Part shown: one piece after another, positions 1 to 43,483 of the stretch
Layout of the letters: every line of letters begins with the position of its first letter
How positions within the stretch are numbered: the stretch's first letter is position 1
IMG/VR virus record: IMGVR_UViG_3300026534_000004
Span: 1-43,483 of that record
Source: a virus
Lineage: Duplodnaviria; Caudoviricetes
Length of the DNA stretch: 43,483 bases
Direction: 5' to 3' (one strand)
Position numbers and translations under genes: made by a program
The notes under the pieces: generated by a model
What the model was told of the DNA's origin: nothing
Seen by the model: the letters and a program-made list of their open reading frames with translations, nothing else
Database searches by the model: none

Positions 1-49
1 TGGCGGCTTTCCGTGCCGGGCCGAACATAAATTTACGGGAATGGGGGAA

Positions 50-126
50 TGGCGCCCTCGAGACGATTCGAACGTCCGACCTACCGCTTAGGAGGCGGTT
101 GCTCTATCCGGCTGAGCTACGAGGGC
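50..126 (-). tRNA. tRNA-Arg(CCT), integration target, intact copy
   Basis: Minus strand folds as a cloverleaf: GCCCTCG acceptor stem, D arm, ACCGC-CTCCTAA-GCGGT anticodon arm, GGACG-TTCGAAT-CGTCT T arm, encoded GCCA end. Confidence 0.95.
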
Positions 127-127
127 G
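84..127 (+). repeat. att core, left copy (44 bp)
   Basis: ccgcttaggaggcggttgctctatccggctgagctacgagggcg is identical to 43357-43400. Confidence 0.95.
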
Positions 128-135
128 AGTAATAA

Positions 136-148
136 AATCAAACACTTA
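136..148 (+). promoter_or_regulatory. IHF binding site in att arm
   Basis: AATCAAACACTTA matches WATCAANNNNTTR; a second match lies by the right att. Confidence 0.7.
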
Positions 149-191
149 GCTGCTCGCGTCTCTCTTTGTCCTGCGGATTGTGTCCAAGATT

Positions 192-220
192 TGGACAATT
201 TGCGATTAAATCCGCATAAT
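192..220 (+). promoter_or_regulatory. Putative integrase promoter overlapping TGGACA-like arm-type repeats
   Basis: TGGACA-17 bp-CATAAT. Inverted repeat tgtccaa-gat-ttggaca at 181-197; TGGAYA repeats at about 234-251 and 43302-43320. Confidence 0.55.
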
Positions 221-255
221 CCGAGATCCCTGGTGGATACATAGTGGACACGGAG

Positions 256-1224
256 ATGGCGTCGATCCGCAAGACGCGGAGCGGCCGGTTTCAAGCAGTG
301 GTGCGGGTGCGCGGATACCCGACGGTGTCGCGTGTGTTCCGCACTCGCAGCCAGGCCCGAACCTGGGCGCAGCGCGTCGAGGATGATATGCGACTTGGGA
401 CCTGGCGGCAAGACGTCGGGGTCACGGTCGGGGATGTGCTCGACCGCTATCTGCGCGAGATCGTGCCGCTGAAGAAAAGCTGGGCATTCCATCGAACCAA
501 TTGCACGAATCTGGCCAAGGGGCTGGGGCGGGTCTTGCTCGCACGGCTGACAGCGCAGGACGTGGTCGCTTACGTCCGCTCCAGGCCGGTATCGCCATCC
601 ACAGTGCGCAAGGAGGTGAACACCCTGTCGCATGCCATAGATACAGCCGTGGCGCTGTGGGGGTATGAGATCACTGGTGACCCGGTGGGCAATGCAAAGC
701 GCATTTTGCGGGTGACCAAGGCGCTATCTCCTGCGCCGCCGCGCAACCGGCGCCTGGCTGACGGTGAGGAAGAGGCGCTACTGGCGGCCCTGGGCCGGTC
801 TCCAGAAACCAAGCTGCTGGCGCTGCTGACGCTGGCAACGGGCCGGCGCTTGAAAGAGTTGCTATCGATCTCCGATGAGGTGTTGGTGCGGCGCGGTGGC
901 CGCCTGCTGCTCGAGGTGCGCGATACGAAAACCGATCATCCGATCACGGTGCCGCTGTCAGCGGAGGCAGAGGCGCTGCTGGAGGGTTTCGACGGGTTCA
1001 CGATGCGGCCAGACAGCTACAGCCAGGCGTTCATGCGGGCAGTGAAGCGAGCCGGGTTGCGCGATCTTCGGCTGACGGACCTGCGGCACGAGGCGCTGTC
1101 TCGGCTGTTCGAGCGCGGGCTGTCGGTGCCGGAGGTCATGGCAATCTCAGGGCACCGAAGCCCGGATGTGTTGCTCAGGGTATATTCTCAAGTGGATGCG
1201 GATCGATTGAGTGATCGGCTATGA
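256..1224 (+). CDS. int: Tyrosine recombinase / phage integrase
   Basis: N-terminal MASIRK arm-binding-like segment; TGRRLKE, DLRHE, SGH and C-terminal Y motifs; adjacent to att. Alternative GTG start at 244. Confidence 0.92.
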   Translation: MASIRKTRSGRFQAVVRVRGYPTVSRVFRTRSQARTWAQRVEDDMRLGTWRQDVGVTVGDVLDRYLREIVPLKKSWAFHRTNCTNLAKGLGRVLLARLTAQDVVAYVRSRPVSPSTVRKEVNTLSHAIDTAVALWGYEITGDPVGNAKRILRVTKALSPAPPRNRRLADGEEEALLAALGRSPETKLLALLTLATGRRLKELLSISDEVLVRRGGRLLLEVRDTKTDHPITVPLSAEAEALLEGFDGFTMRPDSYSQAFMRAVKRAGLRDLRLTDLRHEALSRLFERGLSVPEVMAISGHRSPDVLLRVYSQVDADRLSDRL

Positions 1225-1437
1225 TTGAGCGGCCCATACCTCCAGCGCGAATTGCACTAGGTACGGGCAAGGGCGATAGCTTCGGTTCTCCGGCCGTGTC
1301 AGATATTTGCGGAACAGCGTCTCGTCAATGCCTAGCTGGCGGGCGATGGCTCGCTGTGACATGCCTATCTGCTCGATCAGTTCTCGCAGATAGGCAGGGT
1401 CTGGATTGTGCTGTGATATGTCCGGGGTGGCCATCAT
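1219..1437 (-). CDS. aca1: Anti-CRISPR-associated HTH repressor, Aca1 family
   Basis: TPDISQHNPDPAYLRELI..SQR..A..LG..YL..YRPCPYLVQFALE matches recalled Pseudomonas phage Aca1 (TPDASNHDPDPRYLRGLL...YRPAPYTVQFALE) over the full length. Confidence 0.85.
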   Translation of the reverse strand: MMATPDISQHNPDPAYLRELIEQIGMSQRAIARQLGIDETLFRKYLTRPENRSYRPCPYLVQFALEVWAAQS

Positions 1438-1745
1438 GCTCGCCCTGGTTTGTGGCTGACGGACTGCCCGCGCAGCTCCTCGATGAGCGCTTCCTGCGCT
1501 GTGTCCTCCATGACCGGATCGGGTGGCTCGCCGTTGGCACGGGCGATGGCATACCAGACAGTCAGCAACTGCGCCAGGTTGTCCTCTGGCGCGTTGAAAA
1601 ACAGGGCCTCGTCGATTCCGCTGGCGGCGCAGATACGGCGGATCACATCTGCGTCGAATTCAAGATCACCATCGGCTGTGCGGGACAGACTGAGGTCGGA
1701 AAAAGCCATCCCCTCGGGGATGGCGATGTTTACTTTGTCTTTCAT
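1434..1745 (-). CDS. Small acidic protein, candidate anti-CRISPR/anti-defence protein 3
   Basis: 103 aa, acidic, overlaps the aca1 start; function inferred from context only. Confidence 0.6.
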   Translation of the reverse strand: MKDKVNIAIPEGMAFSDLSLSRTADGDLEFDADVIRRICAASGIDEALFFNAPEDNLAQLLTVWYAIARANGEPPDPVMEDTAQEALIEELRGQSVSHKPGRA

Positions 1746-1966
1746 TATGCTTGGTCTCTGTCGCTGTCAGCCTTAATCTGGTCCAGTTCTGAGCATGATT
1801 CCCAATAGGATTTTGCCCGCTCATCCGCAGTCATCTGTCCGAATGCCTTACTCATGATTTTATAGGCCATTCCGAGCGAGACATTACTGATCCCAAGAGC
1901 TGCAAGTGGTTTAGGATCACCCGCCAAACGCGCTGCGGCTGCATCAAATAGTTTTTTGTTTTCCAT
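1745..1966 (-). CDS. Small protein, candidate anti-CRISPR/anti-defence protein 2
   Basis: 73 aa MENKKLF..., GGAGG RBS, 1-bp overlaps with both neighbours. Confidence 0.55.
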   Translation of the reverse strand: MENKKLFDAAAARLAGDPKPLAALGISNVSLGMAYKIMSKAFGQMTADERAKSYWESCSELDQIKADSDRDQA

Positions 1967-2187
1967 CACTTTTCCTCCGTCCATGCTTCTTTGTGACTGA
2001 TGATTTCTCCCGCTTCCTTGAGCTTCTCAAGACCGGCAAGTCCCTGCTCCATGGGGTAGATTGTGGGGTTTGCACCATTTACCCCGACGTGGACTTCGTT
2101 GCGTTCCTCATCGATTTTAATGGTGTATTCCTTCCCGTCATAATTGATGACCCATGTTTCAAGGTGGTTAATGGTGATGAGTGCCAT
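1966..2187 (-). CDS. Small acidic protein, candidate anti-CRISPR/anti-defence protein 1
   Basis: 73 aa MALITINH..., GAGGAGAGG RBS, first gene after the strong promoter. Confidence 0.55.
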   Translation of the reverse strand: MALITINHLETWVINYDGKEYTIKIDEERNEVHVGVNGANPTIYPMEQGLAGLEKLKEAGEIISHKEAWTEEK

Positions 2188-2248
2188 TTTCCTCTCCTCG
2201 CCCTTCCGGGCTGGTTCTGGCGCTCGGGGCCAATCCCCTGCGCTTGTG

Positions 2249-2290
2249 ATTATAGTAGCGCCATTGGTCGCTAATGTCAACAGTTTTTTT
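2249..2290 (-). promoter_or_regulatory. Strong sigma70 promoter of the acr-aca1 operon with putative Aca operator
   Basis: A-tract, TTGACA (2280-2275), 17 bp, TACTAT (2257-2252). Imperfect palindrome TAGCGCCATTGGTCGCTA (2256-2273) spans the spacer. Confidence 0.8.
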
Positions 2291-3014
2291 ACAGCCAGCC
2301 GTTTTTTTTCGCGAGGCGCCAGGCATCGGGGTAATGCTCGCGCAGGTACTCGATGCGGCCGTGCGACTCGCCAGAGCGGCCGATGATGCCGTTGCGGGCG
2401 TTTGGCCCCATGCGATGGTAGATGTCGAGGATGGGGAGGTCTCGGGTGACGATGTGGGCCCAGACATCGGTTGTACTCCAGCGTGCGATGGGCAGATAGG
2501 CTCCGCCGCCGGCGGCGTAGTTATAGGCAGCGCCGCGTTTGGCGATGAGGATGCGTCGAGCGCGGCTCTCGTCTGCGCGCAGGCCCATGACGCGGTGGGT
2601 GAGGCCGTGTTGTTCCGCGTAATCGTAAATCTGCGCGAACATTTCGTTGTGGATAGCCTGCTGGTAGTCCTCGACGGATTCCTGGGCGCGGTTGCCGCCC
2701 CATTTGTCCCAATCGAACCGGTGGAAATTCCATCCTGCGCGCTCGATCCAGCGCAGCCATTGGGCTCGATCCTCGTCCGTCCAATGGGTAGGGGTGCCAG
2801 GGTCGATCATGAGGATGGGGATGCCGGGGTGGACGCGGTGACAGAGATCGGCGACGACGGCGCTGTCTTTGCCGGCACTGAATCCTACATAGGTGACGGC
2901 TGGGTCGATGGCGCGAATGATCTCGATGGCCTGCCGCAGTTTGTTTCTATATCCTGGTGTTTGTGCGTGGCTGATGCAGGCTGCGCACCAGATGGGTGTC
3001 ATCTGGGTGGCCAC
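2289..3014 (-). CDS. cysH: CysH/PAPS-reductase-like protein (type IV-B associated)
   Basis: PP-loop VGFSAGKDS, IDPG, MGLRADES..R, PIARWSTTDVWAHI motifs; last gene of the csf operon. Confidence 0.85.
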   Translation of the reverse strand: MATQMTPIWCAACISHAQTPGYRNKLRQAIEIIRAIDPAVTYVGFSAGKDSAVVADLCHRVHPGIPILMIDPGTPTHWTDEDRAQWLRWIERAGWNFHRFDWDKWGGNRAQESVEDYQQAIHNEMFAQIYDYAEQHGLTHRVMGLRADESRARRILIAKRGAAYNYAAGGGAYLPIARWSTTDVWAHIVTRDLPILDIYHRMGPNARNGIIGRSGESHGRIEYLREHYPDAWRLAKKNGWL

Positions 3015-3520
3015 GGCATGATCTCCGGCAGGTAGATGAGGCCGCAGCCGAAGGCCCGGTTTTTCCCGATGCCGAACTGCAGCAGGCTGGCAAACCGTCC
3101 TCGATCGTGGACTTCGATGACGCCAGTTGTTTGCGCAACGCGCGCTGTCACGCCGTTTTTGATGCGGATGATTTCGTCCTCGAAGCGGACAAAGCGCAGC
3201 GTGGCCGCGTCGCCGAGTTGGCGTTTGAGCCAGTCGCGCCGGCGGAATCGATCATGGATCTCACGGCGCTTGTAGCCGTGTGCTTTCTCGCGCTTGGTGA
3301 TGACAAGATCGGCTGCAAACGACACAGGGCGCCCTGTCGGGATGCTGGACAGTGGCAGTTCAGTGCATGGATGGTGCGGCCTGGTGATGCTGAGCATCAA
3401 ATAGCCGTCGTCCATGCGGCGGTAGAGAAACTTCCTCGGCCCGTCATCGAACAGCGTGTGCAGGTGCTGGTGCACCTCATATGTCGGTATGTTTGGCAGT
3501 TTGACTTGGCTCAGAAACAC
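2999..3520 (-). CDS. cas6e: Cas6e (CasE/Cse3-like) crRNA-processing endoribonuclease
   Basis: GTG start with GGAGG RBS. MFLSQV..YEVHQHLHTLF..FLYR resembles the CasE N-terminus with the catalytic His; C-terminal Gly loop GIGKNRAFGCGL. Confidence 0.85.
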   Translation of the reverse strand: MFLSQVKLPNIPTYEVHQHLHTLFDDGPRKFLYRRMDDGYLMLSITRPHHPCTELPLSSIPTGRPVSFAADLVITKREKAHGYKRREIHDRFRRRDWLKRQLGDAATLRFVRFEDEIIRIKNGVTARVAQTTGVIEVHDRGRFASLLQFGIGKNRAFGCGLIYLPEIMPWPPR

Positions 3521-4161
3521 GGCTGTCCCTCCACGCAGTCTTCCCACCAGGGCGAGTACCAATAGGGTGGGCACCAGGGCCGCAGCGGCGCGGCCGTCCC
3601 GGTAGCAAGTTGTGCTCGCGCCGGGACGTTGCGGCGCTCCACGATGAATGCGGGGTCGATGTCCGCAAGCTCGACGCGCCATTCATGCACCGCGCCGTAG
3701 CCAGCCGCACCGTGGGGACCGATGGAGCGCACATCGTCCAGTAATTGCTGGATGTCGTCCGGCTCGCAGTCGTTGTCCATGATGAGCGCGGCGCGCCATT
3801 CTCGCGCGACGATAGTTTTGATCGGTTTGCGACGCTCCTTGAACTGGCCCGCCGCGGTGTTGATCTTCATCTTTCTGCCGAGGTTGGCGCGCTGCGATGG
3901 GTAGCGCTTGTGCAGATACTCACGGCCCTCGATGACATCACTGATCGGATAGATGTCTGTGGCGGCCCAGAGCGGTTTACCGTATTCATCAGTCCATAGA
4001 CGTGCCAGCGGGATGGGAACCGGCACTGGGCCTGTCTCCTGCATGGACGGCAGCACCTGGTGGCCTGCAGATGCCCACGCGAGCAGCGAGGCGAGGTTCT
4101 GTCTGGCCACGCCGGCAACAACCGGGGTCGTGACAGTAGCGGTGACGATCAGGCCGCGCAC
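3511..4161 (-). CDS. csf3: Csf3 / Cas5-family RAMP (type IV)
   Basis: RAMP first strand LIVTATVTTPVV, Gly loop SIGPHGAAGYGAV, C-terminal RPWCPPYW; follows the Cas7-like gene. Confidence 0.75.
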   Translation of the reverse strand: MRGLIVTATVTTPVVAGVARQNLASLLAWASAGHQVLPSMQETGPVPVPIPLARLWTDEYGKPLWAATDIYPISDVIEGREYLHKRYPSQRANLGRKMKINTAAGQFKERRKPIKTIVAREWRAALIMDNDCEPDDIQQLLDDVRSIGPHGAAGYGAVHEWRVELADIDPAFIVERRNVPARAQLATGTAAPLRPWCPPYWYSPWWEDCVEGQPCF

Positions 4162-4994
4162 AGCACTTTCTCCGTGCCGAGTGTGCCAGTGGTCAGCCCG
4201 TCGCGCATGGCATCGTGATGGCCTGCAATATGATCGAGATAGGCCTCGCCCTTATTCGGCAGCGAGGCGCAGACGATCTCGACGCGGCCACGACCTTGCC
4301 GTGCCTGACCGCCGATGTAGCGATCCCAATTATCCAGGGCGATGTCGATGCAGCCGAGGGTGGCGTCCGGGCAGAGGTCATCCAGGGTGAGTTCGATGTG
4401 GATCTTCGCGCCGGCGGCGAGCGTCTCGTAGGTGTAGAGCATCTGATTGCCATCTGAGCTGCTGCCTGTGCCGCGCGTGCGCGTCTCCTCGTCGAGCAGG
4501 TCGAACGCGGAGACCTGCCTGGCCTCATCCTCCAGCTCAGGCGCGACCAGCGCGAGGGGGTCGGCGTATTCACGTGCGACCAGCCAGGCGGCGATGCGCA
4601 GACGGGAGCGTGGCAGGATGAAGCCATCGACGGCGCCACCGAGCAGATCGAGGCTAGGGTAGAGCGAACGGATCATGTGGCCCAGCTCGATGTCGTTTGT
4701 TGGCGCCTTGGCGCCGGCCTTCATTTGCCCGCCAGAGTACAGCAGGTTGACGACGGTTTGCGGCACACTGCCGGGCGTGATGTCGAGTTCGTCAACTAGA
4801 TGATCGGCCAGTGGGGTGCGGAACAGGGTGGCGCGCAGCGCGTTCTCGCTGATGGCTGGCACCCGCGCTGGCACTCCATTGACGAGCATGTTCTGGCGCA
4901 TGAACAAGCGGGTGTTGGTCTGGTTATCGATGCCAGTTACGGTGTCACCGTGGGCAATCGGTGTGATGGTCTGCAGCGTGATCGAGTATTTCAC
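4149..4994 (-). CDS. csf2: Csf2 / Cas7-family backbone subunit (type IV)
   Basis: LQTITPIAHGD, VPAISENALRATLFR, LYSGG, PSLDLLGG, QMLYTYETLAAG, IGGQARQGRG motifs. Confidence 0.85.
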   Translation of the reverse strand: MKYSITLQTITPIAHGDTVTGIDNQTNTRLFMRQNMLVNGVPARVPAISENALRATLFRTPLADHLVDELDITPGSVPQTVVNLLYSGGQMKAGAKAPTNDIELGHMIRSLYPSLDLLGGAVDGFILPRSRLRIAAWLVAREYADPLALVAPELEDEARQVSAFDLLDEETRTRGTGSSSDGNQMLYTYETLAAGAKIHIELTLDDLCPDATLGCIDIALDNWDRYIGGQARQGRGRVEIVCASLPNKGEAYLDHIAGHHDAMRDGLTTGTLGTEKVLCAA

Positions 4995-5416
4995 AGGATG
5001 CCCTCCAGAGAATCTTCAAAATCGTCATAGTTGGATTCGGTCGTTTGCAATGCCGACCGTTTCGGTTTTTCGGCGCTGTGGATCATGCGCGCGATAGTGA
5101 CGATGCTCACCGCCTCGGTTGCCAGACAGCGCAGCACGTCGCCCTGTTGGTCTGCACGGAAGAAACCGGCAATCTGGCTGTCGAATTTCGTTGGCGGAAC
5201 AGGCCACCGCATCTTGCGTAGCAGGGCCGCCCAGAATTCCGGGATGTTGCGGCTCTGCACGGCGCACAATTCCACGCGCCCAGCCAGTACGGGATAGCGT
5301 GTCGTGCCGGTGAACAGGCCGGTGCCGTCCACCGAGTTAAAACAATCCAAGCTGAGCTTGATCAGTTTCACCGCGGTCTGTTGCGGCGGGGTCAGCGTGT
5401 CGAGCAGTGTTTGCAT
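4991..5416 (-). CDS. cas11: Cas11-like small subunit (type IV-B)
   Basis: 141 aa predicted helical protein between csf1 and csf2, the cas11 position in IV-B loci; assignment is mainly positional. Confidence 0.6.
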   Translation of the reverse strand: MQTLLDTLTPPQQTAVKLIKLSLDCFNSVDGTGLFTGTTRYPVLAGRVELCAVQSRNIPEFWAALLRKMRWPVPPTKFDSQIAGFFRADQQGDVLRCLATEAVSIVTIARMIHSAEKPKRSALQTTESNYDDFEDSLEGIL

Positions 5417-6131
5417 GAGCTCGTTTCTCCTCTTTGGTTACGCCGGCCATGAGCAGGGCCGGCAGGAATTCGGGGCGCTGGCGCAGGTTGGCCAGGGTGG
5501 ATTCCAGGCGCATGGTCTCCGCCGGGTCGCGGCTGGCGCGCTTGTAGTCGTTGAACAGCGAATGATAGATCGCGCTCTTGGCGTAGCCTGCGCGCAGGAT
5601 TGGCAGTATTTCGTCGATAGCGCGCAGCAGGTCGGCAAGATCGAATTGGCGCCACTCGCTCACGTCGTAGTCTGGCGCGTGCACATACAACCCGAACCGT
5701 TCGATGCTGGCCAGTTGGCAGCGGTGCCACAGCCGGATTTTCACGTCGGTCGTGAGCACGCCGGTAATGGCGGTTTGGCCTGGCAGGCGGGCCAGATCGC
5801 GGATGATCTGCAGCCATGGGCGCTTGTCCTGCACTACTGACTCGACCGAGATCACCGCCAGCTCAAAACCCGTCGGCGCGCTGGCGATGAAATTCCCTGG
5901 GCGCCCTTTGCCGATATCCATCAGCCAGGCGCATGGGATGCAGAAATGCGTGGCCGTGCGGAAACGGAATAGTTGCGAGTCGCCGACGGTTGTGCTCTTG
6001 ATGATCTTCTTGGTCGGCACGCCTTTGTGGCGTATTTCATCTCCACATATCATGCAGCGTCCGGATGCGGGTTCAGGATCGTGTTTCGGTGCGGGCTGTC
6101 CTGCCGACAGCCAAATGAGTTCTGACGGCAT
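5337..6131 (-). CDS. csf1: Csf1 / Cas8-like large subunit (type IV)
   Basis: 264 aa with N-terminal Zn finger (CMICG...FCIPC); first gene of the RAMP operon. Confidence 0.72.
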   Translation of the reverse strand: MPSELIWLSAGQPAPKHDPEPASGRCMICGDEIRHKGVPTKKIIKSTTVGDSQLFRFRTATHFCIPCAWLMDIGKGRPGNFIASAPTGFELAVISVESVVQDKRPWLQIIRDLARLPGQTAITGVLTTDVKIRLWHRCQLASIERFGLYVHAPDYDVSEWRQFDLADLLRAIDEILPILRAGYAKSAIYHSLFNDYKRASRDPAETMRLESTLANLRQRPEFLPALLMAGVTKEEKRAHANTARHADPAATDRGETDQAQLGLF

Positions 6132-6337
6132 CAGCTCGCCCTCCTGATCCGCCCCAACTGCTGCCGCATGGCCTCGTCCAGTAGCATGTTGAGCATGCTG
6201 CGCGGGTAGACTTTGATTTTTCCCAGGCGCACCGGCTCGGGGAAGTCGCCACGGGCGATGTATGTGCTCAACGTCTCGCGCTTGACGCGGAGCTTTTCGG
6301 CCATTTCGTCGATGGTGTAGAAGTCGTCGATTGGCAT
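6131..6337 (-). CDS. Excisionase/AlpA-like winged-HTH protein
   Basis: FYTIDEMAEKLRVKRETLSTYIARGDFPEPVRLG is a typical Xis/AlpA pattern. Confidence 0.75.
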   Translation of the reverse strand: MPIDDFYTIDEMAEKLRVKRETLSTYIARGDFPEPVRLGKIKVYPRSMLNMLLDEAMRQQLGRIRRAS

Positions 6338-6338
6338 G

Positions 6339-6686
6339 CTACCCCCTGCTGACCAGATCAGGCCGTGTGATGTGGTTGACCGGACTGATGACTCGATCGT
6401 TATCGTCGAATTCGGCAACGCCGATGTGGTCGAGGTACTCGATATATTCACCGCGCAATCCGCCGAGCGATACGCACCAGACGGGCTCCAGTGCGTCGCG
6501 CAGGTCGGCGCAGGACTCGCAGGTTTTGTACGTCGACCACTCGCCGCCCCACATCCCATTGATGACCTGGTAGCGCTCGCCAGGTTTGATCGCGCGGCGG
6601 CACTCGCAACAGATGTGCGGCTTGCGCGCGGTGTGCCAGGTTTCGTTGATCAATGTCGGTTGTTCGGTGTCGATGCAGCAGCTCAT
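6339..6686 (-). CDS. Cys-rich (Zn-binding) phage hypothetical protein
   Basis: TARKPHICCEC...YKTCESC; GGAGG RBS. Confidence 0.7.
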   Translation of the reverse strand: MSCCIDTEQPTLINETWHTARKPHICCECRRAIKPGERYQVINGMWGGEWSTYKTCESCADLRDALEPVWCVSLGGLRGEYIEYLDHIGVAEFDDNDRVISPVNHITRPDLVSRG

Positions 6687-6702
6687 TGGTCACCTCCGTT
6701 GT

Positions 6703-7338
6703 TCAGTCTCCACCGCATCGAATGGCATCAAAAATGACCTTCTTCCATTTTTTCCACCAATCCAACGCTTTTTTGTCCATTTTTTTGATGTCGTCATCAG
6801 AAAATGATTGCCAAAGCTCAATGGAATGTTGTTGGCAGCCTATTGCCAACTGATTCTTCCACCAAACAACGTGATATCGAGGTAACAACAAAGTGGAATT
6901 CGGCAAGATGCACAAACGCAAGTCAGACCCGATTAAGTTAGCTCCACTCAAGTTAGACCCGCTTAAGTTAGCTCCACTCAAGTCAGAGCCGCTTAAGTTA
7001 GCTACACTCAAGTCAGAGCCGCTTAAGTTAGCTCCACTCAAGTTAGAGCCGCTTAAGTTAGCTCCACTCAAGTTAGACCCGCTTAAGTTAGCTCCACTCA
7101 AGTTAGAGCCGCTTAAGTTAACCCCACGTAAGATAGCTCTACTCAAATCAACGTTGCATAAGACAGCTCTACTCAAGTTAGATCCACTCAAGTCAATCCT
7201 GCGCAAGACAGTTTTGTTCAAGATGGCCCGACGGCCATCTTGTCCGTTTGTCTCCAACCAGAGATTATGATCGTCTAAAATTTTTTTGATATTCATGTTT
7301 ACCTTCAGTTTGCCACTTTTCATGTCCACGGTGTTCAT
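6703..7338 (-). CDS. Pentapeptide-repeat protein
   Basis: Many (A/S)(N/D)LSG pentapeptides; C-terminal IGCQQH..W domain; start chosen at the repeated GGAG-ATG unit. Confidence 0.88.
   Translation of the reverse strand: MNTVDMKSGKLKVNMNIKKILDDHNLWLETNGQDGRRAILNKTVLRRIDLSGSNLSRAVLCNVDLSRAILRGVNLSGSNLSGANLSGSNLSGANLSGSNLSGANLSGSDLSVANLSGSDLSGANLSGSNLSGANLIGSDLRLCILPNSTLLLPRYHVVWWKNQLAIGCQQHSIELWQSFSDDDIKKMDKKALDWWKKWKKVIFDAIRCGGD
6931..7120. repeat. Near-perfect 30-bp tandem repeat (about 6 units) encoding pentapeptides
   Basis: Unit gcttaagttagctccactcaagttagaccc and minor variants, in frame. Confidence 0.9.
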
Positions 7339-7350
7339 GACGATCTCCAC
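7326..7350. repeat. 25-bp direct repeat, copy 1 (RBS+ATG unit)
   Basis: ccacggtgttcatgacgatctccac is identical at 9284-9308. Confidence 0.9.
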
Positions 7351-7402
7351 TACGTTCGCGCCATGTATTGTCTTGCAGGCCATCCAGTTTCAGGTGTTCA
7401 TC

Positions 7403-8233
7403 TCATTCCCCTCCTGCCAGCATCATCCATGCTGCTGCCGCTTGCAGCGGGACTTGGCCGTTACCGAGTGCCCTTATCCTGTCCACCCGATTGGCCACCC
7501 CATCAGCCATTCGACCCACTCCGGGTTCAGCCGTCCACCAGGCCGGACGATGCCCGCAGCGGGGTCGTTCAGTTGCCTCCTTCGCTGTCCTGGATTGCCA
7601 GCCGTTCTCCAGCAGCCCGCGTCCGGGGTTGGCCACATGGTTGCAGCCGCTGCCAGTAGCGGACGCCCATGGCTTGAGTTGCCCGCCATACTCCCAATCC
7701 CCTGCCTCGCCGTTGTCGCTGTCGGTGTCGGAAGCAGCCCGGCTTGCCAGGCACCACCATCGAGCGCGTAGGTGCGGGGCACCAATTGCGGAAGCTGGTA
7801 GCACGCACCATCGAGCGTCATACCCCATGGCGGCCAAGTCTCCAAGCACTCTGCCGAGTCCTCGAACAGTGATTGCTGGGGAGTTCTCCAGGAATATGTA
7901 TCGTGGTTGAATTTCGCCAGCCACCCGGACGACTTCCGACCAAAGGCCTGAGCGCTCGCCGTCAATGCCTGCCCCAGCTCCGGCGACTGAAATATCTTGG
8001 CAAGGGAATCCCGCATGGATGCAATCCACTCGTCCATTCCAGTCGGATGGGTTGAACAATCGGATATCTCCCTCCCACACGTGCAATTCAGGAAACCATC
8101 CATCAGATGCCCTTTTTCTCAGAACTTCGCAGCAAAATTTGTCATATTCGACAGCGCAAATTGGTTGATGGCCGAGAATTAAATCTGCTAACAAGCCTCC
8201 CCCGGCCCCGGCGAATAAGTGCATAGTCTTCAC
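7403..8233 (-). CDS. DNA cytosine-5 methyltransferase (alpha polypeptide)
   Basis: Motif I LFAGAGG, IV GFPCQD, VI ENS, VIII HLRARWW, X ALGNGQVP. Confidence 0.92.
   Translation of the reverse strand: MKTMHLFAGAGGGLLADLILGHQPICAVEYDKFCCEVLRKRASDGWFPELHVWEGDIRLFNPSDWNGRVDCIHAGFPCQDISVAGAGAGIDGERSGLWSEVVRVAGEIQPRYIFLENSPAITVRGLGRVLGDLAAMGYDARWCVLPASAIGAPHLRARWWCLASRAASDTDSDNGEAGDWEYGGQLKPWASATGSGCNHVANPGRGLLENGWQSRTAKEATERPRCGHRPAWWTAEPGVGRMADGVANRVDRIRALGNGQVPLQAAAAWMMLAGGE
7474..8103 (-). CDS. Nested alternative-frame ORF, putative MTase beta polypeptide carrying motif IX
   Basis: 209-codon open frame inside the MTase ending RLNPEWVEWLMGWPIGWT, with PTP repeats; start uncertain. Confidence 0.65.
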   Translation of the reverse strand: MDGFLNCTCGREISDCSTHPTGMDEWIASMRDSLAKIFQSPELGQALTASAQAFGRKSSGWLAKFNHDTYSWRTPQQSLFEDSAECLETWPPWGMTLDGACYQLPQLVPRTYALDGGAWQAGLLPTPTATTARQGIGSMAGNSSHGRPLLAAAATMWPTPDAGCWRTAGNPGQRRRQLNDPAAGIVRPGGRLNPEWVEWLMGWPIGWTG

Positions 8234-8259
8234 GCTGGTTTGCTCCGTAGCACTTTATG

Positions 8260-8451
8260 TTATTGCCCCTTCATTCTTTTGAGCCATCGCGTGCGCGCCG
8301 CCTTGCACCATCGGCACATGCGATAGGTGAACCGAAACGCCTCGATGGGCTCGTCTTGGTGCGGTGGATAAAGCGGCCCGATGATCTCGTCGATAACGAT
8401 CTCTCCTGGGCGTTTCCAGCAGTTCTCACATAAATCAGAACGGGATGTCAT
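8260..8451 (-). CDS. Small CxxC-containing hypothetical protein
   Basis: [11 protein letters not shown]...MCRWC; overlaps the end of ssb. Confidence 0.55.
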
Positions 8452-8839
8452 CGTCAAAATCCTGCGGCCCAGGTTGTTGCACCGGCTGCTGGGCGTTTCC
8501 GCGGCTGTCGAGCATCTGCATCTCGCTGGCAACGATCTCGGTGGTGTAGCGGTCGCTGCCGTCCTGGGCCTGCCACTTGCGGGTGCGCAGGCTGCCCTCG
8601 ATGTAAACCCTGTCTCCCTTGCCCAGGTACTGCCCGGCGATTTCCGCCAGGCGGTTGAAGAAAACCACCGTGTGCCACTCTGTGCGCTCCTGCTTCTCCC
8701 CGGTGTTTTTGTCCTTCCAGGTGTCCGATGTGGCAATCCTGATGTTCGTCACTGCCATCCCGGTGCTTGTGGCCCGCTGCTCCGGGTCCGCCCCCAGGTT
8801 GCCGATGAGAATGACCTTGTTGACGCCTCTGCTTGCCAT
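8435..8839 (-). CDS. ssb: Single-stranded DNA-binding protein
   Basis: [20 protein letters not shown]...DFDDDIPF. Confidence 0.97.
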
Positions 8840-9219
8840 TACCGCTCCTCGTCGATGTCGATGTCAGTGACAGGGCAATTCGGCGCGTGCTTGCCGGCCG
8901 GCCAGTCTTTACATGTCGCGGCACAGATGCTGCGCGCCCAATCTTCGATATGATTGAGTCGGTCGGCCATCTGTTCTAGCAAAACGGCCATTTCCGTGGC
9001 TGCGGCCATGAGACGTGCGTTTGCAGCTTGTTCTTTATTGCCTATGCGGTAACTGCCCGTTGAGGCGATTACGGTTGAGCGACACGAATCCGCGATAGGC
9101 ACCTCAAAACATGCTTGCGCATACACGCCGCCGTTGGCCACTTTCCATGGTTTTGGTGTTGTGCTGTTACGCAAAGACGCAAGTTCGCGTGCGCGTTTAA
9201 TCAGCTCGTCGTTGTTCAT
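8839..9219 (-). CDS. Phage hypothetical protein (Ead/Ea22-like N-terminus)
   Basis: TTPKPWKV...ANARLMAAA pattern; coupled to both neighbours. Confidence 0.6.
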
Positions 9220-9296
9220 TTCAACCTCGCCAACGGTGATGCCAGGAACGCAAGGATCGCGGCGCAGATCAACAGGATCAGTCCCACGGTGTTCAT
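9216..9296 (-). CDS. 26-aa hydrophobic membrane peptide
   Basis: [26 protein letters not shown] with GGAG RBS and ATGA overlap with the next gene; not in the ORF track. Confidence 0.6.
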   Translation of the reverse strand: MNTVGLILLICAAILAFLASPLARLK

Positions 9297-9308
9297 GACG
9301 ATCTCCAC
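9284..9308. repeat. 25-bp direct repeat, copy 2
   Basis: Identical to 7326-7350. Confidence 0.9.
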
Positions 9309-9338
9309 CCGCTCTTCCCCGGTGCCGTACCGGCAGGA

Positions 9339-9630
9339 CAGGGCGCCGAAAATGGCGGCGATCCGCCGGCTGGCCTGGTTTGATAGAGCGCCCCATGCTT
9401 TTGGACTTCTTGGTCCCCGCCGCTACCGGTTTCTACGTTTTACAGCGATTCGGACCTAGCGGTTTCAGTCCTAGCGGTCTACCAGGCGCGTATATGACGC
9501 ATCAGCCGGCGTCTCGCCATAAACTGTTGCCCTGCATCGAACGGCCGGGCCAGCCGCACGTGGTCGCGTCGATGCTCGCCACCCGTTTTCCCTGGCCAGC
9601 GGGTCACTGGTAGAGGTGCGCCAGGGCGCC
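9339..9630 (-). ncRNA. Putative structured non-coding RNA/leader 3' of tRNA-Thr
   Basis: Nested complementary pairs 9529-34/9339-44, 9515-20/9352-57, 9503-11/9364-72, 9481-87/9373-79, 9472-77/9420-25; separate stem 9534-40/9569-75; no convincing ORF. Confidence 0.45.
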
Positions 9631-9634
9631 GTGG

Positions 9635-9710
9635 TGGAGCCACCGCGGAGAGTCGAACTCCGAACCGACTGAGTACAAAACAGCTGCTCTGCCATTTGAG
9701 CTACGGTGGC
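9635..9710 (-). tRNA. Phage tRNA-Thr(TGT)
   Basis: GCCACCG acceptor stem, D arm, GCTGT-TTTGTAC-TCAGT anticodon arm, CGGAG-TTCGACT-CTCCG T arm, TCCA end. Confidence 0.88.
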
Positions 9711-9770
9711 GTTGTGATTCATGATGCTTTTCTATGCGTCATTCCAAGCTTTTCGCGGCTTGATCTGCCA

Positions 9771-10733
9771 CTACATCTCTGCAGCCAGCTCGTCATAGGC
9801 CGCAGCCAGTTCATCGCGCTGGATCGCATCCGGAACCAGATCGATGTTAGCGGCCGCCTCATCGAGTTCGTCGCGTGTCGTGGCCCGCTGGAGCTGGTCC
9901 ATCACCTGGGCGTATGTCATGGACGGGGTCTCCAGTGCCAGCTTGCGCTGCTTGTAGGCCTCGCGGGCCTGCTTGATGTCGTCGTCATCGGTGAGCTTGC
10001 CGGCCAGGTTCGCGACGTCTGACAGGGCTCGCATGTCGTCGGCTTTCGAGATGGCTTTCAGTACGTCCTGCAGCTCGACCGGTTGGATGTCGGCCTTGGA
10101 TTTGCGCTTGTCTGCCAGAGCGGCTTTGACGCGGCTCTTGCGGGATTTTTTGGTGGCTTTCTCCACAACCTCCGCGTCGCCCATGTCTCGCGGAATATCC
10201 TGCGCCTCTTCAGCAATGTAGATGCCTTTCAGCACGTCGGGGAACACGTCGCGCAGTGCCCAGGCGCGGGCGCGCATCTGTAGCATGCGCTTTGGATATT
10301 GCTTCCATGGGCCGGGCTTCCCGGCCAGTCCGGCGCGCTTGGCGTCCTCCATCGTGAAGGTGCGGGTTACCGGCTCTTCACCGCGGCGTTTAACGGTGCA
10401 GCTTGCAACCTCGCCGTTCTCGCCGATGTTCTCCTCGATGGACTCCAGCAGCCCGGAGCCGCGCACCAGGGCGATCATGGCGTCTCCCCAGATGGATGGG
10501 AGGCCATTGATCACAGCGATGTTCTGCATTGCCTGGAGCGGCGGAAGGCCGATCTCGGCGCCCCATTGGACAGCCACCAGCACGTTGCCTGGGTTGCCCT
10601 GGTAGTCTTTCGGCACGATACTGGACTTGGCCAGGATCTCGGAGAAACGCAGAGCCTCATCGAGGGTCTGCGGAGTCAGATTGGACAGGGTCTTATGTTC
10701 ACTCTTCTCGGCCAGTGTCGTGATATTGGACAT
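9771..10733 (-). CDS. RecT-family single-strand annealing recombinase
   Basis: VPKDYQGNPGN, QAMQNIAVING.PSIWGD, PWKQYPKRMLQMRAR..ALRDVFPDVL; adjacent to YqaJ. Confidence 0.85.
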   Translation of the reverse strand: MSNITTLAEKSEHKTLSNLTPQTLDEALRFSEILAKSSIVPKDYQGNPGNVLVAVQWGAEIGLPPLQAMQNIAVINGLPSIWGDAMIALVRGSGLLESIEENIGENGEVASCTVKRRGEEPVTRTFTMEDAKRAGLAGKPGPWKQYPKRMLQMRARAWALRDVFPDVLKGIYIAEEAQDIPRDMGDAEVVEKATKKSRKSRVKAALADKRKSKADIQPVELQDVLKAISKADDMRALSDVANLAGKLTDDDDIKQAREAYKQRKLALETPSMTYAQVMDQLQRATTRDELDEAAANIDLVPDAIQRDELAAAYDELAAEM

Positions 10734-11748
10734 GCTCAATCTCCTTCTTCTTGAGGCGCAGCACACGCGCGCCCGGTTTCTCGGTGGTGTGCCGCTCGAT
10801 CACTTCCTGCGGCGGTTTTAGTTCGGCGACGATCGCCTTCCAGTCCGTGCGGCGGCTTGGCTTGTTCTGCTTCCAAGTGGCCAGCACGCGGCCTTTGTAC
10901 TCGATGGCCTCGGCGTCCTGCGCGGCGCGGAACACAGTCATCTTGCGCTGCTTGACGATCTCTTCCAGGTCTTTGATCTCGGCCTTGAGCCGCGCGATGT
11001 CGGCCAGGGCTTCGGCCACCGTCACGTCTACGGCAACGGTTTTTCCGGCTGTGTGCGATCGCCAGATTCGGCGGCACTCGTCAGCAGTGGACGGCTCCGG
11101 CGGCATGTCGGCCTCAATGTGCTCGCGCCACCAAGTGCTAGCTGTCTCCAGCAGGTCGTCGAACAACTCGCGGTCGGCCTCGACAGTGTAGATGCAGTGC
11201 TCCCGCCCGCCGAATAACACGGCCAGGTCGCCGACAGTGGCCCCGGTAATACCGAGGTACCACTGCACCTGCAGCCAGCAGTGTTCCGGCACCTCGTCGG
11301 TGCCCGGCTCGCCCCATTCGTCCGAGCGGTTGCGGGCCAGAGCGTGGGCCGTTTTGCACTCCAGGATGCGATCGGTGGTCAGCCGGTGACCGTCGTTCAG
11401 CACCCGCACCCGCTTGGCGATCTCGGGGTTGATGACGGCGCGGTCGATGTTGGCCAGGGCCGGCGTGCCGGGGATGTGCAGGGTGAAGTTCACCCGCTGC
11501 ACACGCTGGTCGGTCACCTCGGCATAGCGTCGAGCAACCAGATCCTCGAGTGCGTGCCCCCAGTACGCAGCCTCCTCATTGATAGTGGTCTCGGTTTGCC
11601 GGCCGGTCTTGTTTAGGTACACGTCCAGCGGCGTGCGCCAGGGGTTCAGGCCGAGGATGGCGCTGATGTCGGTGCCGCCAATGCCCCGGCGGCGGACGTT
11701 CAGCCACTCATTACGGTTGTTGGTCTTTATGGCTTTGGCAGTGCTCAT
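10699..11748 (-). CDS. YqaJ-like viral recombination exonuclease
   Basis: WLNVRRRGIGGTDI, ANIDR, ILECKT, QVQWY motifs. Confidence 0.92.
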   Translation of the reverse strand: MSTAKAIKTNNRNEWLNVRRRGIGGTDISAILGLNPWRTPLDVYLNKTGRQTETTINEEAAYWGHALEDLVARRYAEVTDQRVQRVNFTLHIPGTPALANIDRAVINPEIAKRVRVLNDGHRLTTDRILECKTAHALARNRSDEWGEPGTDEVPEHCWLQVQWYLGITGATVGDLAVLFGGREHCIYTVEADRELFDDLLETASTWWREHIEADMPPEPSTADECRRIWRSHTAGKTVAVDVTVAEALADIARLKAEIKDLEEIVKQRKMTVFRAAQDAEAIEYKGRVLATWKQNKPSRRTDWKAIVAELKPPQEVIERHTTEKPGARVLRLKKKEIEHVQYHDTGREE

Positions 11749-12035
11749 GCTGCGTCCCTCCGAAACCACATATAGGGCTGCTCGGCGACTCGGTTCATGT
11801 AGGGGATCGCCATTCCGAGGATGAGCCTTCCAAGCATCTCTTCATCCTCGTTGAGGATGGCGTCCGCAATGGCGATCACGGATTGTCGTTCCCCGCCGCT
11901 TTCCCAATTCGGGACAGCATCGGGGCCGATTGCCTCCCAAATCGCCCCGGAAATCGCCAAAAAAACATGGTGATCGTCTGTTTCCATCATGCGCTCGATG
12001 AGCTCACATGCTTTGTCTGACAGCTCTTCTTTCAT
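11745..12035 (-). CDS. Hypothetical protein
   Basis: MKEELSDK..., GAGG RBS, ATGA-coupled on both sides. Confidence 0.6.
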   Translation of the reverse strand: MKEELSDKACELIERMMETDDHHVFLAISGAIWEAIGPDAVPNWESGGERQSVIAIADAILNEDEEMLGRLILGMAIPYMNRVAEQPYMWFRRDAA

Positions 12036-12133
12036 TCGTCCTCTCCCATTCCGAATTCGATGGCCATGCCGACGACGAGCGTGACGATGCCGCCGATCAC
12101 CAACCATGCGATGGCGACGGCTAAAAAAAACAT
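12032..12133 (-). CDS. 33-aa single-TM peptide
   Basis: MFFLAVAIAWLVIGGIVTLVVGMAIEFGMGEDE; GGAGG RBS; coupled to neighbours. Confidence 0.55.
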   Translation of the reverse strand: MFFLAVAIAWLVIGGIVTLVVGMAIEFGMGEDE

Positions 12134-12396
12134 CACGCTGCCTCCGTTGGATCTGCGTTCAACTGACGATGGGCGCGGTATTCGTCGATCTGAACCACTT
12201 TGGCGCGTCTGCGCGCCTCCATGGCCCGACGCTGATCTCGAATCTCGAGAATTCGACGCCAGATTCCGTTCGGCGCCAGGCTGGGCCAGCGTCCCTGGGT
12301 TTTGAACATCCGTTTTGCCCACGCGATCCTCCTTTCAATGTTTCGTTCTTTTTCCTCTGCTGCTCGTTGCAGCTCACTGGATGGTCGATAGTTCAT
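12133..12396 (-). CDS. Basic hypothetical protein, first gene of the PL operon
   Basis: MNYRPSSE..., GGAGG RBS, Arg-rich. Confidence 0.6.
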   Translation of the reverse strand: MNYRPSSELQRAAEEKERNIERRIAWAKRMFKTQGRWPSLAPNGIWRRILEIRDQRRAMEARRRAKVVQIDEYRAHRQLNADPTEAA

Positions 12397-12439
12397 GGTT
12401 TCCTCCGTCGTTGCCCGCCGTAATGGCGGTGTTGAAGGA

Positions 12440-12482
12440 AGATTAGCAACTAAAAGTTGCCATGTCAACAACCGAAAGTTGC
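12440..12482 (-). promoter_or_regulatory. PL-like promoter with two repressor operators
   Basis: TTGACA-17-TAATCT; operators GCAACTAAAAGTTGC (12446-60) and ACAACCGAAAGTTGC (12468-82). Confidence 0.82.
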
Positions 12483-12539
12483 AGCATTATGCGGTATAAC
12501 TTCATAATCACGATCAATTCACGGAAATAGGAGGGAAGG

Positions 12540-13325
12540 ATGCGCATTCCAAAGCTGGTGTCGCAGCGCCTGAGGGAAGAGGTCCCACGATTTCAGAAAG
12601 TGTTGGCCGAGGCGCGTTCGCGGGATGTGAACGAGGCCGACACCGTCATCATCGTCACCGACATTCTCGAGCGCGTCTTCGGGCTCGACAAATACACCGA
12701 AGTAACACGCGAATACGCAATCAAGGGGACCTATGTCGATCTCGCGGTGAAAATCGACGATTCGCTGCAGTATCTCATCGAGGTCAAGGCCATCGGCATG
12801 GACCTGCGTCACAACCACCTGCGTCAGGCGGTGGATTATGCGGCGAAGGAGGGCGTCAAGTGGGTGGTGCTCACCAATGGCGTCGATTGGGAGGTGCACC
12901 GTGTCGATGTGGCCGGGCAGGTCTCCAATGAACAAGTTGTCCAGTTCAACTTTCTGGAGCTTTCGATGCGCCGGCAGGAGGATCAGGAATTGCTGTTTCT
13001 GCTGTGCCGCAAGGGCCTCGATAAAGACCTGATGGACGAGTTCTATGAGCGGCAGCAGGCATGCAATCGCTTCATGATCGGTGCACTTGTCTGTGGCGAC
13101 GACGTGGCCGCGCTGGTGCGGCGTCAGCTACGCGCCATCACGCCGGGTCTCAAGGTGAGCCTGGACGAAGTGAAGGAGATCATTCGCAACGAAGTGGTCA
13201 AACGCGACATCACAGAGAGCGAGCCTGGGGTTCAAGCTCACAGAAAAGTCGCCCGGCAATTGGCGAGGCTCAAAAAGGACCGGGAGCTCCGCAAACAAGC
13301 GGCCGAGCCTTCTCAAGAGGCGTGA
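12540..13325 (+). CDS. Stand-alone HsdR N-terminal-like PD-(D/E)XK nuclease
   Basis: NEADT, VDLAV, IEVKA, QAVDYA, VLTNG motifs. Confidence 0.8.
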   Translation: MRIPKLVSQRLREEVPRFQKVLAEARSRDVNEADTVIIVTDILERVFGLDKYTEVTREYAIKGTYVDLAVKIDDSLQYLIEVKAIGMDLRHNHLRQAVDYAAKEGVKWVVLTNGVDWEVHRVDVAGQVSNEQVVQFNFLELSMRRQEDQELLFLLCRKGLDKDLMDEFYERQQACNRFMIGALVCGDDVAALVRRQLRAITPGLKVSLDEVKEIIRNEVVKRDITESEPGVQAHRKVARQLARLKKDRELRKQAAEPSQEA

Positions 13326-13380
13326 GCGTTCATTCCAAATCCACCACCACCTGCCGCACCAGTGTTGACTAGCGATGTTG

Positions 13381-14307
13381 TCAACCGTCCTCGCCTGGAG
13401 GATGCAAATTGTATTTCTTGATCACATTGCCGCTGACCGGATCAATATAGGTCGTTTCGGTAACACACAGCGTCACACTCTGTCCAATTCGGAGATCGGC
13501 AATCAATTCAGGATGACGTCTGTCGAAGCGGATCCTCGCCGTTCCTTCCTGTGTTCGCAGCTCGATTCGTCCCGTTGCAGCCAACAAGGCCACTTCGCCG
13601 GAAAGTTCAACTTGCTGTTCGGCAGGCTCTTCCACCGCCTCAAGTGCAACTCGCAACGTGGCCATTTGCGGCACAGTGGCCGACCAGTGGTAATGCTTGC
13701 CATCAGGACTGTCCCAGGAGAACTCGCAGGCCAACGATTCGCCTTCCATGGCCTCGATCAGCGCGGCAAGGCTTTTGCCGGCCCGAATACCGATGTTGTG
13801 CAGTTTTTCAATGAAGTCGCTGGTTGGCGCATTCAAAATCTCGAACAGGGCGGACAAAGCGTCCTGTACCGGCGAGTCGCCAGCCAGATCCGGCGCAACG
13901 TTCGCCGTGAGGATCATGCGCGAAGAACCGTGTGCCAATCCGGCCAAGCGCAAATCGATCATATCAGCCCACTCCCTGGGGACATGGTGAGCATCATGCT
14001 GATGGCGCAGCTTGTACGAGGCATACAACACTAGCTTGTTCAGCGGTTCTGCCAACTTGGCCACCAGATGCAGCGGCATGGAGGTATTCAGCACCTTCTG
14101 TCCGGCCAACCGCAGCTCGAAAATCTCTTTTCTGCGCCGTGCCTGCTCGATCTCGAGCGCGCGCTGAAGCTCCTGCAGGCGATCTTCCCAGGACGCCTTG
14201 AAGAAGGCGCGTGTGTGGTCTTCAAGGTCCTGGCGTTCTTCGTCATATCCGGCCATCAGGCCGCGGACGGTTTCGATTTCAGACTGAAGTTCCGCAATAC
14301 GATTCAT
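13381..14307 (-). CDS. Hypothetical protein coupled to the nucleotidyltransferase
   Basis: 308 aa with N-terminal coiled coil and beta-rich C-terminus; ATGA overlap with the upstream NTase. Confidence 0.75.
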   Translation of the reverse strand: MNRIAELQSEIETVRGLMAGYDEERQDLEDHTRAFFKASWEDRLQELQRALEIEQARRRKEIFELRLAGQKVLNTSMPLHLVAKLAEPLNKLVLYASYKLRHQHDAHHVPREWADMIDLRLAGLAHGSSRMILTANVAPDLAGDSPVQDALSALFEILNAPTSDFIEKLHNIGIRAGKSLAALIEAMEGESLACEFSWDSPDGKHYHWSATVPQMATLRVALEAVEEPAEQQVELSGEVALLAATGRIELRTQEGTARIRFDRRHPELIADLRIGQSVTLCVTETTYIDPVSGNVIKKYNLHPPGEDG

Positions 14308-14756
14308 AGCGTTACCACCGCAATGCCTTTGGGTGTTCTTCGGTCGCGGCAGAAGCCGAACAGTCCACGCCAATAAGCAAATTCTGTCTCTCTGCCGTCA
14401 TCAGGAATATAGTAGACATCGCACCCGAAGCGAAATTTGGCCTGCCGGTTGTCCAGCAACGCGCGCAGCGCGGCTTGGTTTTCGCGCGACAAGGCATTGG
14501 TTTTTCTGGCATTCAGCACCAGAAGCAAATCAACGTCGCTCGGGTTCGGTTTGGCCGTGACGTAAGAGCCGTCTATCCAGACAGAGGCCGGTATCTCAAA
14601 TTCGCAGAACGCCTCCAGAAAGGCAAGGAGGCTATCTGTCAGGTTTTCGCGGGTAGGTGACGAAACTGGCTGAAGAAAGAGTGTTTTGATCTGGTCGACG
14701 GTAATGTCGTGAAACCCAGGCGCCAGCAGCGCCGGGTAATCAGTCTTTGCTTCCAT
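14304..14756 (-). CDS. Pol-beta-superfamily nucleotidyltransferase (DUF6932-like)
   Basis: LLAPGFH, VWIDGSYVTAKPNPSDVDLL, PKGI motifs. Confidence 0.78.
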   Translation of the reverse strand: MEAKTDYPALLAPGFHDITVDQIKTLFLQPVSSPTRENLTDSLLAFLEAFCEFEIPASVWIDGSYVTAKPNPSDVDLLLVLNARKTNALSRENQAALRALLDNRQAKFRFGCDVYYIPDDGRETEFAYWRGLFGFCRDRRTPKGIAVVTL

Positions 14757-15195
14757 AGAGCGCCCTCAAGTCCTTGAGCAGCGGTTCGAGGTGTTCCAGC
14801 GCCTGCTCCGGCAGGGAGAGCAGAATATCGACCGCGTCACGGTAACGTTGCGGCGCGGTGTTGTAGCGGCTGGGAGAACGGCCAAAGAAGTCTTCTTGCC
14901 CCGGTTCCGCATTTTGGGTGTGTGATGCACTTTCTGTTTGGCGCATATCGCCGCGTCCAGTAAGCAGCCATTCACCGTTGACCCCTAGACGAATAGCAAT
15001 TTGAACGACTCTGCTGGACTTTGGAATCGACTCTCCAGCCAGCCACTTTCGCGCTGATTCTCCCGACACGTTGAACATGCGCGCCAAATTAGCGCGCCTG
15101 CCTCTTCCGCTGGGAATTCCGGCTAAGTCACATGCTTGATTCAGGCGCTCAGCGAATTGCGCCTTTTCGTCATTAACAACCATAGGTTGCACCAT
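14740..15195 (-). CDS. CI-like repressor (HTH, no S24 peptidase domain)
   Basis: FAERLNQAC...LARMFNVSGESARKWLAGESIP...LGVNGEWLLTGRG; divergent from cro. Start at 15195 or 15183. Confidence 0.85.
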   Translation of the reverse strand: MVQPMVVNDEKAQFAERLNQACDLAGIPSGRGRRANLARMFNVSGESARKWLAGESIPKSSRVVQIAIRLGVNGEWLLTGRGDMRQTESASHTQNAEPGQEDFFGRSPSRYNTAPQRYRDAVDILLSLPEQALEHLEPLLKDLRALYGSKD

Positions 15196-15252
15196 ATCGC
15201 CAGTCACGACACGTTGCAGTTGTTGACAAGTGCAACTATTGGTTGCCATACT
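15176..15252 (+). promoter_or_regulatory. OR/PR region
   Basis: Operators ACAACCATAGGTTGC (15176-90) and GCAACTATTGGTTGC (15232-46) share CAAC-N5-GTTG with OL; TTGACA-18-CATACT. Confidence 0.8.
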
Positions 15253-15259
15253 CATGCGC

Positions 15260-15556
15260 ATGAATATCGTTCAGCATCTCAAATCAATCTTTGGCGGTAG
15301 CTACGCCGCCGTCGGAAAGGCCCTTGGCGGTCTCTCCGGTGAGGCAATTAGAAAATGGGAAAAAAACGGCATCCCGGCCGAGCGCGTCCGTGAAATTGCT
15401 GAAGCGACGAACTGGCGCATAACGCCTCATCAGCTTGCGCCGCACATATATCCGCATCCGGATGACGGGTTGCCGGAAATGTTCCGTGGCACGGCCGTCG
15501 AAGCCGCCGCGCGAGACTCTTGGGCCACTGGCACGGCGTCGGAAGAGGCGGCATAG
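15260..15556 (+). CDS. Cro-like (YdaS-type) regulator
   Basis: GLSGEAIRKW..GIPAER..ITPHQLAPHIYP.PDDGLP. Confidence 0.85.
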   Translation: MNIVQHLKSIFGGSYAAVGKALGGLSGEAIRKWEKNGIPAERVREIAEATNWRITPHQLAPHIYPHPDDGLPEMFRGTAVEAAARDSWATGTASEEAA

Positions 15557-15606
15557 ATGAAGGTCCCTCCATCCATCCCTCCAGCGCCAACCCTGGCGCA
15601 TTCCCC

Positions 15607-15643
15607 GGCAGTCTTTCCCCAGCGGGCTGCGCGGGGCTTTTTA
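15607..15643 (+). terminator. Possible intrinsic terminator after cro
   Basis: CCCC(A)GCG-ggctg-CGCGGGG hairpin followed by CTTTTTA. Confidence 0.45.
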
Positions 15644-15949
15644 TTCCGGGCCGTCTTCATCGTCGAGCGAAGCAATGAAGGCGTCGAAGGCGGTCCACAA
15701 CTCTGCGAGAGGGCACCCAGTCGCAAACACACGATTGCGATCAGGGTGCCCATTTTCCCCAGACGCGGGGCAATTCGGCCAACGGCTGTGCGAGCAGGGC
15801 ACCAGCAGCGATTTCCCTGCCGCCATGGCCATGGTTTTCACAGTGGCGCCGACGAAATGGCATCGGGTTTCAGAAACGCCCTGGAAGACGAAAAGGGCAA
15901 GACTCGCACCCCCCGTGCGGCGCTTTCCATGGCTGTCGTCGTCATTCAT
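15641..15949 (-). CDS. Antisense-oriented hypothetical protein between cro and cII
   Basis: 102 aa from MNDDDSHG with GAGGAG RBS; fills an otherwise empty gap. Confidence 0.45.
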   Translation of the reverse strand: MNDDDSHGKRRTGGASLALFVFQGVSETRCHFVGATVKTMAMAAGKSLLVPCSHSRWPNCPASGENGHPDRNRVFATGCPLAELWTAFDAFIASLDDEDGPE

Positions 15950-16034
15950 ACAACGGTCTCCTCGGGTTTCGCAGTGCAATCTGAGTGTGGACAGGATCGT
16001 GCTCGTTTCCCACGTGTAATCAGGAGGACCTTAC

Positions 16035-16487
16035 ATGGACCAGCTCGACCAGGCCATCTACGACACGGTGCATGATGCCGGCACCGCGCAATTGGCCGCG
16101 CGCCTGGGCATCAGCCGTCAGGTGCTGATCAACAAGGCCAACCCAAATGACGACCGCAACCACCTCTCTCTGCATCAAGCGCAGGCCATCATGCGAGCAA
16201 CGGGAGACATTCGCATTCTCAATGCGCAGGCCGCACTGCTGGGCTACGACATAACGCCGAAATCCACATCGTCTGACGATAATCCGCTGCACGCCCTGGT
16301 CCGCACCATGTCCGAAACCGCCGAAGCCATCCAGAGCGCATCTTCCGCTCTCGAGGACGGCCGCCTTACCCAGCGGGAGCTGGCCGAGTGCCGCAAGGAG
16401 ATCGCTGAGGCGGTCGAACAACTCTCGCGCCTGGAAGCCTCGCTGATCGCGTTTGCTGACCAGCAGCAGCCGAGGAGAATCGCGTGA
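16035..16487 (+). CDS. Phage CII-like regulatory protein
   Basis: LAARLGISRQVLINKANPN..HLSL...ALEDGRLTQRE; AGGAGG RBS. Confidence 0.8.
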   Translation: MDQLDQAIYDTVHDAGTAQLAARLGISRQVLINKANPNDDRNHLSLHQAQAIMRATGDIRILNAQAALLGYDITPKSTSSDDNPLHALVRTMSETAEAIQSASSALEDGRLTQRELAECRKEIAEAVEQLSRLEASLIAFADQQQPRRIA

Positions 16488-17350
16488 GCATCGACGCGAC
16501 ACGATGGGCTTGGGAGCAGGTCTGCGACAAGGCCACCGACAAGTTCGTGTTGCTGTCGATGGCCGACCGCGCAGACGAGCATCACTGCTGCTATCCATCC
16601 ATCCAGCGACTCGCTGAAGATACTCAACTCAACCGGAAAACGGTGATGGAATGCATTCGCCGGTTGGAGTCGCGCGGCCTGATCGAGGCCGACAGGTCGA
16701 ATGGTCGACACACGAAATACCGGCTCATCGGTGTGCATGGACGACACGAAACCAGTCCCAAAATCGGCACTGGTGGGCGAACACTAACCGGTCCCAAAAA
16801 CGGGACCGCTTCCAGTCCCAAAACTGGGACCGGTCCCAAAAACGGGACCAGTACCAAAAACGGACATGACCAGTCCCAAAAACGGGACCGCACCAGTCCC
16901 AAAAACGGGACACTAACCTACCAAGAACCTACCAAGAACCTACCAAGCGCTGCGCAGCTACGCGCGCACGCGCGCGAGACGGCAATCGCAGACAATCATG
17001 CTCACCCAACCGAGCTGGTCGCCACACTGGCCGAACTCGGCTTCCGCGCCGAGCAGGTCCACACGCCCAAGGTCATGGCCATGCTGCGCCGCTGGCAATC
17101 CGCCGGCGTGACACCGGACACCCTCCGCCAGCTCGTCATCACGCTGCGCGCCAGAACGCCCAATCGCGAGTTCGGCCCCGCGTACCTGGACGCTCCCATG
17201 CACGACTACCTCGAGGCACTCAACCATGCACAGACCGACACCGGCAGCACAACTCGCCACTCAGGCCATCGGCAACGCACGAAAGCCGAGATGTTCTGGG
17301 ACAACATCGGCCCAGGGCTCGCCATCCCGTGGGACGCGCCCGATCCCTGA
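16484..17350 (+). CDS. Replication initiator (O-like, N-terminal wHTH)
   Basis: KFVLLSMADRAD..CYPSIQRLAEDTQLNRKTV; internal iterons. Confidence 0.85.
   Translation: MSIDATRWAWEQVCDKATDKFVLLSMADRADEHHCCYPSIQRLAEDTQLNRKTVMECIRRLESRGLIEADRSNGRHTKYRLIGVHGRHETSPKIGTGGRTLTGPKNGTASSPKTGTGPKNGTSTKNGHDQSQKRDRTSPKNGTLTYQEPTKNLPSAAQLRAHARETAIADNHAHPTELVATLAELGFRAEQVHTPKVMAMLRRWQSAGVTPDTLRQLVITLRARTPNREFGPAYLDAPMHDYLEALNHAQTDTGSTTRHSGHRQRTKAEMFWDNIGPGLAIPWDAPDP
16751..16947. repeat. Iterons / putative phage origin within the initiator gene
   Basis: About 7 copies of (A)CCAGTCCCAAAAACGGGAC-like units, then 3 x AACCTACCAAG (16915-16947). Confidence 0.8.
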
Positions 17351-18002
17351 GCCAATCCCGGATCACTGGGTCGACAAGCTCTTCGCGCGGCTGGCGGCAA
17401 TCTACGGGCATCGCTTCCAGAGCACTTATCCGGACGACAAGGCGCTGACATTGGCGAAGCGGGAGTGGGCGCAGGCGCTGGGCCGGGTGGCGCCAGAGCG
17501 GATCGCCTCGGCGTTGGACAAGCTCGTCGAATCGGCGAGCCCCTGGCCGCCGTCGTTGCCGGAGTTCATCGCGCTGTGCCGAGTGTCCGCCGAGGACCTG
17601 GGGGCGCCTTCCGCCGCCGAGGCGTGGCGCATCGCCTGCAATGCGCGCGGCAAGCCAGGCACCCTGCAGCAGCGGTACCGCCACCCGCTGGTGCTGGCCG
17701 CCGCCACGCATCCCGACTGCGATCTGTTCACCTGGTCGCAACTGCCGGAACGTGAGGGGCTTGCCCGCTTCCGCCCAGTGTACGAGCGACTGCTGGCGCA
17801 GATGGCAAACGGCGATGAGTTCGTCTGGCCGGAACCGCGCAAGGACATTGAGGACCGTACCGGCAGCGCTGTCACACCGCGCGAGAAGGCCGAAGCTCGT
17901 TACCAGGCCAAGCAGGCATTGCGAGCAATGAGGGCCCGTGTGACCGGTAGATCTCCGATTACCGACTGGCAGCGCGTCCACGGGATGCGGAGGTACGTGT
18001 GA
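17226..18002 (+). CDS. Replication protein P-like (helicase loader)
   Basis: LFARLAAIYG..AKREW..SPWPPSLPEFIALC; follows the O-like gene. True start probably later. Confidence 0.7.
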   Translation: MHRPTPAAQLATQAIGNARKPRCSGTTSAQGSPSRGTRPIPEPIPDHWVDKLFARLAAIYGHRFQSTYPDDKALTLAKREWAQALGRVAPERIASALDKLVESASPWPPSLPEFIALCRVSAEDLGAPSAAEAWRIACNARGKPGTLQQRYRHPLVLAAATHPDCDLFTWSQLPEREGLARFRPVYERLLAQMANGDEFVWPEPRKDIEDRTGSAVTPREKAEARYQAKQALRAMRARVTGRSPITDWQRVHGMRRYV

Positions 18003-18175
18003 TGGCGATCAAGCCTCATCGGCATCGCTGTGACGCATGCGCATTCTCAGCATGGGACGGCGATGAAGAGCGACTCTGGTGCCGCAAAGGGCAACCCGGA
18101 TGCCCGGAAATTGGGGACTGGTGCCGTGGATTCGAGCGTTACCCAGGCGCCGAACCCATCGAGGAGAAACGATGA
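18002..18175 (+). CDS. 57-aa Cys-rich hypothetical protein
   Basis: MAIKPHRHRCDAC...WCRKGQPGC...WCRGF; GGAGG RBS; overlaps both neighbours; not in the ORF track. Confidence 0.6.
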   Translation: MAIKPHRHRCDACAFSAWDGDEERLWCRKGQPGCPEIGDWCRGFERYPGAEPIEEKR

Positions 18176-18372
18176 CGTCGAAATGGAAAACGCATCGTTG
18201 GCGCCGTGGAGAACGGCACCCGAAGGCGCGTCTGAGCGATCACGACGTCGAGTTCATGCGCCAATTGCACGATGAGTATTGTTTGAGCGTGGCCGATGTG
18301 GCCCGCAAATTCGACGTGAGCTATTGGACGGCGCGAGACATCTGCAAATACCGAACGAGAGCCGCCGTATGA
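18172..18372 (+). CDS. Small HTH DNA-binding protein
   Basis: RGERHPKARLS...LSVADVARKFDVSYWTARDIC. Confidence 0.72.
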   Translation: MTSKWKTHRWRRGERHPKARLSDHDVEFMRQLHDEYCLSVADVARKFDVSYWTARDICKYRTRAAV

Positions 18373-18662
18373 GCACCAACAACCTCTACGATCTCATTCG
18401 CAGGCTGCATCGGCAATTCCCCATCAATGATCGGGCACCACACGCTGCTTGTGAACAATGCGGTGCCGCAGCGATCGGAGGCGATCTCTGCGCCGATTGT
18501 CTGGTGGACGAGATCGAAAAAATCACGGGAGACAGTTATCACCCACACAGATATCGCACGCAGATCGCTCTGCAGCAGTGGCATCTGCGAGAAATGGTCA
18601 AAAACGTCGAACGGAGAATGCATGAACATGATGAAGAAAAAAAATCTCGACTATGCGGATGA
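18369..18662 (+). CDS. Hypothetical Zn-finger protein
   Basis: CEQC...CADC; ATGA-coupled. Confidence 0.55.
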   Translation: MSTNNLYDLIRRLHRQFPINDRAPHAACEQCGAAAIGGDLCADCLVDEIEKITGDSYHPHRYRTQIALQQWHLREMVKNVERRMHEHDEEKKSRLCG

Positions 18663-18789
18663 AATTCGCGGCAAAGCCTGGGAACAATGCAAGCCGCTGA
18701 TCGCAAGAGGCCGAATCGGTGATGCCTACCGCATCATGACCGATGCCTGCGCTAAGGCGTGGGAGATCGAGCGCAAAGAGGTCAATTGA
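18622..18789 (+). CDS. Small hypothetical protein
   Basis: MNMMKKKNLDYADEIRG...; fills the gap before rusA. Confidence 0.45.
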   Translation: MNMMKKKNLDYADEIRGKAWEQCKPLIARGRIGDAYRIMTDACAKAWEIERKEVN

Positions 18790-18794
18790 TCCTG

Positions 18795-19154
18795 ATGATT
18801 CATATCAACCTGCCATGGCCGCCCTCTGTCAACCGTTACTGGCGGGCTGTGCGAGGACGTGTGCTCATTTCGCGTGATGGTCGAGCCTACCGTAGCCGGG
18901 TAGGGCAGATCGTTGCGCTCAGCGGCATTCAGCGGCTCGGGAGCGCTCGCATCGGCGTGTATATCACCGCCTACCCGCCCGACCGGCGCCTGCGTGACCT
19001 CGACAACACACTCAAGGCGACCCTGGATTCGATTTCCCACGCCGGCCTGTTTGACGACGATGGGCAGATCGACGACCTGCACATCACGCGCGGCCCGGTG
19101 GAAAAACCCGGCCGCCTGGAAATCACCATCAGCCAGCTGGAGGCTCCTGCATGA
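18795..19154 (+). CDS. rusA: RusA Holliday junction resolvase
   Basis: LPWPPSVNRYWR...PPDRRLRDLDNTLKATLD...DDGQID. Confidence 0.92.
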   Translation: MIHINLPWPPSVNRYWRAVRGRVLISRDGRAYRSRVGQIVALSGIQRLGSARIGVYITAYPPDRRLRDLDNTLKATLDSISHAGLFDDDGQIDDLHITRGPVEKPGRLEITISQLEAPA

Positions 19155-19603
19155 ACCCGCCAAAGCTTCGCCATTTCCGGCCAGAGGAATTCCGCGAATG
19201 GTGGCCTCTGATGGACCCGCGTTTACTCGAAGCGCTGGATGAATTCCGGGATCGTCTGCGCGCGCCGGTAATGATCTCCCCAGCACAAGGAGCACTCGGC
19301 CGACATTTGGGGGCTGAACATCACAGCCGGCACAATGTCGACCGCTGGGGCACCGTGCAGGCCGCGGACATCATGCTCCCCCGTGGCCCGGATTTGTATG
19401 ATCAGCATAGCGCAATGGCGGTGGTCGGAATTGCCACTTCCTGTGGTTTTGGCGGCATTGGTATCTATCTCGGCTGGGAACCCTATCCGGGGATGCACCT
19501 CGACATCCGTCCATTCAAGCCAGGCGGAATTTCAGCGACGTGGTCTCGTGTCAACGGCAAGTACGTTGCCATGAGTCAGGCATGGGAACGGAAAATCACA
19601 TGA
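19151..19603 (+). CDS. Peptidase M15-family endolysin
   Basis: HFRPEEF, SRH...AADI, GGIGIY, HLDIR zinc-peptidase motifs. Confidence 0.75.
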   Translation: MNPPKLRHFRPEEFREWWPLMDPRLLEALDEFRDRLRAPVMISPAQGALGRHLGAEHHSRHNVDRWGTVQAADIMLPRGPDLYDQHSAMAVVGIATSCGFGGIGIYLGWEPYPGMHLDIRPFKPGGISATWSRVNGKYVAMSQAWERKIT

Positions 19604-19944
19604 ACGAGAAACGTTCGATGCCATGGCTCGAGGTTGCCGGGATGCGCATTCGCGTCATTGACGGCGACCCGAAATCACGACCACCTTATCGAGCATTCGG
19701 CACCATTGCTTGTCATGGCGACATTGCCATTGTCGATGGATTGGTAGGGAAAATCAGACCAAGTGAAATCACGTTGTTTTATCGCAAGGTTCGCAATCTC
19801 GGATATCGATGGCTAGTCGCTGAACGAGTCGGAAAACATCGTTTGCCATATAGCCGCTTGATCGATCGAGACGGCGCGTTTGGTGGATGGTACGAAGTGG
19901 ATTTGACGCAATTCGATGAGATGAAGGACGAACCCATCGCATGA
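19600..19944 (+). CDS. Hypothetical protein
   Basis: MNEKRSMPW...; ATGA overlap with the endolysin. Confidence 0.55.
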   Translation: MNEKRSMPWLEVAGMRIRVIDGDPKSRPPYRAFGTIACHGDIAIVDGLVGKIRPSEITLFYRKVRNLGYRWLVAERVGKHRLPYSRLIDRDGAFGGWYEVDLTQFDEMKDEPIA

Positions 19945-19966
19945 TGGCCCTTGGAAAAAATGGACG

Positions 19967-20185
19967 ATGTTGGATTCGAACATGACCGATTTTGCGATGT
20001 GTGAAATGGGCATTGGTGAAGGGTGCCTTTGCCACAGGGCAGGCACCTGCCGGAGAAGTCCCTCCAGCGGCACCCGCCAGGGCGACAGGCAACCGTGGGC
20101 TGACTGGTGGAAGACCTGGGTAAACGGCGACCCAATGACCTGTGAGGGGTATTGGTCAGTTGAGGAGGCGACATGCAAGGACTGA
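19967..20185 (+). CDS. Small Cys/Trp-rich hypothetical protein
   Basis: ORF overlapping the terS start. Confidence 0.45.
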   Translation: MLDSNMTDFAMCEMGIGEGCLCHRAGTCRRSPSSGTRQGDRQPWADWWKTWVNGDPMTCEGYWSVEEATCKD

Positions 20186-20577
20186 CGCTACGGCAGGAAA
20201 AATTCTGTCTGGCCTATGTGGAGTGTGGGAACGCTTCGGAGGCCTACCGGCAGACCTACAACGCCTCGCGCATGAAACCGCAGACGGTCAACCGCAAGGC
20301 GAAGGAGCTGCTCGATAACGGCAAGATTGCGGCAAGGGTCAACGAACTCAGGGCCGAGCTGGCAAAGCGCAATATCTGGACCCGCGAGCAGTCCGTCAAG
20401 GCGTTGATCGAGGTGATCCGCCACCCGGACAAGCAGACCGACGTGATCGCCGCTGTGAAGGAACTCAACGCCATGCACGGTTACAACGCGCCGGACAAGC
20501 TCGAGGTCAGCGGCCCCAACGGTTCTCCACTGCCAACACGCATCGTCATCGACTGGGGAGACGGTTCTGAGGAATGA
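20173..20577 (+). CDS. terS: Terminase small subunit
   Basis: LTLRQEKFCLAYVECGNASEAYRQTY pattern; upstream of TerL. Confidence 0.9.
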   Translation: MQGLTLRQEKFCLAYVECGNASEAYRQTYNASRMKPQTVNRKAKELLDNGKIAARVNELRAELAKRNIWTREQSVKALIEVIRHPDKQTDVIAAVKELNAMHGYNAPDKLEVSGPNGSPLPTRIVIDWGDGSEE

Positions 20578-21794
20578 ATGAGCTGAGTATCCAGCTTCCG
20601 CCATGGGCAAAACCCTACCGCCACCCGGCGCGCTACAAGATCGCCTATGGCGGGCGTGGCAGCGGCAAGAGCACCGCTTTCGCCAGGATGACCATCCTGC
20701 GCGCAGTCCGTGAGCCGGTGCGCGTGCTCTGCGCCCGCGAATTGCAGAACTCGATCCAGGACTCCGTGCACCAGCTCATCGCCGATCAGATCGCGATCAT
20801 GGGCCTGTCGGCGCTGTTCCGCGTGCAGGAGAAGGGCATCACCAGCGCTGCCGGTGCCGAGTTTCTATTCAAGGGGCTGCGTGGAACCCGAGGTGATGCA
20901 TCTCAGCTCAAGAGCCTGGAAGGAATTGATATCTGCTGGGTTGAGGAGGGGCAGACTGTGTCCAAGGCCAGCCTGCAGACCCTCATCCCTACCATCCGTA
21001 AGCCAGGATCGGAGATCTGGATCACCTTCAACCCAGACCAGGAGAGCGACCCGGTTTATCAGCTCGCCAAGAATCCACCGGACGGAGCCATCGTGCGCAA
21101 GGTCAACTGGGACCAGAATCCATGGTTTACGCAGGAGCTCGACATGGAACGGCGCTGGATGCAACGCACCGATCCCGATGCCTACGCGCATGTCTGGGAA
21201 GGGCACTGCCGCCAGTACACCGACGCCCAGGTCCTGCGCGGCAAGTGGGCCGTGGAGCCCTTCGCCCCAGGTGGCGACTGGCACGGGCCTTACTACGGCG
21301 CCGATTGGGGCTACGCCCAGGACCCGACCACACTGGTGCGCTGCTGGATTCACGGCGGCCGGCTCTACATCGAGCACGAGGCCTACCAGGTGGGCTGCGA
21401 GATCGACCAGACCCCGGACCTGTTCGATACCGTGCCCGGCTCTCGCACACACCTCATTCGCGCAGACTCCGCCCGGCCCGAGACGATCAGCTATATGCGC
21501 AGGCATGGATTTCGGATCGTCGGCGTCAAGAAAGGCAAGGGCAGCGTTGAGGACGGCGTGGCCCATTTGCGAGGCTATGAGGAGATCATCATCCACCCGC
21601 GCTGCGTCCATACCGCCGAAGAGGCCCGCCTGTGGTCGTTCAAGGTGGACAAGCTCAGTGGTGACGTGTTGCCGAAGCTCGAAGACCGCCACAACCACTG
21701 CTGGGACGGTGTGCGCTACGCGCTGGAGCCGATCATCCATGCAGGAGTCGGCGGCGGGCACGCCGCCGGCATCATCAAGAGGACCGTTGCATGA
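20574..21794 (+). CDS. terL: Terminase large subunit, PBSX family
   Basis: YGGRGSGKS, CARELQNSI, WVEEG, TFNP, GADWG, NHCWDGVRYA. Confidence 0.95.
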   Translation: MNELSIQLPPWAKPYRHPARYKIAYGGRGSGKSTAFARMTILRAVREPVRVLCARELQNSIQDSVHQLIADQIAIMGLSALFRVQEKGITSAAGAEFLFKGLRGTRGDASQLKSLEGIDICWVEEGQTVSKASLQTLIPTIRKPGSEIWITFNPDQESDPVYQLAKNPPDGAIVRKVNWDQNPWFTQELDMERRWMQRTDPDAYAHVWEGHCRQYTDAQVLRGKWAVEPFAPGGDWHGPYYGADWGYAQDPTTLVRCWIHGGRLYIEHEAYQVGCEIDQTPDLFDTVPGSRTHLIRADSARPETISYMRRHGFRIVGVKKGKGSVEDGVAHLRGYEEIIIHPRCVHTAEEARLWSFKVDKLSGDVLPKLEDRHNHCWDGVRYALEPIIHAGVGGGHAAGIIKRTVA

Positions 21795-22168
21795 CCTGTT
21801 TGCCAGCGACAATATCCGAATTGGCAGAGCTCATTGGCGAACCCGACGCGCTTCGGCTGGCGGAGCATTACCAGGGACAACGGCTCTACGTGCCCGCCGA
21901 CCCGGCGCCGGAGCATGCCATCAGCCAACTCATTGGTTATGCGCAGGCCCAGCGGCTCGCCGCGCATTACGGAAGCCAGTCTCTTGATATACCGATGCTG
22001 CATGCACGCAAGATCGATCTTCGCAATCGAGCGATCAGAAACGACAGCGAGCGCATGAGCTATGCGGAACTGGTGCGGAAGTGGAATCTCAGCCGCCGGC
22101 AGATCGCAAACATTCTCAACGCAGAACACCACACCCCGCAAAACGACCTGTTCGAGGAACACTCATGA
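21791..22168 (+). CDS. Mor/C-family transcription activator
   Basis: ELAELIG..ALRLAEHYQGQRLYVP...RNRAIR..C-terminal HTH LVRKWNLSRRQIANI. Confidence 0.8.
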   Translation: MTCLPATISELAELIGEPDALRLAEHYQGQRLYVPADPAPEHAISQLIGYAQAQRLAAHYGSQSLDIPMLHARKIDLRNRAIRNDSERMSYAELVRKWNLSRRQIANILNAEHHTPQNDLFEEHS

Positions 22169-23652
22169 AACTGCTGCAAGCCATCCGTGCCCTGATCCCA
22201 GGCGCAAAATCGGCCCAGATGGCCGCCGTCCGGCCGCGCACAGGCCGTCTCTATACCGATATTGCCACCGGTCCGATCATGGACGAGCTCATTGCGACGA
22301 TCGACGTTGACGAGGTCCTGCGCGGCCTGGGAAAAACCCGAGCGGAACTTCGCAAGATGGAGTTCGATGCCGAGATCGCAACCGCACTGGAAACACGCCT
22401 CAACGCCCTGCTTGGCATATCTTGGAGACTCGATGAAAGCAATACATCGAGTGAACGCATTGACTGGCTAAAATCGCAATTGCAGCCGAGATTGGAGACG
22501 ATTATTCGCGGCGCATGGCGAGCCGTGCCCTATGGCTACGCGGTGCAAGAGATCATCTACAGCCGGGAGCCAGACGGCCGTATCGGACTGGCACGGGTGA
22601 CAGAAAAACCCTTCGAATGGTTCCAGCCCACGCGCAACGGCGGACTGTATCTGCTGCGCCCTGATGGCAGCAAAGTGCAGGTCAATACCGACATCAAATT
22701 TCTACTCACACGCCGTCAGCCCAGCTGGCGCCAGCCCTACGGCGAAGCGCTGCTCTCGCGCCTGTGGCACCCGTGGTTCTTCCGCTACAACGCATGGCGC
22801 TTCTGGATGCAATTCGTCGAGCGGTTCGGTGAGCCGTTGCTTATCGGCGCCACCCTCGACCCACAACGGATGGTGGAGGAAATTCAGTCCTTGGGTTATG
22901 AGGCGGTTCTTGCCGTTCCAGATGGCACGCAGGTCAACCTCATGCAGCCGCATGGAGACGGCCACAAGGCGCTCATCCAAGAACTTGTCAAGCAGGTCAA
23001 CAAAACCATCCTGGGACAGACACTGACCTCCGATGTTGGCAAGACTGGATCCTATGCTGCAGCCAAAGTCCACAACGAAGTGCGCACCGATCGTCGCAAT
23101 GCCGATGCGCGGCTCGTTGCTGGAACTATCCAGACACTCATCAATGCGCTCTGGTTGCTCAACGGATTTGATGACACGCCTCCCACGTTCAGTTTCAATA
23201 CCGAAGACAAGGCCGTCACAACAGACCAGGCGGAGTCGTATGCAAAGCTCAAGGCCGCTGGAATACGGCTCACCGAGCAATATTTACTGCGCGAGCATGA
23301 CTTTACCGAGGGTGACTTTGTGATCGAACAAGGTCCGCCGCCGCAGCCATCGGCATTGCAGGCCAGTCAATCGCCATTGGCGCTGGCGGCCGGGCAGGGT
23401 GGCTCATTTACCCAGGCACAGCAGCAAATTGAGAATCTCGTCGATGCCAGCGTCAATGGCGTGCCGTCTCCGATCGGAGAAGACCGGCTCAAAGCGATCA
23501 TCGCCAAGGCGAAAAGCCCCGAACATCTGGATGAACTGCTTGCCCAAGAGGCCGCTGGCGCCGACCCAGCCGCCTACCGGCAACTCCTCGAGCGCGCCCT
23601 GTTCGCCGCTGACGTGGTCGGATATGTGACTGCAGAGCAGCGCAAAGAATGA
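22165..23652 (+). CDS. Portal protein (Mu gp29/DUF935-like)
   Basis: AVPYGYAVQEI, PYGEALLSRL, FVERFGEP, ILGQTLTS, GSYAAAKVHNEVR. Confidence 0.88.
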   Translation: MKLLQAIRALIPGAKSAQMAAVRPRTGRLYTDIATGPIMDELIATIDVDEVLRGLGKTRAELRKMEFDAEIATALETRLNALLGISWRLDESNTSSERIDWLKSQLQPRLETIIRGAWRAVPYGYAVQEIIYSREPDGRIGLARVTEKPFEWFQPTRNGGLYLLRPDGSKVQVNTDIKFLLTRRQPSWRQPYGEALLSRLWHPWFFRYNAWRFWMQFVERFGEPLLIGATLDPQRMVEEIQSLGYEAVLAVPDGTQVNLMQPHGDGHKALIQELVKQVNKTILGQTLTSDVGKTGSYAAAKVHNEVRTDRRNADARLVAGTIQTLINALWLLNGFDDTPPTFSFNTEDKAVTTDQAESYAKLKAAGIRLTEQYLLREHDFTEGDFVIEQGPPPQPSALQASQSPLALAAGQGGSFTQAQQQIENLVDASVNGVPSPIGEDRLKAIIAKAKSPEHLDELLAQEAAGADPAAYRQLLERALFAADVVGYVTAEQRKE

Positions 23653-25232
23653 AGCCTGTCCCATTCAAAGAGGCCATCGCCTGGGCCAGAAAGCAGAAGG
23701 TGGTGCTGCCGACAGAGTATTACGGTCTGCTTCAGGGCCGTGCGCGGGCCGCGGCGTTCTCCATCTCTGGCATGTCCGTGCTGGACCAGATCGAGCGGGT
23801 CAAAACCAGCCTCGATCGAGCCATGGAACAGGGCCAGAGTTTCGGCAAGTGGAAGAAGGCGGTCGCCGCCGGCGAAGTGCCGCTCGATCTGCCCGCGCAT
23901 CGCATCGAGACCATCTTCCGCACCAATGTCCAGGGCTGGTATGCCGCGGGGCGCTGTCGTTCGCACCAGGCCAACAAGGCCAACCGCCCCTATCTCATGT
24001 ACTCCGCCGTCAACGACAGCCGCACACGACCGGCACACGCCGCCATGCATGGGTTCATCGCTCAGGTGGACGACCCCATCTGGCGCACCTGGACTCCGCC
24101 GGCGGGGTTCAACTGCCGCTGCACCCTCATCAGCCTTTCCGAGGCCGAGGCCAAGCAGCGCGGCTTCAAGCCGTTTCCAGGCGCGACGCCGGACATAGGC
24201 TGGGACTATTCCCCATGTCACGACGGCCCGGAGGAAGGCGTCGTCCGCGCCATCGAGGGGCGCAAGGGGCGATGCGGACGGGGGATGGACGTCGATCCGG
24301 TCGAGCACATCGCCGCCGAGCTGGCCCAGCGGGAGCCGGGGTGGTGCGTGCATCCGGCGTTGAAACAACTCCTCGATCAGCTGCAAGGCCCGCTTGATGA
24401 ATGGGACGATCCGGAACGGCTGGCACGCATCGTGTTGGGCGAGGACGACTGGCGCAGACGATCCGAATCCGCCATCATCAGGAGCGCATCCGCCGCGGCC
24501 GGCGTCGACCTGCCGCACGGCGTGATCCTGAACGCCTACACCGACCGTGGTCTCGACATCTGGAAAGAGGCATTGCTGCTCGGCCGTGTTATCGTTCACG
24601 AATCCAGCCTGCGTGGCTGGACTGAAGCGCGCATCCACAAGGCGGGGCTGTTCCTGCACTTGCTGAACGAAGCGGTCAGCCAGCTCAAGCCGGAGCGAGG
24701 CACCTTTTACCGCCTCGTCGATACCCGCCCGCGTGGGTTCGGGCAGCGGTTTCGGGAGCAGCACAAGGCGGGGAACACCATTGAGTTTGCCGTTCCAACG
24801 TCTGTCATGCGGTCGCTCAATGATCTTGAAAATGGTGGTTATTCTGGCGATATGGTGGTCGAACTGGAGGCCGCGTCTGCGCGCGATATCCAGGCGTTTT
24901 CCGTCAGGAATGAGCCGGAGCTACTCTTACCGATGGGCACGCAGGCTATAATCAAATCAACCGATGAAGGATCGGTTGTCGCAATTGAGGATGGATCAGT
25001 GAGATCACTACCAGCAAACAAAAAGTTCTCCGCGGATGACGAATATCAGCGCCGTGCTGCTGAAAACAGCAAATGGCTCAAGAACTACCTTGCCGAAATC
25101 AAGTCCGGCAAGCGCCGTGCCGTGGTCCACGCCCGCTGGCAGCTCGAAGCCGGCGCACCCGTCACCGAACAGCAGCTCAAGCGCTGGCGGGAGTGGGATC
25201 CGAAAGCTGACCACACCGTGAAGGAAAAGTGA
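23649..25232 (+). CDS. MuF minor head protein with C-terminal ADP-ribosyltransferase-like domain
   Basis: MuF motifs ETIFRTN, YSAVNDSRTRPAH, PPAGFNCRC; C-terminal FYR...PTSV...NEPELLLP (R-S-E ART pattern). Confidence 0.8.
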   Translation: MKPVPFKEAIAWARKQKVVLPTEYYGLLQGRARAAAFSISGMSVLDQIERVKTSLDRAMEQGQSFGKWKKAVAAGEVPLDLPAHRIETIFRTNVQGWYAAGRCRSHQANKANRPYLMYSAVNDSRTRPAHAAMHGFIAQVDDPIWRTWTPPAGFNCRCTLISLSEAEAKQRGFKPFPGATPDIGWDYSPCHDGPEEGVVRAIEGRKGRCGRGMDVDPVEHIAAELAQREPGWCVHPALKQLLDQLQGPLDEWDDPERLARIVLGEDDWRRRSESAIIRSASAAAGVDLPHGVILNAYTDRGLDIWKEALLLGRVIVHESSLRGWTEARIHKAGLFLHLLNEAVSQLKPERGTFYRLVDTRPRGFGQRFREQHKAGNTIEFAVPTSVMRSLNDLENGGYSGDMVVELEAASARDIQAFSVRNEPELLLPMGTQAIIKSTDEGSVVAIEDGSVRSLPANKKFSADDEYQRRAAENSKWLKNYLAEIKSGKRRAVVHARWQLEAGAPVTEQQLKRWREWDPKADHTVKEK

Positions 25233-25325
25233 CCACCCACCTCAACCACTGATTCCTCCAGCCTGCTGAAATACCCCCAGGCCACTTGCGACCTTTTCCG
25301 CTGACGGTCCGCCGCGCCGCCGTGT

Positions 25326-25343
25326 TGGTGCAATATTGCACCA
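25326..25343. promoter_or_regulatory. Perfect 18-bp palindrome upstream of the head genes
   Basis: TGGTGCAATATTGCACCA in the only sizeable late-region intergenic gap. Confidence 0.55.
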
Positions 25344-25358
25344 TTACGCAATCTCGCC

Positions 25359-26348
25359 ATGCCGACTACCCTCGCCGGCATGAGTGCAAAAACCAACATC
25401 CTGCGCTGCCTGGCGCACAGCCCGATCGAACTGCGGGCCAACTCGAACGAGGGTGGTGACAATCGAGCCCGCGTCGCTGGCGTCATCAATTCCGGCGGCG
25501 CCATCAAAGACTTCTTCCGCCCATTCGTGCTCGACATGGCCAGCATCCAGGTGGCCGACAATCTCCCCATCCTCTACCAGCACGACCATCGCAAAGTCAT
25601 CGGTAAGGCGACTGAGGTTCGCAATGATGGCCAATCTCTGAATCTGGCGTCTGGCTATTTGCTCGACGACATTGACGAGACCGCCGCAGAGATCCGAGAC
25701 AAGGCGCAGGCCGGCATCGCTTACCAAATGAGCCCCGGCATCTATGACTTCAACGTCGAGCGCATCGAAGCGGGCAATGATGTCAACGTCAATGGACGAA
25801 CCTTTCATGGCCCCATCGACATCTACCGCAATGGCGTCGTGCGAGAGGTGTCCATCGTGATCCTCGGAGCGGACGCTGACACCTCCGCCGTCTTGCTATC
25901 GCTCGATGGCGAATCCAATCAACCACAGCAATCGGAGGGCGACATGCCTGACAACACCCAAGCAATGGAGCGGCTTCAGGCCGAAGTCGCCGAACTCAAA
26001 CAGCAACTCGAAGCCGCCACCAAGGAGCGCGATGCCGCCAAACAGCAGCTTGAAGCGCAGAAAAAAATGGCCAGGCTGACTGCTGTGCGTGACCTGTTCA
26101 AACAGCTCGGGCGCGACATTTCCGATGACGGCGTCAAGCCGTACCTCGAAATGTCGGACGAGCATTTCGAGGCATTGCGGAAAGACATGCTCGAACTGCG
26201 CGCCAAGCCCGAACACGCCAAGTCCGAACTGCCGGCATCACTGTTCACCGAAACGGCCACCGACGGCGACGTGACCAAGAGTGGCCAGGGCAGCGCCAAG
26301 TTCAACCTGAACGTCATTGACATCTACGCCAAACGGAGGAACGCCTGA
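25359..26348 (+). CDS. Prohead protease/scaffold
   Basis: PILYQHD, QMSPG, REVSIVILGAD, followed by a coiled-coil scaffold region. Confidence 0.85.
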   Translation: MPTTLAGMSAKTNILRCLAHSPIELRANSNEGGDNRARVAGVINSGGAIKDFFRPFVLDMASIQVADNLPILYQHDHRKVIGKATEVRNDGQSLNLASGYLLDDIDETAAEIRDKAQAGIAYQMSPGIYDFNVERIEAGNDVNVNGRTFHGPIDIYRNGVVREVSIVILGADADTSAVLLSLDGESNQPQQSEGDMPDNTQAMERLQAEVAELKQQLEAATKERDAAKQQLEAQKKMARLTAVRDLFKQLGRDISDDGVKPYLEMSDEHFEALRKDMLELRAKPEHAKSELPASLFTETATDGDVTKSGQGSAKFNLNVIDIYAKRRNA

Positions 26349-26710
26349 TGGCTATCACTGAAACCAATCGCAATGGAGAGGTGCTGCTCTCGGAAGCCAA
26401 CGGCGTACTGAGCCGTGAAGTCATCACCATCGCCTCAGGCCAGAACCTGCAAGCCGGCACCGTGCTTGGCCAGGTCACCGCATCCGGCGAGTACGTAGCG
26501 CTCAATCCAGCGGCCAGCGACGGTTCACAAAAAGCCGCCGCCGTCCTGCTATACGACATCGATGCCAGCGCGGCATCCGCCAAGGCCACCGCCCTGGTCC
26601 GCCTGGCCGAAGTGGCATCCGACTTGCTCGTGTGGCCCGCCGGCATCACCGCGGCGCAGATCTCTACCGCACTCGGCCAGCTGGCCGATAACTATGTCAT
26701 CGCCAGATAA
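26348..26710 (+). CDS. Head decoration protein
   Basis: SREVITIASGQNLQAGTVLG...DGSQKAAAVL. Confidence 0.85.
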   Translation: MAITETNRNGEVLLSEANGVLSREVITIASGQNLQAGTVLGQVTASGEYVALNPAASDGSQKAAAVLLYDIDASAASAKATALVRLAEVASDLLVWPAGITAAQISTALGQLADNYVIAR

Positions 26711-26722
26711 GGAGACCCGATC

Positions 26723-27709
26723 ATGCCGATGGTAGACCCCTTTACCCCGGACGCATTCAAGCTGCTGACGCTGACCGCGATCATCAACAACCTGGATTAT
26801 GAGCCGATGCGATTGGGCGAACTCGGCCTGTTCGAAGAGCAGGGCATCACCACCCTGGACGCGGTGATTGAAGAGGACAACGGTGTCCTGGCTCTGGTGG
26901 ACGTGGCACCCCGTGGCGCCCCCGGCAAGGTAATCACCGGCTCCAAGCGCAAGGTGTACAGCTTCCGCGTGCCGCACCTGCCTGAAAGAGCCTCCATCAT
27001 GGCTGACGAGTCGCAGAGCGCGCGCACCTTAGGCACCGGGAACGGCGCCGAACTGGTGCGAAACCGCATCGAGGATCGCCTGAAGGCGATGCGGCGCAAC
27101 ATCGACTACACCATCGAGGCCCACCGCATGGCGGCGCTGCAGGGCAACTTCTATGACGTGAACGGCACTCTCAAGAGCCTGTTCACCGAGTTCGGTGTGA
27201 CTCAGACCACCGTCACCATGACGTTGTCGTCGGCCACCACCAAGGTGCGCCAGGTCGTGCTTGACATCCTCAAGAGCATGGAAGACGGCCTGGCTGGCAC
27301 TCCATTCACCACCCCGCGTGCGCTGTGTTCCGACGGTTTCTGGCGTGCCTTCATCGAGCATGACGCTGTAAAGGCTGCGTTCGACCGGTACGAGCAGGGC
27401 GCCAACCTGCGGCAGGACCCGCGTGCCGGGTTCGAGTATGCCGGTGTGATCTGGGAGCGCTATCGCGGTAACACCCAGGTCGCTGTGCCGGCCAACGAGG
27501 CCATCGTGGTGCCCGACGGCGTGCCCGGCCTGTTTATCACCCGCTTCGCCCCGGCCGACTACAACGAGACCGTGAATACTGTCGGTCTGCCGTATTACGC
27601 CAAGGGCGAGCGCATACGGTTCGACAAGGGCTGGGACATCGAGGTCCAGTCCAACCCGATCAACCTTTGCACGCGGCCGGCCTCCCTGATCCGCGTCGTC
27701 GCCGCCTGA
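26723..27709 (+). CDS. Major capsid protein (lambda E-like)
   Basis: LGLFEEQG, PRGAPG, FAPADYNETVNT.GLPYYAK, QSNPINLCTRP. Confidence 0.92.
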   Translation: MPMVDPFTPDAFKLLTLTAIINNLDYEPMRLGELGLFEEQGITTLDAVIEEDNGVLALVDVAPRGAPGKVITGSKRKVYSFRVPHLPERASIMADESQSARTLGTGNGAELVRNRIEDRLKAMRRNIDYTIEAHRMAALQGNFYDVNGTLKSLFTEFGVTQTTVTMTLSSATTKVRQVVLDILKSMEDGLAGTPFTTPRALCSDGFWRAFIEHDAVKAAFDRYEQGANLRQDPRAGFEYAGVIWERYRGNTQVAVPANEAIVVPDGVPGLFITRFAPADYNETVNTVGLPYYAKGERIRFDKGWDIEVQSNPINLCTRPASLIRVVAA

Positions 27710-27721
27710 TAGGGGGGTGCC

Positions 27722-28060
27722 ATGAAGATCAAGCTGACTGGAACCAACTTGGTGGTGAACGGCGAGACCGTCGAGGACGGCAGCCGCTGCGAGATTGGCG
27801 AGGCCGAGGCCCTGGCGTTGATCGACCGCGGCCTGGCCGTGCCGGATGACGGCGCTGCCGAGCCTTCTTCCGACGACGATCGTCACGCACTGATCGTGGA
27901 CGCCATCCGCGATCTGATCGAATCCGATCCGGAGCGTGCGGACGATTCCATTTGGACCAAGTCCGGCAAGCCGGACATCAAGGCCCTCGAATCGTTGCTC
28001 GGTTTCGACGTCACCGCCGCCGAGCGCGATGCGGCCATGGCCGAGGCCATTGACGGGTGA
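27722..28060 (+). CDS. Virion-associated hypothetical protein
   Basis: WTKSGKPDIKALE..LG..VTAAERD motif, located after the capsid gene. Confidence 0.65.
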   Translation: MKIKLTGTNLVVNGETVEDGSRCEIGEAEALALIDRGLAVPDDGAAEPSSDDDRHALIVDAIRDLIESDPERADDSIWTKSGKPDIKALESLLGFDVTAAERDAAMAEAIDG

Positions 28061-28494
28061 CCACACCGTACACCAGCGCGGCGTTATTGATTGATCGGTA
28101 TGGTGAGGAGGAGCTGATTCAGCTCACCGACCGCACCGGAACCGGATCGATTGATGACGTCGTGCTGGACCAATCGATCGCTGCCGTCAGCGATTGGGTG
28201 GATACCCAGGTCCGCAACCGATATGTCGTTCCGCTGAAAACGCCGCTTCCGAACGATGCCATTGCGGCGATCAATGAGCTCGTTCGACACGATCTTTATG
28301 TGCAGCAGGGCACCGAGGAGGTGCATGAGCGGCAGAAGTCGGCGGCGCGCTACTGGTACGACATCCGTGATGGCCGCACCTCACTGCCGGGTCAGACCCC
28401 TGCCGACAGCGGCGGGGTGATCGCGTCAGGCAAGCGGACCATGGTGTTCACCGACGACTACTTTGCACACATGCCCGGTGGCATCGGATCATGA
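28057..28494 (+). CDS. Head-tail adaptor (Mu gp36/DUF1320-like)
   Basis: YTS...RYGEEELIQLTD...RYVVPL. Confidence 0.8.
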   Translation: MTTPYTSAALLIDRYGEEELIQLTDRTGTGSIDDVVLDQSIAAVSDWVDTQVRNRYVVPLKTPLPNDAIAAINELVRHDLYVQQGTEEVHERQKSAARYWYDIRDGRTSLPGQTPADSGGVIASGKRTMVFTDDYFAHMPGGIGS

Positions 28495-28988
28495 GCGGGG
28501 CATCCGTCACCGTTGATGATGGAGAGCTCCGAAAGCTCCTCAACCGATTGCAGCGGAAATTGGGAGACATGAGCCCCATCATGGACGAGATTGGCGCGAC
28601 GGTGGCGGACAATGTCCGCCTTGGGTTCAACGATGGCCGGGACCCCTGGGGCCATTCGTGGGCGCCATTGTCGCCCGTCACGATCTACAGGCGCCGCAAA
28701 AAATCGAGCCGGCCGCTGAGGGATACCGGACGGCTCATGAACAGCATCACGCACAAAGCGGGACGTGATTATGCCGTGGTCGGCACGAACGTCGAATATG
28801 CCGGAACGCACCAGTTCGGAGTTCGCAAAGGCCAATTCGGAAAGACCAGGCGTGGCGCCCCCATTCCCTGGGGCCGTATTCCGGCGAGACCTTTTCTCCC
28901 GTTGCGTGATGGCGTGGCGGCCATTCCGCGCGAGTGGAGCGACGAAATCATCGGCATTTTGAATCGGCACATTGGGGAATCCCTATGA
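28491..28988 (+). CDS. Phage virion morphogenesis protein (Mu gpG-like)
   Basis: WAPLSP, LRDTGRLMNSI, VGTNVEYAGTHQFG, IPARPFL. Confidence 0.88.
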   Translation: MSGASVTVDDGELRKLLNRLQRKLGDMSPIMDEIGATVADNVRLGFNDGRDPWGHSWAPLSPVTIYRRRKKSSRPLRDTGRLMNSITHKAGRDYAVVGTNVEYAGTHQFGVRKGQFGKTRRGAPIPWGRIPARPFLPLRDGVAAIPREWSDEIIGILNRHIGESL

Positions 28989-29368
28989 TCCAGGCGCTCA
29001 TTCCAGTCATTGCAGGCATCATCGGCAAGCTTGTCGATCGCGCGGTTCCCGACAAGGATCAGGCGGAACAGCTCAAGGCGCAATTGCAATCTCAATTGCT
29101 CGCCATGCGGCATCAAGAGTTCCGTGCCGCCGCGGACATCATCATTGCGGAAGCCACTGGCGAAAGCTGGCTGCAGCGTTCATGGCGGCCGATCGTCATG
29201 CTCACATTCTGTGGGCTCATCGTCGCACGCTGGCTTGGGTTCACGGCGCCCAATCTCACGGAGCCGGAATATCTTGCGCTTTGGGACATCGTCAAGATCG
29301 GCCTTGGCGGCTACGTCGTCGGGCGGAGCGCGGAAAAGGTGACGAAAGCGTGGACACAGCAAAAGTAA
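28985..29368 (+). CDS. 3TM holin
   Basis: AEATGESWLQRSWRP motif, hydrophobic helices, GRSAEK end. Confidence 0.8.
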   Translation: MIQALIPVIAGIIGKLVDRAVPDKDQAEQLKAQLQSQLLAMRHQEFRAAADIIIAEATGESWLQRSWRPIVMLTFCGLIVARWLGFTAPNLTEPEYLALWDIVKIGLGGYVVGRSAEKVTKAWTQQK

Positions 29369-29379
29369 CGACGCAAAAG

Positions 29380-29688
29380 ATGACGACCGAAGCAGAACGA
29401 CTTGCGCGGATCGAGGCGCGCGTGGATGGCATGTACTCCGAGATGCAATCCATGCGGCGCCTGATGGAGCGCCAGATCCGCGTCGAGGAACAGCATGCGC
29501 GGCACGCGGAATCGATCCAGCGCATGGGATCGAAGATTGAGCGACTTGAAACAAGAATGGAGGCAATCGAACGCGCCGTGCATCACAACAATTGGACCAT
29601 CTCCAGGTGGGAACGCTACATCTGGTTGGCTGTCACTTCTGGAATGGGGCTGATCATCTGGGCCATCAAAGTCGGAGTTCATCCATGA
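29380..29688 (+). CDS. Coiled-coil protein with C-terminal TM (lysis accessory/XhlA-like)
   Basis: MTTEAERLARIE... coiled coil and terminal TM helix. Confidence 0.6.
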   Translation: MTTEAERLARIEARVDGMYSEMQSMRRLMERQIRVEEQHARHAESIQRMGSKIERLETRMEAIERAVHHNNWTISRWERYIWLAVTSGMGLIIWAIKVGVHP

Positions 29689-29924
29689 TCGTGCTCGCTT
29701 ATCTGAAAAATATCGGCATCGCCATCGATCAGATGTTTAACGCGCTGTTTGCCGGCGATCCCGATGAAACGCTCTCTTCACGCATGGGTAAAGCGATCAG
29801 AGAGGATCGTTGCAGAATCTGCAGACCGATTTGCAAGCTGCTCAACTGGCTCGACCATCGTCCTGGGCGCCATTGCTTGATGGCAATCGAAGAAGATGAA
29901 GGAGCCAATGATCTCACGAGGTGA
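29685..29924 (+). CDS. Conserved phage hypothetical protein
   Basis: NIGIAIDQMFNALFAGDPDETLSSR...HC motif. Confidence 0.7.
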   Translation: MIVLAYLKNIGIAIDQMFNALFAGDPDETLSSRMGKAIREDRCRICRPICKLLNWLDHRPGRHCLMAIEEDEGANDLTR

Positions 29925-29932
29925 AATGAATC

Positions 29933-31216
29933 ATGAGTGATCTGATTCGCCGGTTTTTCGATGATTTTTCGTCGAATGACAGAGCATTGCGGGCAATGGG
30001 TTACAGCCAAGGCTCTCAGCGGCTTGCACGTTTGATGGATGAAGCGAACCTCGACGCAAATCACATTTGGGTGAAGGCAGAACCCATTGGAACGGCGCAC
30101 ATTGATTTGTCCAAGAAAATTGGCGTTGCCGTCAGCAAATATCGCGACGGGACCGTCAACGGTCCGACAAATATACGCAAAGTTGGAACTGAATTCTGGG
30201 TCTGTAATTACTATTCACAAATTTCTCGATTTGACGAGAACTGGAGTTTCCTTGGTTATTGGGGGCGTTTTGGGGACGCTATAAATACTGCTCTTTATAA
30301 TTCTGTTCGAGATATTGCCGTCGATGAAGCAAATGATCGTGTGTTCATTGTGATGTCAAACAATAATAGAGTTCGCTGTTTTTCATTGAGCAGTGCCGAT
30401 CACATTTGGTCTTGGGGGGATGGATCAAAAGGCGATTATGCGACGAATCAACCGGACTTCCCATGTTCATGTGAGGTATTACCGAATGGTAATCTGGCTG
30501 TTGCAGTTAAAAATGGTCGCGGGACTATTGGCGGCCAAGAAGGCATATATGGTGGGTATATTGCCGAATTGGATGCCGAAACAGGCAATCCAGTTGCATG
30601 TCGACTGATGAAAAAGACGGATGGTTATCCTTGGCAGGATGAAGTTTCTCTGCCTACGCAAATCCGCATCCTCAATGGTCGACTCTATATATCAAACAAT
30701 GATATTAACTTGATTGGCGTATTCGATCCTACCACATGGGATTACATCGAGACGTTTGCGCGTCCTGCCGGATTCGATGTGCAAAGCGTCTATCCGAATG
30801 GTATTTGCCTCAATGATGCTGGAGACCAGTTGGTAGTTGCAGCGAATTCTCCGAAATTAGTCGTTGCGCTTGGTCTGACAGATCACGATTACAAGTGGCA
30901 TTCCGGAACAGCCGGGTGGGATGATCGTGTTTCAGCGGAAAACAAACCGGGCGAGTTTTTTAGCATTAATGGCATATTGCCGATTGGGAATGGGTTTTAT
31001 GCTGTTGCCGATATGGGGAACAATCGCGTCTCTATTGTTCCAGAGTTCAATTATTTTCCAGTCCAATATCAATTCTCTGTGCCGCCTGGATACCGACTTG
31101 TCAAAGAACAATTGCCGCCAGGGTTTGACCCATCGACAGGAATCTTGATGGTGCATATTGCAGAACTCCAGAATGTTTCGCCGATCTATCTGGCTTGTGA
31201 GAGGGAGGCTGCGTGA
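29933..31216 (+). CDS. NHL-repeat/beta-propeller protein
   Basis: Repeated DIAVD..VFI..NNRV, VADMGNNRV, PNGICLN blades; lower GC than flanks. Confidence 0.7.
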   Translation: MSDLIRRFFDDFSSNDRALRAMGYSQGSQRLARLMDEANLDANHIWVKAEPIGTAHIDLSKKIGVAVSKYRDGTVNGPTNIRKVGTEFWVCNYYSQISRFDENWSFLGYWGRFGDAINTALYNSVRDIAVDEANDRVFIVMSNNNRVRCFSLSSADHIWSWGDGSKGDYATNQPDFPCSCEVLPNGNLAVAVKNGRGTIGGQEGIYGGYIAELDAETGNPVACRLMKKTDGYPWQDEVSLPTQIRILNGRLYISNNDINLIGVFDPTTWDYIETFARPAGFDVQSVYPNGICLNDAGDQLVVAANSPKLVVALGLTDHDYKWHSGTAGWDDRVSAENKPGEFFSINGILPIGNGFYAVADMGNNRVSIVPEFNYFPVQYQFSVPPGYRLVKEQLPPGFDPSTGILMVHIAELQNVSPIYLACEREAA

Positions 31217-31638
31217 TTCTCGATCATGAGTATCACATCCGCCAGCGCCTTGCAGGAATCCAAAATTGCCGAGGCGTTCATGGCATGATTGATTTTGACG
31301 AGCGCACGGCCGCCGGCAAACAGCTCCCAGCCATTTTCGTCGGCACCGACGGCTATCGCGTCTCTCATCTCGCCGGGCAGAACCGCGCGGCACAGATCGA
31401 CATTCGATGGCTGATCGTGATCGCCGGAAGAAACGTGGCGAACATACGAGACGGGCAACCCGCAAGAGAAAGCGTTTCCAGCGTTGCAGGAGAGGCGTTT
31501 TCCCGGCTTCTCGGCTGGTTGCCGCCCAATTGCCAGGCATTCACCCCGAATGACGGCTACCGCCCCATTCATCAATCCGGGCTGTTGCTGTTCCCACTGA
31601 TCTTCACGTCACGCATGCTCATCGAGGCCGCACCATGA
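31213..31638 (+). CDS. Tail terminator (Mu gp37-like)
   Basis: Position, plus PAIFV..DGY, WLIVIA, LLGW.P, FPL.F. Confidence 0.7.
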   Translation: MILDHEYHIRQRLAGIQNCRGVHGMIDFDERTAAGKQLPAIFVGTDGYRVSHLAGQNRAAQIDIRWLIVIAGRNVANIRDGQPARESVSSVAGEAFSRLLGWLPPNCQAFTPNDGYRPIHQSGLLLFPLIFTSRMLIEAAP

Positions 31639-31790
31639 AAGTGAAACTGCTCAAACCGCACGAACACCAGGGGCGTCGTCGGTTGCCTGGCGACATCCTC
31701 GACCTGGATGAATCGACGGCCCAATGGCTCATCGATATCGGCGTCGCCGAAGCGGCGCCCAACCGTAAACCCAAAACCACAGGAGACTGA
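31635..31790 (+). CDS. Small tail-region protein
   Basis: MKVKLLKPHEHQGRRRLPGDILDLDESTAQWLIDIGVAE; ATGA-coupled. Confidence 0.7.
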   Translation: MKVKLLKPHEHQGRRRLPGDILDLDESTAQWLIDIGVAEAAPNRKPKTTGD

Positions 31791-31792
31791 CC

Positions 31793-32545
31793 ATGGCCTA
31801 TTTCTCCGGACAGGGGCGCGTCTACATCGGCGCCCGTGATGCCGCCGGCAATCCGCAGGGGCTCAAATATGTGGGCAACGTGCCTGAACTGAAAGTGTCG
31901 CTGTCGGTGGAGACCCTGGAGCACCAGGAGTCCACCAGTGGCCAGCGGCTTACCGACCTGCAGCTGATCAAGACAAAAAAGGGCGAGTTCTCCTGCACTC
32001 TCGAGGAACTGGTGGCCGTCAACCTGGAACTGGCCCTCTACGGCACCACTACCCAGGTCGCGTCGGGTTCCGTTACCGGCGAGGCGTTGCCCAATCCCGT
32101 CACCCCTGGCAGCCTCTATCTGCTGGCGCATCAGAACGTCTCCTCGGTGGTTGTAAAGGACTCCTCCGCAACGCCGAAAACCCTGCCTGCCAGCCAGTAC
32201 ACGGTCAACGAAAAGCACGGCTCCATCGTGATCGACGACGCCACCACTGGCGGCCCCTACACCGAGCCGTTCACGGTGGATTACGCCTACGGCGCCGCGC
32301 AGAGCACCGCCATGTTCACTCAGCCGCTGCCCGAACGGTGGGTGCGTTTCGAGGGGCTGAACACCGCCGACAGCAACCGCGAGGTGGTGATTGACCTCTA
32401 CCGGGTCGCCATCAACCCGGCAAGCGAGCTTTCGGTGATCACGGACGAACTGCTCAAGTTCGAGCTGTCCGGGCAGGTGCTCGCCGATACCCTGAAGCCC
32501 GCCACCGGCGATCTTGGCCAGTTCGGCCGCATCGTACTGCTGTGA
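31793..32545 (+). CDS. Major tail tube protein
   Basis: YFSGQGRVY, VGNVPEL, HQESTSGQR, FEGLNTA. Confidence 0.85.
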   Translation: MAYFSGQGRVYIGARDAAGNPQGLKYVGNVPELKVSLSVETLEHQESTSGQRLTDLQLIKTKKGEFSCTLEELVAVNLELALYGTTTQVASGSVTGEALPNPVTPGSLYLLAHQNVSSVVVKDSSATPKTLPASQYTVNEKHGSIVIDDATTGGPYTEPFTVDYAYGAAQSTAMFTQPLPERWVRFEGLNTADSNREVVIDLYRVAINPASELSVITDELLKFELSGQVLADTLKPATGDLGQFGRIVLL

Positions 32546-32976
32546 TGGAGCCGATGAACGACGATCTGGAAACGCTCGCTGACGAAGGCGTGGAGCTGGA
32601 AATCGCCGGGAAGAAGCTGCACCTGCGCCCCCTGCGGGTGCGGCAAATTCCAGCTGTGAGCCGCGCGCTGGCGCCATTGGCCTCCGCGGACATGGACTGG
32701 AAATCGGACGATCCTGTCACCTGGCTGCCGCTGTTGGCAATGGGCGACCACCTCATCGAGGCGGTGGCCGCAGCGACCGATCAGCCGATGGAATGGGTGG
32801 GCGAGCTCCAGCCGGTGGAGTTCACTCGCCTGCTGGCGGCGTGCCTGGAGGTGAATGGCGATTTTTTTCGCCGACAGGTCGAACCGACTCTGGATACGGT
32901 GAACGGCCTGATGGACAAGATCGGCATGGCTGGTCCCGAATCGCCGTCCGCCTCGGCATCGCCCCAGGAGAGCTGA
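32545..32976 (+). CDS. Tail assembly chaperone (G); -1 frameshift gives G-T ending at 33131
   Basis: EVNGDFF ending at slippery T TTT TTT (32862-68); the -1 frame is open to 33131. Confidence 0.75.
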   Translation: MEPMNDDLETLADEGVELEIAGKKLHLRPLRVRQIPAVSRALAPLASADMDWKSDDPVTWLPLLAMGDHLIEAVAAATDQPMEWVGELQPVEFTRLLAACLEVNGDFFRRQVEPTLDTVNGLMDKIGMAGPESPSASASPQES

Positions 32977-33124
32977 TGGAAATGAGCGCCGCCGCAGTCA
33001 TGCGGCTGGCGCGGGCGGCCGAACTGGAAGAGCGCCGCCGCTTGCTCGAGTTCTCCGTCGCCATGCGCGCGGCCCAGGCGGACGAAAAAGGGTGGAAGCA
33101 ATGGATGAGAGAGATGGGAGAAGG

Positions 33125-33325
33125 TCAGTAAAGATTGCGCTCCATCTCTTTCATGCGTTTCTGGCGCCGCCATTTGATGAACTCTTCGATCAGCAGAAGA
33201 ACGAGAAACGTCAGAAACGCACCAGCGGCGAGTTTCACAATGAATGATCCATTCATCAGCATCCCTGCCACGAGAATGAAGCCGAACATCAAATAACCGA
33301 TAAACAGGAACAGTAACCGCGCCAT
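33125..33325 (-). CDS. 66-aa two-TM membrane protein (moron-like)
   Basis: MARLLFLFIGYLMFGFILVAG...; antisense to the tail operon; GAGG RBS. Confidence 0.65.
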   Translation of the reverse strand: MARLLFLFIGYLMFGFILVAGMLMNGSFIVKLAAGAFLTFLVLLLIEEFIKWRRQKRMKEMERNLY

Positions 33326-36300
33326 GGCAGACCCTCGTCTCAATATCCGCATCTCTGTCGACAAAGATAAGGCGGAGCGCGCACTGAAGCAAGTTCGCGG
33401 GTCGAGCGAACGCCTCGGTGATGCTTTGCGGCGCATCGGTCATTATGGCGCCGCGGCATTCGCCGGATGGGGAATCTCGGAGTTGGCGTCCGGCATGGCC
33501 AGGCTGTCGCAATCGGTCACCCTGGTCGAGGCACGCCTGCGGCTCGTGACAAGCGGCGTCAAGGAGTTCGTCGCCGCTCAAAGAGATTCCATTCGCATCG
33601 CCACGCAGACCGGGCAGGGCTACGGCGATGTCGTGAACCTCTATTCCCGGTTGTCGCTCGCGCTCGACGGCGTGCAAAACCGCCAGCAGCGCGTTTCCAC
33701 GCTCACATCTTCTGTGGCGAATGCGCTGCGCGTGTCCGGCGCCAGTGCAGCCGAGGCGTCGTCTGTCATCACGCAATTTGGCCAGGCGATGGGCTCTGGT
33801 GTTCTCCGTGGCGAGGAGTTCAATGCGATCATGGAGAACGGCCAGCGACTCGCCAAGGCGCTGGCCGACGGCCTGGGTCTGCCGGTTGGCAAATTGCGTG
33901 CATTGGCTGAACAGGGACTGCTCACCGCCGAGGTCGTCGAACGCGCTATTGCGTCCCAGGCAAAAACGCTCGCGCGTGAAGCGGCGACCATGCCACGAAC
34001 CATCGAGCAGGCGATGACGAATGCCACCGATGCGGTGGCGCGCGCGCTCAATGAGCTGGATAAGCAGTGGCACGTGACCAGCGGGGTGGTTTCCGGCATT
34101 GATTCATTGGCGGACAATGCCGGCACCGCCGTTCGGTCGTTGGCGGCCGCCATCCAATCCGCGTTGATTCCGGCTACGATCGCTCTGGCCACAAAGGGGC
34201 TGCTGCTCGCCCAATCGATCTCTGCGCAGATCACGCAGCGCGTCAGAGAGCGCATCGCGGAACGCCAAGCCTACGCGGCTCGTCTCCAATCATTGCGTGC
34301 AAGTGTCGAGTACACCCGCCTCAAGCTCGCAGAGGCGGAAGCGACGGTGGCGTCCGCCACTGGCATGCGTCGCCTTGCGCTGGTCGAACAAACGCTCATT
34401 CCAGCCCAGGAGCGGCTCCGTGCGGCGCAAAGATCGTTGAATGCCACCATGGCTGCCGCACCGTCTCTGATCGGCGGAATCCGCGGAGCCCTGAGCCTGC
34501 TCGGCGGCCCGATCGGGTTGATCACGACATTGTTGACCTTCGGCATTACAGCCTGGGCGAGCTGGGGGAACGAGGCGGAGAGCGCTGCTGAAAAAGCGAA
34601 ACGCAGGGTAAACGAAGTCAACGATGCCCTGGACAGGCTCGAGCGCCGGAAAAAATTTGGCACAGGAGACGCGGCGCTATTCCGAGAGGAGCTCAATCGG
34701 CAATACGCCCGCCTGTCTGCGTTGCGCGAGAGTGCAGCGGTCACCTATCGCGGGCGCCCGACGGAAACGCTCAAGCGCCAAATCGCGGAAACCGAACGGC
34801 GCATCGATCGTCTCCGGAACGCGCTTGCTTCTCTCGATGCGGAACGGCGCAAACTGGAAAGCGTCGGCACGGGCAAGAATGGCGGTCCCACCGCGCTCGG
34901 CCAAGAGATTCTGCGCAAGCAATGGGACGCTTACATCAAACGCTTTGCCCAGGGGCGCGAAAAACTCAAGGTTGAGATGGACAAGCTGCGCCAGATGGCG
35001 CGCCAGGCGGGCATCAAAGAGACCAGTGATGAATTCAAGCGCGCGGCGGAAGCGCTGCGACGAAAAGTCATCGGGGAGCAAGAGGCGAAAGCGAAAAAAG
35101 ACGCGCTGAACGCGCGCCGTTCCGCATTGGCCGCGGAACTCAATCTTTTGCAAGACGGCCTGCAGCGGCAATCCACGACACTCGAATCTGCGCTGAAAGA
35201 TCGCTTGATCTCCATCAAGAACTATTACCGCCGCAAGGCGGAACTGGAACAGCGCGCCATCGATGCAGAGATCGCAAATACCCGCAAGCGGCTGGAGATC
35301 GCCACTCAGACCGGCGACAAACAGGCCGTCGTCCAACTCGAGACGGAGCTCATCCGGCTCTCGCGCGAACGCGAATCCATCGCCATCCGTGCATCGCGCG
35401 AGCAAGCAAAAGCGGAGCGCGAGCTCGCTGACGCGCTGGCCAATGTGCGCGACGAGCTGGCCCGTCTGACCGGCATGTCCACGGCTACACAGCGCCGCGA
35501 GGCCATCGCCCGCGGCTACCGCGATTTGCGCGCCCGGCTGCTTGCGGAGAATGACACGGCCGGGGTATCGCTCGTCGATCGCTTGATCGACGTCAAGGCC
35601 GCGCAGGCCAACCTCGATGCGTTGGAATCGAAATGGCGCCTGGCGCTCGACCGGATGCGCAATGCAGAAGAATCCATTCACATCCAGCAACAGCAGGGGC
35701 TCATTACCAATGCCGAAGCGCAAGACCGCATCGCAGCGGCCCATCGCCAGGCGGCCGACGTTCTGCGCAGCCTGCTCCCGTCGATGGAACAGGCCGCCAA
35801 TGCCATTGGGCCGGAGGCGGTTGCCAGGGTGCAGGCATGGAAGAATGAGCTTGCGTCGGTGCAAACCGTCATCGACCCCATCGCGCAAACGCTCAATACC
35901 GATTTCAAAAACGCTTTCACTGAGGCGTTCACTGCCATTGGATCTGGGGCGAAGAATGCGAAGCAAGCGTTTCTGGATTTCGCCCGCTCCATCGTCGCTT
36001 CCATTCAACGCATCCTGGCGCAGAAGCTCTCTGAACAGATCCTCGGGAGTTTCTTCAAGGGATCCGGAGGCGCCGGTGGGTTCATCGCTGGACTGCTGAA
36101 GGGCTTTGCAACCGGCGGTTATGTCACCGGACCCGGCACATCCACATCAGATTCCATCCCAGCCAGGCTGTCCGCCGGCGAATATGTGATCAACGCCGCC
36201 GCCGTGAAGCGAGTTGGCGTTGCATTCTTGCACGCCATCAATAATTCCGGATTCGCGTCATCTGGGCCGAGCCTTGCTTTCGCGGCTGGTGGGCTCGTGC

Positions 36301-36467
36301 CGTCGCAAAAACCAGCGGCTCCGCAATCGGGTCAAGGTGTGCGGATTCTCAACGTGATCGACCCGAATCTTGTGCATGATTACATTGCCAGTGCAGAAGG
36401 AGAAAAGGTGATCATCAACCACATTGAACGCAACGCTGGGCGCGTCCGGCAGGTGCTTGGAGGTTGA
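33324..36467 (+). CDS. Tape measure protein
   Basis: 1047 aa, Ala-rich; QFGQAMGSGVLRGEEFNAIME; FATGGYVTGPGTSTSDSIPARLS. Confidence 0.95.
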   Translation: MADPRLNIRISVDKDKAERALKQVRGSSERLGDALRRIGHYGAAAFAGWGISELASGMARLSQSVTLVEARLRLVTSGVKEFVAAQRDSIRIATQTGQGYGDVVNLYSRLSLALDGVQNRQQRVSTLTSSVANALRVSGASAAEASSVITQFGQAMGSGVLRGEEFNAIMENGQRLAKALADGLGLPVGKLRALAEQGLLTAEVVERAIASQAKTLAREAATMPRTIEQAMTNATDAVARALNELDKQWHVTSGVVSGIDSLADNAGTAVRSLAAAIQSALIPATIALATKGLLLAQSISAQITQRVRERIAERQAYAARLQSLRASVEYTRLKLAEAEATVASATGMRRLALVEQTLIPAQERLRAAQRSLNATMAAAPSLIGGIRGALSLLGGPIGLITTLLTFGITAWASWGNEAESAAEKAKRRVNEVNDALDRLERRKKFGTGDAALFREELNRQYARLSALRESAAVTYRGRPTETLKRQIAETERRIDRLRNALASLDAERRKLESVGTGKNGGPTALGQEILRKQWDAYIKRFAQGREKLKVEMDKLRQMARQAGIKETSDEFKRAAEALRRKVIGEQEAKAKKDALNARRSALAAELNLLQDGLQRQSTTLESALKDRLISIKNYYRRKAELEQRAIDAEIANTRKRLEIATQTGDKQAVVQLETELIRLSRERESIAIRASREQAKAERELADALANVRDELARLTGMSTATQRREAIARGYRDLRARLLAENDTAGVSLVDRLIDVKAAQANLDALESKWRLALDRMRNAEESIHIQQQQGLITNAEAQDRIAAAHRQAADVLRSLLPSMEQAANAIGPEAVARVQAWKNELASVQTVIDPIAQTLNTDFKNAFTEAFTAIGSGAKNAKQAFLDFARSIVASIQRILAQKLSEQILGSFFKGSGGAGGFIAGLLKGFATGGYVTGPGTSTSDSIPARLSAGEYVINAAAVKRVGVAFLHAINNSGFASSGPSLAFAAGGLVPSQKPAAPQSGQGVRILNVIDPNLVHDYIASAEGEKVIINHIERNAGRVRQVLGG

Positions 36468-36470
36468 ATC

Positions 36471-37331
36471 ATGGCCTATGAGACTGGAACCATCACGAAT
36501 ACCAGCGGGAGCTTCACACTGGCCCATCAAAACCTGCTGGAACACATCAAAAACAAGGTGGCCGATACGGCATTTATGGGATCAGGGCAGGAGTGGACTG
36601 TCATGCGCTATGACACGTCTACGGATACCCATGAATTGATTTTGAAGGGTGTCGGGTTGTCCGGAACAGAAGAAATTTTTGTTGGGATTCAAGCGTATCA
36701 TGATGTGAATGCAGATTATTATAATCTCTGCGTGCAAACATTTACCGGATATGTTGCATCAAACACATTTGACAACCAACCAGGCGCCAGCGGTCCGATT
36801 GGTGTCCCAGCACACAATACAAGCATCACGTATTGGCTGATTGCAAACGCGCAGCGAATTGCAATTGCAATGAAGGTTGGAACCCCTGTTTATGAAACAT
36901 TTTATATTGGGAAGTTCCTTCCATACGACACTCCAAACCAATATCCATATCCTGTTGTTGCAATGGGAATGTTCAATGGCAGGTCTGCAAAACGTTTTTC
37001 CGATACGGATTATTTCATGCCATATCGTGGCGACGTGCAAAATTCAAAGTTAAGAAAACTGGACGGAACGTGGATTACGCCTTCTTCTTCTCCATGGATA
37101 AATCCGAATATAAAAGACGCCCTTCGGGATACTGAGGGGAATTATCATATTTTGCCTGTCGAGCTTTGCGATAACAGTAACATTTTTGGATACCTCGATG
37201 GCATTGGATATGTGAGCGGTTTCAATAATGCTGTTGAGAATATTGTTGACGTGAACGGGAAGCAATATCTTGTCGTGCAAGACGTCTGGAGAACAGGTTT
37301 TTCAGATTATTTCGCTATGGAGCTGAACTGA
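36471..37331 (+). CDS. Tail/virion structural protein
   Basis: Position after TMP; resembles tail proteins of D3112/B3-like phages; lower GC. Confidence 0.7.
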   Translation: MAYETGTITNTSGSFTLAHQNLLEHIKNKVADTAFMGSGQEWTVMRYDTSTDTHELILKGVGLSGTEEIFVGIQAYHDVNADYYNLCVQTFTGYVASNTFDNQPGASGPIGVPAHNTSITYWLIANAQRIAIAMKVGTPVYETFYIGKFLPYDTPNQYPYPVVAMGMFNGRSAKRFSDTDYFMPYRGDVQNSKLRKLDGTWITPSSSPWINPNIKDALRDTEGNYHILPVELCDNSNIFGYLDGIGYVSGFNNAVENIVDVNGKQYLVVQDVWRTGFSDYFAMELN

Positions 37332-38221
37332 TGCCATATCAAACAGGGATAGCAAATAGCGCGTCCGATCTTGTGACGACAATCGAGTCATTCGCAACCT
37401 CGAACGGATGGACAAAAACTGGAAATGTTTTGCATTCCTCCACTTGTTTTGTTGAATTGTCATCAGATAATTCCGTTAATCAGGTAATGTGCAAAGGAGG
37501 AACCGGGATTGACGCCTCCAATTCGCTGACAGGTGGTGGCGCAGACGTTTATGGTAGGATGCGAGATATAAACCCGAAACAAATCACATATCCTGTCACA
37601 TATCACTTGTTTGCGCATACGCAACCAGAAACAATAATTTGCGTCATCAATTATGACACGATCTATTTTCAATATTTGGCGTTTGGAATTGCCACAAATC
37701 TTGGCGTTCCTGGAACGTGTAATTTTGTTTCAGGCTCCATTTCAAAAAACGGACTTAGCAATATATATCATAAATATAATGAAGGCGGCGAATGGGGTTA
37801 TAGTAGCGCTGCAGCCATGTTTTGGAACAAGACAGGGCTTAGTTATGGGAATTTCCGAGGGAGCTTCATCCATGTAAACCTTGATGGTGTCGATTGGGCT
37901 GGAACGACATCACAAAGGGCTATGGTTTCAGCATATACACCAAAATTATTACAGCGTCAGCCGAATGCGATCAATAATCGATCAGTATTTATTCCGCTTA
38001 ATATTTTGTTTGACAGGCCGAGCTCTAAAATATCCTTGATAGCAAGGATTGAGCATTGCCGATGCTTAAGGATCGATTATTACGATCCGGGCGACATTGT
38101 GACGATAGGTCAAACAAAGTGGAAAGTTTTTCCGTGGTATAAAAAAGACGTCTCAAATCGTGATGGCGGAACTAACCATTCGGGTACGTCAGGATGGGCA
38201 ATATTATATGACGGGCCATAG
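37331..38221 (+). CDS. Tail/virion structural protein
   Basis: Position; HSGTSGWAILYDGP end; lower GC. Confidence 0.7.
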   Translation: MPYQTGIANSASDLVTTIESFATSNGWTKTGNVLHSSTCFVELSSDNSVNQVMCKGGTGIDASNSLTGGGADVYGRMRDINPKQITYPVTYHLFAHTQPETIICVINYDTIYFQYLAFGIATNLGVPGTCNFVSGSISKNGLSNIYHKYNEGGEWGYSSAAAMFWNKTGLSYGNFRGSFIHVNLDGVDWAGTTSQRAMVSAYTPKLLQRQPNAINNRSVFIPLNILFDRPSSKISLIARIEHCRCLRIDYYDPGDIVTIGQTKWKVFPWYKKDVSNRDGGTNHSGTSGWAILYDGP

Positions 38222-38223
38222 CA

Positions 38224-39924
38224 ATGCCGATATTGTCAGGAATATTGATCAGTAAGTCTGATTCCCCTGGGACAATATTTCATGTGTCAACTGACTTATC
38301 CAATTATGAGAAATTGGATTGGCCGCCACTTGCCGGAGTTTCTTTTCATTTAGAAAGAGGCGTTCTGATAGAAAATTACCCTGTAACCCAATCTGGGTCG
38401 AGAATTGCATCGGGATATTATCTTTGGGGGTTTGAACAGGATTGGTATCACCGCATCCACCTCCGTCCAGCAGAAGTGGATTTAGGATATGTGCTCTCAG
38501 ACCAGGTCAGGCAAATCGAGGTCTGGAATGCTCATTTCTCTGCGAAAACGCTCAACGCAGTGAATGCATCCGGCGCGGACGGGATTACTATTACAGGGCC
38601 GACACCGGAACCAACGACGTTTCAGCCGCTGGAGAGCCGAAACTACACATTGACGGTTTCCAATACTGGCGCGCCAACCATTGATGCCACGTTCAGTTTT
38701 GCATTCACCGGCGAGACCCCCAAATTGCTGGTTACAGGGGATCGAGTTTCCGTTTGGAAAACGCGGCCAAATTGGTCGCGCGGTATCCGCGAACGTTGGG
38801 AATGGCTCACTGATGTGCTCATCGCTCATGACAATCACGAGCAGCGAGTTCGATTGCGCGCTCGCCCCAGGCGCAGCGTCGAATTTGATATTTTGCCGCA
38901 TGAGCAGGAGCGTCAATGGCTTGAGAATGCCCTCTGGAAATGGCAGGCGCGGACATTTGCGGTTCCGGTCTGGCCGGATCAGAAACGCCTCGATGTCGAT
39001 GCCGCAGCCGGCAGCAACGCATTGAGCCTCGATACATCAGAGGCGGAGTTCGAGGTTGGAGGTCTTGTGATTTTGCTCGGCGACGGTATTGCGGAAGCTG
39101 GAGAAATCACAGTCGTCTCAGCCACTGGTTTGTCACTGAAAACACCGCTGCAGATGGATTGGCATGCTGGGGCCTCGGTTTTTCCGGCACGCCTCGGGCG
39201 CATCGGCGACCGTCAAGCGGTGGATCGATTGACAAATGCCGTGAGTCGCGCCGTTGTGCGATTCGACTTCGAGGATTCTGGCCAGGTGTTCACGGCTCAG
39301 GACTCCACTGCCAGCTATCGCGGATGGCCAGTGCTCGAGGATGGCCCCAATTGGGTTGAGGATCTCAAGCAGGAATACCATCAAAAGATTGTTGAGTTCG
39401 ATTGGCGAACTGGTGGCAGATTCGTCGAGTATCAAGCCGACGTGCCGAATCAGCTCCAATCGTTCCGTTGGACATTGAGCGGACGAACGGCCATCGATGC
39501 ATTCCGGCGGTGGCTGTACGCCCGCGCCGGCCGCTTGGTGCCGTTCTGGTTCCCGCAGCCGTCCAATGACTTGACCGCGACCCAAATCATCGGCGCCGGT
39601 TCCACCCAGCTCACCGTTCGTCACGTCAATTACACCCTGTTCGCACAGGGGCAGCCTGGACGGCGCGACATTCGCGTCCAATTGCATGACGGCACCGTGC
39701 TCTATCGACGTGTCGTTGCGGCCAATGAGTTGTCGGTTGCAGAAGAAAATTTGGAATTGGACGCGCCATTATCGTCCACGGCGACGATCGCACCAGAGGA
39801 GATCGTGCGGATTTCCTACCTGCAGCCGTGCCGGCTCAATCAGGACGCGGTGGAAATCCTTTGGCACACTGACCAACTGGCGGAGTCCTCAGCCATTATT
39901 CGCAGCGTGAACGATGACGTTTGA
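38224..39924 (+). CDS. Minor tail protein
   Basis: WYHRIHL, PNWSRGIRERWEWLTDVL...EQRVRLRARPRR. Confidence 0.75.
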   Translation: MPILSGILISKSDSPGTIFHVSTDLSNYEKLDWPPLAGVSFHLERGVLIENYPVTQSGSRIASGYYLWGFEQDWYHRIHLRPAEVDLGYVLSDQVRQIEVWNAHFSAKTLNAVNASGADGITITGPTPEPTTFQPLESRNYTLTVSNTGAPTIDATFSFAFTGETPKLLVTGDRVSVWKTRPNWSRGIRERWEWLTDVLIAHDNHEQRVRLRARPRRSVEFDILPHEQERQWLENALWKWQARTFAVPVWPDQKRLDVDAAAGSNALSLDTSEAEFEVGGLVILLGDGIAEAGEITVVSATGLSLKTPLQMDWHAGASVFPARLGRIGDRQAVDRLTNAVSRAVVRFDFEDSGQVFTAQDSTASYRGWPVLEDGPNWVEDLKQEYHQKIVEFDWRTGGRFVEYQADVPNQLQSFRWTLSGRTAIDAFRRWLYARAGRLVPFWFPQPSNDLTATQIIGAGSTQLTVRHVNYTLFAQGQPGRRDIRVQLHDGTVLYRRVVAANELSVAEENLELDAPLSSTATIAPEEIVRISYLQPCRLNQDAVEILWHTDQLAESSAIIRSVNDDV

Positions 39925-40726
39925 CACCCTGGAAAAATCCGCGATCGATGGCGCACCAGTTGAACTCTATGAGTTCACCATTGGGCCGAACCACTGGCGC
40001 TATACGTCCGGCGATGAAAATCAGGTATTGAACGGGCTGACGTTCAAGCGAGAACCACTGAAGCGATCCAAGCTCGAAATTGGAGAAGAAATCAATCGCG
40101 CCAATCTGAAAATTCATCTCCCGCGCGATAATCCCGTTGCAGATCTGTTTCGGCTCTATCCGCCAGGAGCGGTAATGCTGGTGCGCATTTGGCGGCGGCA
40201 CCGCGGAGACGCGGATGCCGTTTTGCTCTGGCATGGGCGCGTTCTCAATTGCGAGTTTGCCGGCGGAGAAGCGATCCTGCACTCAGAGCCAGCGCTCACA
40301 TCATTGCGGCGCAACGCCCTGCGTCGTTTCTGGCAACGTCAGTGCCCGCATGTGCTTTACAGCACATCATGCAAGGTCTCGCAATCTGCTTACAAGATCA
40401 GCGATCAAGCGTCCGCCGTAAACGGAACTCAGGTCGACGTGCCCGCGGCCGCCGGTCAGGCGGATGGCTATTATGCAGGAGGTATCTTTTCCTGGGGCAA
40501 CCCATCCGGCGTCGTCGAGTCTCGCATCATCTTGTCGCATACTGGAACCACATTGACGCTGGCCGCCCCAATCCATGATCTCGTGGCAGGAGACACGGTA
40601 GATATTTCACCTGGGTGTGATCACACTTTGAGCACATGCACGGGGCGTTTCGGCAACGCGGAAAATTACGGCGGCTGGCCGTATATCCCCAGAAAAAATC
40701 CCTTTGGTGGGACCACACTATTTTGA
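39914..40726 (+). CDS. Tail tip protein (BR0599/gpL-like)
   Basis: QCPHVLYSTSC and PGCDHTLSTC..FGN..NYGGWPYIP. Confidence 0.85.
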   Translation: MTFDTLEKSAIDGAPVELYEFTIGPNHWRYTSGDENQVLNGLTFKREPLKRSKLEIGEEINRANLKIHLPRDNPVADLFRLYPPGAVMLVRIWRRHRGDADAVLLWHGRVLNCEFAGGEAILHSEPALTSLRRNALRRFWQRQCPHVLYSTSCKVSQSAYKISDQASAVNGTQVDVPAAAGQADGYYAGGIFSWGNPSGVVESRIILSHTGTTLTLAAPIHDLVAGDTVDISPGCDHTLSTCTGRFGNAENYGGWPYIPRKNPFGGTTLF

Positions 40727-40736
40727 GGAGAAAGCC

Positions 40737-40973
40737 ATGTGGGGGCTTCTGATCAAGTTCATCATTACATCAGTATTGAGCTATGTGCTCGCGCCGAAGC
40801 CGCAAAAACAAAACGCCACGCCGGCCGCACTAAAAGATTTCGACATACCGACCGCCGATGATGGCAGGCCGATTCCGGTCATTTTCGGCACAGCGGTCAT
40901 TCGTGGCCCCAATGTCGTCTGGTATGGTGATCTCTATGCGGACCCCATCGTCAAGGAAGGCGGGAAAAAATGA
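40737..40973 (+). CDS. Small tail tip protein
   Basis: PTADDGRPIPVIFGT..GPNVVWYGD. Confidence 0.78.
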   Translation: MWGLLIKFIITSVLSYVLAPKPQKQNATPAALKDFDIPTADDGRPIPVIFGTAVIRGPNVVWYGDLYADPIVKEGGKK

Positions 40974-41173
40974 GGATAACGGTTAATGATGCGCGCGAAC
41001 TTGGTTATTGCAGTCGCGGCATGCGAAACTGGTTTAAGCGCAACGGTCTGGACTGGTCGCGGTTCGTTCGTGATGGCCTGCCGGCGGAGGTTCTGATTGC
41101 CACCGGCGATGCCATGGCAGTTGAATTAGTTGAACACGTGAGAGGTCGGAATGGGCGGCAGCAGCGACAGTGA
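40970..41173 (+). CDS. Small tail-associated protein
   Basis: GYCSRGMRNWF..GLDWSRFVRDG..ATGDAMA. Confidence 0.78.
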   Translation: MRITVNDARELGYCSRGMRNWFKRNGLDWSRFVRDGLPAEVLIATGDAMAVELVEHVRGRNGRQQRQ

Positions 41174-43292
41174 AGCCATTGTTGGATACCGCTATCATCT
41201 CGGTATTCACTTTGCGTTATGCCACGGCCCCGTGGACGAGGTTCAGGAGATTCTTGTTGACCAGCGTACCGCATGGATCGGATCAGTATCATCGACTCAG
41301 GACATCAGCATCTCGGCTGCTGGATTGTTTGGCGGAGAAAGTCGCGAGGGCGGTATCAGCGGCACGGTCGGGCTTTTGTTCGGGGAGCCAACCCAGGCAA
41401 GAGACGGCTATCTCGTGTCGAAACTCGGATCGGCAATTCCAGCATTCCGTGGAGTATTGAGCGCCGTCCTGAAGCGCTGTTATATCGGCACAAACCCCTA
41501 TCTCAAGCCCTGGGCGTTTCGTGTCAAACGCATTCCTGGCAAGGGCTGGTATTCCGCCAAATCAGAAATTGGCGGGCACGCCAATCCGGCCCATATCCTC
41601 TATGAATGCATCACCAATGCAGAGTGGGGAATGGGCTATCCTGACTCCAGCATTGACGACGCCAATTTCCGTGCTGTCGCCGACACGCTCTATGACGAGG
41701 GGTTCGGCCTCTCCATGATCTTCAACCAGCAGGCGCCCATCCATCAGTTCATTCAGACGGTGGTGGACCACATCGGCGCGGTGTTCCGGCTCAACCCTGG
41801 CACGGGTCTGTTCGAGATCAAGCTGATTCGCGACGACTACACCCCGGCAGATCTGCCACTGCTCAACGAAAGCAACATCATTGCCCTGGATCGCTACCAG
41901 CGCGCCGCCTGGGGCGAAACGGTCAATGAGATCATCCTCAAATATCAAGACAATGATTTCAAGCCTGTCAGCGTCACCGTGCAAGATATCGGAAACATTC
42001 ACATGCAGGGCGGCGTGGTTTCTGAATCTGTTGAGTTGACCGGCATCCATGACGATCTGCTGGCACAGCGTGTAGCCATGCGCGAACTGCGATCCAGATC
42101 CACACCTGTGAGCAGCGTGCGAATATCTGCTAACCGTCAAGCATGGGGGATTCTGCCGGGTGACGTTTTCCGCCTCTCCTGGCCGAAACTTGGGCTGTCC
42201 GATGTTGTTTACCGTGTCCTCAATATCGATTTTGGCGAGTTGGACAATGGGCAAATCATCATTGACGCAGCAGAGGACATTTTCGGGCTGCCGAACGACA
42301 GCTACACAAAACAAGAGCCCATCGGATGGGTCTCGCCGAACAGCCCACCAGCCGCCGCGCCCCATCGAGTTCTCTATGAGGCGCCCTATTGGGATGTGGT
42401 TCGCCTCCTCGGAGAGCCGGACGCTCAAGCATTGGCCGCCGACGCGGGCTTTCTAGTCGCAGTTGCCACCGCGCCAACTGGCGATTCCATCCAATTCCGT
42501 TTGTTGGACCGCGTCGGGAGCGCAAATTTTGCTGAAGTAGGCACCGGCCATTTCAGCCCGACAGCAACGCTTTCTGCAGACATCTCTCCCGCCATTGCAT
42601 CGATTTTGTCGTTCAACAACGACGATCGTCTCAGTGATTCGGTGGTCGGCGGATATGCATTGCTCGGCGATGAGCTCGTTGAAGTCACCGCCATCGATCT
42701 TGCTGCCAAGACCGTCACGGTGAATCGCGGCATTCTCGATACCGTTCCCAAGGCATGGCCGTCCGGAACTCGTATCCTGTTCTGCTATACCCTGCGGGGG
42801 TACGATGCAACGGAGCGCGTGCAAGGGGAAGCGGTGAATGTAAAAATTCTCACTGTCACCGGAACTGGCGTGCTCGACGAGGCCAGCGCGCCCATCGACA
42901 CGCTCACTCTCGATGCCAGGCAGGCGCGTCCATATCCTCCAGGGAACGTCCTCCTGAATGGCGTCGCTTACCCCTCAACAATTACCGGACAGCTGACGAT
43001 CACATGGTCGCATCGTGATCGGCTGCAGCAGACGGCTGGATTCACTCGTCAAGATGCCGGGGACATTGGACCGGAAACCGGGACAACATACACGCTACGG
43101 CTCTATGACCAGAATGACGTGCTCGTGCGAACAGAAACCGGCATTACCGGAACGAGTTACACCTGGACAACAGAAGATTCAGACAGTGGGCTGCCGGCTG
43201 GAACGCTCAATTCATCTCTCAGAATCGAATTAGAGGCCGTGCGCGACGGACTCACATCGCATCAAATGCATGACATCAGCGTGTCCAGATGA
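41151..43292 (+). CDS. Central tail/host-specificity protein
   Basis: GYRYHLGIHFALCHGPVD, ANPAHILYEC, IKLIRDDY, RPYPPGN. Confidence 0.85.
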   Translation: MGGSSDSEAIVGYRYHLGIHFALCHGPVDEVQEILVDQRTAWIGSVSSTQDISISAAGLFGGESREGGISGTVGLLFGEPTQARDGYLVSKLGSAIPAFRGVLSAVLKRCYIGTNPYLKPWAFRVKRIPGKGWYSAKSEIGGHANPAHILYECITNAEWGMGYPDSSIDDANFRAVADTLYDEGFGLSMIFNQQAPIHQFIQTVVDHIGAVFRLNPGTGLFEIKLIRDDYTPADLPLLNESNIIALDRYQRAAWGETVNEIILKYQDNDFKPVSVTVQDIGNIHMQGGVVSESVELTGIHDDLLAQRVAMRELRSRSTPVSSVRISANRQAWGILPGDVFRLSWPKLGLSDVVYRVLNIDFGELDNGQIIIDAAEDIFGLPNDSYTKQEPIGWVSPNSPPAAAPHRVLYEAPYWDVVRLLGEPDAQALAADAGFLVAVATAPTGDSIQFRLLDRVGSANFAEVGTGHFSPTATLSADISPAIASILSFNNDDRLSDSVVGGYALLGDELVEVTAIDLAAKTVTVNRGILDTVPKAWPSGTRILFCYTLRGYDATERVQGEAVNVKILTVTGTGVLDEASAPIDTLTLDARQARPYPPGNVLLNGVAYPSTITGQLTITWSHRDRLQQTAGFTRQDAGDIGPETGTTYTLRLYDQNDVLVRTETGITGTSYTWTTEDSDSGLPAGTLNSSLRIELEAVRDGLTSHQMHDISVSR

Positions 43293-43328
43293 TGGCAATT
43301 CATGGACACTATGTGGACTCAAGCCACA

Positions 43329-43341
43329 TAAGATATTGATA
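43329..43341 (-). promoter_or_regulatory. IHF binding site in att arm
   Basis: Minus strand TATCAATATCTTA matches WATCAANNNNTTR. Confidence 0.7.
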
Positions 43342-43356
43342 TATCTGGAAAAACTT

Positions 43357-43400
43357 CCGCTTAGGAGGCGGTTGCTCTATCCGGCTGAGCTACGAGGGCG
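43357..43400 (-). repeat. att core, right copy (5' half of tRNA-Arg)
   Basis: Identical to 84-127; lacks the T arm and 3' acceptor strand. Confidence 0.95.
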
Positions 43401-43414
43401 GGGCGGAGATTATA
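43401..43414 (-). promoter_or_regulatory. Host tRNA promoter -10 and GC-rich discriminator
   Basis: Minus strand TATAAT (43414-43409) then CTCCGCCC immediately before the tRNA 5' fragment. Confidence 0.7.
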
Positions 43415-43483
43415 CTCGCAGAACCTTTACCGAAGCCACATCGGGCCGCGGCTCGCGGTCTGCGGCCACCCGTGCGACGTTCC

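Follow-up and report, generated by a model that had tools for sequence, protein, structure and literature searches.

The phage DNA analysed here probably carries an Aca1-autorepressed anti-CRISPR/anti-defence operon, which belongs to a lambdoid temperate phage and combines a short AcrIC6-family gene with two orphans. On sequence grounds it appears to be a genuine acr-aca1 operon of an already known type, with one of its three cargo genes in a known Acr family. The whole stretch of 43,483 nucleotides (IMG/VR record IMGVR_UViG_3300026534_000004), called the window below, encodes an integrase, RecE/RecT, CI-, CII- and O/P-like proteins, terminase, capsid and tail, as expected of such a genome. 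The operon has the convergently oriented integrase on one side and a type IV-B-like cluster on the other; the features of this region are listed here.

50-126: tRNA-Arg
244..1224, plus strand: tyrosine integrase, convergent with aca1 and adjoining the tRNA-Arg
1219..1437, minus strand: aca1, 72-aa helix-turn-helix (HTH) repressor (PDB 7c0g, E 1.1e-17; phrog_3865, E 3e-21)
1434..1745, minus strand: ORF3, 103 aa, of the AcrIC6 family, without the N-terminal extension of ~40 aa; pI 4.3, net charge -10
1745..1966, minus strand: ORF2, 73 aa, pI 5.2, orphan candidate
1966..2187, minus strand: ORF1, 73 aa, orphan candidate
2196..2243, minus strand: 5' UTR, predicted to fold into two hairpins (2243-2220, 2214-2196; z -2.9)
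2252..2290, minus strand: sigma-70-type promoter read from the sequence, with an A-tract, TTGACA (2280-2275) and TACTAT (2257-2252); related copies in locus L008 (n=3)
2256..2273: imperfect inverted repeat with 7-bp arms and a 4-nt centre, putative and likely operator of the window's Aca1 variant
2289..6131, minus strand: type IV-B-like cluster of csf1, a 141-aa gene, csf2, csf3, cas6e and a cysH-like gene

The initial annotation had described a near-consensus promoter followed by coupled small genes and an Aca1-like HTH, and both descriptions hold. The A7 tract (2290-2284), which overlaps the stop of the cysH-like gene, leads on the minus strand to TTGACA, 17 nt and TACTAT, the hexamers matching the consensus at 10 of 12 positions. 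The four reading frames of 73, 73, 103 and 72 aa are coupled by the stop/start overlaps TGATG, TAATG and ATGA, and purine tracts resembling Shine-Dalgarno (SD) sequences precede ORF1 and ORF2. Within the 5' end of ORF3 lies a terminator-like hairpin followed by T5 (1705-1724, minus strand), which could attenuate expression of ORF3-aca1 or be a coincidence. A second copy (at least 12 nt) of the tRNA-Arg 3' end was sought across the window and not found.

Functional assignment of the cargo is firmest for ORF3. An exhaustive search yielded 273 relatives, some of them 140-151 aa long, a group that we took to resemble AcrIC6 before checking the assumption by gene context. AcrIC6 comparators were identified by operon context and length, by way of the Aca10 operator given in the available part of PMC9410881. 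The search for this operator gave three viral loci. One of them, L057, has the acrIC7-acrIC6-aca10 promoter as published there (TTGCAA-16-TATTCT, with IR1 and IR2), followed by genes for 94, 144 and 65 aa; the 65-aa product matches PDB 7XI5, the Aca10 of that study, at 100% identity, and 144 aa is the length stated for AcrIC6 in the accessible text of PMC8949011. ORF3 is 49% identical to the L057 144-aa protein over ORF3 residues 1-103 (E 1e-28). In locus L062, an AcrIC7 88% identical to that of L057, the same figure as appears in the available portion of PMC7913775, comes before a homologue of 144 aa and an Aca4-like HTH of KORA type. Identity of ORF3 to the proteins of L061, L062 and L064 is 50/97, 52/97 and 48/97 over AcrIC6 residues 48-144, and the ORF3-family profile covers residues 41-144 of the three genes (E 5e-41 or better). 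The L064 gene is presumably the tested AcrIC6 allele WP_080050315.1. Judged by these alignments ORF3 is a member of the AcrIC6 family, and the operon has a known-Acr-family gene upstream of its aca. This membership overturns the initial count of three uncharacterised genes; ORF1 and ORF2 alone stay unassigned. Like AcrIC6 in the acrIC7-acrIC6-aca10 and acrIC7-acrIC6-aca4 operons, ORF3 stands directly before an aca gene and is acidic; it differs in its pairing with aca1 in place of aca4 or aca10 and in its length of 103 aa versus 144 aa. The family had no match among PDB sequences, nor did ORF3 in a tblastn search of GenBank phages.

ORF3 lacks the first ~40 residues of the 144-aa protein, which the tested form of AcrIC6 carries. 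The short form prevails in the family: among the 150 representatives listed of the 273, 120 have at most 115 aa, some perhaps being fragments, and eight carry the N-terminal motif; the 28 viral loci of the family comprise 17 long, nine short and two unparsed forms. By eye, the extension resembles a ribbon-helix-helix (RHH) fold, a reading that is unverified: it had no match in a Pfam scan, and no literature linking AcrIC6 with RHH was found among the matches listed. In L077, L079 and L083 the N-terminal module is fused to the upstream gene and a short AcrIC6 follows, suggesting that the extension is a detachable module. The upstream fusion gene of L077 contains an AcrIF1-like part (E 7e-4, below the cut-off). 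According to the available part of PMC13530269, an RHH-Acr fusion is already known in AcrIE10. By description, AcrIE10 and Aca14 are RHH-type acr regulators whose RHH module is either joined to an Acr or encoded beside one, a precedent that could explain the AcrIC6 extension; ORF3, unlike them, has no such module. As a naturally shortened form, ORF3 could help to locate the part of AcrIC6 that acts on Cascade.

AcrIC6 is a weak inhibitor, with an EOP of ~0.01 where the others reach ~1, and it leaves CRISPRi by type I-C unblocked while blocking that by type I-E (PMC7913775, available portion). It is reported to act at DNA binding against I-E. We lean slightly towards ORF3 weakly inhibiting the Cascade of type I-C, type I-E or both, probably at this same step. 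HTH-type Pfam matches were obtained for 17 of the 24 downstream ORFs scanned in the 28 viral loci, many of them below Pfam cut-offs and from loci that are in part near duplicates, and such an ORF follows in six of the nine short-form loci. Among seven plasmid matches examined, six have no aca-type HTH annotated directly downstream, which places part of the family outside acr operons. This distribution bears on an alternative that we consider unlikely, in which the Aca1-repressed early operon is real and its cargo acts on non-CRISPR defences or host physiology, the anti-CRISPR activity of AcrIC6 being a side activity. The weakness of AcrIC6, the spread of the family over 273 representatives and onto conjugative plasmids without aca, and the many non-Acr genes held by Aca-regulated operons (PMC13551039, as far as its available text goes) all fit such a role. 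Against it stand the block of I-E CRISPRi and the company kept by the relatives, which lie beside AcrIC7-like genes in four of the 28 viral loci and beside an AcrIF1-like gene in one.

We privilege the anti-CRISPR reading of the operon, in which its last gene encodes the repressor. The 72-aa product aligns with Aca1 of phage JBD30 (PDB 7c0g) over residues 3-69 with 34 of 67 identical positions, counted by hand (about 51%), bearing out the Aca1-like assignment. It retains R22, S31, Q32, R33, R47, Y49, R59 and F67, which are DNA or dimer contacts of Aca1 in the accessible part of PMC8633003; of the backbone-contact and dimer residues, R22, S31, Q32, R33, Y49 and F67 are thus kept and S42 and T64 differ. 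S42D, R44T, V45L and Y48K are changed, as is T64; three of the five base-reading residues (R44, V45, Y48) differ, and R47 and R59 alone are kept. As the same source, in its available part, describes R44 and V45 as variable in bacterial Aca1 homologues, which may bind other targets, the altered base-reading residues mark a variant of Aca1 and not a non-member.

The initial annotation placed a palindrome between the -35 and -10 boxes. The repeat is present, TAGCGAC-N4-GGCGCTA over 18 bp at 2273-2256, although its right arm runs into the -10 box by two bases. It is the sole match in the window at two mismatches or fewer. Taken by itself it is weak evidence, since 7.9% of 3000 random spacers between the same hexamers hold a 7-bp-arm repeat with at least six of seven matches; support comes from three related copies in which the arms are conserved and the centre varies. 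These copies are found in L008, which belongs to another phage and is one of nine viral loci with Aca1, whose Aca1 is 75% identical to that of the window and whose sequence has the same promoter three times. All four copies (the window and the three of L008) agree in the outermost five bp of both arms and differ from one another in the four central bases, the asymmetry being flipped in one. The conservation of the arms is partly due to shared descent because the flanks are conserved too.

The organization recalls the acrIF1-aca1 operon of JBD30 (Aca1 PDB 7c0g, 7fa3 and 7vjm), where aca1 is likewise last, an inverted repeat lies within the core promoter, and a hairpin of two stems around an internal loop, which the first predicted hairpin of the window resembles, comes just past the predicted start. 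The differences concern the operator, which in JBD30 is GGCAC-N3-GTGCC in two repeats and in the window a single repeat with 7-bp TAGCG(A/C)C arms around a 4-nt centre, and the four Aca1 substitutions R44T, V45L, Y48K and S42D; the window has in addition a second UTR hairpin and other cargo genes. Since the operator is not that of JBD30 and three base-reading residues are changed, we can only infer binding of Aca1 to the repeat; repression through this DNA element is likely by analogy. Aca1 and its operator may have shifted sequence together, and the pair could show how Aca1 specificity evolves.

That the Aca1 variant does not read this repeat, which would be a chance occurrence or the site of another phage repressor, is improbable in our view. 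The chance rate given above and the three changed residues speak for it, as does a scan for promoter plus repeat in three collections. The pattern occurs in 39 loci, 35 of which have no Aca1 in their flanks, the other four being the window and three overlapping views of the L008 contig. The invariant arms with variable centre, the flipped asymmetry, the uniqueness of the match in the window and the Aca1 of L008, with similar substitutions beside the same repeat, weigh on the other side. As a finder of sister operons the scan was discarded, as it gave mostly unrelated elements; L008 is the only independent element sharing the regulatory module with the window. In L019-L055 the same -35 with palindrome heads many unrelated genes without Aca1, and the AT-rich phage of L019 has serial promoters of this type.

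L008 also carries a chimeric ORF (3969-4304) with an ORF3-like 5' part and an aca1-like 3' part, joined at a short microhomology common to the ORF3 and aca1 genes of the window. Its structure suggests that it arose by deletion between tandem ORF3 and aca1, and the chimera points to an ancestral adjacency of the two genes. After its aca1, L008 has three tandem promoter-gene cassettes (3200-4650) whose genes of 94, 90 and 115 aa have no Pfam matches and are further anti-defence candidates. Another aca1 operon, in L010 (221-875), contains a gene for 67 aa, presumably AcrIE5-like.

The two hairpins of the 5' UTR are predicted in the window and in all three L008 copies (z -2.7 to -3.5), and the second one (2214-2196) touches the SD. 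According to the available part of PMC13551039, 207 acr-aca1 operons carry an RNA hairpin immediately past the start site; this Aca1 RNA motif consists of a lower and an upper stem with at most two unpaired bases between them, and JBD30 Aca1 binds the hairpin at about 61 nM. The first hairpin of the window matches this verbal account, its position being relative to a start site that is itself predicted. Whether Aca1 of the window would bind it is, by analogy with JBD30, an even bet. The canonical acr-aca layout proposed initially is supported in part, by the Aca1 identity, the predicted Aca1-type UTR hairpin and the AcrIC6-family ORF3; the palindrome is not the JBD30 operator.

In the scheme that we favour, the strong promoter would be used by the host's sigma-70 polymerase when the DNA enters or at induction, and ORF1-3 would be made in a burst. 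As the last product to be translated, Aca1 would then sit as a dimer on the repeat, spanning the -35/-10 spacer, to shut off transcription, and would shut off translation by binding the first UTR hairpin. ORF1 and ORF2 would be recently acquired cargo, most likely further anti-defence proteins. Their recent acquisition is suggested by a GC content of 48% against 57-63% in aca1, ORF3 and the cysH-like gene.

ORF1 is acidic (pI 4.8, net charge -7) and has a confidently predicted small fold of a four-strand meander, a helix and a strand (pLDDT 84); the Atlas model of ORF2 is weaker (pLDDT 0.67). Neither has a match in Pfam, PHROGs, NCBIfam, PDB sequences or the Atlas, nor by tblastn in GenBank phages or in plasmids, nor a relative in 87 fetched loci or in viral contigs, where a word-seeded search returned only the query itself. 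Their orphan status is provisional because this tool is insensitive: for ORF3, the one protein searched exhaustively, it found a single relative against 273. Fold searches with the ORF1 model listed no Acr, and Foldseek had no match at E 0.001 or better. Several candidate likenesses were set aside, namely a CYTH-type fold for ORF1 (best Z 6.4 at an rmsd of 5.9, treated as a common arrangement), matches below threshold of ORF1 to aldose epimerase and of ORF2 to DUF3604, and a relative of ORF2 in L087 reduced to 11 residues in an unrelated frame. In the available text of PMC13551039, 450 genes are reported under predicted Aca1/Aca2 control, less than half with an assigned function; the 27 candidates tested in PMC7913775 may bear on ORF1 and ORF2. 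That either of the two is an Acr is a tentative idea for each; they are well-placed orphan candidates in an operon whose nature is backed by Aca1 and by a cargo gene from a known Acr family.

The cluster upstream resembles type IV-B CRISPR-Cas in its csf1, small gene, csf2, csf3 and cysH-like gene, in having no dinG, and in that no CRISPR array was seen in window positions 1-9000; the csf scores lie below curated cut-offs. The 141-aa gene has no family match and sits at the place of cas11, an assignment by position only. Usual type IV-B does not encode the Cas6e found here (TIGR01907, 51.4 bits against an NCBIfam cut-off of 45.2), Cas6 being a rare exception in this type according to the accessible part of 10.1101/780106. 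No csf2 relatives were found in viral contigs, nor in plasmids at E 1e-10. This IV-B-like cluster, carried by a phage and including Cas6e, may be a rarer find than the operon.

An ambitious version, in which ORF1 and ORF2 found two new Acr families, the short AcrIC6 is the true active core, and the operon forms a single counter-CRISPR island with the Cas6e-bearing cluster, is quite improbable; if true, such an island would give type IV-B a testable role. We regard as very improbable that operon and cluster are one counter-CRISPR unit in which host crRNA is sequestered by Cas6e together with the Csf complex, and ORF1 or ORF2 acts with or on this complex, since the shared strand, the cysH-like stop in the promoter A-tract, the location of both modules between an excisionase-like gene and the integrase, and the rarity of Cas6 in type IV-B (10.1101/780106 and PMC8175902, available parts) are set against the operon's own promoter, an L008 module with no csf, cas6e or cysH match in its ~9 kb (L047), the presence of cysH, cas6e and csf2 in none of the 28 AcrIC6-family loci (2.5-kb flanks), and the prospect that both modules simply occupy an accessory hotspot.

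Beyond the cluster, the window has a pentapeptide-repeat gene of low GC content that contains a 15-bp tandem repeat (6703-7383, minus strand); its matches to Qnr-type models are far below cut-offs. The CI-like gene is closely followed by a DUF6932 nucleotidyltransferase-like gene (14304-14756, minus strand), and at 9635-9710 on the minus strand the phage has an internal tRNA-Thr(TGT).

Follow-up and report, generated by a model that had tools for sequence, protein, structure and literature searches.

What CRISPR-Cas systems of type IV-B do is a long-open question. Their loci, described for example in Mycobacterium sp. JS623 (7JHY; PMC7937560, PMC7038947, PMC8175902), are recognized by a cysH-like gene that carries a PP-motif and no catalytic cysteine (PMC8175902), and 12 IV-B loci bearing a Cas6 gene have already been reported (PMC7038947). 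AMPylation by CasCysH has been proposed (PMC8175902), and a IV-B complex showed no enrichment of crRNA, including I-E crRNA (PMC7937560). Further points of comparison come from phage anti-defence loci. The acr-aca1 operons of Mu-like Pseudomonas phages such as JBD30 and MP22 (PMC8633003, PMC13551039) place small genes first and Aca1 last; PAPS-reductase-like and other DNA-modification genes of phages occur in anti-defence hot-spots near Aca-regulated operons, and a part in escaping restriction or phosphorothioate systems has been proposed for them (PMC13551039); and Cas-derived anti-CRISPRs were described in a study that included type IV queries and filtered out cas operons (bioRxiv 10.1101/2023.06.24.545427). 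Our literature search, in which the main text of PMC13551039 was searched by term, found no paper on a IV-B operon adjoining aca1. The locus described here has this arrangement. It does not settle the function of IV-B systems, and the argument from a single island fails. Our preferred reading, to which we give a probability of roughly 0.55, is that two separate cassettes meet here and that the IV-B block would mark nucleic acid during lytic growth.

The window analysed, 43,483 nt of a Caudoviricetes virus (IMG/VR record IMGVR_UViG_3300026534_000004), holds a lambdoid prophage whose left end lies at a tRNA-Arg(CCT) gene (50..126, minus strand). The 5' half of this gene (81-127) forms a 47-bp att core, with a second copy at 43354-43400. 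The tyrosine integrase gene int (256..1224, plus strand; PF00589, E 3.8e-14; phrog_1) converges on aca1, their 3' ends overlapping by 6 nt, and the xis-like HTH gene (6131..6337, minus strand; Pfam HTH_17, E 1.3e-7; phrog_66 excisionase, E 1.8e-8) is the final early-left gene. The interval between them (1219-6131, 4,913 bp) is filled by the 3.84-kb Cas block csf1-cas11-csf2-csf3-cas6e-cysH and a 1.07-kb cassette of three small acidic genes and aca1. All block genes overlap (gaps of -80, -4, -13, -10 and -16), the csf1 ATG and the xis-like TGA have one base in common, and the cysH stop TAA (2289-2291) continues into the A-tract ahead of a -35 box at 2280. The junction of cysH and promoter is spanned by one 187-nt contig of the likely source run, which is not independent support. 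An earlier note on this DNA had given the same anatomy, and its coordinates, the xis/csf1 overlap and the cysH stop at the A-tract were all verified. Its 4.9-kb insertion between xis and int also stands, with the refinement that int, on the plus strand, is convergent and not co-directional with the block; the block also contains a Cas6e gene, of which the note makes no mention. That xis and int are normally adjacent, as it supposed, holds at two of three integrase loci looked at in relatives, namely L046 and G021:C177 (where the xis-like HTH gene directly adjoins int), and not at L045.

Block and cassette are very probably two independent accessory units located where the early-left arm ends; gene identities, separate occurrence, block boundaries and separate promoters are what we take as established. 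In the closest relative (G021:C177), the block is 77% identical in nucleotides over 3,858 nt and lies between terS and terL, with the same cassette family (aca1 55%, orfC 44%, same leader) 21,266 nt away. The complete phage G001 has three promoter-leader copies and aca1 at 75%, with no Csf2 match. In both comparisons of the block, the homologous stretch opens exactly with the csf1 start and closes exactly with the cysH stop; these limits define the mobile unit, with the csf1 start as its 5' boundary. Of the two, the cassette alone carries a promoter, no Aca1 operator lies upstream of the block, and the CysH-like gene is not controlled by the Aca1 promoter, upstream of which it lies. A single conserved IV-B/acr island was rejected, since the units occur apart and the homology stops at the cysH stop. 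The claim of one island of about 4.9 kb is thus contradicted by G021:C177 and G001, and the check on aca genes at other IV-B loci that the note had suggested found aca1 beside the block in 0 of 26 relatives. Its guilt-by-association link to anti-CRISPR function is left weak, by this count and by the lack of known Acrs, although the enrichment of a strong promoter after the block speaks for it. We suggest that both units may meet since each would collect at anti-defence hot-spots, rather than as one operon.

The cassette is predicted to be autorepressed by an Aca1 homolog, encoded by its last gene. The 72-aa protein (1219..1437, minus strand) matches Aca1 structures in PDB at E 1.1e-17 and shares about 52% identity with Pseudomonas phage Aca1. 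The other three minus-strand genes encode candidate anti-defence proteins: orfA (1966..2187, 73 aa, pI 4.8, GC 48%) is the first gene downstream of the leader, followed by orfB (1745..1966, 73 aa or 79 aa from ATG 1984, pI 5.2, GC 48%) and orfC (1434..1745, 103 aa, pI 4.3), homologs of which also lie upstream of aca1, at 44% in G021:C177 and in fragmentary form in L047. None of the three has a meaningful match in Pfam, NCBIfam, PADLOC, PHROG or PDB, or belongs to a known Acr family; an ESM Atlas search with the small genes returned no known Acr (top score 0.86, a lead only), and the predicted fold of orfC (pLDDT 61) has no match in the viral library at E 0.001. Because no known Acr was matched, the cassette is filed as Aca1-type with candidate anti-defence genes and not as a proven acr operon. 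A terminator-like hairpin within orfC (1705-1724) has no counterpart in the protein alignment of the G021:C177 homolog and was left out of account. The cassette promoter (2252..2290, minus strand) consists of the A-tract, -35 TTGACA (2280), a 17-nt spacer and -10 TACTAT. It contains an imperfect inverted repeat (2256-2273) that is the sole Aca1-type site in the window and likely the Aca1 operator; recognition helix and operator covary across window/L047, G021:C177 and MP22. The 5' leader hairpin (2220..2243, minus strand), with a 4-bp upper stem, a bulge and a 3-4-bp lower stem, is kept in L047 and G021:C177 and matches the published Aca1 RNA motif (PMC13551039) in architecture, on which it was judged; four aligned rows showed no covariation.

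By gene content, the block classifies as type IV-B, with csf1, cas11, csf2 and csf3 in one operon, a CysH-like gene and no array. All of its genes lie on the minus strand. The large subunit Csf1 (Cas8-like; 5337..6131; PADLOC typeIV_Cas8, E 3.2e-9) carries two CxxC pairs. The small subunit gene cas11 (4991..5416; typeIV_Cas11, E 0.0011) overlaps csf1 by 80 nt and has a weak profile match, but its position is conserved among relatives. The 281-aa Csf2 (Cas7-like; 4149..4994; PADLOC type IV Cas7, E 8.7e-34) scores under the TIGR03115 cut-off, and its profile has a single good PDB match, the IV-B Csf2 of 7JHY (E 4.9e-9). GenBank phages and plasmids gave only distant Csf2 matches, and scanning viral contigs with single Csf2 and Cas6e proteins gave none. 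Csf3 (Cas5-like; 3511..4161; typeIV_Cas5, E 2.6e-22) is without the N-terminal extension that Cas6e-less relatives carry; this extension accounts for the apparent 100-nt gap between csf2 and csf3 in those relatives, where a non-coding RNA had been considered and was rejected. The compact 173-aa Cas6e (2999..3520; TIGR01907, 51.4 bits against a cut-off of 45.2) retains the YxxH motif and the glycine-rich loop. IV-B loci usually have no Cas6, which does not hold here; given the 12 such exceptions in PMC7038947, the block is filed as a Cas6e-bearing IV-B variant and not as canonical. The last gene encodes a 241-aa CysH-like PP-loop protein (2289..3014; PF01507, E 5.2e-10), in which alignment and PDB matches show the SAGKDS motif and no conserved catalytic Cys; the PP-motif is invariant in all 16 aligned CysH-like rows. 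A repeat scan of the whole window found no CRISPR array, an Rfam scan of 1-17000 no RNA, and the genes annotated in 1-15.5 kb include no DinG/RecD helicase, Cas10-like gene or nuclease. Arrays, mini-arrays and Rfam RNAs were likewise absent from the window and the four Cas6-bearing loci.

How is the block transcribed? The PL-like promoter (12440..12482, minus strand, -35 at 12468) carries two GCAAC-N5-GTTGC operators, and CI-type operators are confined to PL and PR. From 12.5 kb to 2.2 kb, the minus strand has just two sigma70-like promoters, PL (12468) and that of the cassette (2280), and between them a single weak hairpin terminator. Transcription of the block likely starts at the CI-controlled PL, which would take a read-through of 6-10 kb, and the lack of a block promoter in the window, together with the restriction of CI operators to PL and PR, makes lytic rather than lysogenic expression likely. 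The promoter and operator scan thus bears out, as likely, the view that the promoterless cas genes form the distal part of the PL transcript. Early timing, which had been claimed as well, is not a property of the system, as the closest relative has its block in the terminase operon and others have theirs among late genes for head, tail or lysis. Among the 19 relatives having an upstream gene, 15 have it co-oriented within 110 nt, and one (1/19) carries a strong promoter itself. The L009 block has zero intergenic space on both sides.

The surroundings of related blocks vary. Near-identical Csf2 occurs in L003, L004 and L005 in head, recT and replication contexts, and late-gene placement is seen in L003, L009, L006, L038 and L042. 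In L003, the block fills the neck-to-protease slot that in MP22 holds acr-aca1. Furthermore, 5/23 relatives have a strong promoter on the same strand right after the block, versus 4/325 control gene ends (for ends with a gap of at least 50 nt, 5/19 versus 4/99, p 0.005), often then with small genes. This enrichment suggests that chance alone may not explain the adjacency, and the block tends to lie next to small-gene cassettes with a strong promoter. Cas6 occurs in 3 of the 26 relatives, with L043 having two Cas6 types, and in the L014 fragment; the other 23 blocks have none. DNA-modification genes lie inside three of the 26 blocks, namely IbrA-like/ParB/methylase (L008), glucosyltransferase (L043) and QueC (L044), and 23 have no additional modification gene.

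Modification-based counter-defence is favoured by these insertions, although DNA-modification genes cluster in phages anyway. In addition, late-gene placement would suit the marking of progeny genomes better than a block of Cascade at entry. The invariant PP-motif, the AMPylation proposed for CasCysH (PMC8175902) and the crRNA result of PMC7937560 also speak for modification. The mechanism is tentative, somewhat short of even odds. Aca1 would repress its own cassette via the operator and leader hairpin, and the block would be made in lytic growth, whichever operon it lands in. Csf1, Cas11, Csf2 and Csf3 may then assemble on an RNA, perhaps trimmed by Cas6e, and this RNA-bound scaffold would recruit the CysH-like PP-loop enzyme to nucleic acid. 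By adenylating a substrate, the enzyme could put a protective modification on phage DNA or on an RNA, which would make the progeny resistant to host defence. As regards a link to DndC, TIGR03183 matched 0 of 5 host genomes, which are incomplete.

The recruitment of Cas6 points to a crRNA-like RNA and fits two rival explanations. One holds that block and acr-aca1 form a single island whose IV-B complex acts early as an anti-CRISPR, cutting and soaking up host crRNA; the idea of a crRNA sponge has been published (PMC7038947, PMC8175902). The direct abutment in the window, the YxxH motif of Cas6e, the promoter enrichment immediately after related blocks, the L003 block in the acr slot of Mu-like phages, and two CRISPR arrays with cas1 in the closest relative's host genome all agree with it. 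We nevertheless regard it as distinctly unlikely, given the separate occurrence of the units, the aca1 count in the relatives, the missing Aca1 operator, the late operon of the closest relative and the I-E crRNA result (PMC7937560); the sole type I-E Cas6e in that relative's host, an incomplete genome, is the prophage's own, and the CysH-like gene is left unexplained. The other explanation is guide hijack, in which Cas6e would cut host pre-crRNA and the Csf complex, once loaded with it, would locate protospacers in the phage itself for the CysH-like enzyme to mark or shield. It unites Cas6e recruitment, the invariant PP-loop enzyme and a phage without array or Rfam RNA, but it is unlikely as well: most related blocks are Cas6-less, 0 of 22 G021 spacers have a match longer than 15 nt in the window or in the loci retrieved, and crRNA was not enriched (PMC7937560).

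A complex directed by RNA, its guide still to be found, at co-infecting phages, at plasmids or at genes of the host would parallel type IV-A in plasmid competition (PMC7038947) and the mini-array reported at an archaeal virus IV-B locus (PMC10541130); the absence of arrays and Rfam RNAs noted above and the L009 block, which leaves no room on either side, make it decidedly improbable. Host immunity expressed in the lysogen is more improbable still. The Class 1 effector subunits are intact and L044 has its own promoter, but the window has no internal promoter, most relatives couple the block to lytic genes, and array, nuclease and helicase are lacking in the annotated 1-15.5 kb. That the block rides without a promoter in lytic operons, whether early or late, speaks against immunity of the lysogen as well as against an anti-CRISPR acting at entry.

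A bolder and unlikely version of the marking idea is that phage IV-B is an RNA-guided anti-defence writer, in which Cas6e would capture host crRNA, the Csf complex would be steered to targeted phage sequences, and the CysH-like enzyme would mark them. If so, marks on the phage's targeted sequences would make Cascade or restriction enzymes fail, and repeated docking at autoregulated anti-defence cassettes, here the aca1 operon, would be what the writer role has left behind in genomes. In any case, the locus yields three new candidates linked to Aca1, along with a compact block of six genes.

Compared with known systems, the block has the same four effector genes in the same order as type IV-B of Mycobacterium sp. 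JS623, and like type IV-B it has a CysH-like gene with PP-motif and without catalytic Cys, is arrayless, and lies on a mobile element. Unlike usual type IV-B, it has a compact Cas6e between csf3 and cysH, and it resides in a lambdoid prophage, where it is coupled to lytic genes and abuts an aca1 cassette. The cassette follows the gene order of the JBD30 and MP22 operons and shares their own sigma70 promoter, inverted repeat between -35 and -10, and bulged-stem leader hairpin; it differs in having no known Acr match, in its recognition helix and operator, and in standing at the att end instead of the neck-to-protease slot of Mu-like acr-aca1 operons. The PP-loop/PAPS-reductase fold is common to the CysH-like enzyme and the phage PAPS-reductase-like genes (PMC13551039), but the enzyme here is encoded within a Cas7-type complex operon outside Aca1 control, and it is without the DndC catalytic cysteine. 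Like the Cas-derived anti-CRISPRs, the block consists of arrayless cas homologs in a phage anti-defence neighbourhood; those are single orphan genes, whereas it is a complete six-gene operon.

Two separate mobile modules meet in this prophage, the Cas6e-bearing type IV-B block of the window and its Aca1-type cassette. The anatomy noted earlier between the xis-like gene and int is confirmed by gene calls and overlaps: leftward after the xis-like gene comes an overlapping run of csf1, cas11, csf2, csf3, cas6e and a cysH-like gene, followed after a 101-nt gap by three small acidic genes (orfA, orfB, orfC) and aca1, which overlaps at its 3' end with the 3' end of the integrase gene, itself read rightward. 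The span of 4,913 bp comprises 3,843 bp of block and about 1,070 bp of cassette. The Cas genes were identified by PADLOC type IV models, the sole structure matched by a 43-sequence Csf2 profile is IV-B 7JHY, Cas6e (from a family of compact proteins, about 170 aa long) scores above the TIGR01907 cut-off, and aca1 matches PDB Aca1 at E 1e-17. Family-profile and PDB searches returned no known family for orfA, orfB or orfC. The CysH-like protein retains its PP-motif in 16/16 aligned rows and shows no conserved catalytic cysteine in the same alignment. The overlap of csf1 and cas11 is ~80 nt long (window 5337-5416; 9564-9643 in the related locus L001), and long overlaps recur in many relatives. Csf3 (3511-4161) is without an N-terminal basic extension, some 25-45 aa long, which is missing from all four loci that place Cas6e between csf3 and cysH (window, L009, L014, L024) and present in the 16 others compared; extension and Cas6e may fill one common role.

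Related phages do not bear out the single island that the earlier note had claimed. Csf2 loci were drawn from three collections and 26 non-redundant relatives were retained, leaving out the window itself, 8 fragments of at most 2.3 kb and 9 repeats of identical or nearly identical contigs. In the closest relative, L009 on contig G021:C177 (Csf2 84%), the block is 77% identical to that of the window over 3,858 nt and overlaps terS upstream and terL downstream, while the aca1 cassette of that contig, which includes an orfC homolog and has the same leader, is 21,266 nt distant, and the convergent integrase is directly adjoined by a xis-like HTH gene. The complete phage G001 carries the promoter-leader three times and an aca1 of 75%, and Csf2 was not found in it. 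DNA homology of the block is limited by the csf1 start and the cysH stop, both between the window and L009 and among L003, L004 and L005, whose nearly identical Csf2 proteins sit in different contexts (in a head operon, following recT and following replication genes, respectively). Among the 19 relatives with an upstream gene, the block is co-oriented and within 110 nt of that gene in 15 and has its own strong promoter in one. Together, these limits, the co-oriented upstream genes and the rarity of an own promoter define the block as a gene-precise, promoterless mobile unit. In two related phages csf1 has moved behind cysH (L039 12183-12896, L041 2648-3367), and Csf2 of L039 is interrupted by an internal stop.

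The guilt-by-association argument for an anti-CRISPR role is reduced to a weak link. No aca1 adjoins the block in any of the 26 relatives, as searched in six frames on L001-L030 and by tblastn on 8 later loci; a whole-record search of 20 records gave matches at E 0.001 in five, the sole strong one being the distant copy in G021:C177. On the other side, a strong same-strand promoter lies within 150 nt past the block end in 5/23 relatives (L005, L013, L016, L021, L024) versus 4/325 other gene ends, or 5/19 versus 4/99 (p 0.005) for gaps of at least 50 nt, under a rule fixed after the data were seen and with control gene ends from our own gene caller. These five relatives do not form a clade; small or unannotated genes follow the promoter in four, and the L005 record stops at the first codons. 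One small gene each of L016 and L024 has a ribbon-helix-helix-like stretch by eye, with a weak Pfam TacA1 match in L024. The block of L003 also occupies the acr-aca1 slot of the Pseudomonas Mu-like phage MP22. We read promoter enrichment and slot as accessory hot-spots used in common, which backs general counter-defence and not anti-CRISPR specifically; PMC13551039 assigns a function to less than half of 450 Aca1/Aca2-regulated genes, and an anti-CRISPR role of the block may be regarded as a candidate. A leader motif, CCGCGCC-Y-CGGG...CAGGGG, precedes small-gene cassettes at L005 12440, L016 3717 and L021 3993, after the block, and at L002 3368 and L003 1346, 5-7 kb from it, a caveat to the promoter enrichment. 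The motif is shared by unrelated phages and is a candidate regulator-binding RNA element.

Judged from sequence, the window cassette would behave as an Aca1 operon, with orfA, orfB and orfC as candidates only. Recognition helix and operator are both common to the window and L047, another locus with a related cassette, whereas G021:C177 and MP22 each have their own different helix and operator; the operator of JBD30 used for comparison was taken from PMC8633003. The leader hairpin is unchanged across four rows, is retained in G021:C177 and has a bulged-stem form like the Aca1 RNA motif of PMC13551039. L047 carries the same promoter-leader three times in tandem (7245-9650), each before different small genes, as well as a chimeric orfC-aca1 fragment (8996-9304), which suggests cassette shuffling through recombination at promoters.

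The window is an entire integrated prophage, bounded by a 47-bp repeat (81-127 and 43354-43400) that is the 5' half of tRNA-Arg(CCT); the att core usually corresponds to the 3' half. At the int end the intact tRNA is preceded by phage DNA, and a TATAAT box stands upstream of the half copy at the opposite end, so that integration appears to separate the tRNA from its host promoter. The lambdoid left arm carries cI/cro near 15 kb as well as recE/recT, ssb, a C5 methylase and the xis-like gene, each pointing leftward. It also holds an exact 25-nt repeat (7326-7350 and 9284-9308) spanning, in each of two different early genes, the RBS and the initial codons, possibly a recombination scar, and a phage-encoded tRNA-Thr(TGT) at 9635-9710 in a gene-poor stretch after recT. 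The interval between PL and cI (12540-14756) contains a restriction-endonuclease-like gene that reads rightward (phrog_17239, phrog_4225) and, behind cI, two genes that read leftward (phrog_6603, phrog_9194), possibly defence cargo expressed in the lysogen.

That the block has no promoter of its own is upheld by a relaxed minus-strand scan from 12.5 kb to 2.2 kb, which gave only two promoters, 12468 and 2280, with one weak hairpin terminator between them, within a pentapeptide gene. The cassette operator occurs once (2256-2273), and the block therefore likely depends on PL, not Aca1. Allowing at most one mismatch, there are four copies of the palindrome GCAAC-N5-GTTGC, a chance-level count (reached in 18/100 shuffles) although their placement is specific, two at PL and two around PR/PRM. 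Long PL transcripts normally require antitermination, and no factor for PL read-through was identified in the window.

Modification genes lie within the block in 3/26 relatives: in L008, an IbrA-like PAPS-reductase, ParB and a methylase; in L043 (11277-14806), an array-less locus combining two different Cas6 types, a glucosyltransferase with a methylase, Cas6 and Cas6e after it; and, between csf1 and cas11 of L044 (4414-5858), QueC and an ORF with an LDSGAF motif, which we take to be that of deazaguanine transglycosylases, an identity that no profile confirmed. CasCysH is absent from the 14-kb fragment of L044. Together with the invariant PP-motif, these genes favour a complex by which an adenylating enzyme would be brought to nucleic acid, in line with the proposal of PMC8175902 and PMC7038947. 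Recruitment of Cas6 in L009, L024, L043 and the L014 fragment would fit capture of crRNA; crRNA enrichment was not found in PMC7937560, and no array or matching spacer for the block was found in the window, the Cas6-bearing loci or the G021 spacers. Two arrays accompanied by Cas4/Cas1 fusion loci are present in the G021 host; by gene content they are probably of type I-G. In L024, a diversity-generating retroelement RNA (RF03022; 7367-7495) lies about 3.5 kb from the Cas6e-bearing block.

The timing of expression bears on both readings. Among the loci that could be classed as early or late (several are unclassed), early contexts include recE/recT (L002, L004), primase (L001), replication initiator (L005) and integrase (L041), and late ones include neck-to-protease (L003), terS-terL (L009), tail (L006), endolysin (L038) and portal (L042). 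According to PMC13551039, Acrs work via rapid expression upon entry, so late placement suits an entry-stage sponge poorly. The recurrent feature is that the block is coupled to lytic genes rather than expressed early; of the early lytic expression proposed previously, the lytic part is likely, given PL dependence and this coupling, with the block serving the phage, and early timing does not extend to the system as a whole. Late placement would fit the marking of progeny genomes, by analogy with Mu mom, which is expressed late.

What the first reader, a model, noticed from the sequence alone, without database searches (positions are those of the whole stretch)
2289..6131. Prophage-encoded, array-less type IV-B-like CRISPR effector that carries its own Cas6e
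Seen: six tightly overlapping genes in the order csf1(Zn finger)-cas11-csf2/cas7-csf3/cas5-cas6e-cysH, with no cas1/cas2, no dinG, no nuclease, and no repeat-spacer array that I can find in the prophage. Established: IV-B loci have cas11 and cysH but typically lack both cas6 and arrays, while Cas6e occurs in type I-E and some DinG-bearing IV-A loci. The Cas6e here retains the YxxHQ catalytic motif and the Gly loop. Inference: this hybrid may cut host type I-E pre-crRNA and load it into a non-interfering complex (crRNA theft/sponge), or may use an unrecognised guide RNA.
Basis: partly seen in the sequence, partly recalled or inferred. Interest (0 to 1): 0.93.

Follow-up and report, generated by a model that had tools for sequence, protein, structure and literature searches.

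The report
Phage type IV-B CRISPR with Cas6e
A prophage carries an intact, array-less type IV-B CRISPR-like gene set plus its own Cas6e gene (a predicted RNA cutter), next to an operon ending in a homolog of the anti-CRISPR regulator Aca1; the complex likely takes guide RNAs from the host's CRISPR system and is predicted to dock on the DNA-replication clamp, which makes the unknown job of type IV-B systems testable.

Summary
Observation confirmed: six intact, overlapping genes (csf1-cas11-csf2-csf3-cas6e-cysH-like) sit in a 43.5 kb prophage with no array or repeat unit found. Cas6e starts at 3520 (173 aa), folds like E. coli CasE and keeps Tyr14/His17. It belongs to a compact Cas6e group found in IV-B operons of two distant Csf2 clades, but most close relatives lack it (3 of 35 loci).

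Three leads:
- Csf3 lacks an N-terminal arm in 3 of 3 cas6e loci and has it in 32 of 32 others.
- Csf1 ends in QLGLF, the Pol II clamp motif, with selection on the overlapping codons.
- An operon ending in an Aca1 homolog follows.

crRNA capture for counter-defence is the best reading (0.4) but unshown: the host is not visible, and a solved IV-B complex did not enrich co-expressed crRNA. Phage IV-B, rare Cas6 exceptions and the sponge idea are in print. This scan already noted IV-B with Cas6e, and the clamp tail, on other DNA. Verdict: new variant of a known kind.

The parts
5337..6131 (-). csf1 (Cas8-like large subunit, 264 aa) with four invariant Cys and an unstructured tail ending QLGLF
   Evidence: PADLOC typeIV_Cas8 3.2e-9; C26/C29/C64/C67 invariant in 24 sequences; model pLDDT 89.6, residues 245-264 without secondary structure; only significant fold match is chain A of a type IV-A Csf-crRNA complex, 7xg1, E 3.7e-4
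5337..5354 (-). QLGLF-stop, predicted beta-clamp-binding motif, written over cas11 codons L21-N27
   Evidence: QLGLF is the E. coli Pol II motif (PMC3716654); binding untested
4991..5416 (-). cas11-like small subunit (141 aa) with an acidic tail
   Evidence: PADLOC typeIV_Cas11 1.1e-3; homologs lie directly before csf2 in most related loci; a profile built from them hits phage SPI1 Orf41 at 9.6e-8
4149..4994 (-). csf2 (Cas7-like backbone, 281 aa)
   Evidence: PADLOC 8.7e-34; profile matches IV-B Csf2 of PDB 7jhy at 4.5e-9; 352 homologs
3511..4161 (-). csf3 (Cas5-like, 216 aa), short form without the N-terminal arm of cas6-less relatives
   Evidence: PADLOC 2.6e-22
2999..3520 (-). compact Cas6e (173 aa) with Tyr14, His17, Gly loop and C-terminal LPEIM
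   Evidence: model pLDDT 95.3; best fold match E. coli CasE 4tvx, TM 0.79
2289..3014 (-). cysH-like PP-loop protein (241 aa), SAGKDS, no C-terminal Cys
   Evidence: PF01507 5.2e-10; alignment of 17 homologs
2252..2280 (-). sigma70-type promoter (TTGACA-17-TACTAT) enclosing an imperfect palindrome (2275-2254) like the Aca1 operator
   Evidence: 10 of 12
2188..2250 (-). leader with two hairpins; not repeat-like
   Evidence: z -2.7; no Rfam or I-E repeat match
1966..2187 (-). small acidic ORF (73 aa), anti-CRISPR candidate by position only
   Evidence: no family hit
1745..1984 (-). small ORF (79 aa), anti-CRISPR candidate by position only
   Evidence: only a weak DUF3604 hit below cut-off
1434..1745 (-). 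acidic ORF (103 aa), homologs in two other cas6e-carrying phage records
   Evidence: L048 E 2e-23, L051 E 1.7e-21; no PDB hit
1219..1437 (-). Aca1 homolog (72 aa HTH)
   Evidence: PDB 7c0g Aca1, E 1.1e-17
244..1224 (+). tyrosine integrase (context)
   Evidence: PF00589 3.8e-14
81..127 (.). att repeat in tRNA-Arg(CCT); partner at 43354-43400 (context)

Best explanation
This is an intact phage type IV-B operon with an added compact Cas6e, and it likely serves counter-defence: Cas6e would cut hairpin RNA supplied in trans, most likely host type I-E-like pre-crRNA, and load it into the nuclease-free Csf complex, which is predicted to ride the DNA sliding clamp. Shown here: the genes, their families and folds, the retained Cas6e catalytic residues, the lack of a detectable array, the Csf3 arm/Cas6e pattern, selection on the QxxLF tail, and the Aca1-type operon next door. 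Inferred: Cas6e is active and caps the RNA 3' end; the short Csf3 takes the cut 5' handle as Cas5 does in IV-A; stolen anti-phage guides are thereby kept from Cascade and would steer the complex onto the phage's own protospacers on replicating DNA; the CysH-like protein would modify bound nucleic acid by ATP-dependent adenylation.
For: Cas6e: His17 in 62 of 62 and Tyr14 in 50 of 62 members of the group; profile best matches E. coli CasE over its full length, 3.7e-28; fold TM 0.79 to CasE and to Thermus Cse3-RNA. It is kept in IV-B operons of two distant Csf2 clades: 4 of 4 viral hits of a Cas6e motif scan lie between csf2 and csf3 with cysH downstream. No cis substrate was found, so the substrate would come in trans. 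Csf3 arm absent in 3 of 3 cas6e loci and present in 32 of 32 loci without a Cas6 hit (duplicates included). In IV-A, Cas6 caps the 3' end and Cas5 binds the Cas6-cut 5' tag (PMC11519345). Aca1 homolog, strong promoter and operator-like palindrome directly downstream. A promoter of 10 of 12 or better follows the operon in 5 of 6 cas6e loci against 5 of 26 others (Fisher p 0.006 ignoring relatedness). Csf1 ends in QxxLF in 12 of 24 aligned proteins, and in 12 of 12 chosen overlap loci against 0.52 expected from codon usage.
Against: The host and its CRISPR content are not visible, and no spacer-like piece appeared in the part of the contig tables shown (tables were cut). A IV-B complex co-expressed with I-E Cas6 and array bound mostly non-CRISPR RNA (PMC7937560). 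IV-B correlates negatively with other CRISPR systems in hosts, and those authors call a sponge role unlikely (10.1101/780106). 32 of 35 related loci show no Cas6, so the core function does not need it. The window's Cas6e has ADLVIT where CasE has RLRANP and a shorter basic hairpin, so its RNA specificity may differ. The group has weak tree support (0.61). The cas6e operon lies upstream of the Aca1-type promoter and is not part of that operon; 5 cas6-less loci have such a promoter too and L035 has an Aca1-like gene. The three small ORFs match no known family. 12 of 24 Csf1 lack the QxxLF tail, among them L048 and L049, which have Cas6e. The Csf3/Cas6e pattern may be a single event, since monophyly of the cas6e-linked Csf2 is not rejected (AU p 0.20).
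Confidence: 0.4

Rival explanations
1. The operon is a clamp-tethered nucleic-acid modification machine that uses a phage or cellular non-CRISPR RNA; Cas6e only trims that RNA, doing the job that the Csf3 arm does in cas6-less relatives. Host crRNA plays no part.
For: CysH-like is present in the cas6e and cas6-less loci alike while Cas6e is optional; PP-loop intact and no catalytic Cys, fitting the adenylation idea in PMC8175902; QxxLF appears on Csf1 in two distant clades and on Cas11 in L009/L039; the solved IV-B complex binds non-CRISPR RNA; a ParB/IbrB-like gene (named from recalled motifs) lies between csf3 and cysH in L010.
Against: No conserved non-coding RNA is shared among the cas6e phage records compared; leader hairpins differ between loci; no substrate or modification is known; the Cas6e group stays closest to I-E CasE among solved structures.
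Confidence: 0.3
2. The complex borrows host crRNAs to silence or stall competing phages and plasmids without cutting, like type IV-A CRISPR interference but with a CysH-like partner in place of DinG.
For: Csf1 folds like a chain of the IV-A Csf-crRNA complex; IV-A represses transcription and disturbs plasmid replication (PMC11656645; PMC11551745); a clamp tether would suit fork blocking.
Against: No helicase was seen, and DinG is reported as essential for IV-A plasmid clearance (PMC7937560); host guides that target this phage would turn the complex on the phage itself; it sits beside an anti-CRISPR-type operon.
Confidence: 0.15
3. Cas6e is not a subunit: it acts alone as an anti-CRISPR that cuts or hoards pre-crRNA, or is a passenger, and the IV-B core is ordinary.
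For: Cas6e is optional and changes position (after csf3 here, after csf2 in L046-L049); its neighbourhood is anti-CRISPR-like.
Against: All 7 loci fetched with this Cas6e group are IV-B operons with overlapping or abutting genes, although 3 of them were found through Csf2; Csf3 changes with it; catalytic residues are conserved.
Confidence: 0.12

Closest known systems
Type IV-B CRISPR-Cas (Mycobacterium sp. JS623 Csf complex, PDB 7JHY, PMC7937560; Skermania phage SPI1 Orf41-44)
   Same: csf1-cas11-csf2-csf3 plus cysH-like; no array, adaptation module, helicase or nuclease; mobile-element borne. SPI1 Orf41-44 hit cas11, csf2, csf3 and cysH profiles.
   Different: Own Cas6e; short Csf3; Csf1 tail with QLGLF; adjacent Aca1-type operon; Csf2 distant from 7JHY (profile E 4.5e-9).
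Type IV-A3 CRISPR-Cas (Klebsiella plasmids; PMC11519345, 10.1101/780106)
   Same: Csf complex with a Cas6e-type enzyme recruited from type I-E; no nuclease.
   Different: IV-A3 has DinG and an array and lacks Cas11 and CysH. The four Cas6 proteins from cas6-csf3-csf2 loci that I took to be IV-A fall outside this Cas6e group.
Type I-E Cas6e (E. coli CasE, Thermus Cse3)
   Same: Fold, YxxH motif, Gly loop, basic hairpin.
   Different: 173 aa against 199; ANP motif replaced in the window's subfamily; C-terminal LPE[VI]M; no Cascade or array beside it.
acr-aca1 operons of Pseudomonas phages (JBD30; PMC8633003)
   Same: Strong promoter with a palindrome sharing the ATTAG...AAT...CTA frame of IR2, small ORFs, terminal Aca1.
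   Different: Palindrome core differs from GGCAC; the small ORFs match no known family or solved Acr in the searches run.
Beta-clamp clients with QL[SD]LF motifs (E. coli Pol II, QLGLF; PMC3716654)
   Same: Identical pentapeptide at the C-terminus of an unstructured tail.
   Different: Carried by a Cas8-like subunit and overprinted on cas11; binding untested.

Membership tests
Type IV-B CRISPR-Cas | csf1, csf2, csf3 core | tested here: met
Type IV-B CRISPR-Cas | cas11-like small subunit | tested here: met
   weak PADLOC hit 1.1e-3, supported by position and a profile hit to SPI1 Orf41
Type IV-B CRISPR-Cas | cysH-like gene with PP-loop and no catalytic C-terminal Cys | tested here: met
   description in PMC8175902
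Type IV-B CRISPR-Cas | no CRISPR array, helicase or adaptation genes | tested here: met
   for arrays; for genes (not every ORF scanned)
Type IV-B CRISPR-Cas | no Cas6 (typical, not strict: 'rare exceptions' in 10.1101/780106) | tested here: not met
   Cas6e present; this is the variant feature
Type IV-A (incl. IV-A3) | DinG helicase and CRISPR array | tested here: not met
   none found
Type IV-D / RecD-linked type IV | RecD-like helicase in the locus | tested here: not met
   flanking ORFs are an excisionase-like HTH and small ORFs
Cas6e endoribonuclease | family HMM above cut-off and double-RRM fold | tested here: met
   TIGR01907 51.4 bits against 45.2; TM 0.79 to CasE
Cas6e endoribonuclease | catalytic Tyr/His and Gly loop | tested here: met
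   Tyr14, His17, G150/152/158/160; their catalytic role is recalled, and PMC8175902 says type IV Cas6e uses His/Tyr
Cas6e endoribonuclease | cleaves I-E repeat hairpins | not testable with these tools
   needs a cleavage assay; ANP motif differs
acr-aca1 operon | Aca1 HTH gene behind a strong promoter with an inverted repeat | tested here: met
acr-aca1 operon | upstream genes are anti-CRISPRs | tested here: inconclusive
   no family, PDB or usable atlas hit; activity untested
Beta-clamp client | QL[SD]LF-type motif at an unstructured terminus, under selection | tested here: met
Beta-clamp client | physical binding to the clamp | not tested

The most novel reading that the evidence does not exclude
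A phage-borne type IV-B variant is an RNA-guided self-shielding machine. Its own compact Cas6e steals host type I-E guides; the complex rides the sliding clamp on replicating phage DNA, occupies exactly the protospacers the host has memorised, and marks them through the CysH-like enzyme. Cas6-less relatives use the Csf3 N-terminal arm to pick up a different RNA.
Probability: 0.15. Interest if true: 0.92.

Novelty: new variant of a known kind. Interest (0 to 1): 0.6.

Why it matters
The RNA source and the function of type IV-B systems are open questions in every review passage read here. A IV-B operon with its own intact Cas6e gives a handle: whatever this enzyme cuts should be the guide. Close natural pairs with and without Cas6e (Csf2 about 65% identical; Csf3 without and with the arm), a five-residue clamp motif and a PP-loop give clean single-change controls. 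If crRNA capture holds, it would be a multi-subunit, RNA-guided form of anti-CRISPR.

Tried and rejected
Cis guide RNA: none found by repeat search, mini-array scan, Rfam on the window and on 13 related loci, repeat search in L046-L049, an I-E-like pattern in 5 phage records (0 of 5), or a scan with the I-E repeat of L045 (no site within 10 mismatches in the window, while shuffles reach 9-10). blastn among cas6e phage records gave only coding matches, one terminator and short chance hits.

Leader hairpins as solitary repeats: rejected. They differ between loci, and strong promoters with GC-rich leaders also follow cas6-less operons.

QLGLF as a by-product of the cas11 frame: considered first, then rejected on codon statistics and non-overlapping occurrences.

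Several independent gains of cas6e in the near clade: suggested by the FastTree tree but not supported (AU p 0.20 with 2000 replicates, fewer than the program advises).

Host CRISPR: G000 is only the phage. About 800 sampled genomes searched with a Csf2 model gave 9 loci, none with the compact Cas6e (flanks were short). Contigs of runs X1 and X2 laid on part of the window showed no spacer-like piece in the rows listed. No RNA holder listed.

Single-protein scans of viral contigs with Csf2 and with the close Cas6e alignment found nothing, nor did Csf2 against annotated phages. Atlas searches gave no hit of 0.9 or more (the second query was 9 residues short). Two relevant papers (Moya-Beltran 2021, Al-Shayeb 2022) are not held.


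Full report
Setting. The window is a complete lambda-like prophage: 47-bp att repeats at 81-127 and 43354-43400, tRNA-Arg, an integrase, and replication, head and tail genes. The held genome is the window alone, so the host cannot be inspected. The one run that holds the whole stretch is labelled a hydrothermal vent metagenome (X1, possibly the source). A close Csf2 relative is annotated in a Gammaproteobacteria MAG.

Observation. The six genes are present, open and overlapping on the minus strand. csf1 starts in the stop codon of an excisionase-like gene and the scan found no minus-strand promoter between 7500 and csf1, so the operon is probably read as part of the leftward early transcript (inference). 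The Csf2 profile matches the IV-B Csf2 of PDB 7jhy. The Csf1 model matches only chain A of a type IV-A Csf-crRNA structure. The Cas6e model (pLDDT 95) matches E. coli CasE and Thermus Cse3 at TM 0.79. The Cas6e start is best placed at 3520. No array, mini-array or repeat unit was found.

How common it is. Csf2 has 352 homologs at E <= 1e-5, the best 120 being 63-86% identical apart from itself; the same search with Cas6e gave 12. Scans gave 43 loci (L018 is the window itself, L013 a weak false match, several are duplicates). Of 35 with csf2 and csf3 in view, 3 have Cas6e (window, L014, L023). 32 have no Cas6 hit, and 29 of those also show cysH. So the core is a large array-less IV-B family, and Cas6e is an optional addition.

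A dedicated Cas6e group. A profile search returned short Cas6e-like proteins, many ending in LPE[VI]M. A motif scan of viral contigs gave 4 loci, and all 4 are IV-B operons of a distant Csf2 clade: cas11-csf2-cas6e-small gene-csf3-cysH, with csf1 at either end (L046 and L049 are near-duplicates). In a tree of 172 Cas6 sequences, all IV-B-linked ones fall in one 62-member group with weak support (0.61). That group excludes the I-E Cas6e of plasmid L045 and four Cas6 proteins from cas6-csf3-csf2 loci that I labelled IV-A by gene order. His17 is present in 62 of 62 and Tyr14 in 50 of 62. Gene context is known for only 7 loci of the group. No array or I-E-like repeat was found in those records either, though they are 34-83% complete.

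Csf3 changes with Cas6e. In 3 of 3 cas6e loci the Csf3 core begins at the csf2 stop. In 32 of 32 loci without Cas6, 33-39 codons intervene (104 in three copies whose csf2 has an in-frame TAG), and they encode a conserved basic/aromatic arm. Two further short Csf3 proteins share a contig length with a Cas6e homolog (P0142/P0124, P0144/P0129; linkage inferred from length only). Csf3 of L048 and L049 is also short. Caveats: this may be one evolutionary event (AU p 0.20), there is no cas6-less control for the distant clade, and cas6-less phage SPI1 has only a short extension (judged by eye). In IV-A, Cas5 binds the Cas6-cut 5' tag (PMC11519345, passages). I infer that the arm and Cas6e are alternative ways of acquiring RNA.

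Clamp-type tail. Csf1 reads 80 nt into cas11 and ends QLGLF, the E. coli Pol II clamp motif (PMC3716654, passages), on a tail without predicted structure. The cas11 residues LSLDCFN could generate this by chance, so I tested the synonymous sites. Leu21 is CTC in 11 of 11 and Cys25 TGT in 13 of 13 loci, while no other two-fold NNY column of cas11 or csf2 exceeds 0.77 T. In 12 chosen loci Q..LF occurs 12 times against 0.52 expected, and shared NNY codons in csf2 agree in only 52% of cases (median), close to saturation. Left out of those 12: L004/L021 (K for Q), L027/L028 (SPGLF), L010 (Csf1 stops earlier) and near-duplicates. Over all 24 aligned Csf1, 12 end in QxxLF. Of 1305 ORFs of 100 aa or more, 17 have such an end and 14 are Csf1. 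The motif also occurs without the overlap: L047 Csf1 ends QQELF, and L009/L039 Cas11 ends QFGLFGDDQ where Csf1 lacks a tail. Binding is untested.

Neighbouring operon. Right after cysH a 10-of-12 sigma70 promoter encloses ATTAGCGACCAATGGCGCTACT, which resembles the Aca1 operator ATTAGGCACAATGTGCCTAAT in its flanks and centre but not its core (PMC8633003, passages). It drives three small ORFs of no known family and an Aca1 homolog (E 1.1e-17). Such a promoter follows 5 of 6 cas6e operons and 5 of 26 cas6-less ones; relatedness inflates the p of 0.006. The 103-aa ORF has homologs beside the L048 operon and elsewhere in the L047 phage. This places the operon in an anti-defence neighbourhood but does not show its function.

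Mechanism. I commit to crRNA capture for counter-defence at 0.4. An intact I-E-like Cas6 with no cis substrate found needs RNA in trans, the complex has no nuclease, and a clamp tether would place it on replicating DNA, where stolen anti-phage guides would cover the phage's own protospacers. Every functional step is inferred. Against it: a IV-B complex without its own Cas6 did not enrich co-expressed I-E crRNA (PMC7937560, part 1 of 4 read); IV-B correlates negatively with other CRISPR systems (10.1101/780106, passages); the ANP motif of CasE is replaced here; and the host is unseen. The main rival (0.3) is a clamp-tethered modification machine using a non-CRISPR RNA.

What is known. Phage and prophage IV-B, the CysH link, and the scavenger and sponge ideas are in print (PMC8175902; PMC11656645; PMC10541130; all passages). 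[quoted passage not shown] I could not see that table: a supplement search returned only four passages. The passages read from the 2025 classification describe no IV-B variant with Cas6 (PMC12669027; figures not held). Searches (listings and abstract starts) showed no paper on a phage IV-B with Cas6e, on the Csf3 arm or on a Csf1 clamp motif; the one hit for the clamp search (PMC11551745, passages) concerns IV-A1 and DnaX. Moya-Beltran 2021 and Al-Shayeb 2022 were not available and may bear on novelty.

Earlier notes of this scan report IV-B with Cas6 or Cas6e, and the clamp tail, on other DNA. I read them after making my own tests of those two points. Their claim that hosts carry I-E spacers against such phages was not testable here and is not counted as support.

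Verdict. Real and intact; a new variant of type IV-B that recurs in distant phages. Interest 0.6.

Noticed in passing
L010:6700-6800 and 13508-13570: The cas6-less operon is flanked by a direct repeat of about 50 AT-rich bases, and a ParB/IbrB-like gene (named from recalled motifs) lies between csf3 and cysH; this may be a mobile cassette.
   Followed up: no
window 4991-5030; L008, L041 cas11 ends: Cas11 tails are acidic and end in hydrophobic residues; L008 ends DDMPI and L041 DEMPI, like the DDDIPF end of the window's SSB at 8435-8839. Possible SSB-tail mimicry.
   Followed up: no
L007, L029, L030: 8664-8666: csf2 has an in-frame TAG at a conserved Trp in all three copies: a broken gene or read-through.
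   Followed up: partly
L039:6466-7995: About 1.4 kb inserted in cas11 with a duplicated 3' part; the QFGLF end lies after the insertion.
   Followed up: partly
L023:6361-7495: This cas6e phage also carries a reverse-transcriptase-like ORF and a Phage_DGR RNA.
   Followed up: no
L002, L015, L019 downstream of cysH: Shared leader CCGCGCCYCGGG...CAGGGGCT behind an 11-12 of 12 promoter, with no Rfam match; L023 and L048 share a different CCGACCCRGCGGRACYGGG hairpin.
   Followed up: partly
L046-L049 between cas6e and csf3; L001:9586-9930: A small HTH-looking gene (by eye) is inserted in the distant-clade operons; L001 has an unexplained 338-base gap between csf3 and cysH.
   Followed up: no
window 9635-9710: Phage-borne tRNA-Thr(TGT) in the leftward region.
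   Followed up: no
window 6703-7383: Pentapeptide-repeat protein with a 15-bp DNA period.
   Followed up: no
window 7403-8233: C5 cytosine methyltransferase in the same leftward gene run.
   Followed up: no
window 12540-14034 and 29933-31216: Moron-like genes: an endonuclease-like ORF with a partner, and a low-GC 427-aa ORF with no PHROG hit.
   Followed up: no
window 2209-2264: Run X1 holds a second, diverged contig matching the leader region, so a related promoter-leader exists in that sample.
   Followed up: no
window 16751-16932: Iteron-like repeats inside the replication initiator gene.
   Followed up: no
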